Assembly (NCBI GenBank): GCA_017654855.1
Contig: CM030332.1
Span: 5,642,001 to 5,706,000, forward strand
Length of the DNA stretch: 64,000 bases
From: Podospora anserina
Taxonomy: Eukaryota
Direction of reading: 5' to 3'
The notes beneath the pieces were generated by a model. It was not told where the DNA came from, made no database searches, and worked only from the letters and a program-made list of their open reading frames with translations. The position numbers and the translations under genes were made by a program. Shown in pieces: positions 1 to 64,000 of this stretch (positions are counted from its first letter, which is position 1; each line of letters begins with the position of its first letter).

Positions 1-47
1 TTTGACATGATATGCAACTCAGGAGCTCAGACACTAACGTCAAACAG

Positions 48-1315
48 GTGAGCAGCGATGGGTCCATGTCGGCACAGTCGTCGACTCGACTGGCAGCACC
101 GGCCGCAAGGTTCCATATAACGGCCAAGAATACGACTATGTTTTCGACGTTGATATCAAGGAGGGGGCACCGCCACTCAAGCTCCCTTACAACCTTTCTC
201 AAAACCCTTACGAGGCAGCAACCAAGTTCTTGGGTGACAACGAGCTGCCAATATCATATCTCGACCAAGTGGCCCAATTTATCACTTCGAATACCCAAGG
301 TGCGACGATTGGCCAATCCTCAGGGTTGGCTGATCCGTATGGGACAGAAGCCCAGTCCGCAGCTGATCAATCATCACAACCGTCGACCAAGTTTTTGCCG
401 CATACAGACTACCTCGCCCTTACGGTAGCCAAGTCTGAGCCTGTGTTGAAGAAGCTCAAAAGCCTTAATGAGAAGCATATTCTTGCTGGCAATAAGCACA
501 TTTCCATGAACCCGAGTGGCCTCAACATTGTCGAGCATGCTCTCCAAGCTACCATGGGAGTGCAAGCTGCGAGTCAGAAGGGGAAGTTACCCCCAGCGCT
601 CAACGACGCGACCCAGAGCGTTTTGAGCATCGCCACACAGTGGCCGTACAACGATCGACTTCCTGCTCTCGACGCACTTCGGTGCTTGGTCACCTGGCCG
701 GGTGTCTCCACTGTGACCGATCCCAGAGGCGGCGATATCGCTAACACTGCGCTCAGAAGCGCGCTCGATGTTCAGTCCCCAATTCAAACCGACACCCCTT
801 TAACCGAGTTAGCTCACGGGGTTGATGTGTCTACCGTCAACCCCAACAATGTCATGATGGCACTCCGGACCATTACCAACCTGTTCACTACACTCGAGGG
901 GAGACAGCTGGTTACATCGGACGCTACCAACATCACGACCGTTCTCGGCAGAATTGCTGGTCTCGGAGAAGGCCTAAGTCCCATTGGGGCAGAGAACAAT
1001 AACGTCCAAATCGCCTTGACGTCCGCAATTTTCAACTTTGCTTGCTTGGGCTTCAACGAACGCAGCACGGTCAACTTCACCGTCATCTCCAACATCTGTG
1101 AGATTGCTGCGGCTGTTATCAGCAGACAGAGGGATGCTGAGGTCCTCTTCCGCGCAGTCATGACGCTTGGCATGGTTCTTTCCACCGGTGGCCAGGCCCA
1201 GCAGGTAGCCAAGGCCCTCGAGGTTGGGGAGGCGATTGGTGAAGCGGCCAAGAAGTCGGGAGAGGAGAGGATCAAGTCGTTGGCAAAGGAGTGCTATGGT
1301 TATCTGAGGCAATAA
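48..1315 (+). CDS. DOA1: Ubiquitin homeostasis protein Doa1/Ufd3/PLAA, last exon (PFU + PUL domains); 5' part lies outside the window
   Basis: After CTAAC...CAG (acceptor at 47) the frame reads EYDYVFDVDIKEGAPPLKLPYNLSQNPYEAATKFLGDNELPISYLDQVAQFI (PFU), then WPYNDRLPALDALR and NNVMMALR (PUL); stop at 1313-1315. Confidence 0.93.
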
Positions 1316-2486
1316 GTGTGACACGTGGTGAATGAAGTGTGAGGGAATATTGTATATATGAGGTTACCCAGCTACCTCTAATGCTTTGCTAGTACAGCAG
1401 AGGTCCGACGCGGAGGGTGAAAAGGCAAGGGATGGAGGAAAGAGTTACAGTACTTAGGGACAGAGATTAGAGCCTTTGATGTTACAGACATGGGTTAGTA
1501 GGAGGCAACGAGATGTTATCCCACTTAGTTTCAGTATAGTGACAGTCTGCTCTTGTCTCACGTAGTCGCTATCAAGTTCAGTCGCCTTTCTCGCTCACCT
1601 GTTCGGGGGTGAAGATGCCTTCCCGTTGCTCTACGAAAATAGCCCCTGAAGCCACCCGGCTCCCCCGGTTGTCTATGTCAGACATCAGGAAACTTGACTT
1701 GCGGTACTGTTGTTGGTTGGTGTGGTGGGTGGTGATGTGAGAAGTGTATCTGCTGGCGCCCGACGCAACGGTGACGGAAAACGTGATTTGAGCCGCTTTA
1801 CTCCCTAAACTGAACACGCCACTGAAACCGAAACCTGGGCGGAGAAAGCTTGTCACTTTAATCCGGCATTTGGGCGGCGGCTGATGAGGGGGTTTTGGTG
1901 CTTCAGGGTTGATGCTGACTCTGTCTGCTACAGCTTTCTCACACTGGGGAGGACTCTTGGGTGGTTTACTGGATGGTTGGATGGATGGGGTTCCCGAAAT
2001 CCGGAGGTAAGATGGTTGGAGATGAGATGTGGGTTGGTCAATGTAAAATCGCGCCAAGCAAGACAATCCAATGTTTTGTTCAGAATTGTTTCGAATTTTT
2101 GCAGCTGCCTTTTCTGACAATTTCTATTCGAGGTAGCGTAAAAACAGCCTCAGTTTGTGATCCTGTCTACTCTCTGCCTTGAGTAACAGTCTGCTCCTCT
2201 GCCAGCTCTCTGTGACAAGAGGGAAAAAAGTTGTAAGTGAGAAAATATTAAACAACGAGAAAAGAAAATTCCCCAAAACCCAAAAAAAAACCCCCCGTTT
2301 TTATCACAGCACAAAACCGGGCAGATATAGTACCCTCCCAAAAAATATCTTTCCTTCACCCTCTTGCCTTGAACGCCGTCCAGAAATGCCAACACGAGAT
2401 CCTGGTTTTGCCTTCAGGATCAAAAATATACAAAGTGCCAAACAGTGACACACGCAACCCGCCTGCCAAAATTGTGACGGATCACA

Positions 2487-3364
2487 TCATAGCAGCGCCC
2501 ACAAACCACCGAGAGCGAGTGGGACGTAGCCGAGCCATGCAAGAGTTGAGCCGCTGATAGTCATAGATCGTGCCGCGTCGCTGGTGAGGTTGACCGCTCC
2601 TTGTCCGGAAGCACGAAGGGTGAGGGTGTACACGTCCGCGACGCCGATGTCGGTGCTGTTGAAGCAGTTGGTCTCGTTAACCTCGGCCAGTCTCGAATCG
2701 CCTGGTTCGACAAATGTGATGTCGACGCACTGCCGGTATTGTTAGTATCCATCGCCCTACGTGATGAAAGCATCGAGAGGATGGGAACGTACCGAGTAGA
2801 GAGCAGCGCCATGTACGGCCAACTCAACAACCTGAATTGTGGCATTGTCGCCAGCCTTGACCGTCGCGTTCACTGGCAGTGGTACTTGAGGGAGGCAGAC
2901 GGTGCCGGGATACGGGTTCTTTGATGGGCCGAGGAGTTGGAAGGGGGGAACCATGGGGAAAGACATGTTGGGGGGACCGCCCGGTGGTCCATCATCGGGG
3001 CCTTCAGTACCGAAACCCATGTTGACGTAGACCATTGCTGTTGCGTGGCCTTGGAACCAGCCGGGTTGGAAGGCGATGGCGCCGCCTTTTGTTGACCAGT
3101 AGGTTCGGTTTGTTGTTACTTCCATGCCGCCACCTAGGGGAGAAAAGTTAGCAACTCATGTCTTGGGTTGTGTAACGGGGAAGGGGCAGCCTGAGATGAG
3201 AAAGATGGGGAGGGGAGCTTACATGGATACATCCATTGCATGCCGTATGGGAAAGTTTTGTTGGTGATGAGGTTGTTGCCTCTCCATCCTGGATATGTGA
3301 TGACAATGTGAGCAGAGGCGACAGCGGCTGTTGTCAGAGCCGTGAGAAACGTTGATGTGAGCAT
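2487..3364 (-). CDS. GPI-anchored BIM1/X325-like (LPMO-like) copper-binding protein, 3 exons (3364-3223, 3133-2793, 2729-2487)
   Basis: Signal peptide ending VASA followed by an N-terminal His (HIVITYPGWRG). Also YPCGG, GWFQGH, NATIQVV and LYSCVDITF, plus a hydrophobic C-terminal GPI signal. Both GT-AG introns keep the frame. Confidence 0.8.
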
Positions 3365-5321
3365 TTTGGCGAAGTGTGTCGTTGGATGCGATATGTGAAG
3401 GTGTAACCAAAGTTTTGCGTGATCAGAGCCTCACGAGGGCTTTCCCTTTCAATTCCGGCTCTTCTTTTTCTCCAAGAAAAACCTCTCAGTCGAATGTCTC
3501 AATTCCTCCTTCTATATCGCCAGTTCTTTGCCGATCAATATCTGTATCACTGTCCTGGTCTGGTAGTCCCAGTGTCGACCGACGGAACGTCTGTATCTGG
3601 AGTTGAGATTTGTGAATTCGGTATAAGAAAGACAACCGCAGAAATAAGAAGCAGGGAAAAGGCCAGAAGAACAGGTCGTGCTGGGCGGACGGGAGGGTAA
3701 TATCTGGTGGTGGTGACCCATCGGCCCTATGTATGCAGCCATTCCCCTCTCCTCTCCAGCCGCCCAATGGTCCCTGTCACCCCCCCAGGCCCAGTCACCT
3801 TCACACCCTTCCACCGCCGTGACCCGACTTTGCCATGCCGAAGCACCAACGGGCACAGCAATCTGGGCGGCTTTTTGGCAGCAGCATGCACCTGAGCATC
3901 CCGACCACTCAGAGGGCACAAAAAACCTTTAAGGGGTGCGAGCTGTGCATGCCGACCCTGCCGACCCCCTGCCACGAAGGGAGCCCACGGCCAATGAGCG
4001 GGCAAAGGTGGCCGCTCGGCTGCTGGGCAAGTCGCTAACCTGGGGCGATATCATCAAGCCTTCATGCTCGACTCTGCATACTATCACCATTTAACACCGA
4101 CGGCTCTCCCAATTGAGAACAATGGGGAGCTGGCCTGGACATCGAATTCCTAGTGCATCTTGGGAAAATCTAGAACGGCGATCTTCGTAGAGGCGCAACT
4201 GTAGTTTCGACTGACACACCAGCCCACACTGATCTAGACCTGCAGTGTCGCTCCGGAGCCGTGATGCGGGGTCCTGATGAGAGAGATTTTGGGACTTTCT
4301 GCCATCGTGCTACACCAGCAGGTTGCACAGAAAGGCTGGTGGTGGTGGTGCTTGGCGGGGTTCCAGTCACATCAAGCTGATCACAAAGCCATCTCCACTG
4401 TGTGCCGTCTCTCCTCCAACCTTTCCTCACAGCTAAGCGCCCAGCCATGTGTCTGGGAACCAATCAAGATCGGGCATGCGAACGGTTTGGGGGCGATCTG
4501 TCAACCCTCGGATTCTCTCTCCCTTCAGCAAAAACCCTCGACCGAATTCTTTTTCGCGGGAGTGTGGTATCGGTTCTCGATGCAGTGCGACTCTGCGAAG
4601 AGCTATTTCTGACTGGGATGCATTCTTCGGTTCTGCCATTCTGGCCCTCAAAAGGCGCAGCCACTGTAGATCAGTGAATCACGGCCAGCTTGGGTGAAAG
4701 CTGATTGACTGCGAAACAGCCTTACCTATACACATTGGTGGCAGGAGCTTTCTGGTGTTCTCAAGAGCCGAATGCTCGGACGAATGACTTGCATCGCGGG
4801 ATGGCCAAAATAGTGGCCGCGTCAACAGTCTGGTGTGTGTAACGCTTCTGCAGCCCATACATGAAGTAAGCTGACTGCTGGTACCCGAGCTCGGCATGTC
4901 TGGTGGTGAAGATGTCATAAATTCGGAATAGAAATGGGCGTGAATCAGAATCAATAAATAGCAGGAAGCAAAAGGCATTTCCTCTGTTCAATATGATGAG
5001 GATTCATGAGTCCCTGACAAGACCAGCCTGACCAGGTTCAGTGCCCAGTGGATTGTGGGAAGCATCGCGATTAAGTGGGCCAATCCCAACCCTGAGATCT
5101 TCCCCGCATAAACCAGAGACACTTTGAACACGGAAGGCGGTGAACATGTTTCTGCCTATCGGATTTCTTATCGCACAACTGCCCCTCGGTTTGGCTTGCT
5201 TCTACACGGGAACCCTGCAGGAGAGCCGGTGAATTGGAGCGACTTGCAAACTTGGAGCTTTTTTGAACCATTTCAGTCTATCAATTTTCAGGATCCTTTT
5301 CGAGCACGTCTGTGACACATC

Positions 5322-6311
5322 ATGGCTGACACCGGAGCCGAGTGGAATCAGGTCAAGCGGAAAGGCAGAAAACTTCGCCATGTATCCAAGCCAGTAGCTG
5401 ATGAGAAGGCTCCTTCGGACAATCTGCAGCCAAACCCAAATCCAGAATACTCTATTGGTGATCTCTCAAAATACCATGACAGCGTGACCAGAAAATTCGA
5501 GCAGTCTGCATGCTGGCGGAAACTAGAGAAACTCCTCGACTCGGCTCTCTCATCACGTCAACAACTACCACGCATTGCCAGGGCAGTGTGTCTAGGGACA
5601 GGACCATATGATCCAGCCGATGGCAGTTCTCAAGCAAGGTGGACAGCTCACATGCAGACAGCTGCCTTCTGTGCCATTATCAATACAATTCGTGGGTCAT
5701 GATGGACTGGTGCAACTCACAGATGGGGGCTAATCAAGAAGGGATCAGGATCTAAAACAAACCAAGAAATCAAGTGTTTCATTCAAGAGCCCCGATTTAC
5801 ACAAATTGATAAGGAATTCTGCAGCAAACTCGATCTCGAGGCCGTTGACAGTCCAGGTGGATTCGATCTTGTTGATGAGAACACACTGCTCTATGCCATA
5901 CATCTCGAACTTGAAATCTGCAACCTGGCCATGAGAAAATCTCTGCCGACCGTTTTCATTGGTACCGGCTTGGATGAATGGCTACGGGTGGTAGATGGCA
6001 CCAAGGAGAGACCAGGGCATCTCCATCGTTTTTTCAAGTTGGAGGACAACTATCACAAGCTCCCTTTTCCGGATCTCGATTACATTTTCTCAAGCACCAG
6101 CATATACCTGAGAGAAGATCAACAGACACACGATGGGTGTGAGCGAGGCCATATCGAGGAGGCGGGAAAAGAAGAAGTGGGCCAACAAGATACTGAAAAG
6201 AAAGGGGATGAAAAGACTGAGAGCAAAACGAAATCTCAGTCTTTGGAAGATCAAGACGCTGCTACCAAGAGCGATATCGATTCTCTGAGGCTTGATAAGC
6301 TTGTGACTTAA
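5322..6311 (+). CDS. SRR1-domain protein, intron 5692-5748
   Basis: AVCLGTG, AHMQTAAF and, after splicing, FIQEPRFTQIDKEF and TLLYAIHLE; the splice joins ORFs 5322 and 5931 in frame. Confidence 0.8.
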
Positions 6312-7181
6312 TATGAATCCAGATTGACACTAGTCCTGTCTCAGAGGGTCCCCCAAATGGTCCAGCTTGAGGATACCTTGGGCTGTGGGATTATCGAGCG
6401 TTTTTCTTTGGAAAGAAAAGTTCATTGTATGGAGGTGTGCCACTGGTTTATGAATACAGGTGGAAACCTTTGGTAGAATATCAGCACAGAGGACTTGCAC
6501 AGACGATTATTATCCTCAATGGCAGTCAGTGTATCTGTAACTGAACAAACTTCAGTTTGCTGTTTTGTAACAAGAAGGACACCGGGTTGGCAGTTCTGGC
6601 CCTTAACCGTATCATATACAAAGCAAAGCGTCGGTATTCCAACACTCAATCAACAAGCAGATTTACAGAAGACCGTCTTTTCTTTCTATTCCAAGACATA
6701 AAACGCCATATCCCACCCACGAACACCCGTCGTTTGTCACCCGTCATCCATCAACCTGCAACGTTCTCGCCTCTCAGGTGCCGCACACGCCGCTCCCAAC
6801 ATGCAGCATCACGGAGAGTTTCCGCAAACCTCTAAAAACATGTTGCTGTTGCAGCCCCCCCACACTGAATACCACAGGGGCCCGCATCCAGAGTCGCAAG
6901 GTCAAAGCGCGGCGCTCGCGATCCAATCTTCGCGAAATTGCGATGACATGGGTTGGGGTTCATTCTGCCCACCTTGCGTTTTCCATTGTGCTGCATGACG
7001 AGAATCCATTCTCTCCCTTTCTTTCCTTCCTTTCTCTCGTCTTGCACTCCGGCAACGCGCTCCGGCGCCCTTAAGTGACAAACAATCAGCATCGCGAAGT
7101 CGGCCGACGATTGTGTGACGGGATTGAGAGACTGCGAACAACATTGACTGAGCGAGATGGACCCGCGGGTATAACCGAATC

Positions 7182-8243
7182 ATGACGGAGCCCTCAGCGC
7201 GCCAGGGACCCCCGTCCCACCCTGACGACATCGCCAACACCAACGACAACGACCACATCCAACACCGTGTACGGTTTGCTGAGGAGGGCCCAGAACCTGT
7301 CATCTACCAGCACAACCCAAGACGACTCCAAGATGACGAGCCTTCGCCGCCACCAGGTCCGGCTGTGTTTTGGGATGAGAACGAAAGCATCGCTCCAGCT
7401 CGGAACCAAGATCGGAACAGCATCGCGAACACGGCCGATACAGCAAACCTAGCTCAGTATACCTTCTACCGCGAGCCCACACCTCCGCCATACAGGCCGG
7501 ATGAGAAGGGGTATGGGAATGATGCCGCCAGCGGCAGGATAGCTCTGGCATCCAGCGCCGGAGGAATTCCCGAAAGCGAACGCCGGCTTCATCTTCAACC
7601 CCAGAGGAGCAACTGTAGCGATGACGAGACAATGAGCCCAGTCGCCAGGAGAAAGCTTCTCTGGATTATCATCGCGGTTGCAATCGTGATTATGATCGGC
7701 GTTGCCGTGGGCGTGGGCGTTGGCGTTGGCGTAACAATGGCTCGCAAGTCTGCGGAAGCTCAGGAACAGGCCGAGTCCTCCACCACGCCGCCAGTCTCGG
7801 TGATAGGCTCCAGTCCCACGCCAACACCGTCAGCAACACTCGATCCTGACCCCTCCGTTACATCGTCGACATCTTCAGACGCACACACTTCTTCAACAGT
7901 CTCTTCCTCTACGCTCACTGTCCCTTACCGACCGCCAAACCCTCATTCTGACTGCCCTGCGGCAAACAACACCATGTATCAAGTCCCGGGCTCCCACAAA
8001 CGCTTCCTTCGCCTCTGCGGCATCGACTACCACGGAAGCACTTCTTCTCGTGATCTAACCCACATGTACACGGTCTCCATGGCGGATTGCATGAACAGCT
8101 GCGCTTCGTTTGACCAGTGCACTGCTGTCGGATGGGGGTTTCTCCCCGGCGACACGGGCAAGGAGCACCGCTGCTACATGAAGACCGACCTCAAGACCGG
8201 CCATGCGGCAACAACCGATTGGTGTTTTGCCATGCTACAATAA
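7182..8243 (+). CDS. Single-pass membrane protein with Ser/Thr-rich stalk and C-terminal Cys-rich PAN/apple-like domain
   Basis: 353-aa ORF: RRK followed by hydrophobic WIIIAVAIVIMIGVAVGVGVGVG, an S/T/P stalk, then CPAAN..CGIDY..DCMNSCA..CTAVGW..CYMK. Confidence 0.8.
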   Translation: MTEPSARQGPPSHPDDIANTNDNDHIQHRVRFAEEGPEPVIYQHNPRRLQDDEPSPPPGPAVFWDENESIAPARNQDRNSIANTADTANLAQYTFYREPTPPPYRPDEKGYGNDAASGRIALASSAGGIPESERRLHLQPQRSNCSDDETMSPVARRKLLWIIIAVAIVIMIGVAVGVGVGVGVTMARKSAEAQEQAESSTTPPVSVIGSSPTPTPSATLDPDPSVTSSTSSDAHTSSTVSSSTLTVPYRPPNPHSDCPAANNTMYQVPGSHKRFLRLCGIDYHGSTSSRDLTHMYTVSMADCMNSCASFDQCTAVGWGFLPGDTGKEHRCYMKTDLKTGHAATTDWCFAMLQ

Positions 8244-9280
8244 TTTATTCACGTATCGCCAAACTGGCGGCATACCTACCTTGCTTATCTCATATTTGGA
8301 CTCTTTTTCGACTGTGTATATCATTATTGAACACATGCTGCAAAACACTTGGCGCATTTTGGCAGCCAGGATGGATTTGCAAACAGATACCCCTTTTTTA
8401 CACATGACAGCCATATCGACACGCTCACGCGAAAACACACAACACACAAGGCGACTTTTAAGGTTTACATATAATTCATAATGATGCTATTATATTTCTT
8501 TGGGGTTGGAGGTTTGGGGACGGATTTGGAGCGGAAGGGGTTTAGTACTGATGTCTTTTGGGCGGGATATCTTGAACGACGGAGTTGAGAGGAAGGGCTA
8601 GTTTGGGGGTTTGATGAAGGGCTGGGAGCAAGATATGCTGTCGGTGAAAGCGTCGGCAGGGAGATGGTACGGCAGTTGTGGACCTTTTTTGTCTAATGTA
8701 CCGTTATTGCTTCTCGAGTAGCCAGCACGTCGTGGAGAGAAAGATAGACACTGCAATTTGAGGTCAAGGCCTTGAAAGGTACTGGAAACGCCCTCTGCTA
8801 TCTTACAATCTCTGCAAATCAACTTTTAAAGCCTTACGACTATATATCCGTCCTTTATGACTGTCTTTGGTGGCCCTGCTGATATCTTTCTAGGCCCTTA
8901 TCCCCAGTAGTAGTCTGCATTAGTTTTCGTCCAGCATCAACAGACGTGGGTTGAGTTCGAGCACGGTAGTTACACGCGCGGCATGCGGTTGTAGTTGCAA
9001 ACACAGTTGAGGCTGGTTCTGGGCGTGGAGTCTTTTCAGCGGGAGCAAAGATGATTGACCCCTGGGGATAAGTTCGAGGGTTGTTTTGGGTTTTCTATGC
9101 CTTGCAGTCTTCTCATGATGTCAGCAGCCATGCGGTCTCGTTGGATAGAATTGTGTGGATTACTCAAGAACGTCTTTTTTATACTATCTAAACCATCCTA
9201 TAAACTTGTTGCATCCGCTGGGTTCTGTGCTTGTGAGTTGCGACAGTATAATTTTGCAAGCATATTCCACTGTCAACCCC

Positions 9281-10042
9281 TCAAGACACGGAACCTTCAG
9301 TCACGACAATCGTCAAAGCCTTTCTTGTACGTCTGAACCGTCCCCCCGTCCAAAACAGCTTCATGAGCTTGGGCGACTTGTTCGCAACACCCTGGGACAT
9401 CGCCGCCTCAGCGATAAGTTTCCTCGTCCCGGCCGCGTCAGGGAAACGTCTCCATGTCGGGTGCAAGATAATCTCCTCCTGGCCCTTCAGAAGCTGGTTA
9501 GGCAGCTGGATGAGCTCTATCTCTTGAGCTGTCCATATTGGCTCTGTGGCGTTGTCTTTTGGGAGTTCAGACTCGAGGATGGAGAGGAGGGACTGCCATA
9601 TCGGTTGGTCTGTGGGCTTGCCGCTGACGTGGTTGTCATGTCTGAGATTTGGCTAGGATGTCACGGAGGAGGGTGGGGTGGTTGGATAGTTTGTCTGAAG
9701 CGTCCAAAGTGAGGAGGGGGCGAGGCAGGAGGTCGTTGGGGCGTTTGAGGAGGGTGGATGAGGGTGACGAGCGGAGGAGGGCGTCTTGAAGTTTCGTGCG
9801 GTAGGCTCGGGTGCTTTGTCTTGATCGGGGTTTCTTTTTGGCTGCTTTTTGGAGGGCATTTTGGTGTTGCCAGAAGGAAGGGGAGGCCCAGCATGGCTGG
9901 TGGATACCGTTGATGATGCGGCACATGGTGGGTGGTTTTTGTTGGGGCTGAGATTGGTGAGGTGGCTTTGCGTTTGTCTACATGATGAACAGGAAAACCT
10001 GGCGCATCGGGGCTTCTTTATCCATCTTCTCGTCGACCTCAT
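9281..10042 (-). pseudogene. Possible degenerate hypothetical gene
   Basis: ORFs 9653-10042 and 9281-9466 share a frame and are separated only by a TAG at 9653-9655. The downstream part looks protein-like; no recognisable domain. Confidence 0.25.
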
Positions 10043-10671
10043 GCTAATGATGCTGTCGGGGGTTCAGGGGTCGAAGTGGAGTGCCAAGATGCGGTTGCGT
10101 GGGCTGCCTTGAGCTGCCTGAAGTTGGAGGCCAGGGGTTCATGGGCACATCCAAAACACCCTGAAAAGAATAGAAATTTGACATGATATCAAAGCTTCGA
10201 GGAAGAATAGGAATACTTCTCGATTATGTGAAGACCACCCCCGACTGGTTTAAAAGGCTTATACATGCTTATTTGATACCTCCCAGTTAAGGCATTTTTT
10301 AAAGCTCCCCGTCTCCTGAGGAGGCTGACTCTCTTACAAGGCCTCTTTCCATCAGATATCACCAGGAATTCCAGACCTAGAGTTTGCTCAAACGCCGGAA
10401 CACATCAGGAGAAACTGATTTAAACATTATGTCATTACTTAAAGATGATATCTCTAAGAGATCCAAACCAGCCTCTCAGTGAGGTGAAAACCAAATGAGA
10501 ACTGTCAAATACCATTGCCTGCTCGTCTTTCAGAGCCGCTGAGTGCTTCTTTCACCACCCACTGACGATTTCAGCCTTCCCCATCTCAGTCTAATCTTGC
10601 TCCGGCATACGAGTCAAGTGATAGCTTAAGGAGAAAGAATGGTTCGATGGGCGTGCAGTTCTTCGAAAGAG

Positions 10672-11782
10672 TCAGTTGCTATCGGATGTACTTGATGGAA
10701 GGTCGGAAGTTCCGACAAAAACCACAAGGACAGCAGCAAATCTAGAAACATCAAGGCATCAGTATCGTCGGTCAGTATGAAGCCAGTGATACGGGCAACC
10801 ATATGAAGGTTAGGTAGACTTGCGCAGCAGTAGCAGCAAAAACATCTTTGATGGGTGCTGAGGTGAAAAGGCTTAGCGAGAAGGAGAAGAGTGCAGTGAG
10901 TCCTGAAATAGCACCCATGCGTCCCTGCATGGTTTGAATATGATACAGGACATGGATATCGAGGATAGGCAAGAGAGATGCCGCAATAGTGCAGAGGATC
11001 CTGAGTACTCGGTAGATTGCCTCATTGGCGTATATTATCGTGTTCGGCAGCAACTCTAGCGTATCCGCTTTCTAAACCGAAAATACATGTTAGCTTTGGT
11101 CTGTATTGGACACAAAAGACAATAAGGGGCTTACATGGACACGCCTTCCTATGACTCGGTTATACTAATGAACCAGCCCTATGGTAAATGAGTTGGTAAA
11201 GGCTTGCTCTTCTGATGGCACTTCGAGCGATGTCAAATCTTCTCGGAACGTGGGATTCTCCCAGATATTTCGGTCGGGACCGAGCAAGTATATGTTGTGC
11301 CTATCTGGTCGCTCCATCCAACTTTGAAGTGCTTTGACCTGGCGGGGAATCGCAGGTCGAAGATCAAGTACCTGGCGATGACGGATGAGAGCTTCGTGGT
11401 ATTCCTTCAATCCCGGTCGAATCTTCAAGATAGTGTCCCATTGAGCACTAACATTTCCGTTGGCGGCATCATCGGCACCAGAGCGTTGAAGAGTATCCCA
11501 ATCCAAAGCATAGGTTTTACGGTCTTCATGATCCGACTGTTTGTCTTTTGCTTGATACCGACTGAGTCTTTCTTCCAACCCTTGGAGCTCAGCTTGTTGA
11601 TAAAGAAGATCTTCAGCAGACAGCGCCCGGAAACGTCTTAGAATAGCCATCTCGGGGAGGTGTCCCATGGCCATGCCTAGCCTGTCATAGCCCTCAGTTC
11701 GAGATGGCTCTCCTGTTTTCTCATTGTTGCCGGTTTCGAGTTGAGCTGGAGTTTGTGCTGGTGCTGGATTTGGATCGTTCAT
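10672..11782 (-). CDS. DUF6594-family membrane protein with one in-frame TAG (11165-11167); exons 11782-11135, 11071-10824, 10741-10672
   Basis: GYDRLG..PEMAILRRFRALSAEDLLYQQAEL, LKEYHEAL and C-terminal TM helices ending VFAATAAFAAVLVVFVG. Intron 1 is GT-AG and intron 2 is GC-AG; both preserve the frame. Confidence 0.8.
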
Positions 11783-12772
11783 GGTTGAAAGTGTAAGTTG
11801 CTTTCGAGAGCATTTCGCCTCAACAAATTCGTCGTTTTGCTCAGGACATAAATATGTATCGCTTCAATTACCTTACTCAACGTGAAGCGGCTTGATGTGA
11901 GATGGACATCATCATATTTACTTGCAGCAGGTGGTGTGCAATGCTTTCATCTGCAACATGCTTTCCTTCGGCCGGTCGGAATTTCGGTCAATCATCATCT
12001 CTCTTCTTCGCCGGTTGAGGTTTGGGTCAATGGAAACCAGCATGGGCTTGTTCCAACTAATAAGCCACCACCTTCCTACCTACCTGATAGGTTTCCAGAC
12101 AACATGCCAAGCTTGGAAAACAGGGCTCACCGTCCTTCATTCCCCGACGTTTGCACTTTGCAGAGATATGACGACGTGAATGGTGTACTGCCCTTTCCCT
12201 TGCCCTAAGGTATTGTGCAGTCTGCTTGTAAGAAGCACATGCAACTTCTGACTAAAGTAGGTAGGCTCTTAACAAAAAGGTACACTGTAGCCCGGTTCAG
12301 TTAAGACTAAGGTATCTAGTTGAGGGTTGACAACGCTCGAAGCATGAGTGGTTGCATTTACATGGTCTAGTCTGGATATGATAACTATTTCTTTTAGTCA
12401 AGGGGCAAACAGAAGATTTATTATCGTCGCCATGCTTCTGCTAGTAGGTACATCTAGCTGGATCTGAATGATGGGGGCGGGGTGCGTTGAAAGTTGCACT
12501 TTCCATCTTCATGACGGGACCGCGACATCCAGTTTGACACCAGGAGCCTGATCCCCGGGCCAGCACACACATGTCTCCTACCCCACATGAGAAAGCAGAG
12601 AGACCAGGCTGCCGATGAACTGCCTAATAAAAGTGTGTCTCCTTCACTCTGTTTCTTCTGTTACCCCGCCGTTACTCAGGCTTCTTGACGTTCAACCTTT
12701 ACCGACACTTCACGTCCATTCCAGTCCGAAAGGATCACCGGTCACTAGCTCAAACCAAGTGAAAAGGGAACA

Positions 12773-14382
12773 ATGTCGTCTCCAAACTCTGACAAACCGT
12801 CCAACAACCCATATTACGGGGACCCATGGAACCCTCCTCCACCCACAGGCGACCCGTGGAGTTCTCCTCAAACCACAGGCAAGCCAAGGAGTCCCTCAGC
12901 ACCCACCAGCGATTCGTGTGCATCAAGGCCTACAGATTTGTCTTCGGGCGCCAACGAGGACACTTATTTTCAAGGAGGTCCTGTGCCTATGGGATACGCA
13001 GACAACGTGGATTACTATCGTGCCAGCTCCGCAGCAGATTACCCCCCTCAAATTGGATATCCCCTTTATGGCCAATACATCTCTGGTGATCAGTATTTCG
13101 TTTCGAATGAAAATTTTGGCTAGGACGAACCAACCGTTAGAGATAGGTATTCATCCCAGGAGGATATATCCGCCAAAATGGAGCACCCTCCCAGCCCAAC
13201 GGGAGTTATGAAGACGAGTCTGCGCCTGATTCGATGCCGTCAAACACCAGCTCGAGCCTTGCACCGGAAGACAACGAAGAGGATAAGCCAGACGATCCCT
13301 ATGAAGCCCACCTCAATTTGGACTTTTCAAAACTCAAATTGAAAGATATTGATCAACACTACGGCTACGGACAGCATGATGATTTGGAATCGGGCACTTT
13401 TGTGGAAGAGGAGCAAAACGGCACAGTCGTCCTTCTAAGCGATCAGGGCTCTTACCCAGGCGAAGAGGGGAATTCTTCGTTCCCGAACGACAAGTACATC
13501 TTGTTGAACACCGAAGAGTCAACTCATCAATCTGGGGGCTCGAAAAAGCATTCTGCTCCACAAACCAACAAGACACTCAAAGAAGCAAAGAGCCATAGTC
13601 ACAAATCCAGCCGAAGGTATTGCTCTTCTTTCCCCAGAGACGTAAGCAAACAATTGCCTCTTAAATTTAGGCACAAACTTCAGACTGACAGGCGCGTTTG
13701 GAATATAGGAGTACGATGTAACGATCTACCTCTCGAACTTTGCGGGTGTGTCGGCAATACTGGTGAGAGCCCGGTACGATAACACCAACATCCTCGGGCC
13801 AATTATCAGCAGCAAACTGGCTTAGGAACTCGGTTTTGACAAAAGAATGCCTCTTGAGACAAGGGTCTGTGAAGCTTATATGATTCCAGGCCAGGCGGAC
13901 TTGTCTTTCGCAGTGGGAACGGTTAATCTAGCCGTGCAATTTGACAGCTCGACAGCAGGCGGCCCAACTGTGCTCACATTCAACATGCTTGATACTATAT
14001 TTCAAGACTATGACGTCCTACTTCCCGTCTACGTGTTACCGGGCTATGAGGATGATTACGATCCAACCGCGGTACCAGCTGTCAATGCACCACAGGGCCC
14101 GAAGAAGCCGAAGGACCGAGGTATGTATCTCGCATTCAATGGACCAATGAAACTATCTTGTACATCGCTAATGTGTCACTAAACTTAGAAACCGAAGAGA
14201 AAATGAAGGAACAAAAACGGCGTCAAGAGGAAGAAGCAGCAAGACGGGAACAAGAGAGGCAAGAACGCAAAGCATGGGTTGCGCGGAGATGGCTGCTCAA
14301 GTCTGCTTCATCTCGAAGCAGGTGGTGGATGCAATCTGCCAGCATATACCGGCTGGACCCAAGTCAGCAAGTTGTACTTTAA
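12773..14382 (+). pseudogene. Multi-exon hypothetical gene, probably disrupted (low-complexity N-terminus, possible retropepsin-like segment, charged C-terminus)
   Basis: Chain of same-strand ORFs (12773, 13234, 13847, 14158) with GT..CTGAC/CTAAT..AG introns; in-frame TAGs at 13121-13123 and 13823-13825. Confidence 0.4.
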
Positions 14383-14427
14383 GGGTTCGTGCAATCTTTG
14401 TAACTTGGAAGTAATAAAGAGGATATG

Positions 14428-15074
14428 TTAGCACATACCTTGGGTGGGGCCGTTGATAGTTCCATGCCACGTCTGGCATCTGTCACCATTGTACGGGCCG
14501 CGTCTCAGCTGGACATTTTCGTTGGCCCGAAGCGTGCGGTATGAGAAACCGAAGCTGTACCAGAAAGAATTCTCGGAGGGAAGCACGCGGACGTTGTATG
14601 CTGGGTTTGTGAAGTGCCAGGCGCTGCCGGTGCCTGGAGGTAGAAGAACGAGATGAAATGTTAGCCTTCTGTATAACCGAGAAATTGGACTGTTGTCAGT
14701 GAGCACCTACACCAATCCCCCGAATATGCGTTCACCGTGATGCTTGTGGTTTGGCGCTTTTCAACGGCAGCGGACGGCAGCAGCCCCCTAGACTCAAGCA
14801 GGTCCTCATATGAACCGAGGTCTTGCTGGGCACGAATCCAGGCCCAGCCGAGGGTTCCTGGCGTAGCGGTGTAGAAACCGTTACCTTTTGTAGCATCGTC
14901 AGGGACTGGACCCCAAACATCAACACCCAAGGCGGTGGCGTTGACGATTGACTCGGGAATGAGCTTGGCTGGAATAGCAACGGGATTCTCCCTGGGAGTA
15001 ATCTCATTCGGGGCAGCAAAGACCGCCACCGAGAGGAAGGCGATGACCTCGGAAACTATGATAGAGAAGCGCAT
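14428..15074 (-). CDS. Small secreted protein with propeptide (Kex2 site EKR), 2 exons
   Basis: Signal peptide MRFSIIVSEVIAFLSVAVFA, then EKR|QTTSITVNAYSGDWCTG after removing a GTAGGT..CTAAC..CAG intron; Cys-containing mature domain. Confidence 0.75.
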
Positions 15075-15653
15075 CTTGGTGATACTGACTGTGAAAGCAA
15101 CTGCTTGAAGAGGGTTTACTGCGGTGATGGTAGTGATGGTGATGGTGAGAGAATATTAGTTCTTCTGGCGACAACCAGCCTCTTATACCCAAATTCCGTG
15201 GCTGCTCAGGCTAATGTGCCATAGCGTTAGCCAACAATGAGCTCTAACCATTGAAGTCTTTTTGGTGACTTTGATGGACAGTTGCCCTGGTGTCGGTCCC
15301 ATACCCAAGGTATCTCCAGCAGGTAGGTAAGCCTGCGCCCCATGTACAATATATTTTACCATTGCAGATGCTGTTGGGCTTACTGAGATGATTCTGCATG
15401 GCCCATCTATTCAATGAACCTTCATCTCTTTTCTTGGTCTATTCTGCACTAGAGATAGGGCTGAGGTTGAATCAGATGCAGGTAGTAGATGGTTCAATAT
15501 CAATTGACCTTCTTATGACTGACCGTAATGGATTGTACTACTCTAGATGGTCTGATAGCATAGATTGCCATGGAGATTATCCGGGTGAAATAGAGGGCCC
15601 ACATAAGGTGTGCCTGACCACCCGTCTTGGTAAGCACCTCGCGTACCGGACTC

Positions 15654-16985
15654 TCATTTATGACTCTTTGGCAGCACCTTCGCAGCTTCAAGCTCACCGA
15701 ACACATCCGAGAATGCCTTCCATGTATCTTGATATCTACAAGCCGGAGTGTGTTAGCTTAAATCCACAATCACCTCAAAAGCACAAGAACTTACCCAGTC
15801 CACCCAAACTCCCTCGCCTTACTCATACCAATCACCAGATCGAAATCCCTCCCCAGCTCAAAATCCACAAACGCCCACGTCCCCTTCTCTAACCCATCCT
15901 TCTGCAACCCTTCCCTCTCCACCAACCTCTCCCACGCCTTTTCGACATCCTCCTGCTCCGCCCACTTGACCAAACTCACCCTCTGACTCAGCATGTTCCT
16001 CTTCACCCTCCCCTCCAACCCCAACTCCTTCTCCCAAGCCTTAATAGGCGGCACCTCATTCATCTCAACTTTCCCTGCCAGTTCCCCAACCTCTTGTTGA
16101 AACTGCCCCTGATCAACCTCCATCCCAAATCTCCTCGCCAGCCTGGGCCACATATCCTCCCAAGTCTGCACATCCCCATTCACCAGATTAAACGCCTCAT
16201 TCCTCGTCTTGTCCTCGCACACAACCCACTCGCAGAATTCCGCGTGGAGCTTGGAGCTAGTGTAGCAGTCAAAACCCGAGTAAAACCCCTCATTCCCAGG
16301 AAAAGCCAGTTTCCTCCCTTGCTCCTTGCAAACAGCAGCGTAAATCCCCAGTCCGGAAGCCAGGTTCATAAAGTTCCCGTTCGCAAAACCGATCACATCA
16401 TTAGGGTAAGTGACGTTCCATCCAATATGGGGGTTAGCCTTGCAGAAATCATGGAGGATATCTTGCTGTCTGTAGTAAAAGTTGGGCGGGTAGATGTTCT
16501 GGTCCGTAAGCCAGGGGTCAGATTCCATCATCGGGTTCTTGGCGCGGCCGAGGTGGACGCCGTACTGCTTGCATCCCGTGACGAGGAGGATCCGCTTGAT
16601 GGATTTGGCGGCACCGGTGAGGGTGAGCGCGCGGAGGAAGTTGGCGAGCATGTCGCCGTTGACTTTCCAGTTTTCTTCCTCGCTGTCCTTTTGCATGTAG
16701 GCTGCGAAGAAGACGTATTCGCCTGAGACGGAGGCAAGGTCTTTGGCCATGTCTTCGGCTGAGTGGAGGAGGTCGATGTGGTTGTGGACTACGTTGGAGG
16801 GGTAGTCATCTTTTTTGGAGCGGGAGAGGGCGTGGATCGTTTTCCATTTTGTAGGGTTGGAGGCGAGGCGGTAGACGATTTCTCGGCCGAGAATGCCTTG
16901 GGGGTGTGTTAGTGAGAGGGATTGGAGAGATGGGGATGATAAGGGGTTACATACCGGTTGCGCCGCACACGATTGCTGAGGACAT
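15654..16985 (-). CDS. PRISE/progesterone 5-beta-reductase-like atypical SDR (SirQ-like), 3 exons
   Basis: SAIVCGATGILG, YVFFAAY, LVTGCKQYGVHLG, PNFYYRQQD, AFNLVNGD and MSKAREFGWTGYQDT. Confidence 0.9.
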
Positions 16986-19900
16986 CTTGGCTGGATATAT
17001 TTTTGAATTTTGACCCGACAGGAACGAAATCAGCAATGATTTAACGTGATGGTAGTTTTGAGGTGAAAATTAGGGTGGTCTGGCTTGGTTTGAGAATTGT
17101 GAGATGTGCTTTTGTTACTTGTGAGGTTGATATGGTTTGCGAAAATAGATGACGTCAAACTGACAGGTCCCAAGATCTTCACCACAATGCGACCCCATTT
17201 ATGTCCATGAGATCACCACAGAGAGCTGCCGAATGACAAGCAACTCTCCTACATTACCAGTTATTCATCGATGTATATGTCCGCCAAGCAATGGTGGCCC
17301 TTGTGGTTGCTGCCAAGACAGAAGACGGCCGTTGTTGTTTTGCTATCCCTGTCGGGGACTCAGGGGCACGGAGCAGCCTTTCTCTAGCCCCATCCAAGGC
17401 ATCTATATTTGGTATGAGCTTAATTTGACCACCACTACAGGCAACAACAACGACAATTCTCCCACACACGCGAAGACATCTTGGAGTGTGGTCCGGAGAC
17501 GGCGTCGGGGTATACGAAAGCGGCACGGGCTCGTGGTACCAAGATTTCGGCCAGGCGCCAAAAACTTCTCAACAAATGCGGCGAACAAAACAGGAAGCTG
17601 GTCGCGGGCAGTCGAGAGTAGGTTCTGATGTGAGGTGGTGGTTCCTGGCGGCGTGTAGCCCCTCACGCATGGGATCCAATCGATTCCATCGATCGAGACA
17701 TGGTGAGGCGGAGAAAGGGCTTGTTCGGCGACCATGTGGGGGTACTCGGGACTGCGGACGTTACAAAGGAGGGTACTACTGCTCAGAACAGAGGTCTACG
17801 ACATGTCAGTTTTCGTTTCTCGTGTCTTCCGCACATATCATGGCTCGGCAGTCGGTACAGAGATTGAACGCGTTGTTGATATCGTGACGGACCAGTTGCG
17901 ATGTAACTCAGGTACCGCAGTCGAATGACTTGTGTCATGATGCCCATGCAAGGAGCTAATTGTTCGTTCCACCGCATGGAGCTGCAAGTGCAACGTTTGA
18001 TACCCGGTGAAGATCTAGAACCTTTTCAAAATGGGGGTCCAGACTTTTGTCTTCAATGGAAGACGAGAAAGATCCAGCATCATACCACCTTGCCGAATGA
18101 CGGTGATACATTACTCTTCTGTTCACCGATCATATGATATCACAGGTAAGTTCAACCATCATAGCCTCAATGCCGTTACGATTGACGCTATGGCATGTCT
18201 AGGTTTCAAGGTTCAAGTAATCGCCGAAGGTGCCGCAAGGTCGGCGACGTTGTCAAGGAGGCGAGATCTGAGCAATAGCTGGTCGGCTCTTAATTTTACT
18301 TGTAATGCGGAACTATGGGGCAAGAGTTAGCAAATACCCCAAACTGATGAAGGATGTTGTCATCGGGCCGAACCTGACTCCTTAGAGAGCTTCTCCAGCG
18401 TCGGATCGAGGATGTCACGTTGAGGGTCCTGGAACAATGTCAGGGATTGCGACGATATGGGGTAGATGCTGTAGCATGGGGAGGCTGTGCACCTCGATGA
18501 AGAATGGCGGTCACTCAGACGAGCAAATAAGGCTGCAGCAACTTTTGCATGGGGCTTGGTGCATGCCGCGTCTTCCAATTCGTTGCTTCCGTCTGTTTAC
18601 ACATTATCCGGGTGGACATTGGGGTGAACCGGTTTTTGCACTTGTTCCAAAGCCATGCTGAGGCGCAATCCAGACCTTTGCTGTTTCTGGGTGTTCCACG
18701 GCAGAAGCCACTATCTCCAAGTCTTGGCTTTTGCGGACTGCGCTCCGTCCTGGCGCAGTCCAGTCAATGTGCGACGGGCAAGCAGCACCCATGCCGTGGG
18801 CACCGGCAAAGCGCCCGTTGTGTCTCGTGCTGCATCACCGATAACTGATAGGTCGAAAATAAGTGGACAGAGACCGCCGGAGAAGGGCTTATTTGGGCCA
18901 GCTCCCGTCCACGGCAGTGCGACAGTGCAAGTCCCCGATCACCGCCCGCTTCGTCCAACTCCTGCCCGAGGAGGAGTGTCGATTGTGAGAAGACTGTGCA
19001 TTATCTTTCGACATTCTTTCCCAAAGCTGTGGTCAGTGGCTTTGGTGGCTTCAATGGTTTCAATCGCTTCAACCGCTTCAACCGCTCAAACGTACAGTGC
19101 TACTAGATACCTTACCAGATATGGTTGGATGGCGCCGGCATCGCCGCCAGGTGGAGAGCTGGTTGCTCCTCAGTCCCCTCTCTGGGGCTGCAGCAAGTGC
19201 AGGGGACGTACAGCACTAGCTCCCAAGGTCTCGGGAAATGAAGCATCTCATCCAACAGAACCGAATGGCCGTTGAAAGCCGGGGGAATCTGGAGAGCCAC
19301 CGACTGCCGCTTCCATGACAATACCCCACCATGAACCGCAACACTTCCCCTCAGTCGGCCGCTTTCACGACCGAGATATCCTTCAGCCGTCACATCGTGG
19401 GCAAGAGCGATAAGCTTCCTGCCTGATCGGGTTGCACTTTGTGAGCTGAAAGTCGACCGAGACCAGCGATAGGCCAATCAGGCTCAGAAAAGAGGCCGAG
19501 AGGGAGCTCGAAGCCAATCACAGCCGTCAAATTCTGCTGCCGGCAGGTCCAGCTCCACGGGTATGGCACGCAACCCCCTTCAACTTGACCGCCACGTTGC
19601 TTGTCTTTTGACAATGAGTCTGTGCAGGGACCCATCCGTAGGGCTGATGTCCTTTCTGGTTGAGGGTACGTATCACACGGGAACTGGCGAGAGCACTGCA
19701 AGTCATGCTCGTGTTTCATCACCAGACAGTTTCTACTTCCACTGCTGCCATGCATCACGGCTTGATTGCCCGGAGGATGCCGCAGCATTTCCCTCAGGTG
19801 TCACTCAGATCGTGGCGAAGGCCAAGAGAAATCCCTCTCTACTCGATGCTCCCCGAGGCTCAGCATGAGTTCACTTGTTCATAAGTAGAGGCGATACCTG

Positions 19901-20002
19901 CCCGATCAGGCTTCAATTTTGACGCCATATTCACTCATGACAATCCGCTTACACATCAATGTTTTATTTGACTCTTAAATACAGCTCATAATACTACCCA
20001 CA

Positions 20003-21263
20003 ATGTCTCCCACCTCATCAGCTGCTTCGAAGCAAAAGACTCGACAGGTGTGGACTCCAGAGGAGGACCATGTCCTTTCAGAAGCTGTCAGGGCTGGTAA
20101 GTCAAGTCTATCATTGCCCATCACCCCGCCTTTGTCCTACCAGATGTAGCTAACAGGCCTCCTCCCCACCGCAGAAACCCCAGCACACGGCCCTATCAGT
20201 TGGCACAAGGTCGCCTCCCATTTACCGGGTAGGAACAATAAGGATTGTCGCAAGAGATGGCACTATAGCATTATCAACACCATCCGGAAAGGCACGTGGA
20301 CAAAAGACGAAGACCAGAAGCTCAAGGCCGCAGTGGAAGTGTATGGAGCACGCTGGAGCAAGATTGCAGAGGCAGTAGGCACTCGCAACGGGGATCAATG
20401 CTGGAAGCGGTGGTACGACTGTCTTGATCCCAGCATTGACAAAAGCCCGTGGACATCAGACGAGGTATGTCACGCCACGAGATGAGACACTTACCATCAA
20501 GATTGTCTAACACAGTTTAATTTAACAGGACGCGAGACTCCTCCACCAAGTAAGCAAAAGCGGTCGAAACTGGAGCGAAATCGTACACAAGCACTTCCCC
20601 AACCGCACCTCCCTGTCCGCCAAGAACCGATACAGCATCCTCCAGCGCAAGCAAGAAAACGCGTCCAAGTCTTCCTCCAAGAAGTCCGCTATCACATACT
20701 CCACAGCTTCAAGCCCAAGCCCAGGGCCCAGTCTCAACTACCTCAGCCCCGCTTCCATCGCATCCAGCAGCACCAGCACCCCAGAGCCAGAGTCGTACCC
20801 AGAATGGTTCGTCAACAGCGGCAACAGCCAGCCCTCCAATATGGACTTTGGCTCACTAGACCAGGGATACTCCCAGCCTGGTGGGTGGTACCAAGGAGGG
20901 GCGATGAGCACATCCCACTCGCCAAGTCCTCAGCTGGGTGGTGCTGGGCTGGAATGGACCACCACTGGCTCGAGTGACACGACTTGGAGCTCACCTGATA
21001 TGAGCATCATGCAGAGCTACTCTCCTGCTCCTCCAACCCTGCTGCCGCAACAGTCGTTGGGTTTCCCGGAGCTGGATTATTCCCAGACTCGGCAACCACC
21101 TCAACAGCAGATGTATGAGCAGTTGTCTGCTGTTGATGGAAGTTTATCGGGGTACAACATGCTGGGAATTTACCAGACTGATGCGCTGGTGTATGAGCAG
21201 AGTGAGCAACCGGTGATGGGCTTTACTCAGCCGATTGGATATGGGGGTGGACAATGCTGGTGA
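20003..21263 (+). CDS. Myb/SANT-repeat transcription factor (3 repeats), 3 exons
   Basis: WTPEED, LPGRNNKDCRKRW, KGTWTKDEDQKL, TRNGDQCWKRWYDCLDPSIDKSPWTSDE and HFPNRTSLSAKNRY; low-complexity C-terminus. Confidence 0.9.
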
Positions 21264-23311
21264 CGGGCGTGGAATGTCTCGATAATGGAAAAATATTCAT
21301 TTTGTCCCTCTTGTAGCGACAGAGAAAAGCACAGGGTTGGTTGCATGGGTCTGGAGTTTTTGCATGCCTGGGTTGGGCTTTTGGTTTTCTATTTATCTTA
21401 CTTTTAATACTATCTGTCGGAGAAACTCCATTGAATAGAGAAAAATGACAGTTCATAGGTATCCAAGATGAGATGGGTTTGTGATGTCGTGTCAACGAGT
21501 GAATTCATCGATGCCGAAGAATGACGGGGGAATGTGGAACATGCCCCCAAGGAACCATGGTGAGGCGTGGGCGCTGAGACTTAATAGCAGAGTCGGTCTT
21601 TTTTCTTTGAGAGGTGTCTGGTTAGCGTTGAGGTCCATGACACGGAAGTTCCCTCCGAGAGATTGAGGTAATAAAAAGAATGTTTGGTTTGCGAGCCTTG
21701 TTGTCCTGCTGGACAATCTTCAGCTGGAACAAGAAAAATCTAATAGTATTGTTACTGAGCCACTAGCGTGCATGACTGCGTAGATGGTCTGGGGTTAATT
21801 GGAAGGGAAATAGGGACTTTTAGATACTTGCTGTTAGTAGTTGGAGTTGGTGCTGCTAAACAGCTCTCGGATAAGGAGAATAGAGGGAGTGGGTTGGGCA
21901 AAAAAAGGAAAGTCGAAAACGTCAAAAGAACAAAAGAAATTCTCATCCATCTGAAGGATCCTCCCTGGAATTACCCAGGGACCCCTTCAACCCCCAGATG
22001 GTACAATAATCCCACATGATAGCAATACTGAGCTTCCCCAGTCCTCAGCTCCTCCGAGGAGGAGGGTACGACTACAAACCAGCAGAACTAGCTAAGCGCC
22101 AGGTACACTAGAAAACTGGTTGGAACAGCATTGAATCGAACCCATAACTTCTGCACTGCTGGGAGTCGACCCAGCAGACAGAAGGGATGAGAGAATGAAC
22201 CTTTGGGAGCGGGAGCCTGACCAATTGGCTAAACCCTCTGGTTGTTTTGATGACATTGAGACTGCGGAAACTGATATAAATACCGGGGGCACGTCAACAA
22301 GGAAGGAGCAAGTGGTTGGCGGCTTACTTGAAGGGAAGGAGCGACCACATAGCGCGTGATGTTATCGACCGTCGGCTGTCCACTGTATTTTCATTGTCCT
22401 TGCTGTCTGGCACGGCTCGCGCTAAATATCAAGATTTCCATGTGATTTGTTTGGCGTGTTTATCATCATGACTGTGCTGCAGGCTACAATCATGGACTTG
22501 TTAAGATTGCGTTTTGTTGAAATTGTTTGGTGATGATTGAAATCTAAAATCCTGCCTCTCTTGGGCTATCTTCATTTAGGGTGTTCGACCAAAACTTTCT
22601 CTCGTCCCTTAACCGACACAGCCTTCGTATCTCGGTCTGTTACTCGAAACAGAATTTACTTGCACATGACTGCCTATTTTATGATCTTGATGTACCCAAA
22701 TGACAGCCTTCGGCAAGCAATGTAAATAGTATATATCTTCGCGCAAATCGATTCTTTGGACTTCCTGTAGCAGAAGACAATGTTAAATTAAGATTGACCG
22801 TGCCGACAGGTGAAACACTGGGAGACGATGTGGATAGATGGGAGCTCGAAGGGATACAGGAGATGTAGATGGAAGTACAGCTGATTGATGGAGTATCAAG
22901 GCGAACTCTTTGACCTACACATATGATGCCAGCACTCCAGAAGAAGCCTCTCGTCACCTGTGATATGAATCTCAAAACACTTGGGCGGTCACGAAGCACA
23001 CGTCAGGGGAGGTGGCAGAATGGAGAGAGGCCGTGTTTTTCTGAAGTCTAGTTGCTCCCTTGATGTTCTGCCTGTGGGAGCACTGGAGGAAGGAACAGAG
23101 CCCTCCCGTTGGCCAATGACGACAATCCGGAGAAGTAAGTCCACGATGAGGGGCAGGATAGTAAAAAAAAAATTTAAGTTGTCGTGAACTTTCACCCTTT
23201 CTTTCTATCTCATCCAAGCAGCCACTCACGACTTTGCTTGCGCGCCCGCTTTCGATTTTTCTTTTCAAAAACTTCGCGTTTGCTTGCGCTCTCTCTCGTC
23301 GTGCTCGGTTG

Positions 23312-23339
23312 TTTTTTTTTTTTTTTTTTTTTTTTTTTT
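23312..23339 (+). repeat. poly(T) tract (28 nt)
   Basis: Uninterrupted T run just upstream of the ATG at 23349. Confidence 0.95.
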
Positions 23340-23348
23340 CAAAAAATC

Positions 23349-24738
23349 ATGGCGAAATCTTCCGTTGCCGCTCGCCGTCGCCGCGCCGAAAGGCGCGAGC
23401 AAGCCAGTCGTTCCGCCGGCCCCTCAGCCGCTCGCGCGGCTGCTCACAAACGTCTCGCCGAGCTTCTCCCCAGAAATGGGATGGTTTACTGTTAGTATTT
23501 TGTTGCCTTCCATTAGTTTTCTCAGTTATCAATTCGACTTTTACCCATGTCAAAGGCTGTATCGTGAAGATCCTGATCTGGCAGATCCTTTTTTTCGATC
23601 TATCACGTCATTCAACCACCTTAGCAACCACAGAGGGTCTGTCAGCAATGACATCTCGCTCTCTTGACCTCTTTCTCCTGCCGGAAATTCGCCAATCTCA
23701 GGACCGCTATATCCAAGCCACTCAAGGATTACGGATTTGTCAACCACAGGTCATATGCTAGACACCTGGCAAAGACAGGAGTCAGTCATGTGATCTCAAT
23801 TTGACTTAAACGACCAGTCCAACTGCAAAAACCAACTTCAAAAATTCATCCCCCTTTCACCAAACTATCTATGGCGGCGTTGACAGCGTTCACTGGTCCA
23901 ATGGCTAACATGTGGTGGTTACAGCCAACAAAACTGTGTTGTTGAACCGCGCTGCTGCCGATAGCAAAGTGATCCGAGCGATCAAGAACAGCTGCGTATG
24001 TCTTTTCATTGTTTGAAAATCCAAAAAACGAAAGAAGAAAACGAAAGAAAATAAGAAAACAAGGAAATCACAACATCATCAACAAGGAATGTTTTGGCTG
24101 AACAAAACTTTGCGTTACAGGCTTCCAACCTCGAAGTCTCCGTGGTCAAGCTTAGCTTGACCAGATCCATCATGGACAAGGCCCTGGCCTCAATTTTTGC
24201 TGCGGCGACAGAAGTGACTCGGGAGATGATGGAGTCGGGTGAAATAAACGGAAACGTCGAAACAATGACGTTTTTGAACAAGTTGAAGTTGCGCGTCGGA
24301 ACGGTCCCGGTGGTTTTGGCTGGTGGCGGAACGAGCATGGGCGTGGGCACGTGGGCGAGACTGATGCCGTCGGAGCTGTTCTGCAAGATCTTCATGGTCT
24401 TGCGGGCTGCTCGGCGGTGCTGGTTCGAGGCGCCAGAGGAGCCGTTCGCCGTGGAGGAGCATTGCGCCCTCGCGCACAACATTGACCGCTTCTTTGAAGT
24501 GGACATGTTGAACTGGGGGGACTTTGCGATGGTCCAGTTTGTGGTGCGGGGTGGGCTGGGTGATTTCGGTGTGGGTATGGGAGGGGAGGATGACGACGAG
24601 GTCTTCGATATCTTTGCGGGAGATGAGGAGGGAGAGGGGGATGAGGTGGTGGATGAGGTGGGCGAGGAGGATGGTGGTGATGAGATGGAGATCGACGATG
24701 TAAGTTCCCTGGAGTTTGATCCCTGGATTTTGACGTGA
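23349..24738 (+). CDS. Hypothetical protein with acidic C-terminus; a basic first exon at 23349 may splice to the acceptor at 24120, or the gene may start at 24172
   Basis: GC-rich coding-like frame 24121-24738 ending in a D/E-rich tail, preceded by GCTGAAC..TTACAG. Exon 1 is speculative. Confidence 0.35.
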
Positions 24739-25108
24739 TCAATTATACTAACTGAGAGCTACCAGTCAACTTCCAAGCTGTTGAACTCTGGTCAGTTGGA
24801 GGAGGCGTTCGCTCGCCTTCGGGTGGATATCGGCCAGGCCGAGTTGCAGCTGACCCTTGCCAGGCTGCATTTCTGATTGCCTCTGCAGGTGCGGTGTGAG
24901 ATTGGCTGAGGGCGGATGGAATGGGGACGGCCGTGTAGGATAAAGAACGGGATTGGTGAAACGTGAGGAAAGTGTAGGATAATTGAATGGATTCATGGCG
25001 TCTTCAGCCGGACGAAGCGGTATACCAAACGTTGATGAAGGCATCCTTGCGAGATGTCAATGACTGGACGACGTGATAGCCCAAAGCTTGTAACATGACA
25101 TCTGTGGA

Positions 25109-27188
<2,080 letters not shown>

Positions 27189-28038
27189 CTTTGAGGCGCC
27201 CAAAAGACCGATTCCGACCCGAGAGTGTTTCAACATCAAGAATCGATCAACTCTGCAAAGACAGCAGGAACCCCTCGTTTCTGCCCAGCGTGACCGGCCC
27301 CACATTCAGACATTTTCTCGCCGCTGACACTCAAAGGACCCACGGAATATGCGGCCGGCGCCGGGCGCTAGATCGATTTCGCCATTACCATCCGTGCCTC
27401 TAGATTTTGATCGAAAGAATTAGGCTGGATTTCCAAGGCGCAGGGATCGAGAACATTGAACATGCCAACGACAGAACGTGGGCGCGTGGGTGGGCAGCGC
27501 CTTTCCGAAAATACATGCAACAGGCCCAGGAACTCAGGGGCCTGCCAAGACCATCTCCAGATGGCACAGATATACGGCACAAACTCCCTTCAGCCAATCA
27601 CCAACATTCCCGAAGCACAATGTTGGTGGCGTCCCTGCATTCAATCCGCGCTCCGCGAATCCAACTGCAAGACCTGCAACAACAATTATCAGTACAGCTT
27701 ACAAGCCACATAGGTAGCCACATAGGTTTGGACTGGTTGAAGTGTTCCGGAAATAGGAAGATGGTCGATTCACTGCTGACTTGGAGCTCCAACATCCAAC
27801 ATGCTACGGATGGCACAGCGATGTGTGCTCAGCGATGTGTGCTCTCACGTCCTAAGACATGGCCCAAGGCCACAGACCTTAAGACGACCACTTGGTCCTC
27901 CACAAAGCAGCCGAACTTTGTCCATCTGAAGTGGACTCCAGAACATCAGTGTCGCTCTAAGTCGGCTTAGTACAACACCATTGGACCCCACACCCATCCG
28001 CTGAGACAGCACCATCTACCTCGCCAGTGACACTGATC

Positions 28039-31000
28039 ATGGGTGTACAGGAGCAGGCAAAGGGGGTGGTAAAGCCAGGAGGTTGCCTTCCGGTTCCACA
28101 TGACGACCTGTTACACTTCAGTCGCTGTCTCAAGTACGATGAGAGAGAGAAATACGTCCAAAATGCCCCCGAACACCTCCGCAGCCAGGTGGGGCATTTG
28201 CTGTCCCGGGTTGAGCATGTCAGGTCCGAGATCGACGCCCGGCCCGATGGAGAGTTCTGGACTTCCAGGTTAGCCGACCACATATCCGACTTCAGATCAA
28301 AGCCCCAGCCAAAGAAGACGGAGCGGTCGCCGCTAGCCGCTACTCTTTCCCGACTACACATCGCTAGCCGGACCAACCTCAGCCGAACAAGTCGTCTTGA
28401 CGTTCCAGAAATCCGCCTTGGTGGCAAGACTTTATCGACACCCAATATCGCCGAGGTCCTTTCAGCCAACCCATCCCCAACATTTCAGGACATCAAGGAC
28501 CACCCATACAAAGGCCTCCAGGCCGGTGCTGTCTACTACAAAGATGGTATTCCCTACACTCATCCCAAGCTGGAAGGCAGTTTCCCAAACCAAACAACCC
28601 CGTTGGACGATTTACTCTCAAACAAGGGTGATATGAGCTTGCTCAAAGAATCTTGTGAAGAAGGCATGTTGAGATGGTTTCACATTCCGTCCAATAACAT
28701 GGCCTGGGTAGAAGTAAGTTACCTTGCATAGAAAGAGATTCAGTGCACAGCTAACAACAATCAGGAAGCGATAGCCCGCCATTACAATGAAGAACGCCCA
28801 CCAAGAGAGGACCTGTTTGGGAAGCCAAAGGTCAAGTCCAAGACACATGAGATTCTTCGACGGGTCGGATGGCGAGGTCACTCTCGGGAGGGCGTTGATC
28901 CTAACAGCCCACCCCACACCCGCCAACTGAACCCCGGTTGTGAGGTGATCAAAAGCGGTCACGAAAACAACCCTAACGCCATGTGCCTCTTTGTATGTCG
29001 ATGCAATTCATGTCACACAAACAGTACTTCAACTGACATATCACACAGGCCCCTTACCTCCACTGGGAGACAGCATTGGGACTGGAAAGACAAAACAAGT
29101 CCATCGAGAGAACCACCAGATCTGCAATTTTACAACATGCGTCAGGCATGCAAGTCCAGGATCGGGTTGAAGATACCTTTCACCAAGAGCTTCAGGTCCA
29201 CCAAGTCAACAATACTTCCCTCTCTTCCCTTGCCCGCGAGGCCATCGTCTCATCCACGAACCACTTTCGTTCCATGACGATGCGGGCTACTACTAGACGA
29301 GGTGTTGTTGGAAGGATCCTGTTTTGTGCCGCCAGAATCGCAAAGCTGATGGTGTCTTATGAGGATGATGAACTCGTCAGCAAGTACCTTTATGCTAATC
29401 CCCCGTTGCATCCCCGACGGACATTGCATCAGTCTCTAAATGAGTATTCCAACTTTCTGAGGGATACTGAACGCTTGGACAAGGATCAGATTGTGTACAG
29501 AGCAACAGCTGGGCTCAAAGACCCGACTCGCCAGCAGTGCAGCAAGTTTTGCCAGTGCTCTGACTGTACGAGTGCACGGGCAACTGTGCCTCGGTTTTTG
29601 ATGGTGGACCAGCTGTGGGTGTTTGTCTTGGATGAGAGTGAGTATCTCGAGAAGCTTGCATGGCGACCTTGCTAACCCATGATAGATACTGTCATCACAA
29701 GCTTTCCACAACGCTGGGGATCTTACTTCACAAGCGATCTGTCAGGAATCCACTCTCGAGTAAGAAAGCAGCTTGAAAGAGAGCGAGACGGGGTCAGCAG
29801 TTCATATGATCTGGTTCTCAAGATCTTCAACGTCTGCAGCAGGGTGTTTTACGAGAATATCAAGTTTGCGGACAGACAGCCCATGCTCAATTACATCTTT
29901 TCCGATTCGATCAACTTTGTGGTAAGATTTTCCAGTTGCTCTGAAACGAGACGCAAGCTTACACCTGGCTCAGACCACAAGAGAATTGGCCGCCCGTCAA
30001 GAGCTCTCCCAGCTTGCTCAGACGATCCTAGCAGCTTACCGTTCCCCTGACAAGACTCAAATCGCCGAAGCCCACAAGGCAGTCATGAACATCAACCCCG
30101 AGGCCGGCCTCCTCCGGCAAGTAGACAACATTCTCAGCGACCTGAGCATCATCCGCCAGATCAAGATCGTCCAGCAAGAAGTCCTCAAGCAGTACCACGT
30201 CAACATTGCCCGGGTCCTAGTTCCCAACTATGCCCTCCGTGCCGGCTTCGAGCCGCATACACCCGGTCTCAAGGAGGTAAAGCGCATGCAAGAAAGTCTC
30301 CGTGACGACCAAGATGTCTCGGAAGAGACCAAGTCAGCGGCAAGCTGGACGCTCTCCTGTGCCGATGACTCGGAGATGTTCCTCGCGGACCAATACAGGC
30401 AGATTGACCGTTTGTACAGAGCAGCGGAACACTGCCAAAGGAGACTGGAGGAGCTGCTAGAGACGAAAAACAAGTACGCCGGCATTGTCGGGGCGTGGGA
30501 AGCGGTAGCCAACAGCATCGAGCAAAGCAACCAGGGCAAGTCTATCATGCTGTTCTCAGTACTGAGTATTATTTTCGTAAGTTCTTACCGTCACCCTTAC
30601 CTCCATTATCATACCGGCTGACAATGCACCTAGCTCCCCCTCTCTTTCATCACCAGCATCTTCGGCATGAATATCCAAGACTACCGCATCGGTCTCGGCA
30701 CCCTCGCACAGGAACTCTACTATGTTTGTAAGTGATTCCCTCCCTCTCTTCTTATCCAACCATCCCTAACATCCAAACTAGTCGGGGTCTCAATAATCGT
30801 AATCTTCATCTCCCTTCTCCTCGCCTTTGACAAGTTCTCCCTCGCACTCCTCCTCTACTGCATCAAGGTTCCCACCAAGTGGGTCATGACTCGGATTGCG
30901 CTCCTCCAACCGGCCTCGTTTGGCACCAGGACGAGAAATTACCGCAAGCTCAACGAGAAGCGGGTGAGGAAGATCCAGCAGATGGAAGAGGAGATCCAGC

Positions 31001-31125
31001 GGGCGAGGCTGGTGAGGGATACCAAGGAGTTTTGGCGGACGATCGAGGCGGAGCAGGCGAGGAGGCGGGCTGGGTTGGGGCCACAGGGGGGAAAGAGGGT
31101 GGATAGTGACAAGTTTGTTGTTTAA
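28039..31125 (+). CDS. Fungal CorA-like (Mg transporter C-terminal domain) protein, multi-exon
   Basis: RWFHIPSNNMAWVE, PYLHWET, LHPRRTLHQ, LMVDQLWVFVLD, TVITSFPQRW, QGKSIMLFSVLSIIFLPLSFITSIFGMN and a second TM helix. Confidence 0.85.
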
Positions 31126-31234
31126 GTGTGGAAAAAAGCTGTACCATGGTGTATACGTGATGTTTTAACACCGGAATCTGGACATAATTCGCCACGTGAC
31201 TTCTCGCCGCTTTATCTGACTTGAATTAGGCGGA

Positions 31235-31409
31235 GCTCAGGACCGGCTCATCTTCGGCTCCAGCCCGCTCACCTCGCTCAGGGATTGCTCAAGGTCTGCT
31301 CACTTCGCTCAGGGACTGTTCAGGGTCTGCTTACCTCGCTCAGGGACTGCTTAGATTAAGATTTGCTCACCGTGCTCAGGACTGCTCTAGATTGCTCATA
31401 GTCTGCTCG
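31235..31409 (+). repeat. Left subterminal GCTCA array (~17 copies, mostly 9-11 bp period)
   Basis: GCTCA-like motifs start at 31235, 246, 257, 267, 276, 287, 298, 307, 318, 329, 338, 349, 365, 374, 384, 394 and 405. Confidence 0.9.
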
Positions 31410-31659
31410 CCCTACTAATGGTTCCCTCATTTACTACTGATGGTACTCTTACAAGCCTATTCTATAACGCTAGTCTAGGGATCTTTTAAAAGTGTTCTCT
31501 CGCAAGAAATTCGTGCTCTAGCAGCTTGATTTCGCATCTCGAATATCAAACCTATCACACTTACCAACCCAACCCGATGTCTCTAACAGCATACAGAATG
31601 TATAGTCAAGATACGTTACGTCTAGTCTATTCTAAAACTACCGCAAGTAATTTTCTCTA

Positions 31660-33521
31660 ACGTACATTATCAGTGAGTCGTGCATATCAGTGGGTCGCGC
31701 ACTCCCTAGCGCGACGCGTCCTCATTGCACTTTGCATCGAATTTTTCTACAATCCAATATGCCTTCTATTTTAAAGGAAGCGAGGGTAATCTTAGCCCTC
31801 GAAGCTCTCCAAAAGGACGAAAAATTAAGCCTCAGAGCCGCAGCTATGCTTTATAATATACCACCATCAACCCTCCGCGACCGACGCGCTGGCCGGCCTG
31901 CACGACGCGATACTACGCCCGGTACAAAGAAGCTCACTCAATCAGAAGAGGAGGCTATTGTCCAATACATTATTGAGCTATGTGCGCGAGCTTTTCCACC
32001 CAGATTACGTGGTGTGGAAGATATGGCCAACCAACTGCTACGCTTACGCGATGCGCCCCCTGTCGGCAAGCTCTGGGTATATCGATTTATTAAACGCCAG
32101 CCAGAGCTCCGTACGCGTTTTACACGTAGATACGACTACCAGAGGGCCAAGTGCGAGGATCCAAAGGTTATTAGCGAGTGGTTCGCGCTTGTGCGGAACA
32201 CTAAGGCCAAGTACGGTATTGTAGATGACGATATCTACAACTTCGACGAGACTGGGTTTATAATGGGTATTATCTTCGCGGGCATAGTAGTTACGACCTC
32301 GGACGGCCTTAGTAAGGCGAAACTAGCCCAGCCTGGTAACCGCGAATGGGCAACGGTAATCCAGGGAGTTAATGCCCTCGGTTGGGCCATCCCTCCTTTT
32401 ATCATCTTAGCCGCGCAGTACCACCTTGCCAACTGGTATACCGAGTGCAACCTACCGTCCACCTGGCGTATCGCAACCACCGATAATGGCTGGACTACCA
32501 ATCCGGTAGGTCTAGATTGGATCAAGCACTTCGATTACTATACGGCGCCCCGGATAAAGGGTAAATACCGGTTGTTGATCCTCGACGGCCACGAGAGCCA
32601 CCACTCGACCGAATTTGAGCGCTACTGCCAGCAGAATAACATTATTACGCTCTGCATACCTCCACATTCTTCACACTACCTCCAACCACTCGATGTCGGC
32701 TGCTTTGGGCCATTGAAGCAGGCGTACGGCCGCCAGATCGAGGACTTGATGCGTATGCATATCAACCACGTAAGCAAGCTCGAGTTCCTCTGTGCCTTCC
32801 GCGAGGCCTTCTTCGCCTCTATAACGGAGAAGAATATACAGGGTAGCTTTGCGGGTGCTGGCCTTGTACTATACGATCCAGAGAGGGTACTTTCTAAGCT
32901 AGATGTAAAGCTTCGTACGCCAACACCCCCATCCTCAAGGCCGGGCACGGCACTCCCTTGGCTCTCCCAAACACCACACAACCCTCGAGAAGCTACCTCA
33001 CAGTCAGAGCTTATTAAAACTCGGATATCAAACCACCAGGGTAGCTCTCCAACATCTATGTTGGCTGCTGTGGATCGATTAGCTAAAGGTACGATAACTG
33101 TAATGCACGAGGTGGCTCTTCTACGTATGGAGCTCTCGGCACTGCGAAAGGCCAATGAGGCACTTAGTAAGAGACGGAGAGCCAAAAAAACACGTGTGAG
33201 GCTTGGAAGGTCACTTGCCGTACAAGAGGCACAGGATCTACTGGATCAGAAGGCTGTGGGTGAGCAGGTAATCCAGGAAAATCGACAAAGTGGTGGTGGT
33301 ACAGGGGGGTCTCGTACGAAGACTCAGTGCTGTGGTATATGCGGCAAGCCTGGCCATAATGCACGCACTTGCCAGGAGGCTGCAGAATCATCTGATTCAG
33401 CTGTTTCTGATGTAATTGTAGTTAATTCCTAATGTTGGTGTGTTATAATCGAGGGTAATTGTAGTAGGGTGGTAGAGAGTGCGCGACCCACTGATATGCA
33501 CGACTCACTGATAATGTACGT
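31660..33521 (+). mobile_element. Full-length Fot1/Pot2-type pogo DNA transposon (1862 bp)
   Basis: Perfect 45-bp TIRs (31660-31704 and 33477-33521, ACGTACATTATCAGTGAGTCG...) and a TA target duplication at 31658-31659 and 33522-33523. Confidence 0.97.
31759..33432 (+). CDS. Fot1/pogo DDD transposase (psq HTH, CENP-B HTH, DDE_1, C-terminal CCHC), 557 aa
   Basis: YNFDETG, LILDGHESH, LQPLDVGCFGPLK and CGICGKPGHNARTC; open frame from the ATG at 31759. Confidence 0.95.
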   Translation: MPSILKEARVILALEALQKDEKLSLRAAAMLYNIPPSTLRDRRAGRPARRDTTPGTKKLTQSEEEAIVQYIIELCARAFPPRLRGVEDMANQLLRLRDAPPVGKLWVYRFIKRQPELRTRFTRRYDYQRAKCEDPKVISEWFALVRNTKAKYGIVDDDIYNFDETGFIMGIIFAGIVVTTSDGLSKAKLAQPGNREWATVIQGVNALGWAIPPFIILAAQYHLANWYTECNLPSTWRIATTDNGWTTNPVGLDWIKHFDYYTAPRIKGKYRLLILDGHESHHSTEFERYCQQNNIITLCIPPHSSHYLQPLDVGCFGPLKQAYGRQIEDLMRMHINHVSKLEFLCAFREAFFASITEKNIQGSFAGAGLVLYDPERVLSKLDVKLRTPTPPSSRPGTALPWLSQTPHNPREATSQSELIKTRISNHQGSSPTSMLAAVDRLAKGTITVMHEVALLRMELSALRKANEALSKRRRAKKTRVRLGRSLAVQEAQDLLDQKAVGEQVIQENRQSGGGTGGSRTKTQCCGICGKPGHNARTCQEAAESSDSAVSDVIVVNS

Positions 33522-34292
33522 TATAGGCTGCAGCCTTAGGCGCGTAACATTACAAGTCGGAGATCTTTGCCTTTCCAAGATACTAGAGCAGTTCTCGGAA
33601 GTAGAAACACGCATATACCTAGAGCCGTGTTTAGAAGTCACTCAACTCTGCAGATATTAAGAATTATAACAAGGAGCCAGAAACGGCTTCTAGTTATAGT
33701 ATACAGACCCTGTCTATTGGTTTGGGGTGCGGCCACAGGCGTGAGGGTATGAGTAAGGAAGTGGGGGTCTCTGGGGGTTCAGGGGTCATGTATATAAGCG
33801 GTCTGCTTCTGACATTCTATTTTAGACAGGACATCGACTTTTATTTTCTTCATATTTTGTGCCGTGCACGCGTGTAGGCAATTCCGGCTCTCTGATCAGG
33901 CCAATCCGGTGCTTATTATGTGGCCTGCGAGCCCATAGTGTCTTTTCTTTGTCCTGCGTGAAGTGCGGCCTGCGAGCGAGCCACTGTCACGCAGGTGTGG
34001 TCATTCAGGGACCTGTTGATGGTATATTTGTGGTGTTGTGGTTGTTTTTGTGTGTTTTCTCACCATTTCACTATAGTTCTATACTTAATTATTATTTTTA
34101 TCCTTATACTAGAGTTATAATACGATACTTCGCATCCTAAATTAACGTCCTAACAGCCTAATTTATTTCTTCTAATAATCTTTTTCTTTACTATACCTTT
34201 TATTATATCTAACCGTAGCCAAAAATCAAGTCATCGCCAATTAAACTGAATACAGTATCAATTTCCACACTAACTAACTACCAAACTAGCCA

Positions 34293-35380
34293 TTACACGT
34301 CACCTTCCATCGCTTGCCGGGCCTTGGCACTGGGCTTCGCCACCCGACCTGTACGTGTTCTAGTAAGTGCCGTTGAACTGGGCTTAGTTGAACTGGGCGC
34401 AGGTGTACTGGCCGGCGTACTGCTTGCAGCTGCTGGTTCCCGCTGTGTGGCCCTGGGTACCCGTTGCCTGGCACCACCTCTGGCACCACCTCTGTTGCCC
34501 CTGGAGCCCCTGGATTTCTGGTTCGCCCTGGCAACGGCTTGTTCAACAGTGCCCAAACCGTTCACTGTGGCTGGCCGAGATACAGTTGTATTTGCAGCAT
34601 CTGCTGCATCATCGCCTTCCAGATCTGCAGCTTCCCACTGGGACGCTGTTCGCCTTAAACTTTGCCGCAGATCTGTCGTACTGGGAAGTTGAGGGTTGGT
34701 TCTTTGTATGCATGGGGGTGAAGGGGTAGGTGTTGGTTGGACCTGAAGGCCCAGTGGCACTGTTGACCTGGGTGCGGTGGCATCAGGGGCAAAGGCATCA
34801 GAGCCCCTGGGTCTGCACCTGAGCACCGTCACACGGTCAAAATCCTGGTACTGCAAATACCGGTCCTCGTCAACTAACGACCTTTCCAACCACCAAAAAG
34901 GATGGAAATCCTTGAGCTCAAGGACCTGGTTGTTCTTCTGTACTTGGTGAATCAAGTGAAGACAGGGAAGTCCCTTATTGGCAGTGAATCTACCTGTACA
35001 AGCAGGAATCTCGTCGGGTTCGGGATTGCGGGCAAACACCTTGTACTTCTGAAGCTGGCGACAGTGTTGTACTACACTGTCAAGTGGTTTCCAGGCAATT
35101 CTTGTAGGGGTTTCGCCCAGAAGCTTCATACCCATGAAATCCCTCCGCAAGTGGTCCTTTTCAAAGCGCCTGGCTTCATTCACATTCTTCTCCATGACGG
35201 CTACCATATCAAAAGTACGGTCAAAAACATCCTTGACCGTGCTCTTCCCAGTGACAACGAAGCTCTTGAGCATGCGGTTCGAGGACTCCACGGGGGAGGT
35301 TGTTCGTTGACCGAGGGTGAGGTGTTGAGATGTGTAAGCAGTGGCCCATTGCCGGATGACTGGGAAGTAGGTGGATTTCT
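34293..35380 (-). mobile_element. Mutator (MULE) transposase C-terminal fragment; N-terminal/catalytic part missing
   Basis: Frame reads TYFPVIRQWATAYTSQHLTLGQRTTSPVESSNR, then SWIM-like CTGRFTANKGLPCLH and DFHPFW. No upstream DDE region, and I could not define TIRs. Confidence 0.75.
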
Positions 35381-36082
35381 GGTGGTTTCACGGCGTGGAA
35401 GATGAAGAAGAAAAGGTCGTTGCAAAGTGGTGGTTTGGTTTGAAAGCAAAGGTTTGGTTGCAGGTGGGTTTGACTGCGAAAAAGGTGTATTGCAGTGTAT
35501 TGCACGTAAAAGAAAAAGAATTGGCCAGGGTTAGGGGTTTGTACGGGAAGAAAAGTGGGCGGGGGGTCCGGGAAGTGAAACTGGGGGGTCCGAAAAGTAT
35601 TGCTCTTTCGCTTTGCAACCTTGCCTTGGCGAGCAATAGTGTCAAGCTGCAACTCCACAGTAGTTAGCAAAGGGCGAGCATTACTACAATCCCGGACTCT
35701 TTTGCTTGTATTACAAATACGTCTGAGCTCCCAATTGATGTGCGGGCATCGTATCCTGCATCTCTAGTGTATATAGAGGTTCCTCTACAGCCCTTAACGG
35801 CCCCCAATAGCGAAGACTAGATGAAGCTTTAGTTCCGAAGGTCATTGTTTGTTAGCCCAAAGATGACCTCATGTCATAGCAGCAGGCTTTCCGATATGTG
35901 ACGTTTGCTTGCCGTCGGGGAATGATAAGCAGAAGTCAATGCCTTTGCTGTTGAGCGTGGGCTTTCAACTGCGCGATTCGAACAAGATGCGATCATACTA
36001 TTCAACGAGTGTATTGTTTGTATCTGAATCTCTCTAGTGACCACGTCCTGCTACCCAGTTTGAATCACCCAGATTGAGAGCT

Positions 36083-37080
36083 CTACTCCTTATACGGAGG
36101 CTCATCCCTCCTTATCTGGGGAATCCGATAGGTAAGGAATTTAGGAAGGGCCTTCATTGGTACCTCGCCGCAGCCTACTTTTCCATCCTCCCAGAAAAAG
36201 GTGTTTAAGAGCGTGCCGAGAATAACGGCATCCTGGACGAGACCGATATTCTTCTCCAACATCTCACGAGTCTTCTGGGACATCCCAGCAAAAAGCTCCT
36301 TCCAAAAGGCTCGCTCAGCAACCTCGAACTCGTCCGGCATCCAGAACTCGCCCCCCGTATATTCGCCAGCCAGGGTGTGAATGCGGCCAAGACCCACAGC
36401 AAAGGGTTTCGGCGTCGACAACTCCCAGTCGATCAGGCCGGTAACTTCACAAGTTTCGTCGATCAGGATGTTGACGTCGTTGAGGTCGTAGTGCGAGACC
36501 CAAAGCGGCAGCTTGCTAATCTCGTTCAGCTTGCTAAGAAATCCTTGTAGCAAGGGCCGGTATGCTGCGACTTCATCCAATGGGCTGGCTAGTATGGCCT
36601 CAAGATGCGGCCGGATTTTGGTTGACACAGCCTCGCCACTGCTGTCGGCAAGCCAGCCCTTGGAGAGTACACGCCCGAGCGACCTGTTGACGGCAATACG
36701 GCCTTCAGCGCCCTTGCCGGCGACGCCGTGGATCCATATCTTTCCCGGCAGACGCTCGAGGGAGTAAACCCAGACGCCCTCGTTCTCCAGCTCTTCGTCT
36801 TTGAGAGCCACAGTATCGGGGACGACTTGGCCCAGGGCGCCTTTGGCTACCCTGAAGGCGTCGAGATCCAGTTTCTCGGTTCGGAATTGGATGACCACTT
36901 CGCGTTTGTCAGTCAGCGTTACAAAGAAGGTCCGGCTGAACATCCCCTGCATTGGCGGCCTGTCGACGCGCGTGGAGGCGCTTCCAAGATGCTCTGACAC
37001 TAGATTCTTGATACGCTTGACTTGTTTCGTTGGCGTGTTGAGCAACTTGGGAGGTCATTGTCGGAGGTAACGGGAGGCAT
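36083..37080 (-). CDS. APH-like phosphotransferase / protein kinase-like protein; start uncertain (ATG 36952, or ATG 37080 with a frameshift)
   Basis: QGMFSRT, VIQFR, LPG, HYDLNDVNILI (catalytic loop) and GLIDWE (metal-binding). Confidence 0.8.
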
Positions 37081-38251
37081 GATGTAAAATAGAATGTTTG
37101 GCGTGCAAAGCGTAGCTGTAGTTGGGCAGGTTGAAGTTGCGGTTGACCGAATGTCGAGATTTTAGGAGCGGCCTTTGCTTCCCCCAATTGTTTGCAGGTA
37201 ACCCCCCAAACGCGGTGCCAGATCGGGGGAGAGAGCCAAAAATGCCGTAAGAGCAAACCTGCCAATCGGATCAATCCGCACCCAGTAGCGGTCGCGTCAC
37301 GCCAACAGGCCGTTGCACAACTTCCCTTTCGGTAAGTTAATCTGCGTGTTGGTTTCAGACATCAATACATGGGCTGCATCAGACCCAGTGCAACTGCTAT
37401 CAAGCGGATGTTCGTACTGTTCGAAGGCTGGAAATTCGAGCGTGATTATCGTTCGTCACACTGTCAGTGACCATGAAGGCGCATAGTATTGAGGGGTAAC
37501 TGCACGTCGTAGGCCAATGGATCAAAATAAGGCAGCCAACAATGTCAGGGTAGTTATTAGAAGAAAATTCTTGGTCTGGCAGGAAGTAGACTTGTAACGG
37601 AAGACTCTTGCCTATCTGCACACAAGCCAGCCCTAGGTAGATATATATATATATACAGAGTAATCTCAAAATATAGTATATCGGTATCTTCTTAATCCAG
37701 AGAGATATAGATCATGGCGTTTGCCTCAGATTGTAGATAGCTTCTTTCTCTTCATGGACTTCTCGAGGCCATTGAAGATTATTGTGAATATACTCAGTTA
37801 CGCCCTCCGGGCCAGTGCTTGGTTCTAGTCTCTGCTGTGTGAAGCTCGTTGAGCCTGCCCCACAACAGACCCTTGTTACACATGAAGACAAGTTGCAGCG
37901 ATACGTAGATACCTGGTAATGAAGAACCGCACTGATAAAGCCTCCCGAGACTGAGAATCCTGGGTTCTCGACAAATCAGCTGCAAGAACGGCCAACAAGA
38001 TCTACTGGTATCAATATCCTCGTTTAATTGTCGAATTAAAATACGTCAAAAAGCAAGTCGTGATGACTTGCCACGCTGGAAACGCCGGTTGTAACCTCAT
38101 ACGTCGACTTTACACAGTAATATTTGCACAGTAGCATCTGTACAGCAATATCTGCACAGCAGCATCTGCACAACAACATCTGCCCAAGCACCAACACTCA
38201 GAGGCTTATGGCGCATGGGAGACCGTCGGTGATGATCATGATCATGATCAT

Positions 38252-38605
38252 TGTGACAAGGGCTGTAATATCAGGGCTTGGAACTCATGGTTCAATTCAG
38301 GCTAATAATCTTCAATGGCCTCGAAGAGCGTGATACCGAAAAGAAGAAGAAGAGATACAGTCTTGGTGTTTCCAAACGCGTATTTTACCCTCCCTCGCGT
38401 GGCCCGTGCCTTTGTTGGCCTCAGGCCATCGCCAAGTCCTTCAATATCCTACTGGGCCAGTGGGCTTCCTTTGATAACCGCCATGCCTCTGATTGTCTGC
38501 CTCACTTTGAACGAGAGGCTCACAACTTGCAGTTACCCCTCCTTGCGGTGGTATCGACAGTGTTGTTGGTTGTGGTTACAGGTGGGTGGCTTTTGCCGTG
38601 TGACA
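38252..38605 (-). repeat. 3' LTR (354 bp)
   Basis: Appears identical to 44839-45192 by eye; adjacent to the PPT. Confidence 0.97.
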
Positions 38606-41600
38606 CCATCTCCCCCCTTCTCATACTCGCCCACGAGCTTGGTGATGGCTTCATGCCTCGATACGTGAGTCCTTCGGTTTGTCAGGGTGCTGGGCGTGAA
38701 AGGCTCGTAAAGCCGTCTTGGCTCCGTCGCTGTAGAAGTGGTCGTAAGGCTCCCACGTCCAGTGTCTCCGTTGAGGCCAACCTTCCCACTTGACCAGATA
38801 CTTGACTTCTTCACCCATTGTGGTCGAATCCATCACCTTTTCCACTTGATAGTCTTCTGCCTCTACCGGCTCAGCTTCTCGCAGGACCTGGTCTGGATCA
38901 GGCAGTGCCTGTCCGCCAGCGCGATAGGGCTCGATGAGGGAGACGTGGAAGGTATTGTGGATTCGCCAGTGTTTGGGGAGAGTCAGTCGGACAGCGGTAG
39001 GCGAGATTACCTTCTGGATTTTGAACGGGCCTAACATCTTCTTATCCAGCTTCTTGGAGGGTCGACGAGTCTTAATATGCCTGGCGTTGAGCATTACCAG
39101 TTGATCCTGTTCAAACGAGGGTGCTTCTTTTCTCTTTAGATCTGCCCACTGCTTCATACGTTTGCGGGTGTCTTCCAGGGAATTCTGCGCTTCCTTGTGA
39201 ACTTGGGTCATCCAGTGGGCGTATAGCCGGCTTGAGGGGTTATGAACGGTGGTGTTCGACGAGGGGTTGTTGGAGGCAGGGTGGTAGCCATAGTTGGCGA
39301 AGAAAGGCGACATGCCTGTTGGTGCCTTACGGGCATTATTGTACGCGAATTCTGCTATGGGAAGTAATTTATTCTAGTTAGCCATCTCGTAGTTGACAAA
39401 GGCGCGGAGATACATCTCTAGTTCTTAGTTAACGATTTCCGTTTGGCCGTCTGTTTGTGGATGGAACGCCGTGCTTATACGGCTCTTGATACCGACGAGC
39501 TTCAGGAAATCCTTCTATAAGTGAGCAGTGAAGCGTGAATCGCGGTCTGAGATAATATCCGCTGGCACGCCGTGGAGCCGCCAATACTCGCGCGCGAAGA
39601 TCCGGATCAGGTCGTCAGTTTTCTTCGCTTCCACACGTAGAGGAATAAGGTGTACCATCTTCGTGAACATGTCCACGATGACCCAGATCGAGTCGCACCC
39701 AGAGGACAATGGAAGATCCGTAATAAAGTCCATAGAAATCGCTCTCCACGGCTTCCACGGAATCTCCATTAGTTGGAGCAACCCGAAGGTGCCATGGCGG
39801 GGGTTCTTGTTCTGTTGGCACTCCCGGTACCCACGTACGTATTCGCGGATATCTTGATCCATGCCTGGCCACCAGAAATTACGCCGTATAAGGTCGATAG
39901 TTCTGTCCATTCCCAGGTGGCCTGCGACGACGGAGTCGTGCTCAGATTCGAGGATCTCTTTTCGCAGTGCTGGGTCGCTGGGGATCCTTAACAGGTTGTT
40001 GTGGTACAGTAGACCGTGGTCCTCGTGCTCATTCTTAGGCGGTACTGCTAGATCCTTGGTATAGTCGGTATCTCTGCTAGCAGCTGTCTTGACCCGGGCG
40101 AGGAAGTCGTTGTTCCACGCCGGGGCGACTGGTATACTGGCGAGCCTCGCGGAAGAAACCAGAAAAGAAGGTCCTTCGTTTGGCGGTGAAAAGTGGTGAT
40201 TTTTTAGGACCGAAGTGATCGGCTGGTCCTCATCTCCCCCCTTCTCAGGCCGATACTGGTCGAGTCTTGAGAGCACGTCGGCCTTGCCGTTAAGTCGTCC
40301 AGGCCGATACATGATAATGAAGTTGTAGGCGGCGAGCTCTTACGCCCACCTTGCCTGGCGTCTATTTAAGACCTTCGCTGTGGTGAAGTATGCCAGGTTC
40401 TGATGATCGGAGTACACTTCGATGCGATGCTCTGCCCCCTCGAGGTATCTCCGCCATCTTACAAAGCAGTCGACTATAGCCAGTAGCTCTTTGTCGTATA
40501 CTTCATAGTTCATCTCTGGTTTAGTGAGCTTTCTAGAGTGGAAAGCAACCGGGTGGAGCTTGCTATCGTCCCCCTTCTGGGACATCACTCCACCCAGGGC
40601 GAAGTCAGACGCATCCGTCTCCAGGACCGCCAGCTTTGCTGGGTCGAAGTGAGCGAGGATGGGAGCAGTGGTGAAGGCCTCCTTGAGCCTGTTAAATGCT
40701 ATTTCCATGGCTTGTGTCCACTTCCACTGACGTACGTCGAGCTTCAGGGATGCCGTAAGAGCTTAGGCAATAGCAGAGAACCCCTTAATAAAGCGTCGAT
40801 AGAAGTTGGCGAAGCCGATGAAGGATTGGGTGGCCTTAAGTGTGGTAGGTCTCTCCCAGTTCAAGATGCAGTCTACCTTCTCCTTAGACATAAAGATCCC
40901 ATGCTCAGAGATGATATACCCAAGGTACTCAACCTGCCTTGTAGCCCACACACACTTCTTTACTAAGATGGTGAGGTTATTCTCTTTCAACCGCCGCAAT
41001 ACTTCTTTCGTAAGCCGGTCGTGCTCCTCCATAGTCTCGGCGTATATAAGGATATCATCAACGTACGCCAGTACCCCCATGTCGATCAGGTCACTGAGGA
41101 CTCCATGGACCATGGCTTGGAAGGTGGCTGGGGCATTGATTAGCCCAAAATGCATGACCGTGAACTCGAAGAGACCGTAGCGGCAGCGGAAGGCTGTCTT
41201 CCACTCATCTCCCTCCTTGATTCGTACGAGGTTAAATCCACTCTTAAGATCGATCTTGGTGAAGTACTTAGCTCCGGCAAGACGATCTTGTAGCTCATTT
41301 ATGAGTGGTAGAGGATACCTGTTGGGGATGGTGATGCCATTGAGTGCTCTCCAATCCACCACTGGTCGAAGGTCGTCTTCATACGTTCCCTTCTTCTCGA
41401 TGGAGGCGTCTTTATCCACCATAAAGAGTGGAGCGCTGCAAGGGGACTTGGAAGGCCTGATCTTGCCTTCGGCCAGCATCTCATCCAGCCATACGCGCAG
41501 GAACTTAAGCTCTTTGCCGCTGAGGGAGTAGATAGGCCCCCATGGTGGTGTCTTGCCATCCATCAGGTCGATCGTGTGGTCCCAGGGCTTATGATCAGGT

Positions 41601-44600
41601 AGCCTTTTGGATATATCATGAGGGACTAATGGTGCCAGATCCCGGAAGCGTTCGGGAATAGAGCTTCGATCGTCCTTAACGCTGGAAATGATCCTACCAG
41701 CCTTCCCAAGTACCGATAGGCTAGTGCATCGTTCGCGGCATGTGGGAGAGGTAAATACAATCTTCGTGGGGTCTTGGTCGTAGAAGCCAGCTGGTTGGTG
41801 TTCTTGGAGCCACCAGTGTGGTAAGATAATATCGCATTCTACGTCGAACTTACTAACTTCGAATTACAACTTAGTAAAGTGGTCTTCTAAGTGCCTAAGC
41901 ACCACGGTGTCGGTGTACAATGCTTCCTTACTGGCATCTCCTTCTCCAGTAAAGGATTAAAGGTAGAACCCAGGAGGGTAACGGAAGGTCTTGATCGCGA
42001 GGCGGGTAGCCACATCCTCCGATAAGACGGGAACGGCACTGCCAGGATCCAAGAGAACGCGTACCGGGTGTTCCCGAGGGCGCGCGTTAGTACCTTCGAT
42101 GATGCTCATGCTAACGATAGGCCTGGTCCCCACCTTAGGCCGGTGTCGTGGTTGTTCATCTTCATCCTCTTCGCGAGGGCGCTTGACTCCTGCAACGGTG
42201 ACGCCAGTAGGCCGATTACATCCTGTCGGCGTGGTCAGGCGGCCTAGTGAAAACCCGTCTCAGTGCCAGACATATCGTCGTCAAGTACTTCGAAGACCGG
42301 TGGTTTATTATCGTCAATATGTACCCCAATAGCGTCGATTCGTACTTTCTTTGGAGGTGCTAATTCGTTTTCTTTCTCTTTCTCCTCGGCCTTCCGCTTG
42401 ACCCCGGCTACCTTGGGAGGAGCCGCGGGAAGATCGTTACCGGAGATATCCTTTCTGGCGAAGTAGGCAAGGGTGTAATGATTGTTGCGGCCACATCGCC
42501 AGCATATAGACCCATCCTTTTTATATCTGTCGACGTTATCTTAGGAGATTCCCGCTAATACCTCTTTCACGGTTGCCCACTTAATGTCCTTTGGATCGGG
42601 TCTGCCGCTTAGAGCCTTGAAGGGTGCCTTGCTGCTTCTTAAGGATGGATTTGACGTTTGTTAGGAGCGACTTTGGTGGGGAGGGCCCGACTTCGAGCGC
42701 TCCGAGATCGAAGTGGGCGTGTCTTTTCCCGCCCGGTGGCCAACTGAGATGCTAGGGTTGGTGAGCATATTCTCGTAGATGTGGCCAGCTTCCTGGATGG
42801 CGTGGAGGAAGTCCTCGTCTGTCTCCGGGACGCCTCCCTGTCTTAAGTAGATCAGTTTGGTGATCTCGTCCGGAAGTGCCTTCGAGATATGGCTCTGGAA
42901 CGTGGTTCCTGACCACTGGACTACCTCGTTGAGGTCCATGAGCTCGGTCAAATACTGCGAGATATCTCCTTGGTACCGGAGCTCTTGCATCTTGCGGGCG
43001 TTGCGGTACCTCTCGGCTGTATCCCGAAAGCGTTCTTGGATGGCGGTGGTGTAATTGCTCCAGACGTCCACCAAGCCTAGCCTTCGCACTTGGCTGACTC
43101 GCTGTTGGTGCCATACCTGGGCTTTGTCGGTGAGCAGAGATCCAACCCAGTTAATCCTGACCTGGTCGGTGGGGAACCCTGTGGGGTAGGAATCCATATA
43201 TGCTTCCACCTTGAGCCACCAAGACCTGAATTTGGAGAGATCTCTACCATCGTAGGCTGGGGGCTTTGCCATATGCACCGGATTGACTTGGACTGGTGCC
43301 TGAGAAAATTGACGAATGAGTCGAGTGAGGTTATTTCGGCCCGAGGGACTGGGTGATCGAGGGCGGTTGCGTGAGGCTGGAGGTCCCCTAGGTGGTCCTC
43401 CTCCGGCTCCGTCCGCGGGTGGTCGCCTCTCCTGGTGATCCTCGTGGGAGTCATCTGAGTCCGAGTCGTCAGGGTCCGAAGGTGGTTCCCCGTTAGTAGC
43501 GACGAATCGTCGTGGGGGGAGGCTTCCTCCTCCGCCACCGTTGGGTGTGGGCGTCATGTACATGGGACCGGCTCGAGAGGACTCGAACTGGATATTGGCT
43601 TGTCGAGCTGTACGGCGTGCCTGGGCATCTTGTAGTGCCTGGGTGGTCAAGCGCTCTCGCACACGCCGAGTTGAGGATGATACCTTCGATGGTACTGCTA
43701 CCGACGGTTGCGATGGTCGCGTAGATGCTCGTTGACTAAGGCTACGCTAAACGGAGTCGATGTCGGCATCGGGGTTCTGCTTTAGCTGCGTGCGGAACTC
43801 CTCTAGGGCTTCTTCCGTCAGTTTTTTAACCTGCTCTATGACGGTTCGGCCGTGTTTATCCAGTGTAGAGGGGTCAACGAATTTCTTTGCCAGAAGTCCA
43901 TCGATGTGTTGGTCGCGTTGGAGGGCCCAGATCTCGACCTGCTTATTGAACTTCTTCTGGTACGTAATCTCCTTCTCGAGGGTTAATAGAGCCGCTTAAT
44001 GACGTTTAGCAGATTCCCGAAGTTGCTCAATAGCCTGCTGCCGCTGGCGCTCATCTTGGGTAATGACCGCGATAGCTCCCCAGATCTCGTCCGCGAAGGT
44101 AGTACTGGCGTTTTCGACTTGCTGCCGGAAGTGCTGGATCTGCTGGTCTGAAACTTGGACCCCGAGCTTGACCATATTGGCGCAAATAGTGTATTGTACG
44201 CGGATATGCTCGTACTGCTGCTTAAGGCGTGCGAGCTCTTGGCCGTCAATGCGGTCTTTGTGCTGCTATTGAGCAAGTTGTCGTACACCCTCATAGGTCT
44301 CGCTCATACGGCGATGGAGTTCGACGATCCAGGGTGCTGGATCATGAATAGCACCAGGCAAAGGCTGGATATCGGTGGGGTCGCTCATAATGGCTTCAAA
44401 GTCCTGAGGCGAGTAGAGTGTAAGCTCCATGTGGTCGTTGACCTGAATAGGCTCGGCTGACGGGGAGCGATAGTCCGACATGTTGTAGGTAGAGATAGAC
44501 GCGTTGTCGAGTTCTTCTTGTAGATTTCGAGCGGTCGCGTGCGTAGGTAACGTCGTGGCTGGTGATGTCGGGAGAGGAATATGAGCGGCGTAGCCGGGAA

Positions 44601-44838
44601 TGAAGGGTCGCGGAGTAGGCGAGGCGTTGAAGGAGTATTCTCCTATAGTGAAGTCGGAATCTTCGTCGTCGTCAACCCAAGGGTTACACGGTAGTGGAAC
44701 GAATCCTTCAACGATATCTGAGGGTGGAGCTGATGATGATGTGGTGGACATCAACAAAGGAAGAAAGCGGGGTAAGTGGCGATAGCGCTATGGCGTCGTA
44801 GTGTAGTAGTTGTTGTCTTCGATTGTTTGAAGATTATA

Positions 44839-45192
44839 TGTGACAAGGGCTGTAATATCAGGGCTTGGAACTCATGGTTCAATTCAGGCTAATAATCTTC
44901 AATGGCCTCGAAGAGCGTGATACCGAAAAGAAGAAGAAGAGATACAGTCTTGGTGTTTCCAAACGCGTATTTTACCCTCCCTCGCGTGGCCCGTGCCTTT
45001 GTTGGCCTCAGGCCATCGCCAAGTCCTTCAATATCCTACTGGGCCAGTGGGCTTCCTTTGATAACCGCCATGCCTCTGATTGTCTGCCTCACTTTGAACG
45101 AGAGGCTCACAACTTGCAGTTACCCCTCCTTGCGGTGGTATCGACAGTGTTGTTGGTTGTGGTTACAGGTGGGTGGCTTTTGCCGTGTGACA
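44839..45192 (-). repeat. 5' LTR (354 bp)
   Basis: Appears identical to 38252-38605 by eye; followed on the minus strand by TATAATCTTCAAAC at the PBS position. Confidence 0.97.
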
Positions 45193-46058
45193 ATCATTGA
45201 AAGCCAAAGTACCAACAATCACAGATACAGCCTGTATAGCCTGGCCGCCCTGTGGAGGACCGTTCAGTGGCACTTTGGACTGCCTTGCGCCCTTAGCGAG
45301 GCATAGAGTACTCAGGGCTTCCTTGTCCAACAGGACACTTTAGTATAAAGACCTCTGGCTCATCCACCTTGCCCCGACTCTCTCCTTTCAGAACCGTTAC
45401 TGACTATCTTGCCTGATCAACGACAACTTTCTAACTCACTACAACTCCAGTTTGTACTGGAATTGCCTATTGCCCTTAATACTTACATCTGTTTCCCATT
45501 TTTCTGAGCTAGAAGCCAGCTTCGCCCTCTTCAAATCAAGTCCCGATCTTTGCAACCCAATCATTCATCATGTCTTCGAGTCAACTACCACGGACTGGGT
45601 CGCAGACCAAGAGTACGCGCAGTACGCTGACGGCTCAGTCCCGGGTATCATCCAGCTCAAGTGCACCACGACACGCAGCAACACACACTACAACGTCACT
45701 TGCAGCACGACTCGCAATGGTAGTCACCTGGGACATGCTCCGAGCCCGTTTCCGGAGGCCCCGGCGGACTCTGTGCTCACCATTAACGGTACGCCTGTGG
45801 AGGAGGGAACTAAATCGCATGCCATCATCTCCCACGCCCTGAAGATGGTTGACTTCGTGTACTAGTCCATCTTCTGACGTATTGATCACTCGAGGTCAAG
45901 ATGTTGTTCTTGAAATCCAGTTTCGTCTGGATTTCTGTTCAACTCCATTTGACAATCTAACTGGCATCGGGTTTCAGACATTAGCTACCGCTATCCTTGG
46001 AAGTCTACCACAAGGTTGTTTCCTTGGCCTTTCTTAAGTAGTTTAGCTGAATATTTCA

Positions 46059-47509
46059 TTATAAACTAGTATAAAGATACCGGTACTGTGACGCGACGCA
46101 ACTGCTGTCCACTAGTATATCACTACAAGCTGGATTGTAAGAGTTCGATCTTACACTTCTGACACCCTTTTGAGTAGTTTGCGCAGTGGTATTGTGGGTC
46201 ATTGTGTCATTTCTTACTCTCTTCCGCTCTGAGCAATCCTGTCCCAAGCTGGGTGTTTTCCACCGCAGGCGGGGCACCTGCAGGGTATGCGGCTGGTGTG
46301 AATAGGGCACTGTGCCTCACCCTCCTTGCCTCCCACTCCATGTGCATTTGTGCCACACCTCGGACATAGAGGGTCTTTTCTGCAACGGTAGCTGATGTGG
46401 CCCCATTTCCAACACCTGTAGCACTGGGTGGGACGCAGTGGGGCCCAGTATGGCTCGCAGTTGAATATCTGAGCCCTGAATACCACTCCCGAATCGCAAG
46501 CCTGCTTGGCTTCTGTTTGGTTGGTGAGGATGACGAAGATTGATACCCATTGTAGAGTTTGGTCTTTCGGGTATTGAAATTTGACCCTTTCGATCGACTT
46601 GAGTCCTAGTTCCTGGCCGAATTCCAATTCTGTGGTTCCTTGGATATTTGATTTATAGACTCCTTTGACCAATATGGCAAAGGTTCTTCGAGCTTCTTTC
46701 GCCTGTTCTCCGAATGCTTGTTGTATCCATCCTTTATTCGAAGAGTGCCAGTCTCTGGTGGCTGGATCTGCAAACATGATTACCGTATCACCGCTGGGCA
46801 GCTTTCGGGCAGCTACTGCTCCCTTCCCACTGGAGGCTTGGTTGATGGCTTGTACGGCTTCGAGGGCATTGCGCTTGGCCAGGTCGGATGGTATGTCGTT
46901 TCCTTTGATCAGAATCTCCCGGCTAAGTCTGGCAGGAATTACTTTGGCTGGTTGGTTCGGTGCTGGGGTAGTTACTCCCTTTGCAATATCGGCCCAGGTG
47001 CGAGTAGGTTGAGTAGATCTCGTTGGTTGGGTTTCGCGGAGTGCTGCTCTTACTTCCTTGGCGACTATTTTTCGGAGGTTGAGCAAGGAGGGAGTTTGGT
47101 CGATTCCGGTAGAGGTTGCTGCTGCTGTAGTAGCCTGTCGGTAGGCATCCTGAGTCTCTTTGGCTAAGCTTTGAGCTTTGTCCTTGTTCTCCGTCGGTAT
47201 AAGGGTGAGGAGGTTGTTAATTAGGGTATTGAAGGTCTGGTTGGTTGGGTAGTTTCTGGAGCTGTGGTTGGTCTGAGCTTGTTGGGTGACTGGGGGAGTT
47301 TCTTCGGTTCTGTCCGCTACGTTGGCTTGCTCTCTGGGAAAGCTGGCTGATAAAAACATCGGGCATTTTGATATCAGGCCTGTGGGCTTCCATTGAGGCA
47401 GTTGAGAGTAGTTGGTAAGGATGTATGTGGCTGGTAAAGCTAGGGGGTGGCTGAGAGTGTTTGGTGGTGCGTGCTGCCTGGGTTCGCTTATCGATAAGGT
47501 CAGCAGCAC
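46059..47509 (-). mobile_element. Tad1-like LINE ORF1 (gag) remnant with zinc knuckles; frameshifted, no ORF2
   Basis: RTWADIA, AARKLPSGD, QCYRCWKWGHISYRC, CPRCGTNAH and CPACGGKHPAW, with a frameshift into CSERK. No endonuclease or RT downstream. Confidence 0.8.
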
Positions 47510-47973
47510 GGACCTGTTGTCGACGCGGAGGAGGAGCGGTTGGCGACGCGGTGTTGAGCTTGAATTCTGAACCTTTTTTGCAGCCCCGCGACGGCCGCCG
47601 CGGGGCTAGAGTTGGTATCTTTCGATGGAACTTTTCGAGAGGATTTGATTAATGTAGGTTGCAGCTGTTTTTCCGGCCCCGCTGGCGAGCACTTCCAGTA
47701 CAACGGTATTTATATTCACTACTAATAAAATATATCTCTGCAACCTGCAACCTAGTCCAACCCTACTGCCAGTTGTCCCGATGCTAGATCCTCTCTGCCA
47801 CCAACGCATGTGCTCACCTGTGACAAATCATCCTTAGTCCCAACGTGTCAGATTACCCACAACGAAAGTGCCAGAAAAGAAGGGTACGGATTGGTTGTCA
47901 GAATAGGGCCTGAAAGTGATGCCTGGCAACGATCTGAGTCCATGGCCTCCAGCTATTATTAGTTGACCAAAAT

Positions 47974-48008
47974 TAGACTGAAGGAACAGCCTAGACTGAA
48001 GGAACAGC
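47974..48008 (+). repeat. Tandem duplication TAGACTGAAGGAACAGC x2
   Basis: Copies at 47974-47990 and 47992-48008. Confidence 0.85.
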
Positions 48009-49302
48009 TGAGCCGCTGAAAGGATAAGCTATGCGTCCAACTAAAGGTCTATAAGGGAGAGAGGTTCAGCCTCGATCACAGGAAGAACACAGAATACACA
48101 ATCAATTTTGGACAAGTGTGTGTGCAAGTGATCAAATCCAACACAACGCAAAGCCGTTTCTGGCTCAACCAACAGAAGGGATGCCGGATATGATCCTTGT
48201 AATACTACATCTGCCCTTGTCAGATTGCAAGGTAGCCTTGCAAAGCCAAGCTCCCGGTTTGGCATGGTGTTCCTTGCAAGGAGTCTAAGCGCCAAAAGTG
48301 ACTCTGTGTGTAGTTGGCTAGGAGCTAGTTTTGGAGGTGGATGACGTCCACCTGTAGTTTAAGATCGTGCTCTCAGAGCTGCTTCGAGAGCCAAACCATA
48401 CTGTAAGAATCTGGAAGCGTGGTTTCATCCACAGTACAGACTTGTTGTGTATAATTAAAAGCCATTTATGGCTTCAATAGAGGCAGCGATTCCCTATGTT
48501 GCCTAGGTCAAAACGTAGAAGCTGTTGTGGCTCCAGCAAAGGCAGATCATTACTGCCTACATAGGCAAAATGAAAAAAAGCCGTTTCTGTAATAGGCTAA
48601 GGTAGTGTATTGCAACTAGCTATGCCTTCGCTACGAAGACGCGAAACATGAGAAAGAAAGAAGAGAAATAAGACCTCGCGGGCGAGTACTCTCTAGATAC
48701 ATATGATTGTCTTGGTCCGAGCAGAGGGAGGTGAAAGGTTCCAGAGGTGTCAGTGCGTTACTGACGTTGGCTGGCGCTTGCGCAACACACGAAGTGGAAT
48801 AGGTTCATCAGGGGTTGTCGGTGGGACTACTCCTCACCACTCCCGGGGCTCAGCCCGTTACAGTTTCTGGCTTTACCAGAGGCTGGGACTTCATTTCATG
48901 ATCCTAGGGCTGCCTTAGGCTAAATGATTCGCACATAGAAGCTGTTTCTGTCTCCGCAAAGGCAGATATCCTTGTTTTGGAAACAATCCAAGTTTTCGGT
49001 GATCCCGGATGCAGGAACGATATTTGGAGGGAGACAACTTGCCTGATTTGGACTAACTTAGAAACTGTTCCTGGGGTGGATGCTACGCTGTATGAGATGT
49101 TTCTGACTCTAATACAGACATAACTTTTACACTAATCCTAAAGGGAATAACTATTAGTGCAGCTAGGGTTATTTTCTAGCAACTTCCACCAAAAGCCCCC
49201 TGCAGCGCTAACAACAATTACCGTGTAATAGGTGTACGCTCCAGAAACAGCTCTGCGATGGTCTACCTCCAGTATACCTGGTCTCAGGTGGTTTCAACCA
49301 TT

Positions 49303-49441
49303 GCTCACCCTACTCAGGGCCTTGCTCACCCTGCTCAGGCTTTGCTCACTCTGCTCAAGGCCTTACTCACTCTGTTCAGGACCTTGCTCACCCTGATCAG
49401 GAGATCTCCACTTCTGCTCAGGTTAAAGCGGCGAGTGCTCA
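49303..49441 (+). repeat. Right subterminal GCTCA array (~12 copies, ~21-bp two-motif unit TTGCTCACCCTGCTCAGG)
   Basis: Motifs start at 49303, 312, 324, 333, 344, 353, 365, 374, 386, 395, 416 and 437. Confidence 0.9.
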
Positions 49442-49757
49442 GGTCCAAGAACGGAAATGGAAACGATCCATGTCCAGATTCCGATATTATTATAGGTGTT
49501 ATAAGGCGCATGGAAATGGGTTATCAGGTAGAAATAGGGTTTGGGCATATACCAGGAGTAATTAAAGAGTACATATTGCATAATAATCACATGAATTAAG
49601 TACTCATTTCATTCCCAATTTTCCAATGACATGTCATGCATTGATCGATAGATTTCACCGCATCACCAAGGCTTTAGAATATAGTGGTTTCGACCATCTT
49701 TTAAAGGCCCTTAAGATCTCATGGGAGTGTCTATTTCCCCGTCCACGGTGTGAACGC

Positions 49758-50869
49758 CTATTTTGGCCGGACACCAACAACCTCCCCCCTCATGCAAACC
49801 ACCTCGCCCCTTTTGACCACCAGTCTGTATCTTATTGTCTCCCCATTACCTTCCTCCACAGCCTCCGTCCCAATGGTGTACTCCTCCTCCGCATACAGCG
49901 GTGACAAAGCTCGGTAAGCAATACTCTTCGCCTTGATTGCCCCATCCCGTGAGTGAACATCCCGCCAGTAATTCATCAGATTAATCAGATTCAAGGGCCC
50001 ATGCACAACCACATTCGGGTGACCCTCCACCTGCCTCGTCCAGCTTTCGTTGAAGTGGATCATGTGCGCGTTGAACGTCAGGGCAGAGAACTGAAACAGC
50101 GCAACAGGGGACCAGACAAGATTGCGCATGGTATACCCTGCCTTTAGATCTGTGTCATCCTGAATATGGGACTTAGTGGTGGGTATCGTAATAACTGGAG
50201 CGATTGAGCCAGTAGGCGGTGCAGGTAGTGGTTGGCGGAAGATCCATGATCTGGGGGTCCGTCAGCAAATTGGATAGCAACAAAAAAACACTATGGCTGG
50301 GCACGTACGTACCTTCTGTCAGTAAGAGCTACCCCCCGAGGAGAAGCAAATATCTTTTCCACATCCACCAACACCATCTCACTCCCATCACGGCTCTTCT
50401 TCGCTTTGGCATCGAGAATCTCGGTGGTTTCCTCTACTCTGTCTCCTATTCTCAGTTGCACCTGTGGGTTCCACAGCATCTCCCCTCCAGCCCACATCCT
50501 CCTCGTGAATGGGGCCGGCGAGTTAAATGTTGTGTCTGACCCATCCGCTCCTAGCTCTGACTCGAACTGGGAGGGGGTGAAGTACACGAGGTGGTGACCG
50601 TAGGGAAGGTAAGTGCCGTCTGGTGGCTCCCCCGTGCAGAATTCTGATCGTCGGCCCAAGGTAAGAGACAGCTTCTGGAGTTGGTTTCCATCAAGAAGCT
50701 GTTTGCGGACGAACTTTTGACCTTTGACTTTCTTCAACAGCTCACTGGCTGCGGTCTGGGCGGCGGAGGTGTGGATGTGACGGGTGGAGGCTTGGCAGGA
50801 GGTGGTCATCATAATCTGGCTGGCTAGAATGCGGCGGGTGATGCGCGCGGGGTGCTGGAAAAGAGCCAT
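49758..50869 (-). CDS. Double hot-dog hydratase (HTD2 / mesaconyl-C4-CoA / itaconyl-CoA hydratase-like), likely mitochondrial; intron 50251-50312
   Basis: PYGHHLVYF, LGADGSD, PFTRRMWAGG, DRRSWIFR, LFQFSALTFNAHMIH and VVHGPL; Arg-rich presequence. Confidence 0.9.
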
Positions 50870-51158
50870 TTTCCAGTGGTCAAGAAAACGGACAAAAATG
50901 CCAGGGCCGATGTCTACTCACTGTTCATTCTCAAACACCAAGGTCCGTTGGTGATGTCGTTGATCAGATGTCAAAAGCGGAACCCCTTCCCCGGAAATAA
51001 TAGGGGGCGCTAAACTGGGTGCCTCGGTGGGGTCCACATTCCCCGCTTCCCCAGAAAACCGTTGTGCAGTCCATCAACAACAAGAACGACAGTGCGAGAC
51101 TGGAGATTCACATTGGCGCTTCTCGATAGTGTTGAGCTTTCAATTCCCTGACTTCACA

Positions 51159-52466
51159 ATGTCACAGTTAACCCTCCGCATGATCACCCGGTTGACGCGC
51201 CTGGCTTCCAATCACCGGCCGGCCCGCCATCAACTGTTCTCCACCTCGGCCAGGCGCCCCCTGATGTCAACAACAGGCTTCACCGAAACACAGCTCACCG
51301 TTCGAGAAGCAGTCGCGCAGGTCTGCTCGGAGTTTCCCAACACCTATTGGCAAGAACACGACCAGAATGAGCAAGATCCCAAGGAGTTCCATGCTGCCAT
51401 GGCCAAAAACGGCTGGCTCGGGATTGCTCTGCCAGAATCTCTTGGCGGATCCGGATTGGGAATATCTGAGGCCACCACGATGATGCAGACGATTGCGGAG
51501 TCTGGGGCAGGAATGGCGGGCGCCCAGAGCATACACGCCAATGTCTATGCTACACAGCCGCTGGCCAAGTTTGGGAGCACCGCCCAACTCGAAAGCACCA
51601 TTCCGAAGATCATTTCAGGCCAATGGCGGGTTTGCTTTGGGGTGACTGAGCCGAACGCGGGACTGGATACGCTGAGACTGTCAACCAGGGCCACGAAGCA
51701 GAGCGATGGTTCTTACAAAGTGACTGGGCAAAAGATCTGGATCACTTGCGCTCAAGTGGCCTCCAAGATGATTCTGTTGGCGCGAACCACACCGCTGGAG
51801 GAGGTCAAGAAACCGAGCGAGGGGCTGTCATTATTCTGCATCGATCTTGATCGTAGCAGCCCAGGTCTTGAACTCCGACGAATCAAGAAGATGGGCGGAC
51901 GGGCTGTCGATGCTAACGAGGTCTTCTTCGACAACTATTCGGTTGGTGTCGACTCGTTGATTGGCGAGGAAGGGCAAGGCTTCAAGATTATCCTGCATGG
52001 CATGAACGCTGAACGCTGCCTACTCGCCGGCGAGGCTCTTGGTCTGGGGTATGCTGCTCTAGGAAAGGCGGCAACGTATGCTAGAGAACGCAACGTCTTC
52101 AAGAGGCCAATCGGACAGAATCAAGGAATCGCCCATCCGCTAGCAGAGGTATACATGAAGCTTGAGGCGGCGAAGTTGGCAACGTATCATGCTGCGCAGT
52201 TGTATGATTCGAGCAAGGCCGATAAGACGATACGTCAAGATGCGGTGGGTGTGGCTTGCAATAGTGCAAAGTATCTGGCGGCCGAGGCAGCGTTCTCAGC
52301 GTGCGAGAGAGCCGTGTTGACGCATGGGGGAATGGGTTACGCGGTCGAGTATGACGTCGAACGGTACTTTCGAGAGTGTCTCGTGCCGAGGATTGCGCCC
52401 GTTAGTCGAGAGATGATTCTGAATTATATCAGTGAAAAGATTTTGGATCTTCCACGGAGTTATTGA
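51159..52466 (+). CDS. Acyl-CoA dehydrogenase, likely mitochondrial, intronless
   Basis: GWLGIALPESLGGSG, CFGVTEPNAGLDT, GQKIWIT, NEVFFD, GMNAERC, FKRPIGQNQGI and HGGMGYAVEYDVERYFRE. Confidence 0.95.
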   Translation: MSQLTLRMITRLTRLASNHRPARHQLFSTSARRPLMSTTGFTETQLTVREAVAQVCSEFPNTYWQEHDQNEQDPKEFHAAMAKNGWLGIALPESLGGSGLGISEATTMMQTIAESGAGMAGAQSIHANVYATQPLAKFGSTAQLESTIPKIISGQWRVCFGVTEPNAGLDTLRLSTRATKQSDGSYKVTGQKIWITCAQVASKMILLARTTPLEEVKKPSEGLSLFCIDLDRSSPGLELRRIKKMGGRAVDANEVFFDNYSVGVDSLIGEEGQGFKIILHGMNAERCLLAGEALGLGYAALGKAATYARERNVFKRPIGQNQGIAHPLAEVYMKLEAAKLATYHAAQLYDSSKADKTIRQDAVGVACNSAKYLAAEAAFSACERAVLTHGGMGYAVEYDVERYFRECLVPRIAPVSREMILNYISEKILDLPRSY

Positions 52467-52988
52467 AGCTTCGGTGGTGTGCTGCTGGTAGTCACCAGGT
52501 CGTCACTCCGCCTGCTGGTGGGGGACTTGGGTGGCCAGTGACCTCACCCGCTAGGCAGACTTGGGCTGATTGAACCTTCTTATTCTAGATGAGTGTTCAA
52601 GTGGTTTCCCTCACCGGTCAATCGATGCCAATTTTCAGGAGTCTGGTGTTTTACAATTGGTCTTTTAGTTCATGTGGAGCCGGTGGTGGTCTAGAGCATG
52701 ACGGGCCGAGTCGTCACTTGCTGCGAACGGTAGGCAACAAAGGCGACTTGAAAGTTTACCGAGGCCACCATAGTTTCTTTGAGACGATTTTCTTTGATCT
52801 GCACTCTTCACCTGGTCAACTCCCCAAACTCATGTAAAAAATCTTCGACTATACATGAGCGTTAAGACATACATCACAGCCCTGCCGAGCAAACTTGGAT
52901 CCATGCGCCAGCAACGACCAAGAATCTCTCTCTGCGAGTATTCAATTACAGCCGCATCCAGAGTCAAAACAGAGTCGCGCATTTAAAC

Positions 52989-54683
52989 ATGTCATCAACA
53001 TCGGCGCCACAAATACCCTTCGCTGAAGGCACCGAGGAGTATGGCTACTACGAGAGACTACAACATGTCGTCAGATCCCGCCTCCCCGGTATGAAACCCC
53101 GGGTTCTTGTCATTACAGACATCGAACAAGACTACGATGACCTCCTCGCTATTATCTTTCTGAGCGAGATGCACCGCATGGGCGCCATCGAACTTGCCGG
53201 CTGCATAGCAAACCATCACCCAGCGGACAGACGCGCTAAGTTCCTTCGAACAACTCTAGACTGCCTCAACCTGCAGCATGTACCGGTTGCTATTGGCACT
53301 AAGGGTGCTAGCGACATCGTGGCCCATGCTCCAGATCTCTACTATGGCCTCAAGAACAGACGGTTTCACGACTACGCCGAGAGAAAACATACACCTCCTC
53401 TCTCAGGCGAAGAGCTCATCGACTTCCTTGTCGACCAATCCGGCAAGGTACAGACACCGGGGGGGACACCTACACAAAAGCTCACTGTTTTGCTCATCTC
53501 TTCATTACAAGACATAAGCGAAGCATTCGAGCGGTGGAAGTCAGTACCCGGCGCACCCTTCCCCACAGACAAATTCGACAAGTTCATCTCTCAAGGCGGG
53601 TATAAACTAGAGGGCAACAACCTCTGGCCAGAGATGGGCATGACAAACAACAAATTCCACCGTCAAGCGGCCAAGAACTACACTCGAACCCTTCAAGGTT
53701 GCAAGCTCAAGTCTGACGCTTGGTCTCGCGAAGCCGCGAAGGCCGCCCGTCTCGACGGCTCGTTCTTCCAGGAGCTCTTCCAACTGGGGCCTATCGGTGC
53801 TCATCTCGAGTGGATGTGGCTAAGGCAGGAGTTCAAATTCTACTACGACCCCCTTAACGATCCATATATGCCCCAGCTCGATGTTGGATGGTATCTGAAC
53901 ACACGCCTCAACCTCTCTCGAAAATCGGACCTGTTCCAGCAATTAGCAAAGTCGATGCCGCCCTTCCAAGAGGTAGTCCCTCTTATCAGGGTCATTGCCT
54001 ACGACTGCTGTGCCGCGGTCGGCGCAGTCGGCGAGGACTTCATGAAAGCCTTTCACGTGCTTGACCCATCCGTGAAGCAACAGGCCCCCCTCGACGAAAC
54101 ACTTTCCGAACACGAAAGGCTCTTCAATGACAACAAAACCATCCACCGCGTCTTCGGCCGGACACAAGACGACATGGGCGGGATCAACGCTGACCAACTA
54201 GCCAGCGTCATGGAAGTCTTTATATTAGGAGGCTTACTCGCCACAAAGGACCACGCCGAAAAGTTATTACAAACCAAGAGCCCATCCACAGCTATACCCG
54301 ACCACGAACCCATGCAATACAAAAATACCCTCGAAAACTGGGAACACGACAGGCAACATCCCCTCATCACTGAAGTCAAGAGGTGCCGGAAGGAGTTACA
54401 GGGTCTCAAAGATAAGCAAGCAGACGCACAGGACAGTCTGGAGCTGGCGAGGACAGCAAAATCACATGATAGGGTGAGACAGGCGGAAAATACCTTGAAT
54501 GAGGTGGTTGGGAAGCAGACAAAGGCCGAGATTGCTTTGAACGCGGCAATTGGCAGGATCGAGGAGGACAAGACGCGGGGGGCGGAGAGGAAGTTGAGAG
54601 GAGAGTATGATTCTAGCACACCGGAGCTATCTGGGGCTCCGTATGAGCTGCTTTATCAGAGGGATGTTCTCGGGAGAGCGTAG
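52989..54683 (+). CDS. Inosine/uridine nucleoside-hydrolase-like fold protein with C-terminal coiled coil
   Basis: VLVITDIEQDYDDLLAI (DxxxDxDD), VPVAIG, ISQGG, NN and AYDC; heptad-like C-terminal region. Confidence 0.7.
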   Translation: MSSTSAPQIPFAEGTEEYGYYERLQHVVRSRLPGMKPRVLVITDIEQDYDDLLAIIFLSEMHRMGAIELAGCIANHHPADRRAKFLRTTLDCLNLQHVPVAIGTKGASDIVAHAPDLYYGLKNRRFHDYAERKHTPPLSGEELIDFLVDQSGKVQTPGGTPTQKLTVLLISSLQDISEAFERWKSVPGAPFPTDKFDKFISQGGYKLEGNNLWPEMGMTNNKFHRQAAKNYTRTLQGCKLKSDAWSREAAKAARLDGSFFQELFQLGPIGAHLEWMWLRQEFKFYYDPLNDPYMPQLDVGWYLNTRLNLSRKSDLFQQLAKSMPPFQEVVPLIRVIAYDCCAAVGAVGEDFMKAFHVLDPSVKQQAPLDETLSEHERLFNDNKTIHRVFGRTQDDMGGINADQLASVMEVFILGGLLATKDHAEKLLQTKSPSTAIPDHEPMQYKNTLENWEHDRQHPLITEVKRCRKELQGLKDKQADAQDSLELARTAKSHDRVRQAENTLNEVVGKQTKAEIALNAAIGRIEEDKTRGAERKLRGEYDSSTPELSGAPYELLYQRDVLGRA

Positions 54684-55581
54684 TTCTGTCAGAACAGACA
54701 GCCGCCTACTTGGTGGTGGTGTTTATTCTTGTATAGTACATGTACCATGGCAGTTTTTTCGGGCATGTTGGCCGGCTACTTGAACACGGGGTTGGCCGGG
54801 TGGAAAGGCAAGTCGAAAGTGAAGGTTGGGACAGGCGGGATGGCTGAACCATCCACTTCCATGGGCTTGGCTGGGCGGAGAGGCAGATAGGATGTGTGAT
54901 TCGGGACAAAAGCAGTCGATTCAGAAAAGCCTTCCTCTTCTCCCATCTTTACGTCAATGTCAATGACTTCATTGTCTGGAACCTGGCAGTGTAATATCTA
55001 TACGTGCATGCTATCGAAAACTTACCCTTGCCTTCATTTCCTTGACCTTGCATTCTGTTCATAAACTCGGTCAGATTGGGGTGGCCCCAGTCCAGGCCGT
55101 CGACTTGATGGAATTGGTCCACGGTCTTTGCAACAAGGCCATGCTCTTTGCGGTCGTGAATTCTCTTATTCCTCTTGTAACGTTTGGTATGACCAAGACA
55201 TGGCACGCTGTACATCACTCCGGCTCTTGGGTGGTATTTGAAAGCAATCGGTGCCGTGGTGCGAGTTTGGTGGGACAATGTGTTGTTTTCCCTCGCGGCC
55301 AACCTCTTTGGAAGTCGTCGTTCACGAGTCCTGGACACCGCCGATCCATTTGGGCGGGGAATGGCCATGTTTCCGACGTCGGTGGCGTTGTGAGAAGGAT
55401 ACAATCGCTGTGGTGCTCGCCAACAACCAGCCTTGGTGGGGATTGAAGATGGTCGGCGAAATAGGGCAAACAGATGTAACCAAAAGAAGGCAGACCAAAA
55501 GTGTGGGTTGAGAGCTTCCAGGTTCTCTTGTTCTTATTTGATCCAGATTCTCTCCCAAGCTACCCACCAGTGCAATGAGAT

Positions 55582-56829
55582 CTAGGTCATCAATCGCCCC
55601 ATTAACCCAGCAATCATCCTCGCCAAACCCTCATCATTAATATCTCTTTTGTCCTCCACCAATTCAATCCCACTCCCCTTTAGGCCCTCCTGCAACACAT
55701 CAAACAATACCTCGTCAACCTGCTTATCCTCAAACTGCTCACCACATTTCGAAAGCAAGCTTGTCCCACCCCTCGGAATCACCACTCTGACCACCTCCGG
55801 CCTCATAGCATTTTTCAACCTCTCCACCATAAACCTCCCGATGTCCCTCGCTTCCTCCTTGTTCGTCCTCATGACAGTAACAGCAGCATTATGCTCCACC
55901 AAATTTCTGTCTTTGAACCGCTCCGGCACCGTGTCCCTCGCCCCAAAGTTAACCATATCCGTTGCCCCCAACGAAACCAAATATGGAATCCCCCTCTCAA
56001 CCGCCGCCGTCATCCTCTCCTCCCCAGCACTCATCACACCCCCCACCACAAAATCTGCCACCTCCGTCGTGGTCAAATCCAACACGGCATCCAACTCCTC
56101 TTCCCTCACCATCTTCTCCATCGTCTTCCCCCCATGACCAGTAGCATGAAAAACATACACCTCCACATCGTCCCCATACCACTCCTTGAAACATTCACGA
56201 ACTGTGTCAACAGCAGGAGTAGTAACCCCAAACATCGTGACCCCCAACCTTTTCTTCCTCTCTTGTCCCCTTCCCCTCTCCCCGTGCTTTCTATGTTCAA
56301 ACACCACCGCAGAACCAACAATCCCGCCCGCTGCATTCCCAATCACCTCCCCCAACAACCCATTGATCCCAGCAATATCAACCACCGAGTTCACCATCCC
56401 AATATCACTCTCCCCCACATACCCCCCCGTATCCCCACTAGCAACAGTACTAACGATGACCTTTGGCAAACCCCACGGCAAACCCTTCATAATCCCCGCT
56501 GCAAGCACCGTCCCCGATGACCCCCCCAAAGAGATGACCCCATGCAGCCCCTTTGACGACCTCAAAAGCCCTTCCACAACTTTCGTTGCCTGGCGGGAGA
56601 TTACCTCGACAAATTCACCCCGGTCGAGGTTGGAAATATCAGTGCAATCCACCAGCAGGTTCTCTTGAGATATGGAAATAGCTTCGTGCTCGACCGGGTT
56701 TCGACCCACGTCTAGGAGGATGACCTCAAGGTCGGGAATAGGTAAGGGGAAGGAGATGATTGATTCCCTCAAAAAGAGGAGGGGTTCCAGCTTGGTGTCG
56801 CACGTTCCGATGATGAGGATGGTGGGCAT
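55582..56829 (-). CDS. Tm-1-like ATP-binding domain protein (UPF0261)
   Basis: IGTCDTKLE, GVISLGGSSGT, LPKVIVSTVASGD, SVVDIAGIN, GVTMFGVTTP, VFHATGHGG, DLTTTEVAD and GATDMVNFG. Confidence 0.92.
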   Translation of the reverse strand: MPTILIIGTCDTKLEPLLFLRESIISFPLPIPDLEVILLDVGRNPVEHEAISISQENLLVDCTDISNLDRGEFVEVISRQATKVVEGLLRSSKGLHGVISLGGSSGTVLAAGIMKGLPWGLPKVIVSTVASGDTGGYVGESDIGMVNSVVDIAGINGLLGEVIGNAAGGIVGSAVVFEHRKHGERGRGQERKKRLGVTMFGVTTPAVDTVRECFKEWYGDDVEVYVFHATGHGGKTMEKMVREEELDAVLDLTTTEVADFVVGGVMSAGEERMTAAVERGIPYLVSLGATDMVNFGARDTVPERFKDRNLVEHNAAVTVMRTNKEEARDIGRFMVERLKNAMRPEVVRVVIPRGGTSLLSKCGEQFEDKQVDEVLFDVLQEGLKGSGIELVEDKRDINDEGLARMIAGLMGRLMT

Positions 56830-57200
56830 GGTGGGTAATGGTATTGATAATCAATCAAATCTGATTGAATGACTCGAGTTTGAAAATTCCCGCGAGAATA
56901 CTGCATCTTAGGAATTTAGTCCTGAGCAAAGAAATGAATGACATCGATTAGAAAAGTGACAATATATGACAATTGGTCCAACAAGTGCACTTATGTTGTA
57001 CTCCCCTCCCGCGGGCTAACACATCGGACGTCTGTCATCCGATCCGAGACATGGTGACGTACTATATTCATCCGTGTTCAACACGATCACGATTCACTTA
57101 GTCCAACCATCGGTGATATAAACTTACATCCCAACCAACTACTCTGCATGTCCAACTGGGTAATCGCCCTTCACAGTCAGCAGTCAAAAACCTACTAAAA

Positions 57201-58120
57201 ATGCCTCCCCCCACCGACCGCCACGAAATCCTCCACCGCCTCCGCTCCCAAATCAACGCCGGCATCCCCATCCTCGGCTCCGGAGCCGGCATAGGTCTCT
57301 CCGCGAAATTCGTCGAGTCTGCCGGCGGCGACCTAATAATAATTTACAACAGCGGCCGCTTCCGCATGGCCGGCCGCGGCTCCCTAGCCGGTCTCATGCC
57401 CTACGGCAACGCCAACGACATTATGTTCGAGATGGTCAGTATCATTCCAATTTTCCCTCACCCCATATACTCACCCTTTCCACAAAGGCAAAAGAAATAC
57501 TTCCCATAGTCCATCGCACCCCCGTCCTAGCTGGCATCTGCGCCTCAGACCCCTACCTCCCCTCCTACCTCCCCTCCTACCTCCGTCACCTCAAATCCCT
57601 CGGCCTCTGCGGCATCCAAAACTTTCCCACCGTCGGCCTCATCGACGGTCAGTTCCGTGTTCACCTCGAACAAACCGGCATGGGGTACGATCTAGAAGTT
57701 AATCTCATCAAGGAGGCCCGGGCGTTGGAAATGCTGACCACGCCCTACGTCTTCAACCCAGACGAAGCCAGACTCATGGCCAAGGCTGGGGCGGATATTG
57801 TCGTGGCGCATATGGGGTTGACGACGGGGGGTTCCATTGGTGCGCAGGAGGCCGAGGGGGGGAATAATAAGGCGTTGGGTGACTGTGTGGAACGGGTGCA
57901 GGCGATTAGAGATGCGGTGTATGCGGTCAATCCCGAGATTATCGTGCTTTGTCATGGGGGTGCGATTGCCAGCCCAGAGGATGCGGGGTATGTGCTGGAA
58001 CGAACGAAGGGGGTGCATGGGTTTTACGGGGCGAGTTCGATTGAGAGGTTACCGGTTGAGAAGGCGATTACTGAGGTGACGAGGTCGTTTAAGGGGCTAA
58101 AGATGGGGGAGCGGAGGTGA
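57201..58120 (+). CDS. TIM-barrel signal transduction (TBST / PEP-hydrolase-like) protein; intron 57435-57487
   Basis: GAGIGLSAK, IIYNSGRFRMAGRGSLAGLMPYGNAN, GIQNFPTVGLIDG, TTPYVF, VAHMGLT, LCHGG and GFYGASSIERLP; the splice restores the frame. Confidence 0.92.
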
Positions 58121-59609
58121 GGGCTGGATCTGGAAAGGGGGAGGGTGGTGATGATGCATGTTGAGATGTGAACAGAACTGGTGTGGCATGGACTTGATGA
58201 TGAGATTGGTCAAAGAGGAAACGAACAAGACGTTGCTGAAACGATATGTGAGCGAGTCCGAGTCTGGGTCGATCTCGGCCGGCGGGTGGGGTGAGATCAG
58301 ATGGCAAGGTGAGGTGGGCACTTGCGCGGCAGGGACGACGGTATCCAATTGAAGGAGAACATCATCCACACGCTCCAGGTTCTTTTTCTCTTCGCTTATT
58401 CCCTAGATGCAAGTCATGCTTCAAGATGTGATATGATGACACGGGGATCATCTGCTCCGATGCCTCTTGATATAACCTCGACTTCTGATCCTAACCAACC
58501 CCTCGGATTCGTCAGCCCACCTCCCAAGCTGACGTCGCATTCTGAAGCTGAAAATCCCCTCGATGCCGTCCCGCCCAGCCCTCCCAGGCTGCAGCTTCCC
58601 GCCCCTAGTCATCTTCCCGTCCGTCAAACGTCAGCTGTAGGGCGACCAATCATTTATCTCCCCTCGGTCTACTGCATCTTCGCTGTTGAAAAGTCTGAAG
58701 CAAAAAGTCTTCCTCAGCCAACATCATGATGCCGTCTCGTCCTGACTCAGCAAGTGCCCAACAATCTCGTTGTTTGTCTCCATGTTGTGCCTTTCTACCA
58801 GCCAACAAACAGTCTGACCTCAGCCTCCTATCACTCCCAAACTCACCCCATCATCTGCCTCACCATTCAGCAACTCCTAACCCCTCCCCCTCTCCTCTCC
58901 TTGGGGGCCATAACAGAAACAGACAAATTCTCTCCTGTGTCGCATTTCTCCAATTATCTCCCCTTACTAACTGCATCCCCATCAAAGCCGGGCTGCGGCA
59001 CTCAAGTATCATCAATGAAACTGTACCAAAACGCCAACGACCGACCCCAATCAACAAGAAGGTCTATGGTACCCTTTTTTCCATAAAAATGACGACGTGG
59101 TCTCCTTATCGCCTCACCCGCGCATTGGTCTGTTCATCACGGATGAGCCTTACCCTTCTTCCCCCTTTCCGGATATTTTACCAGACAGTCCACTCAACCT
59201 CCCCTGACCACGCCACCAAACCGCATCACCGTCCACCGCTCTCCGTGACTCTTGCCCAGCGCCCCCGCCTCACTGATGAGGTGCGCGATGTTGTGGGATC
59301 GGCCCCCCAGAGAGAGAGAGAGAGAGAGGTCTCATTCGGTGAAGCCGGCAGAGGTGTTCTGTAAAGAGCTGCGGGACGCATCAATGCTTTTGATCAACAA
59401 ACAAACAATACCCAACGAGCCGCGATTGCAACCCTGGTTCGTCGTTGGAGTGTAGGCACGACGGTTCTAACAAAACAGTGTATCTACTATGGATAAGGAT
59501 GACGGCATGTGTGTGTTGTTGGTAAAATGTACAAGCAATTGAAACAAAAAGATCAAGATACACAAGAAACGAAAAGATGCCAGATCTGCCAAACCGCCAT
59601 AATCATACA

Positions 59610-61248
59610 TCAACTTCTCCCCCCTAACAACCTTCTCAACATAAGGACTTGTTCTCTTGCTCGAGTTTGCCGCTGCTCCACCTGATTGAAAATTACGCTG
59701 ACTACACCTTCCTGTAGCGTTTGTGGCGTTCTTCTATTGTGTTTCTGTCCATCGAAATCCGGTTCTTGATGTGCCTGGCTAGGCGGTGGAGGATGACCAA
59801 AGCCCAGCGCATGATCAAACTCGGCGTCATGTGTCGAAGCCACCGCCACCGATGCCGCCGCGATAAGCCCTTCGGAACCTTCGGGAGCGTCTTGTTGGCC
59901 AACTGCCAATGATCGCAAAGCACGATCTAGCTGCTCCATGAGATGGCTGATCAAGTTGGTCATGGCAAGCATCTGACTGTGCGATGAGCCAAAGAAGGCC
60001 CCCGTTGATGGCGTGTTGGGTGGTGTGGCTGCCTGACCCGAGTTGATTTGCGAGAGAAATGAACTGCAAAGATCTTCAAAAATGCCCAAGAGCATTTGGT
60101 GGGAGGCCAGAGCCATGAGAGAAATGGCAGTATCGGTAGCCTTGCTGATGGGTGCTGAGCTTCCTATGGCGCCATGGGGTATTCTATACACATCCGAACT
60201 GGCTCTCCTCCTTTCCAGGGGTATGTGGGGTGATATCATTTGTCGTGTGGCGTAACGGTCCATGAAGCTGATCAGTGAGCAGCCTGCATCGAAGATTTCA
60301 TTGATCGCTGGTGAAGCTACTGTCAACAGCGCTCGGGCGAGGGTACTCAACATTCTTCCAGCGCGATTGATGCGGAGGTTAGCTTGAGTGGCTTCTTCAA
60401 GAAGATTTTCGGCTGAGCCGGAAAACATCCATGTATTGTCGGTTGTCGCTGAGGTTGCGCTGAGTATGCTTTCGGAAAAAGAAGGCCCAAATTCACTACT
60501 GGAATCTTCGGCCGTATGTGGCAGAGGATGGAAGTGGTCCTGTCTATTTGGGAAATGACCTTGGTGTCCTGGCAACCCAAAGTCTGACAGAAGTGTTGTT
60601 GGAGTGTTCAAATCGGGTCTCCTATAGACAACGTCAAAGTTTGGCGATGCAGTTGTCGACAGAAGTAAGGGCGCTGTTCGGGATTGTGATTGTCTTTCAA
60701 TACCTGGCCTGGTCTCCGGTAGCGGGAAGTTGAATGCAGAGGGTCTCGGTGATAGGGACTGGGAATGAGTTGGGGAGAGTTCGGCTGGTGAAGATGGACA
60801 CCTGGATGACCGCCTCGCTCTTTTCCTAACCGGATGTCGGTGTACCCTTGGACGGCCGGACCGGAGCTGGGCTACAAGCAATGTCAGTACATGTAGCGGA
60901 TCTTAGAGCAGTCTAGTATTCCGGAAACATACGACTGAAAATGCAAACCGCCCCTGCCTTGGAGCACCTTGCACAAGGTATTGGCGCTATCACCGACCTC
61001 CCACGACTAGCTTCACTCTCTTCGCCTATGACCCCGAGACCGAGTGTATTGTTGTCATGCCCATCCGTGACACAGCGGACCTTGAGTTCGTGACAACGAT
61101 CGCACGACTGCCTCCTGGGCATGGGTGGTAGTGTGAGCTCGGCGATAGGCGGCTGCCCTTGCGATGGAAGGGTTGATGACATGGCGGAGCCGTGCACCCC
61201 AGACTCGACGAAGGAACCCGCCTCCTTGCTTGTCGTCTGTGCTTGCAT
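59610..61248 (-). CDS. Zn(II)2Cys6 transcription factor with AflR-like C-terminal region; intron 60872-60932
   Basis: RQSCDRCHELKVRC...PCARCSKAGAVCIFSPQLRSGRPR. Confidence 0.9.
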
Positions 61249-63367
61249 CGTGGTTCTTATATCAACTCCAGATCTGAGCTGTGGAGGTGGTGGCGTGAGG
61301 CAAGACTGTTGAACGCCAGCCTACGCATCCCCGTCCTTTGGGTCTCGGCTAACGCAGGGGGGGACGGGAGCTCGACCGAACGGTTGGAAAGGAGGTTCAG
61401 GGATGGGGAAGGACACTGGGCCTTATGGAATTGGTTTTGCCTCGCAATCTTGGTTGAATCTGTGGAACGGGGGTACAAGCAGGACTTGTTAGGGGCAGCG
61501 TCCGCTCCTCGGCGGCGCTGCAGCAAAAGGGAACCATCGAATGGGATGATGATCCTTCAGCATGAACCAAACAACGCCCCCGTGCCGCAGAGATGTTCGC
61601 CTATCAACAGGCACAGTCATCCGCAAGGCAAGTTCCACATGAGAATGTATCCGTCTGGCACGGCCTACTTTGGAAAATGCTGCCGGACAAGACTTTGCCA
61701 CCAGCATGGCAGGCAAGCGGATCATGTTGTCGTCTTTGCCTAGATCTTTCGAAATAGCGATGACCTGCAAACAAACAAGAGGGAAGCCCCAGACGCCACG
61801 TGATCTGTTCTTGTGCGGGAGCTCGTCAGGCGTTCTTTTGTCGATGTCGAGTCCCATGCGCCGCTCGCGTACTTGGTCCTCGACACTTTGATGGTTCGGG
61901 ATCTGGACGAAACCAGTCAGCAGTGACGATATATACGATGGGTTGAGCCAAGATGGGTAAGTCCCGCTTATGGCAACCAAGTGGCCAATCGTGTTGGTGG
62001 AAACCAACCAAGACCGTTGCGCACTGTTAATCCCATCCACAGGCGTTGCTGATCATGGCGATATCGTTAACCAGGCAAGCATCTCATCCTGTCTTCCTGT
62101 CATGGGAGACTGCCGTCCATCAGGATGTTCCTTCGGGATGGGTAAGGAAGGTGGGCGGGAAGGAGGGAGATAAGGAAGTTTGACGGGTGCTCCCGGGGCT
62201 CATTCGTAATGTTCAGTCCCCACGTGGTGTCGGCTTAGCTTGCCTGAGACAGCAAACGAGGTCGGACAGATGGTCCTCTAAGAATGCAGGGACAGGTCGA
62301 AAGGATCGTTCAATGCAACTGATGCACGTGTGTGGTGTTGAATGAGGGTGTTGTTCTTCCATTCAAGTTCAAAAAGAGGTTGGATCCACAATCCTCAAGC
62401 GAGACCTGGGCTAGATTAGCGGACTTTTGTCGGCGCTTAGCGCTGACTTTTGACGCCGCTATCGTGTGGCTCCTTCAACCACGGGCCAAGACGAAAGAAT
62501 TACAGTTCAGATCCCCTGCCCGTCGATAAAGCAACTTGAAAATCTTGATTCAGGTCGGTAACGAGGCTTCATGTAGTTTATCACACTGATTCTTTTGTCA
62601 AGTCCAGTCGGCTGGCACATAGAGTCATAAACTCGGCAACGAGCTATCACGGAGCCAAGAGCGTCTCGCATATCCAAAGTACCGAAGGATTTGAAGCAAC
62701 CTTCCTCCTGCTCAAGTCCGCTTGATACCATCCTATTTGGATGGCACCTTCCATCTGAAAAGAATCCTGAAAAGGCGGCAGGGGTAAAGGAAGATGACAT
62801 CTGCGCGGAATATTTGGTTCCAGACTAAGGTATGTAGATGATAGACTATTAGAAATTAGACCGGAACCTATCATTCTACAATATCCATCTCCCATTATAC
62901 AACGACACCAAGGCTTTTATTAGTATTATGAGAAACAATAGGAAATTTGTGGACCATTTGCCACGTATTTGAGACTTTTTGGAGGTCCCCTCATTCCGTG
63001 CTTACTTAATTCTATATCGTTCATGGAGGCTTTGAGCTTGAGGTTGTCCTCAGCGGGACTGCATAAAATCACATGACGGAGTGTCCTGTCTTCCATTGCA
63101 ACGTAGTAACATTGAATGGTGAAGTTGAATGGTGGAGTTGGTGGTGGACTTGTTAGGCATGGCGTTTTATGTCATCCATAAAATGTCGTTGGTGCTGCGC
63201 TGCTGCCTGCCGCTGCCTGTGCGGACCCAACTATTTAAGATCAAGGTTTCTTGCACACAAAATTCAGGTACCCCGCTCAAACCTAATCTCGTCCCTAACC
63301 TTGACTGAAGGCCTGGAATATATGTATTGGACCCAACTTTTTCTGTCAACTTCGCCCTTTTCGCACT

Positions 63368-64000
63368 ATGGCCCGAACAAAGCAAACTGCCCGGAAGTCA
63401 ACTGGAGGAAGGGCCCCACGGCGACGTCTACCATCAGGTATCATATGCATATATCCAGGTCCGAATACACAGATACGAAGGCCCACCACTACGCGTAAGG
63501 CACATTTGCTCAGGCCTCGACCGCTACCAACAGTAAAGCGTTTAAGTGAACAACAAGTTACCATGGCACCAACAAGACCGATGAAGCGGCAGAAGAGGAC
63601 CGGCACAACTCCAAGAAAACAATTACTGCCTTGGAATGGTTGTAGGAGAATGAGGCTGGAACCGCGCTACTCGCTGAGGCCTCGGCGGCAACAGACAGAA
63701 AAGCCTGAGAAGGACGAGCAGAACAGACGCAAAGCTAAACGTCAAGACCGGGCAACGAGAAGACGGAACAAAACCAAGAAAGTCTCTGCGGCCGTGACCC
63801 TTGTCACGCCCAAAGCCCGCACCACCCGGCGAACCCCTCTTGGGCTATTCTCCAGGCTTCCAAACGAGCTCATCTTCCAGATCATCTCATCTGACCTCGA
63901 CATACCAACACTCACCAATCTTCGCCGTGTGTGCAGGTTCTTCAAAAGCACCATCGACACAGGAGTCAAGGCCTATGCCGAATTGGCTCAGAAAGCTCCT
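63368..64000 (+). CDS. Histone H3 N-terminal-tail / F-box fusion protein (runs off the 3' edge of the window)
   Basis: Hand translation gives 211 stop-free codons: [21 protein letters not shown], a basic linker, then [40 protein letters not shown] (F-box, ~63839-63958). Confidence 0.8.
   Translation, partial: [211 protein letters not shown]

Follow-up and report, generated by a model that had tools for sequence, protein, structure and literature searches.

Between positions 31161 and 49504 of a 64-kb stretch of Podospora anserina contig CM030332.1 (hereafter the window) lies an 18.3-kb island with bipartite, asymmetrically spaced terminal inverted repeats (TIRs), which raises the question of what kind of mobile element left it there and whether it can still move. 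The original prediction described a non-autonomous derivative of a Starship-like or unclassified large cargo element. The Starship-derived part of that proposal is upheld by homology of the ends and by captain relics in sister copies, and movement as a non-autonomous element is considered unlikely. The island is very probably the remnant of one insertion of a Fonsecaea-type Starship within the Enterprise family; the window copy is best read as a relic that has lost both its captain and its mobility and that stems from a second lineage of this family in Podospora. The kind of relic is known, and the lineage is apparently undescribed in Podospora.

The terminal features of the island are as follows.

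31161..31168, plus strand: left direct repeat, consisting of the TGT core, three variable nucleotides and the first AA of the TIR; captain-proximal boundary
31167..31185, plus strand: left outer TIR block of 19 bp, resembling the 'up' TIR of the F. pedrosoi Starship and the ends upstream of metagenome captains
31193..31214, plus strand: CACGTGA box and inner 12-bp inverted block; the motifs align, with some substitutions, in 6 genome and 4 metagenome left ends
31235..31420, plus strand: left subterminal array of GCTCAGG/GCTCACC units
48153..49300, plus strand: right subterminal region, common to sister copies in pieces (70-85%), with no captain match and no long ORF
49301..49422, plus strand: right subterminal array of GCTCACC-N-GCTCAGG units with a 21-nt period
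49424..49435, minus strand: right inner 12-bp inverted block, AAAGCGGC core in 9/9 right ends
49470..49488, minus strand: right outer TIR block of 19 bp, resembling the 'down' TIR of the F. pedrosoi Starship
49489..49496, plus strand: 8-nt variable spacer from TIR to direct repeat, G first in 8/9 right ends
49497..49504, plus strand: right direct repeat with TGT core, probably the host target side

On recheck, the coordinates of the perfect 14-bp inverted pair (31172-31185 and 49470-49483) and of the perfect 12-bp pair (31203-31214 and 49424-49435) hold, as do the inner gaps of 17 bp on the left and 34 bp on the right and the 8-bp direct repeat with one mismatch (31161-31168 and 49497-49504), 3 and 13 bp from the 14-mer. 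By itself, a perfect 14-bp inverted pair could well arise by chance, since 64-kb sequences resampled by dinucleotides contain 10.3 on average, but the combined 14+12 arrangement has a single occurrence in the window, exactly at the island ends, and none in 40 resamples. The terminal repeats are real and not a product of chance. The outer TIR extends to at least 19 bp (31167-31185 and 49470-49488, 17/19 matching), and because the last AA of the left 8-mer belongs to it, the direct-repeat core common to both sides is TGT. Arrays of GCTCACC/GCTCAGG units, absent from the original prediction, lie inside both ends. The stop codon of the left-flank gene ends at 31125, 46 bp before the 14-mer (about 45 bp had been given); the label 'CorA-like' for this gene corresponds to a Pfam match, but a weak one (E 0.37). 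That all transposon content of the window lies inside the island is supported for the part of the claim that was checked, 17 long flank ORFs being without a transposon Pfam family. The island flanks did not match the loci fetched for comparison.

The ends belong to a dispersed genomic family. A search of the genome with both ends, which had been proposed as a check, found 7 left and 9 right ends, among them 4 co-oriented pairs including the window copy; these pairs span 5-31 kb and their interiors differ, and 3 left and 5 right ends are unpaired. The same ends occur at no fewer than 12 places with unrelated flanks, and those of the family copies are 74-85% identical. When the genome was searched with a 15-nt TIR pattern, 42 matches were obtained versus 14 for the control. 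Eleven of the 12 exact matches are already known ends; the twelfth (C3:1137965) and 17 of 28 other one-mismatch sites, which were fetched, showed no further end homology. At the left direct-repeat offset, TGT is found in 5/7 left ends (TAT in one, TGA in one), and at the right offset in 6/9 right ends (CGT in one, missing in two that share one flank). The direct repeats of paired ends match at 7/8 nt in the window and at 6-8/8 in the three other pairs. In the left flanks, G stands at -8 in 7/10 and C at -1 in 8/10.

Which recombinase these ends belong to is indicated by comparison with other fungi. The published F. pedrosoi element Fped_Starship1 has captain fonped1_6568 of family 6, which is Enterprise (Gluck-Thaler and Vogan 2024, PMC11162782, supplement rows S1, S4 and S7). 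In these rows its outer TIR and the spacing from the TGT direct repeat match the island ends: the direct repeat is of the TGTTAT type (tgttat), the outer TIR is a similar 18-19 nt with a CCGGAATCT core, and the distances, 8 nt from TGT to CGGAA on the left and 13 nt from TTCCG to TGT on the right, are identical to those in the island. The rows give the outer TIR alone, not the inner block or arrays. Fped_Starship1 is 86 kb long, with a captain and a resolved empty site (PMC11162782, same rows), whereas the window copy is 18.3 kb, has no captain and yielded no empty site. The captain of the F. pedrosoi element lies 517 bp inside the 'up' TIR; judging from species and size, protein P0286 is likely to be this captain. 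In 4 of the 8 metagenome loci with upstream DNA, three of them from one assembly, the bipartite left end precedes a near-full-length captain by 514-561 bp; the other 4, of which one had just 383 bp upstream, had no clear left end.

Captain relics also survive in sister copies. In the C8 copy, an N-terminal relic on the same strand begins 1.4 kb inside the left end, and in the C4:326k copy a middle and C-terminal relic lies before the right end, again on the same strand; a captain of the Fonsecaea-type clade is linked to island-type ends in these two copies only, as broken relics. Left ends sought upstream of the captain relics at C4:326k, C5:1.535M and C1:5.939M were not found. The relics in sister copies are closest to an F. 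pedrosoi captain: the C8 relic matches the F. pedrosoi protein at 52% versus 22% for Kirc, the captain relics of sister copies match Kirc at 22-27%, and in the tree the C8 relic falls within a 100/100 clade with the Fonsecaea captain, with Kirc outside. Four rows with too little overlap were omitted from each captain tree, and the C-terminal tree was built by a quick method only. An unclassified large cargo element is not needed, given ends homologous to those of captain-bearing Enterprise-family elements and sister copies with co-oriented captain relics.

The window copy itself has no captain detectable by tblastn with 150 captain-like proteins, nor in six frames against a profile of 26 lineage captains, where only the Gypsy chromodomain scored. 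As in the earlier report, no DUF3435 recombinase was seen in the island, and the copy is therefore not classed as an autonomous Starship; it cannot now move by itself. Six-frame translation of the right subterminal region common to the copies, considered as a possible captain remnant, yielded none, and an intact captain of the island's lineage was not found in the genome. Pfam DUF3435 matched the genome 4 times, at 2 loci, neither of which has an end motif closer than about 10 kb. This search is insensitive to Enterprise-type captains, since the C-terminal frame of Kirc scores below the cut-off; in this genome, Kirc has a long open frame. A Phage_integrase Pfam search of the genome was blank, and DUF3504 (Crypton) had no match in the genome or in control genomes.

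Nested transposons make up 9.2 of the 18.3 kb, about half of the island, whose interior holds the following.

31660..33521, plus strand: nested pogo/Fot1-like transposon of the Tc1/mariner group, bounded by ~50-bp TIRs of its own and by TA on both sides
33711..34070, no strand assigned: solo LTR, with approximate borders, from a retrotransposon present in many copies, 92% to a 364-bp LTR pair in the C8 copy
34293..35387, minus strand: fragment similar to the C-terminal portion of Mutator (MULE) transposases, no Pfam match
36083..37080, minus strand: APH-family kinase-like cargo gene (PF01636), frameshift near codon 10
38252..45192, minus strand: nested Ty3/Gypsy chromodomain retrotransposon with two identical 354-bp LTRs and a 5-bp target duplication, ATCAT
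46214..47605, minus strand: ORF with zinc-knuckle motifs, matched at 98% by one part of a P. pseudocomata gene model, no Pfam match

The pogo-like transposase frame (31651-33432) is open, with matches to DDE_1 (E 3e-30), HTH_Tnp_Tc5 and HTH_psq, and the element has a read depth 15-50 times that of the flank; the solo LTR reaches 100-230 times in the contig runs. Among the Atlas neighbours of the MULE-like fragment (scores 0.92-0.94), a minority of the members have SWIM/MULE domains. The ORFs of the Ty3/Gypsy element are broken by stops, a small ORF at 45404-45865 has no Pfam or Atlas match, and the zinc-knuckle ORF is what we presume to be a LINE ORF1 (gag-like) fragment.

In hAT and CACTA elements, TIRs are typically accompanied by subterminal repeat arrays, and two DDE-type sequences lie inside the island, so that one might see a cargo transposon related to Mutator, hAT, CACTA or pogo, mobilised by the MULE-like or the pogo-like gene. 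This is extremely unlikely: none of the 4 pairs has a target-site duplication abutting its TIRs, as expected of DDE transposons (hAT, MULE, CACTA, Tc1/mariner), the pogo-like sequence is an element of its own with separate TIRs and flanking TA, and the same ends precede captains in other fungi. The pogo-like element, which occupies the position expected for the captain start, did not mobilise the island.

The APH-family gene, probably a pseudogene, is 89% to a 332-aa Triangularia verruculosa protein and 86-89% conserved in related genera, as a resident gene could be, and it has a paralogue on C5 (68-70%). An empty site, the check proposed earlier, was seen in none of the 3 informative runs, in a run search that favours island holders: both junctions are occupied in contig runs X9 and X13 and depth is even in X21, while run X22 yielded 20 reads only. 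One P. pseudocomata gene model joins two interior parts of the island. On these two grounds, the runs and the gene model, the island looks old and fixed; having no empty site, we place its boundaries by end homology alone. The conserved gene, the missing empty site and the frequency of unpaired ends (3 left, 5 right) would all suit two separate insertions, or ends joined by rearrangement, around resident host DNA and a transposon cluster. Such an origin is nevertheless very unlikely, as the island has one left and one right end, co-oriented and with a 7/8 direct repeat, and the genome has three further pairs of this kind. As there are only about 16 ends in 36 Mb, it is improbable that two would lie co-oriented within 20 kb of each other by chance unless they have a common origin, and the APH gene is damaged here with its paralogue elsewhere.

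If the island is the remnant of a single insertion, its captain may have been lost before or after it moved. In a true non-autonomous Starship the captain would have been lost first, a short element would have moved in trans, and different host genes would have been gained at different times. Ends and subterminal arrays are retained in 4 copies of just 5-31 kb with unrelated interiors, the genome has its long Kirc frame, and, according to the Hephaestus work (PMC10104507), a mini-element whose own captain is broken can be moved by one supplied in trans. We nevertheless consider this sequence of events unlikely. Ends that are 74-85% identical imply no recent movement, no intact captain of the lineage was found in the genome, Kirc is distant (22-27% to the relics) and uses RGGTAG ends, and the island is present in all informative runs. 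The window copy and sister copies have no common cargo: C7 and C8 hold NLR-type genes and C1:1.82M a ferric reductase. DUF6601 genes of C7 and C8 were rejected as common cargo, being only 27% identical, as were the two APH genes (window and C5), which are not close. No two copies share an interior or deletion junction, and post-insertion decay therefore fits better than the spread of a captain-less element. It is doubtful that the copies represent the first natural case of non-autonomous Starships in a defined family, each moved in trans with a different host gene (kinase, NLR, ferric reductase) and needing only the bipartite end (outer TIR, inner CGCCGC-TTT block and GCTCAGG arrays). Were it so, the junctions would expose the recombination geometry (circle joint TIR-N8-TGT-N3-TIR, target G-N6-C-TGT) and offer a minimal cargo vector design, testable with a relative's captain.

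The island can be compared with known systems. The window copy has short direct repeats at both boundaries and short TIRs, an optional Starship feature, and its termini are homologous to those of captain-bearing, Fonsecaea-type members of the Enterprise family. The Enterprise/Spok block of Podospora (bufo and schoutedenella end repeats) is in the same genus and of the same captain family, and its ends, like those of the island, are scattered genome-wide as relics of past insertions; P. comata has a shrunken 5.5-kb Enterprise copy with both ends retained (Vogan et al. 2021, PMC8092012). However, the island falls outside the Podospora Enterprise navis, defined by an RGGTAG repeat, no TIRs and a Kirc-type captain (PMC8092012): it has a TGT core and bipartite TIRs, and the captain relics of its lineage lie outside the Kirc clade of Enterprise. 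As in 'derelict' or degraded Starships (Gluck-Thaler et al. 2022, PMC9156397), the captain is lost, other parts persist and smaller transposons have invaded. Those elements are recognised by at least 3 of DUF3723, FRE, PLP and NLR without DUF3435, whereas the window copy, recognised by its termini, has none of these genes among 13 island ORFs scanned and so lies outside that cargo definition (PMC9156397). Hephaestus, with target TTAC(N7)A, likewise has a short direct repeat arising from matching ends and target without duplication, and an extra conserved base 7 nt from the core, like the G(N7)TGT that seems to apply here; it is of a different family with a different core and is experimentally mobile (Urquhart et al. 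2023, PMC10104507).

By analogy with Starship biology (PMC10104507), the tyrosine-recombinase captain of the ancestor would have stood some 0.5-1.4 kb in from the left end. At insertion, the joined ends of the ancestor would have recombined with a short host site that contained TGT and lay 35 bp behind a gene, producing a short direct repeat and no true target duplication. The junctions suggest that the joined ends had the form TIR - 8 nt - TGT - 3 nt - TIR and that strands were exchanged at or adjoining TGT, which would leave the distance from TGT to the TIR 5 nt shorter on the left than on the right. Judged from 10 flanks, the favoured target looks like G-N6-C-TGT. After insertion the captain would have been deleted, smaller transposons would have inserted and the cargo gene would have decayed. 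A circular intermediate has not been shown for any Starship (PMC12506042); the conserved 5-nt offset and the putative target make a concrete prediction for one.

Because the window copy is an inert relic, its direct biological impact is modest. It shows that, besides the Spok-carrying Enterprise, a separate lineage of the same family once spread through the Podospora genome, leaving at least 12 sites. Captain-based annotation misses this lineage, as Pfam DUF3435 reported neither these relics nor Kirc, and the ends provide a captain-independent probe for it across fungi. Some relic sites still hold NLR-type and ferric-reductase genes, which are gene types typical of Starships.

The 18.3-kb island at 31161..49504 is Starship-like in its workings and derives from a Starship; it is very probably a single, real and old insertion, the captain-less remnant of a Starship of the Fonsecaea-type branch of the Enterprise family. 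The coordinates originally predicted for its ends were all correct on re-checking of the sequence. A lone perfect 14-bp inverted pair is expected by chance (mean of 10.3 per resampled 64-kb sequence); the compound arrangement of 14-bp and 12-bp inverted pairs occurs once in the window versus in none of 40 resamples. The outer terminal inverted repeat (TIR) is 19 bp long with 17 of 19 positions matching between the ends, arrays of GCTCACC/GCTCAGG units are present at both ends, and the direct repeats have TGT as their common core. The island is not marked by GC content in the window.

The left-end 400 bp and right-end 411 bp were searched against the 36-Mb, nine-contig fungal assembly, in which the window occupies C1:5642001-5706000. 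For a gene in the island's flank, the closest named relatives are from Podosporaceae. All 7 matches to the left-end query are left ends, and the 16 matches to the right-end query comprise 9 right ends with the TIR as well as internal pieces. The paired copies sought on the strength of the original prediction do exist, as four co-oriented left-right pairs:

Co-oriented pairs of ends (contig, distance spanned)
Window copy, 18.3 kb
Contig C8, 31.5 kb
Contig C7, 8.8 kb
Contig C2, 5.3 kb

On C1, 12.7 kb separates a fifth left end from a remnant of right subterminal sequence. The ends of different copies are 74-85% alike, and their differences include RIP-like C-to-T and G-to-A substitutions. At the left boundary identity drops from 83% inside to 30% outside; at the right the TIR has 83%, the final 5 nt of the spacer 39%, TGT 69% and the sequence beyond 28%. 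TGT lies 3 nt ahead of the TIR in left ends (exact in 5 of 7, with one TAT and one TGA) and 8 nt past it in right ends (exact in 6 of 9, with one CGT, and absent in two with a common flank). None of the four pairs has a duplication adjoining its TIRs, which counts against a DDE transposon. Many family copies (loci L029-L041) carry, a short way in, a repeat of roughly 200 bp that often forms inverted pairs; the window copy lacks it. An exact match to the 15-nt TIR core at C3:1137965 (L046) is followed by TGT after 8 nt, as at right ends, and has no further homology; it is either a coincidence or an end of a more divergent type.

The same geometry is found in a captain-bearing element. Gluck-Thaler and Vogan 2024 tabulate a Starship of 86 kb from Fonsecaea pedrosoi, assigned to family 6 (the Enterprise family), with the direct repeat tgttat, an 'up' TIR acgaccggaatctcgacgc adjoining it, a 'down' TIR gtgtcgagattccgacct 9 bp from it, and its captain, the tyrosine recombinase, 517 bp inside the 'up' TIR (PMC11162782). 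In this entry as in the window, the distance from the CGGAA/TTCCG core to TGT is 8 nt at the left end and 13 nt at the right end. Further TGT(T)-repeat elements consulted there comprise two of family 6 (Aspergillus niger and Fusarium sporotrichioides), one unassigned, one of family 5 and one with no family given (PMC11162782); by our arithmetic on the published rows, the right gap exceeds the left by 5-6 nt in both family-6 elements. As an independent test, a profile from 26 captains of the lineage recovered 22 metagenome loci, 8 of which have no less than 380 bp of sequence ahead of the captain match. Four of the eight, three of them from one assembly (two of these with different flanks), carry TGTTT, the CCGGAATCT block, a CACGTGA box, a CGCCGC-TTT block and a GCTCAGG array 514-561 bp before the captain match; of the remainder, one has the GCTCAGG array alone, one has too short an upstream sequence and two have nothing.

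The Pfam DUF3435 model matched the genome at two unrelated loci only, and reported neither Kirc, the captain of the Podospora Enterprise, nor any relic of the lineage; captain counts from this model are therefore too low for the Enterprise family. The published table has two captains for P. anserina S, in families 1 and 9 (PMC11162782). Relics were searched with Kirc and with P0286, an F. pedrosoi protein judged by species and size to be the probable captain of that published Starship. A recombinase sought between paired ends was found as a broken relic in the C8 pair, an N-terminal piece on the element's strand beginning 1.4 kb inside the left end. It shares 52% identity with P0286 and 22% with Kirc, and a tree of 37 rows (4 left out) places it among the 25 rows of a 100/100 clade that includes P0286 but not Kirc. 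At C4:326k a middle-to-C-terminal piece, also on the element's strand, stands directly before a right end and groups likewise in a quick tree. The window copy is without a relic, as first noticed: the sole match of the captain profile there is a Gypsy chromodomain. None of the 18 matches, the best-scoring candidates of the genome search, is an intact captain of the lineage.

A third broken captain of the lineage, C1:5939139-5940232 (L099, L111), lies within the Enterprise block; it has short DNA in common with the C8 and C4 copies, and no left end was found in the 20 kb upstream. Right ends at C1:5795452 (L017) and C1:6035075 (L016), 240 kb apart, face outward with the same flank and without TGT. 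The former sits some 0.8 kb past the Kirc frame, so a piece of the lineage is apparently carried along near each border of the block. A broken captain fragment with a chromodomain at C5:1533710-1535411 (L090) belongs to the same broad clade, with no ends of the Fonsecaea-type family nearby.

Hephaestus is described as excising cleanly, with direct repeats that come from matching ends and target and a preference for TTAC(N7)A (PMC10104507). By analogy, and from our junction table, the joined ends would read TIR-N8-TGT-N3-TIR and would have recombined at the TGT of a host site; this would explain the fixed 5-nt asymmetry. At two flank positions picked from the right-end spacer, the small sample of 10 left flanks has G at -8 in 7 (binomial 0.004 versus 0.25) and C at -1 in 8 (0.0004 versus 0.25), pointing to G-N6-C-TGT as a candidate host target. 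Our guess, from conservation, is that the inner block and arrays are putative captain binding sites. The captain would have been lost after insertion; we prefer this to spread in trans because no interior or deletion junction is common to any two copies.

In each of the 20 listed runs, 94% or more of the sequence words of 45300-55200 are present, although the search is biased towards runs that contain them. An empty site was looked for in four sequencing runs: X9 and X13 contigs span both junctions gap-free and are occupied, X21 has even depth and no listed joint between the ends, and X22 is uninformative.

The window copy falls outside the Starship definition by its captain test and outside the definition of degraded Starships by their cargo (PMC9156397), and so is filed as a remnant. 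Enterprise is the nearest precedent in the genus, its bufo and schoutedenella ends being scattered and one copy having shrunk to 5.5 kb; it is described with RGGTAG repeats and no TIRs (PMC8092012), unlike the TGT core and TIRs of the island. Unequal gaps between direct repeat and TIR are already in print for Tangerine (PMC13486527). No description of the lineage in Podospora was found in the accessible literature, including PMC10787394, PMC12506042 and preprints (the PodoTE library, subscription papers and preprint supplements being outside this scope), and the ends may already be named as unclassified repeats. The value lies in a recoverable end architecture and testable predictions of joint and target, not in the relic itself.

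Nested elements make up about 9.2 of the 18.3 kb.

Contents of the window copy and its sister copies (other loci with the same ends)
31660-33521, pogo/Fot1-like transposon, nested, flanked by TA and with TIRs of its own
High-copy solo LTR, nested
Gypsy element, nested, with an ATCAT duplication and LTRs of 354 bp that are identical to each other
MULE-like fragment, outside the nested elements
APH-family gene with a frameshift near codon 10
Probable LINE ORF1 fragment
Right subterminal DNA, about 1.3 kb, common to sister copies
C7 sister: NACHT-HEAT, DUF6601
C8 sister: TPR-repeat NLR-type gene, DUF6601, hydrolase
C1:1.82M sister: ferric reductase, HET

The pogo/Fot1-like element has an open frame of 593 codons and TIRs 96% complementary, so it may have arrived recently and remain competent. 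An ORF with a zinc-knuckle motif is presumably the LINE ORF1 fragment. The closest named relative of the cargo gene is from Podospora pseudocomata, in which the LINE-like fragment (98%) and the APH gene (94%) belong to a single gene model; as judged from this gene model, at least that part of the interior would thus be older than the species split. No cargo is common to the window copy and any sister copy. Unique island DNA has 0-7 differences between the X9/X13 contigs and the window. In the Gypsy interior (38834-44734) these contigs differ at 86 of 5,901 positions, those listed all being transitions, which reflects either lineage-specific RIP or a different copy. About 5 kb on from an unpaired left end on C4 (L034, L048; C4:3903617 onward) are biotin-synthesis genes (radical SAM/BATS, aminotransferases I/II and III), which may be either host genes or cargo, and an ORF with an NPP1 (necrosis-inducing protein) domain (L037:1548-2423) lies less than 8 kb inside the unpaired right end at C1:5375203.

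Follow-up and report, generated by a model that had tools for sequence, protein, structure and literature searches.

Neither histone mimicry nor F-box adaptors are new, the former being known mostly from viruses and from short convergent motifs. Influenza NS1 and G9a are histone mimics with H3-like motifs, while F-box domains are Skp1 binders and F-box proteins act as the substrate receptors of SCF complexes. F-box proteins of the KDM2A/KDM2B type act on chromatin, a KDM2A-SKP1 structure being the subject of one paper (PMC13237083). KDM2 proteins are tied to H3 biology in that they read or demethylate H3 via JmjC, CXXC, and PHD domains; to our knowledge, no KDM2 protein itself bears an H3 peptide. 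H3-like motifs in non-histone proteins, including SETDB1 and NOP16, reportedly engage histone readers or writers (PMC6028506; bioRxiv 10.1101/2025.01.21.634156 and 10.1101/2023.06.13.544862). The extreme N-terminus of PAF15 (PCLAF, vertebrate) is likewise H3-like and is bound by the PHD finger of UHRF1 in the H3 mode, and this H3-like end links PAF15 to a ubiquitin ligase (PMC7060239).

The locus described here lies at the end of a 64,000-nucleotide stretch of Podospora anserina DNA (the window) and encodes the front of an F-box protein with an H3-like start. The mimics NS1, G9a, SETDB1, and NOP16 consist of 4-6 residues that are convergent and stand internally or at the C-terminus, off the free N-terminus, whereas the Podospora tail is a 23-residue copy of the genuine H3 N-terminus including its start codon. 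PAF15 is, like the Podospora protein, a non-histone protein in which the first residues after Met resemble the H3 end. The likeness in PAF15, however, comprises a few residues and PAF15 is a ligase substrate, whereas the likeness in Podospora amounts to 18/21 residues and sits on the ligase's own adaptor subunit; the two proteins share no homology outside the tail, and the Podospora peptide, judging from its sequence, appears clearly to have been copied from an H3 gene. The KDM2 type shares only the F-box with the Podospora protein in sequence. Canonical histone H3 shares the first 23 residues (19/23) and the Met-Ala start, but the Podospora protein is without a histone fold and its remainder is unrelated. 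A near-complete H3 tail copied, as it appears, onto the true N-terminus of an F-box protein would be new. The author of the initial annotation knew of no described fungal protein of such architecture, and our literature search on histone mimics, F-box proteins, and Podospora chimeric genes found none either; no paper was found under the gene name Pa_1_16275, which was guessed from QC763_116275 and QC764_116275, the locus tags of annotated 408/409-aa relatives.

The H3-derived N-terminal peptide occupies codons 1-23 (63368..63436, + strand). An identity of 18/21 to the H3 N-terminus had been claimed from the letters and was confirmed, the mismatches being only at residues 15, 19, and 20 when counted with the Met (R for K, R for K, and R for Q, respectively). 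The peptide is identical at 19/23 residues to the PDB chain 7uqj_G ('Histone H3', 25 aa, yeast-type), from which it differs, in H3 numbering, by K14R, K18R, Q19R, and A21P. The reported retention of R2, T3, K4, R8, K9, S10, and T11 and the presence of Arg at K14 and K18 (H3 numbering) are equally correct. The score of the tail against H3 was reached by 0/20000 composition-preserving shuffles, and a tblastn search with the H3 sequence over the whole 64-kb window gave 63368-63436 as its sole match (E 6e-7); there is therefore no true H3 gene in the window, and no H4-like motif was found in the window upstream of the gene. A chance origin of the H3 likeness is excluded. As for codon usage, A-ending codons account for 11/22 in the tail (63371-63436, + strand) versus 28% in the rest of the frame, and for 10-11% in two neighbouring ORFs, the excess in the tail having a binomial p of 0.024. 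Such an excess would be compatible with prolonged turnover at synonymous sites if the tail was captured from an H3 gene with biased codon usage.

The frame opened by the ATG at 63368-63370 is free of stops to the window end at 64000, as had been stated, and spans 211 codons (P0001). These codons (63368..64000, + strand) belong to an F-box protein gene of 408/409 codons, identified by its open frame, its relatives, and the contigs described below; the gene extends past the window end, and only its 5' part is inside. In protein searches, P0001 matched a cluster of ten proteins (90% cluster), and proteins of 408/409 aa from the Podospora anserina species complex aligned with it at 96-100% identity over its full length. 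The 408/409-aa members of this cluster, from Podospora comata, P. pseudoanserina, and P. pseudopauciseta, are annotated as 'F-box domain-containing protein.' The F-box itself covers residues 161-197 (63848..63958, + strand), where P0001 exceeds the curated Pfam cut-offs of both F-box-like PF12937 (E 1.4e-6, 28.4 bits versus 24.3) and F-box PF00646 (E 1.3e-4, 22.1 bits versus 20.5); the full-length protein P0009 (408 aa) is likewise above the Pfam F-box cut-offs. Residues 1-160 contain 48 K+R versus 7 D+E and have a pI of 12, so that the description of a clear F-box after a very basic linker stands. The absence of a histone fold was also borne out, since no Pfam histone family was found at E up to 1 in either P0001 or full-length P0009, and the PDB matches of the protein end after the tail.

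An AlphaFold2 model computed from a 10-row alignment (mean pLDDT 50, pTM 0.36) gave pLDDT values below 50 at residues 1-113 and 133-156, which are predicted to be disordered, 73-83 in the F-box, and 40-72 in the C-terminal domain. Foldseek returned 0 matches in the PDB at E up to 0.001. Its rows to Skp1-F-box complexes were weak and non-significant (E 1 to 3.7; 34-41 residues superposed with an rmsd of 1.6-2.5 A), and the likeness to the Rad14/XPA zinc domain in the top rows (E 0.12-0.39) was discarded as unusable. The C-terminal domain (about residues 212-408) is conserved and Cys-rich, with five invariant Cys columns across five clusters; it matched no Pfam family and gave no Atlas hit of 0.9 or more, the top Atlas score for residues 205-408 being 0.86, under the level of a usable lead. 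The 408/409-aa protein thus has four parts, namely 23 H3-derived residues, a basic disordered linker of about 135 residues, the F-box, and the Cys-rich C-terminal domain.

Contigs of four runs from four studies were placed on 60000-64000. The runs had been labelled 'RNA?' by guess, and we take them as RNA because the neighbouring divergent gene (60000-62367, - strand) is spliced in 3/4 runs, whose contigs skip the 61-nt intron at 60872-60932 (CT..AC, that is, GT..AG on the minus strand). The region 63302-64000 is covered colinearly in 4/4 runs with 0 differing letters, 0 gaps, and no joint; the contigs, one per run, start at 63228, 63288, 63295, and 63302, and each reaches 64000. In 4/4 runs, one unspliced molecule therefore carries the tail, ATG 63368, position 63438, ATG 63563, and the F-box, which answers the question, raised in the initial annotation, of whether tail and F-box share one frame. 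A splice at 63438 (GTATCA) that would separate them, also raised there, appeared in none of the 4 runs; as contigs drop rare variants, a minor spliced isoform may exist. ATG 63368 is inside the covered molecule, as all four contigs begin upstream of it. Their starts define a zone at 63228..63302 (+ strand) with a TATA-like TATTTAA at 63232-63238, and are only a weak hint of the RNA 5' end. A 26-letter loose end on one contig is presumably sequencing adapter. The stretch 62412-62813 has no contig cover in 4/4 runs, nor has the sequence up to 63215 in three runs, and these gaps were not used as evidence. The tail-bearing product of 408 aa stands on 13 short Logan contigs, while the products from long contigs are 358/359 aa in length and terminate at a point past which the 408/409-aa forms run on; the two forms would be explained by an intron outside the window that has been removed in the short contigs. 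We have little doubt that this is a real chimeric gene that is expressed. Two further observations concern the neighbourhood. The ORF at 60913-61248 (- strand) has a Cys pattern that was read, by eye only, as a Zn2Cys6-type cluster, and the interval 62850-63101 between the divergent genes is occupied by one low-depth contig of 252 nt, in run X1 only.

The first ATG on the four contigs is not that of the tail. It opens an upstream ORF of 58 codons plus stop (63322..63498, + strand) in a different frame, and this ORF overlaps the main start. The context of the upstream ATG, GAATATATGTA, is weak, with T at -3 and T at +4, while positions -3 and +4 of ATG 63368 are A and G (CGCACTATGGC), and under the scanning model many ribosomes should bypass ATG 63322 and reach 63368. 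Ribosomes that do translate the upstream ORF would next meet ATG 63563, the first ATG past its stop; this ATG shares the main frame and has a good context (GTTACCATGGC), and re-initiation there could give a tail-less product from M66. If most ribosomes took this route, starting at 63322, stopping at 63498, and re-initiating at 63563 (or starting there directly), the tail would rarely be made, and the gene model of Apiosordaria backusii, which starts with MAP like M66, agrees with such a product. We consider this quite unlikely in view of the contexts of ATG 63322 and ATG 63368, of three independent NCBI annotations that take the tail as the start, and of the coding sequence ahead of M66, codons 1-65 of which are open and in frame throughout the complex and codons 1-33 in Cercophora samala.

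C. samala is the closest known relative. At E up to 0.001, phmmer retrieved 16 hits from 1.84 billion representatives, among which only P0013 of C. samala combines the tail with the F-box region. A word-indexed search with P0009 found 3 proteins among 2964 candidates, a family profile search of 5.8 billion proteins found 5 clusters among 6711 candidates, and a metagenome scan with the family alignment produced 104 pattern matches, none of which was confirmed. The family is thus, on these sequence searches, very small, fast-evolving, and lineage-restricted. Other proteins with H3-like sequence were also seen. P0015, P0018, and P0026 (Logan, 205-245 aa; from outside the window) each have an H3-like N-terminus followed by three internal H3-tail-like repeats; P0015 and P0026 matched no Pfam family, P0015 had no usable Atlas hit, and the three may constitute a separate family of H3-tail repeat proteins. 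P0003 (insect), P0020, P0022, and P0023 contain two or three whole H3 copies each, and P0016 (nematode) has three H3-tail-like starts. These five multi-H3 proteins were rejected as true fusions, as they look like run-on annotations of tandem histone genes. P0024, P0027, and P0028 matched residues 1-25.

The 340-aa C. samala ortholog begins MARTKATGRRSFGGRLPRRRLKSGIICCYPGPSA. It shares codons 24-33, is without residues 34-91, and joins the Podospora sequence at residue 92. The A. backusii model P0014 (315 aa, 44-50% identical) starts MAPVTRRSRMK and is tail-less as annotated. Scored against the H3 tail, its annotated N-terminus ranks first among 293 windows and aligns from the Met onward (8/23, shuffle fraction 0.0009); another window comes close to it, and an RPRKQQ motif underlies both scores. 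The likeness may be due to chance or may be the remnant of an earlier start that resembled H3. Within the Podospora cluster, the model of P0004 (339 aa) starts at a Met that replaces I28 and skips residues 75-117, either because the frame is disrupted in that species or because the gene was annotated in this way. In the ten-row alignment of the complex, where several rows come from the same species and the counts are consequently non-independent, the variable columns number 4/23 in the tail, 1/51 in the F-box, 27/147 in the C-terminal domain, and 55/409 in the whole protein.

It might be argued from such a record that we are looking at a young gene on its way out, which is transcribed but whose protein is under no selection. 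The narrow distribution, the large indels between close relatives such as the absence of residues 34-91 in C. samala, the P0004 model with neither tail nor residues 75-117, and the high variability of the C-terminal domain within the complex are all in line with this argument. A decaying protein would, however, hardly be expected to keep its F-box nearly invariant, five Cys columns, along with many other columns, unchanged in five clusters whose identity falls as low as 32%, and its full frame intact in 9/10 cluster members, in C. samala, and in A. backusii, and we regard this explanation as very unlikely.

The tail is followed by a second, decayed version of itself. After the rest of the first unit (codons 24-65, 63437..63562, + strand), which is basic (pI 11.7) and predicted to be disordered (pLDDT about 30), codons 66-88 (63563..63631, + strand) start at the in-frame ATG 63563, which the initial annotation had named as a possible alternative start, and encode a peptide that is identical to H3 at 10/23 residues, ungapped and in register with its Met. 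Its score was reached by a fraction of 0.00015 of the shuffles and ranks second of the 386 sliding windows of the protein (score 43, the next being 15). The DNA of the two tails (63563-63631 versus 63368-63436) is identical at 33/69 positions without gaps, a value reached by 54/5000 codon shuffles. Moreover, a direct repeat of 32 nt at 63508..63539 (+ strand) pairs, at 78% identity, with a second copy at 63673..63704 (+ strand), the spacing of 165 nt corresponding to 55 codons; 0/500 codon shuffles reached its local score. A gapped protein alignment of units 1 and 2 is colinear, with a local score of 40 that 260/2000 shuffles reached and that is alone non-significant; the claim of duplication draws on the comparison anchored to the register of the Met, on the scan of sliding windows, and on the repeat in the DNA. 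From these we consider it probable that the N-terminal unit, including the start codon, was tandemly duplicated.

The internal copy has PRKQL as in H3, whereas PRRRL is common to the N-terminal copy and C. samala, and in the C. samala sequence the leading part of unit 1 runs directly into the trailing part of unit 2. The fewest steps would be needed if capture came first and was followed by duplication, K18R and Q19R in unit 1, speciation, and, in C. samala, the loss of one unit through unequal exchange; alternatively, changes may have arisen in parallel. The identity to H3 is 19/23 in the N-terminal copy versus 10/23 in the internal copy (Fisher p 0.013). That the N-terminal copy is nearer to H3 is the sole result favouring a constraint tied to the free N-terminal position, with which it fits.

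The expectation that orthologs conserve the tail held in part: the tail is found in 9/10 members of the 90% cluster and in C. samala, but the P0004 model is tail-less and the tail of C. samala has diverged. The latter is identical to H3 at 14/23 residues and to the tail of the window at 17/23, versus 217/312 for the rest of the protein, and the tail therefore evolves at the average rate of the protein. The changes in C. samala are Q5A, A7G, K9R, T11F, and A15L, so that the K9 (ARKS) motif is not kept there. Within the complex, the tail variants are A7S, R14K, R19S, and P21R (H3 numbering). On these alignments, conservation of the tail does not exceed that of the remaining protein, which evolves fast. 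The frame has nevertheless stayed intact while the two lineages diverged to about 70% protein identity, and both have MARTK, T6, R8, S10, GG, PRRRL, and SGIIC.YPGP in common. MARTK is the only stretch that is kept in all 10 tail-bearing sequences, in all of which GG is also invariant.

These rates bear on the explanation that competes most directly with mimicry, namely that the tail is a leftover of gene birth. An H3 fragment would have supplied the start codon, and perhaps 5' sequence, and the peptide would now be a generic basic stretch within a basic, disordered, nuclear-targeting N-terminal region, with no selected interaction that is specific to H3. The average rate of the tail, both against C. 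samala and within the complex, agrees with this, as do the loss of A7, K9, and T11 in C. samala, the decay of the second copy to 10/23 without loss of the gene, the predicted disorder of residues 1-113 in an N-terminal region of such high pI, and the tiny size and fast evolution of the family. A purely generic stretch would not, on the other hand, account for the significantly greater nearness of the N-terminal copy to H3 or for the invariance of MARTK and GG in all tail-bearing sequences, and from what is established about H3-tail enzymes, they would hardly ignore an exposed H3-like end in the nucleus. We hold the leftover explanation to be a real possibility, at somewhat less than even odds.

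Our main reading is that H3 mimicry on an SCF adaptor is a selected function, which we regard as plausible, with a probability of roughly 0.4. For its origin, we infer that, once the A. backusii lineage had split off, a short 5' coding piece of an H3 gene, start codon included, was captured upstream of an F-box gene that already existed, and that the unit was then tandemly duplicated. The Met-Ala start would lead to removal of the Met as in H3, leaving an H3-like free end on a nuclear SCF substrate receptor, of which the basic linker would bring the protein to the nucleus and the F-box would bind Skp1. PHD fingers, chromodomains, and SET enzymes, which dock on the unmodified or methylated H3 end, would then be expected to bind or modify the tail, and such docking would couple the binders of the H3 end, or chromatin, to Skp1-Cul1. 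The block likeliest to matter would be A1-K4, since MARTK is kept in all tail-bearing sequences.

In favour of this reading are the H3 identity and the F-box in one frame, their place on one unspliced molecule, the tail in 9/10 cluster members, the frame kept in two lineages, the greater likeness of the N-terminal copy to H3 than of the internal one, and the precedent of PAF15. Against it are the average rate of the tail, K9R in C. samala, the tail-less P0004, the Arg residues that already replace K14, K18, and Q19, and the upstream ATG 63322; in addition, next to so basic a linker the tail may make no specific contribution of its own. A narrower form of mimicry, in which the tail would serve as a bait that captures factors with PHD fingers or SET domains and hands them to Skp1-Cul1 for ubiquitination, seems unlikely to us; the initial annotation had suggested such a bait for H3 readers or methyltransferases or, alternatively, a tether of an SCF complex to chromatin. 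Under the bait form, the N-terminal copy would have stayed H3-like and the internal duplicate decayed because a free N-terminus is required.

In this gene, which is the cell's own, a near-full H3 tail stands at a true N-terminus and is joined to a ubiquitin-ligase adaptor, in a genetically tractable model fungus. If the tail is read like H3, the protein would provide a naturally occurring bridge from the histone-code machinery to degradation through SCF, and would be a clean case of a new protein function arising from a captured gene fragment of 70 bases. Even if the tail is neutral, the locus would still be a dated case in which a gene fragment was captured and tandemly duplicated and the two copies decayed unequally.
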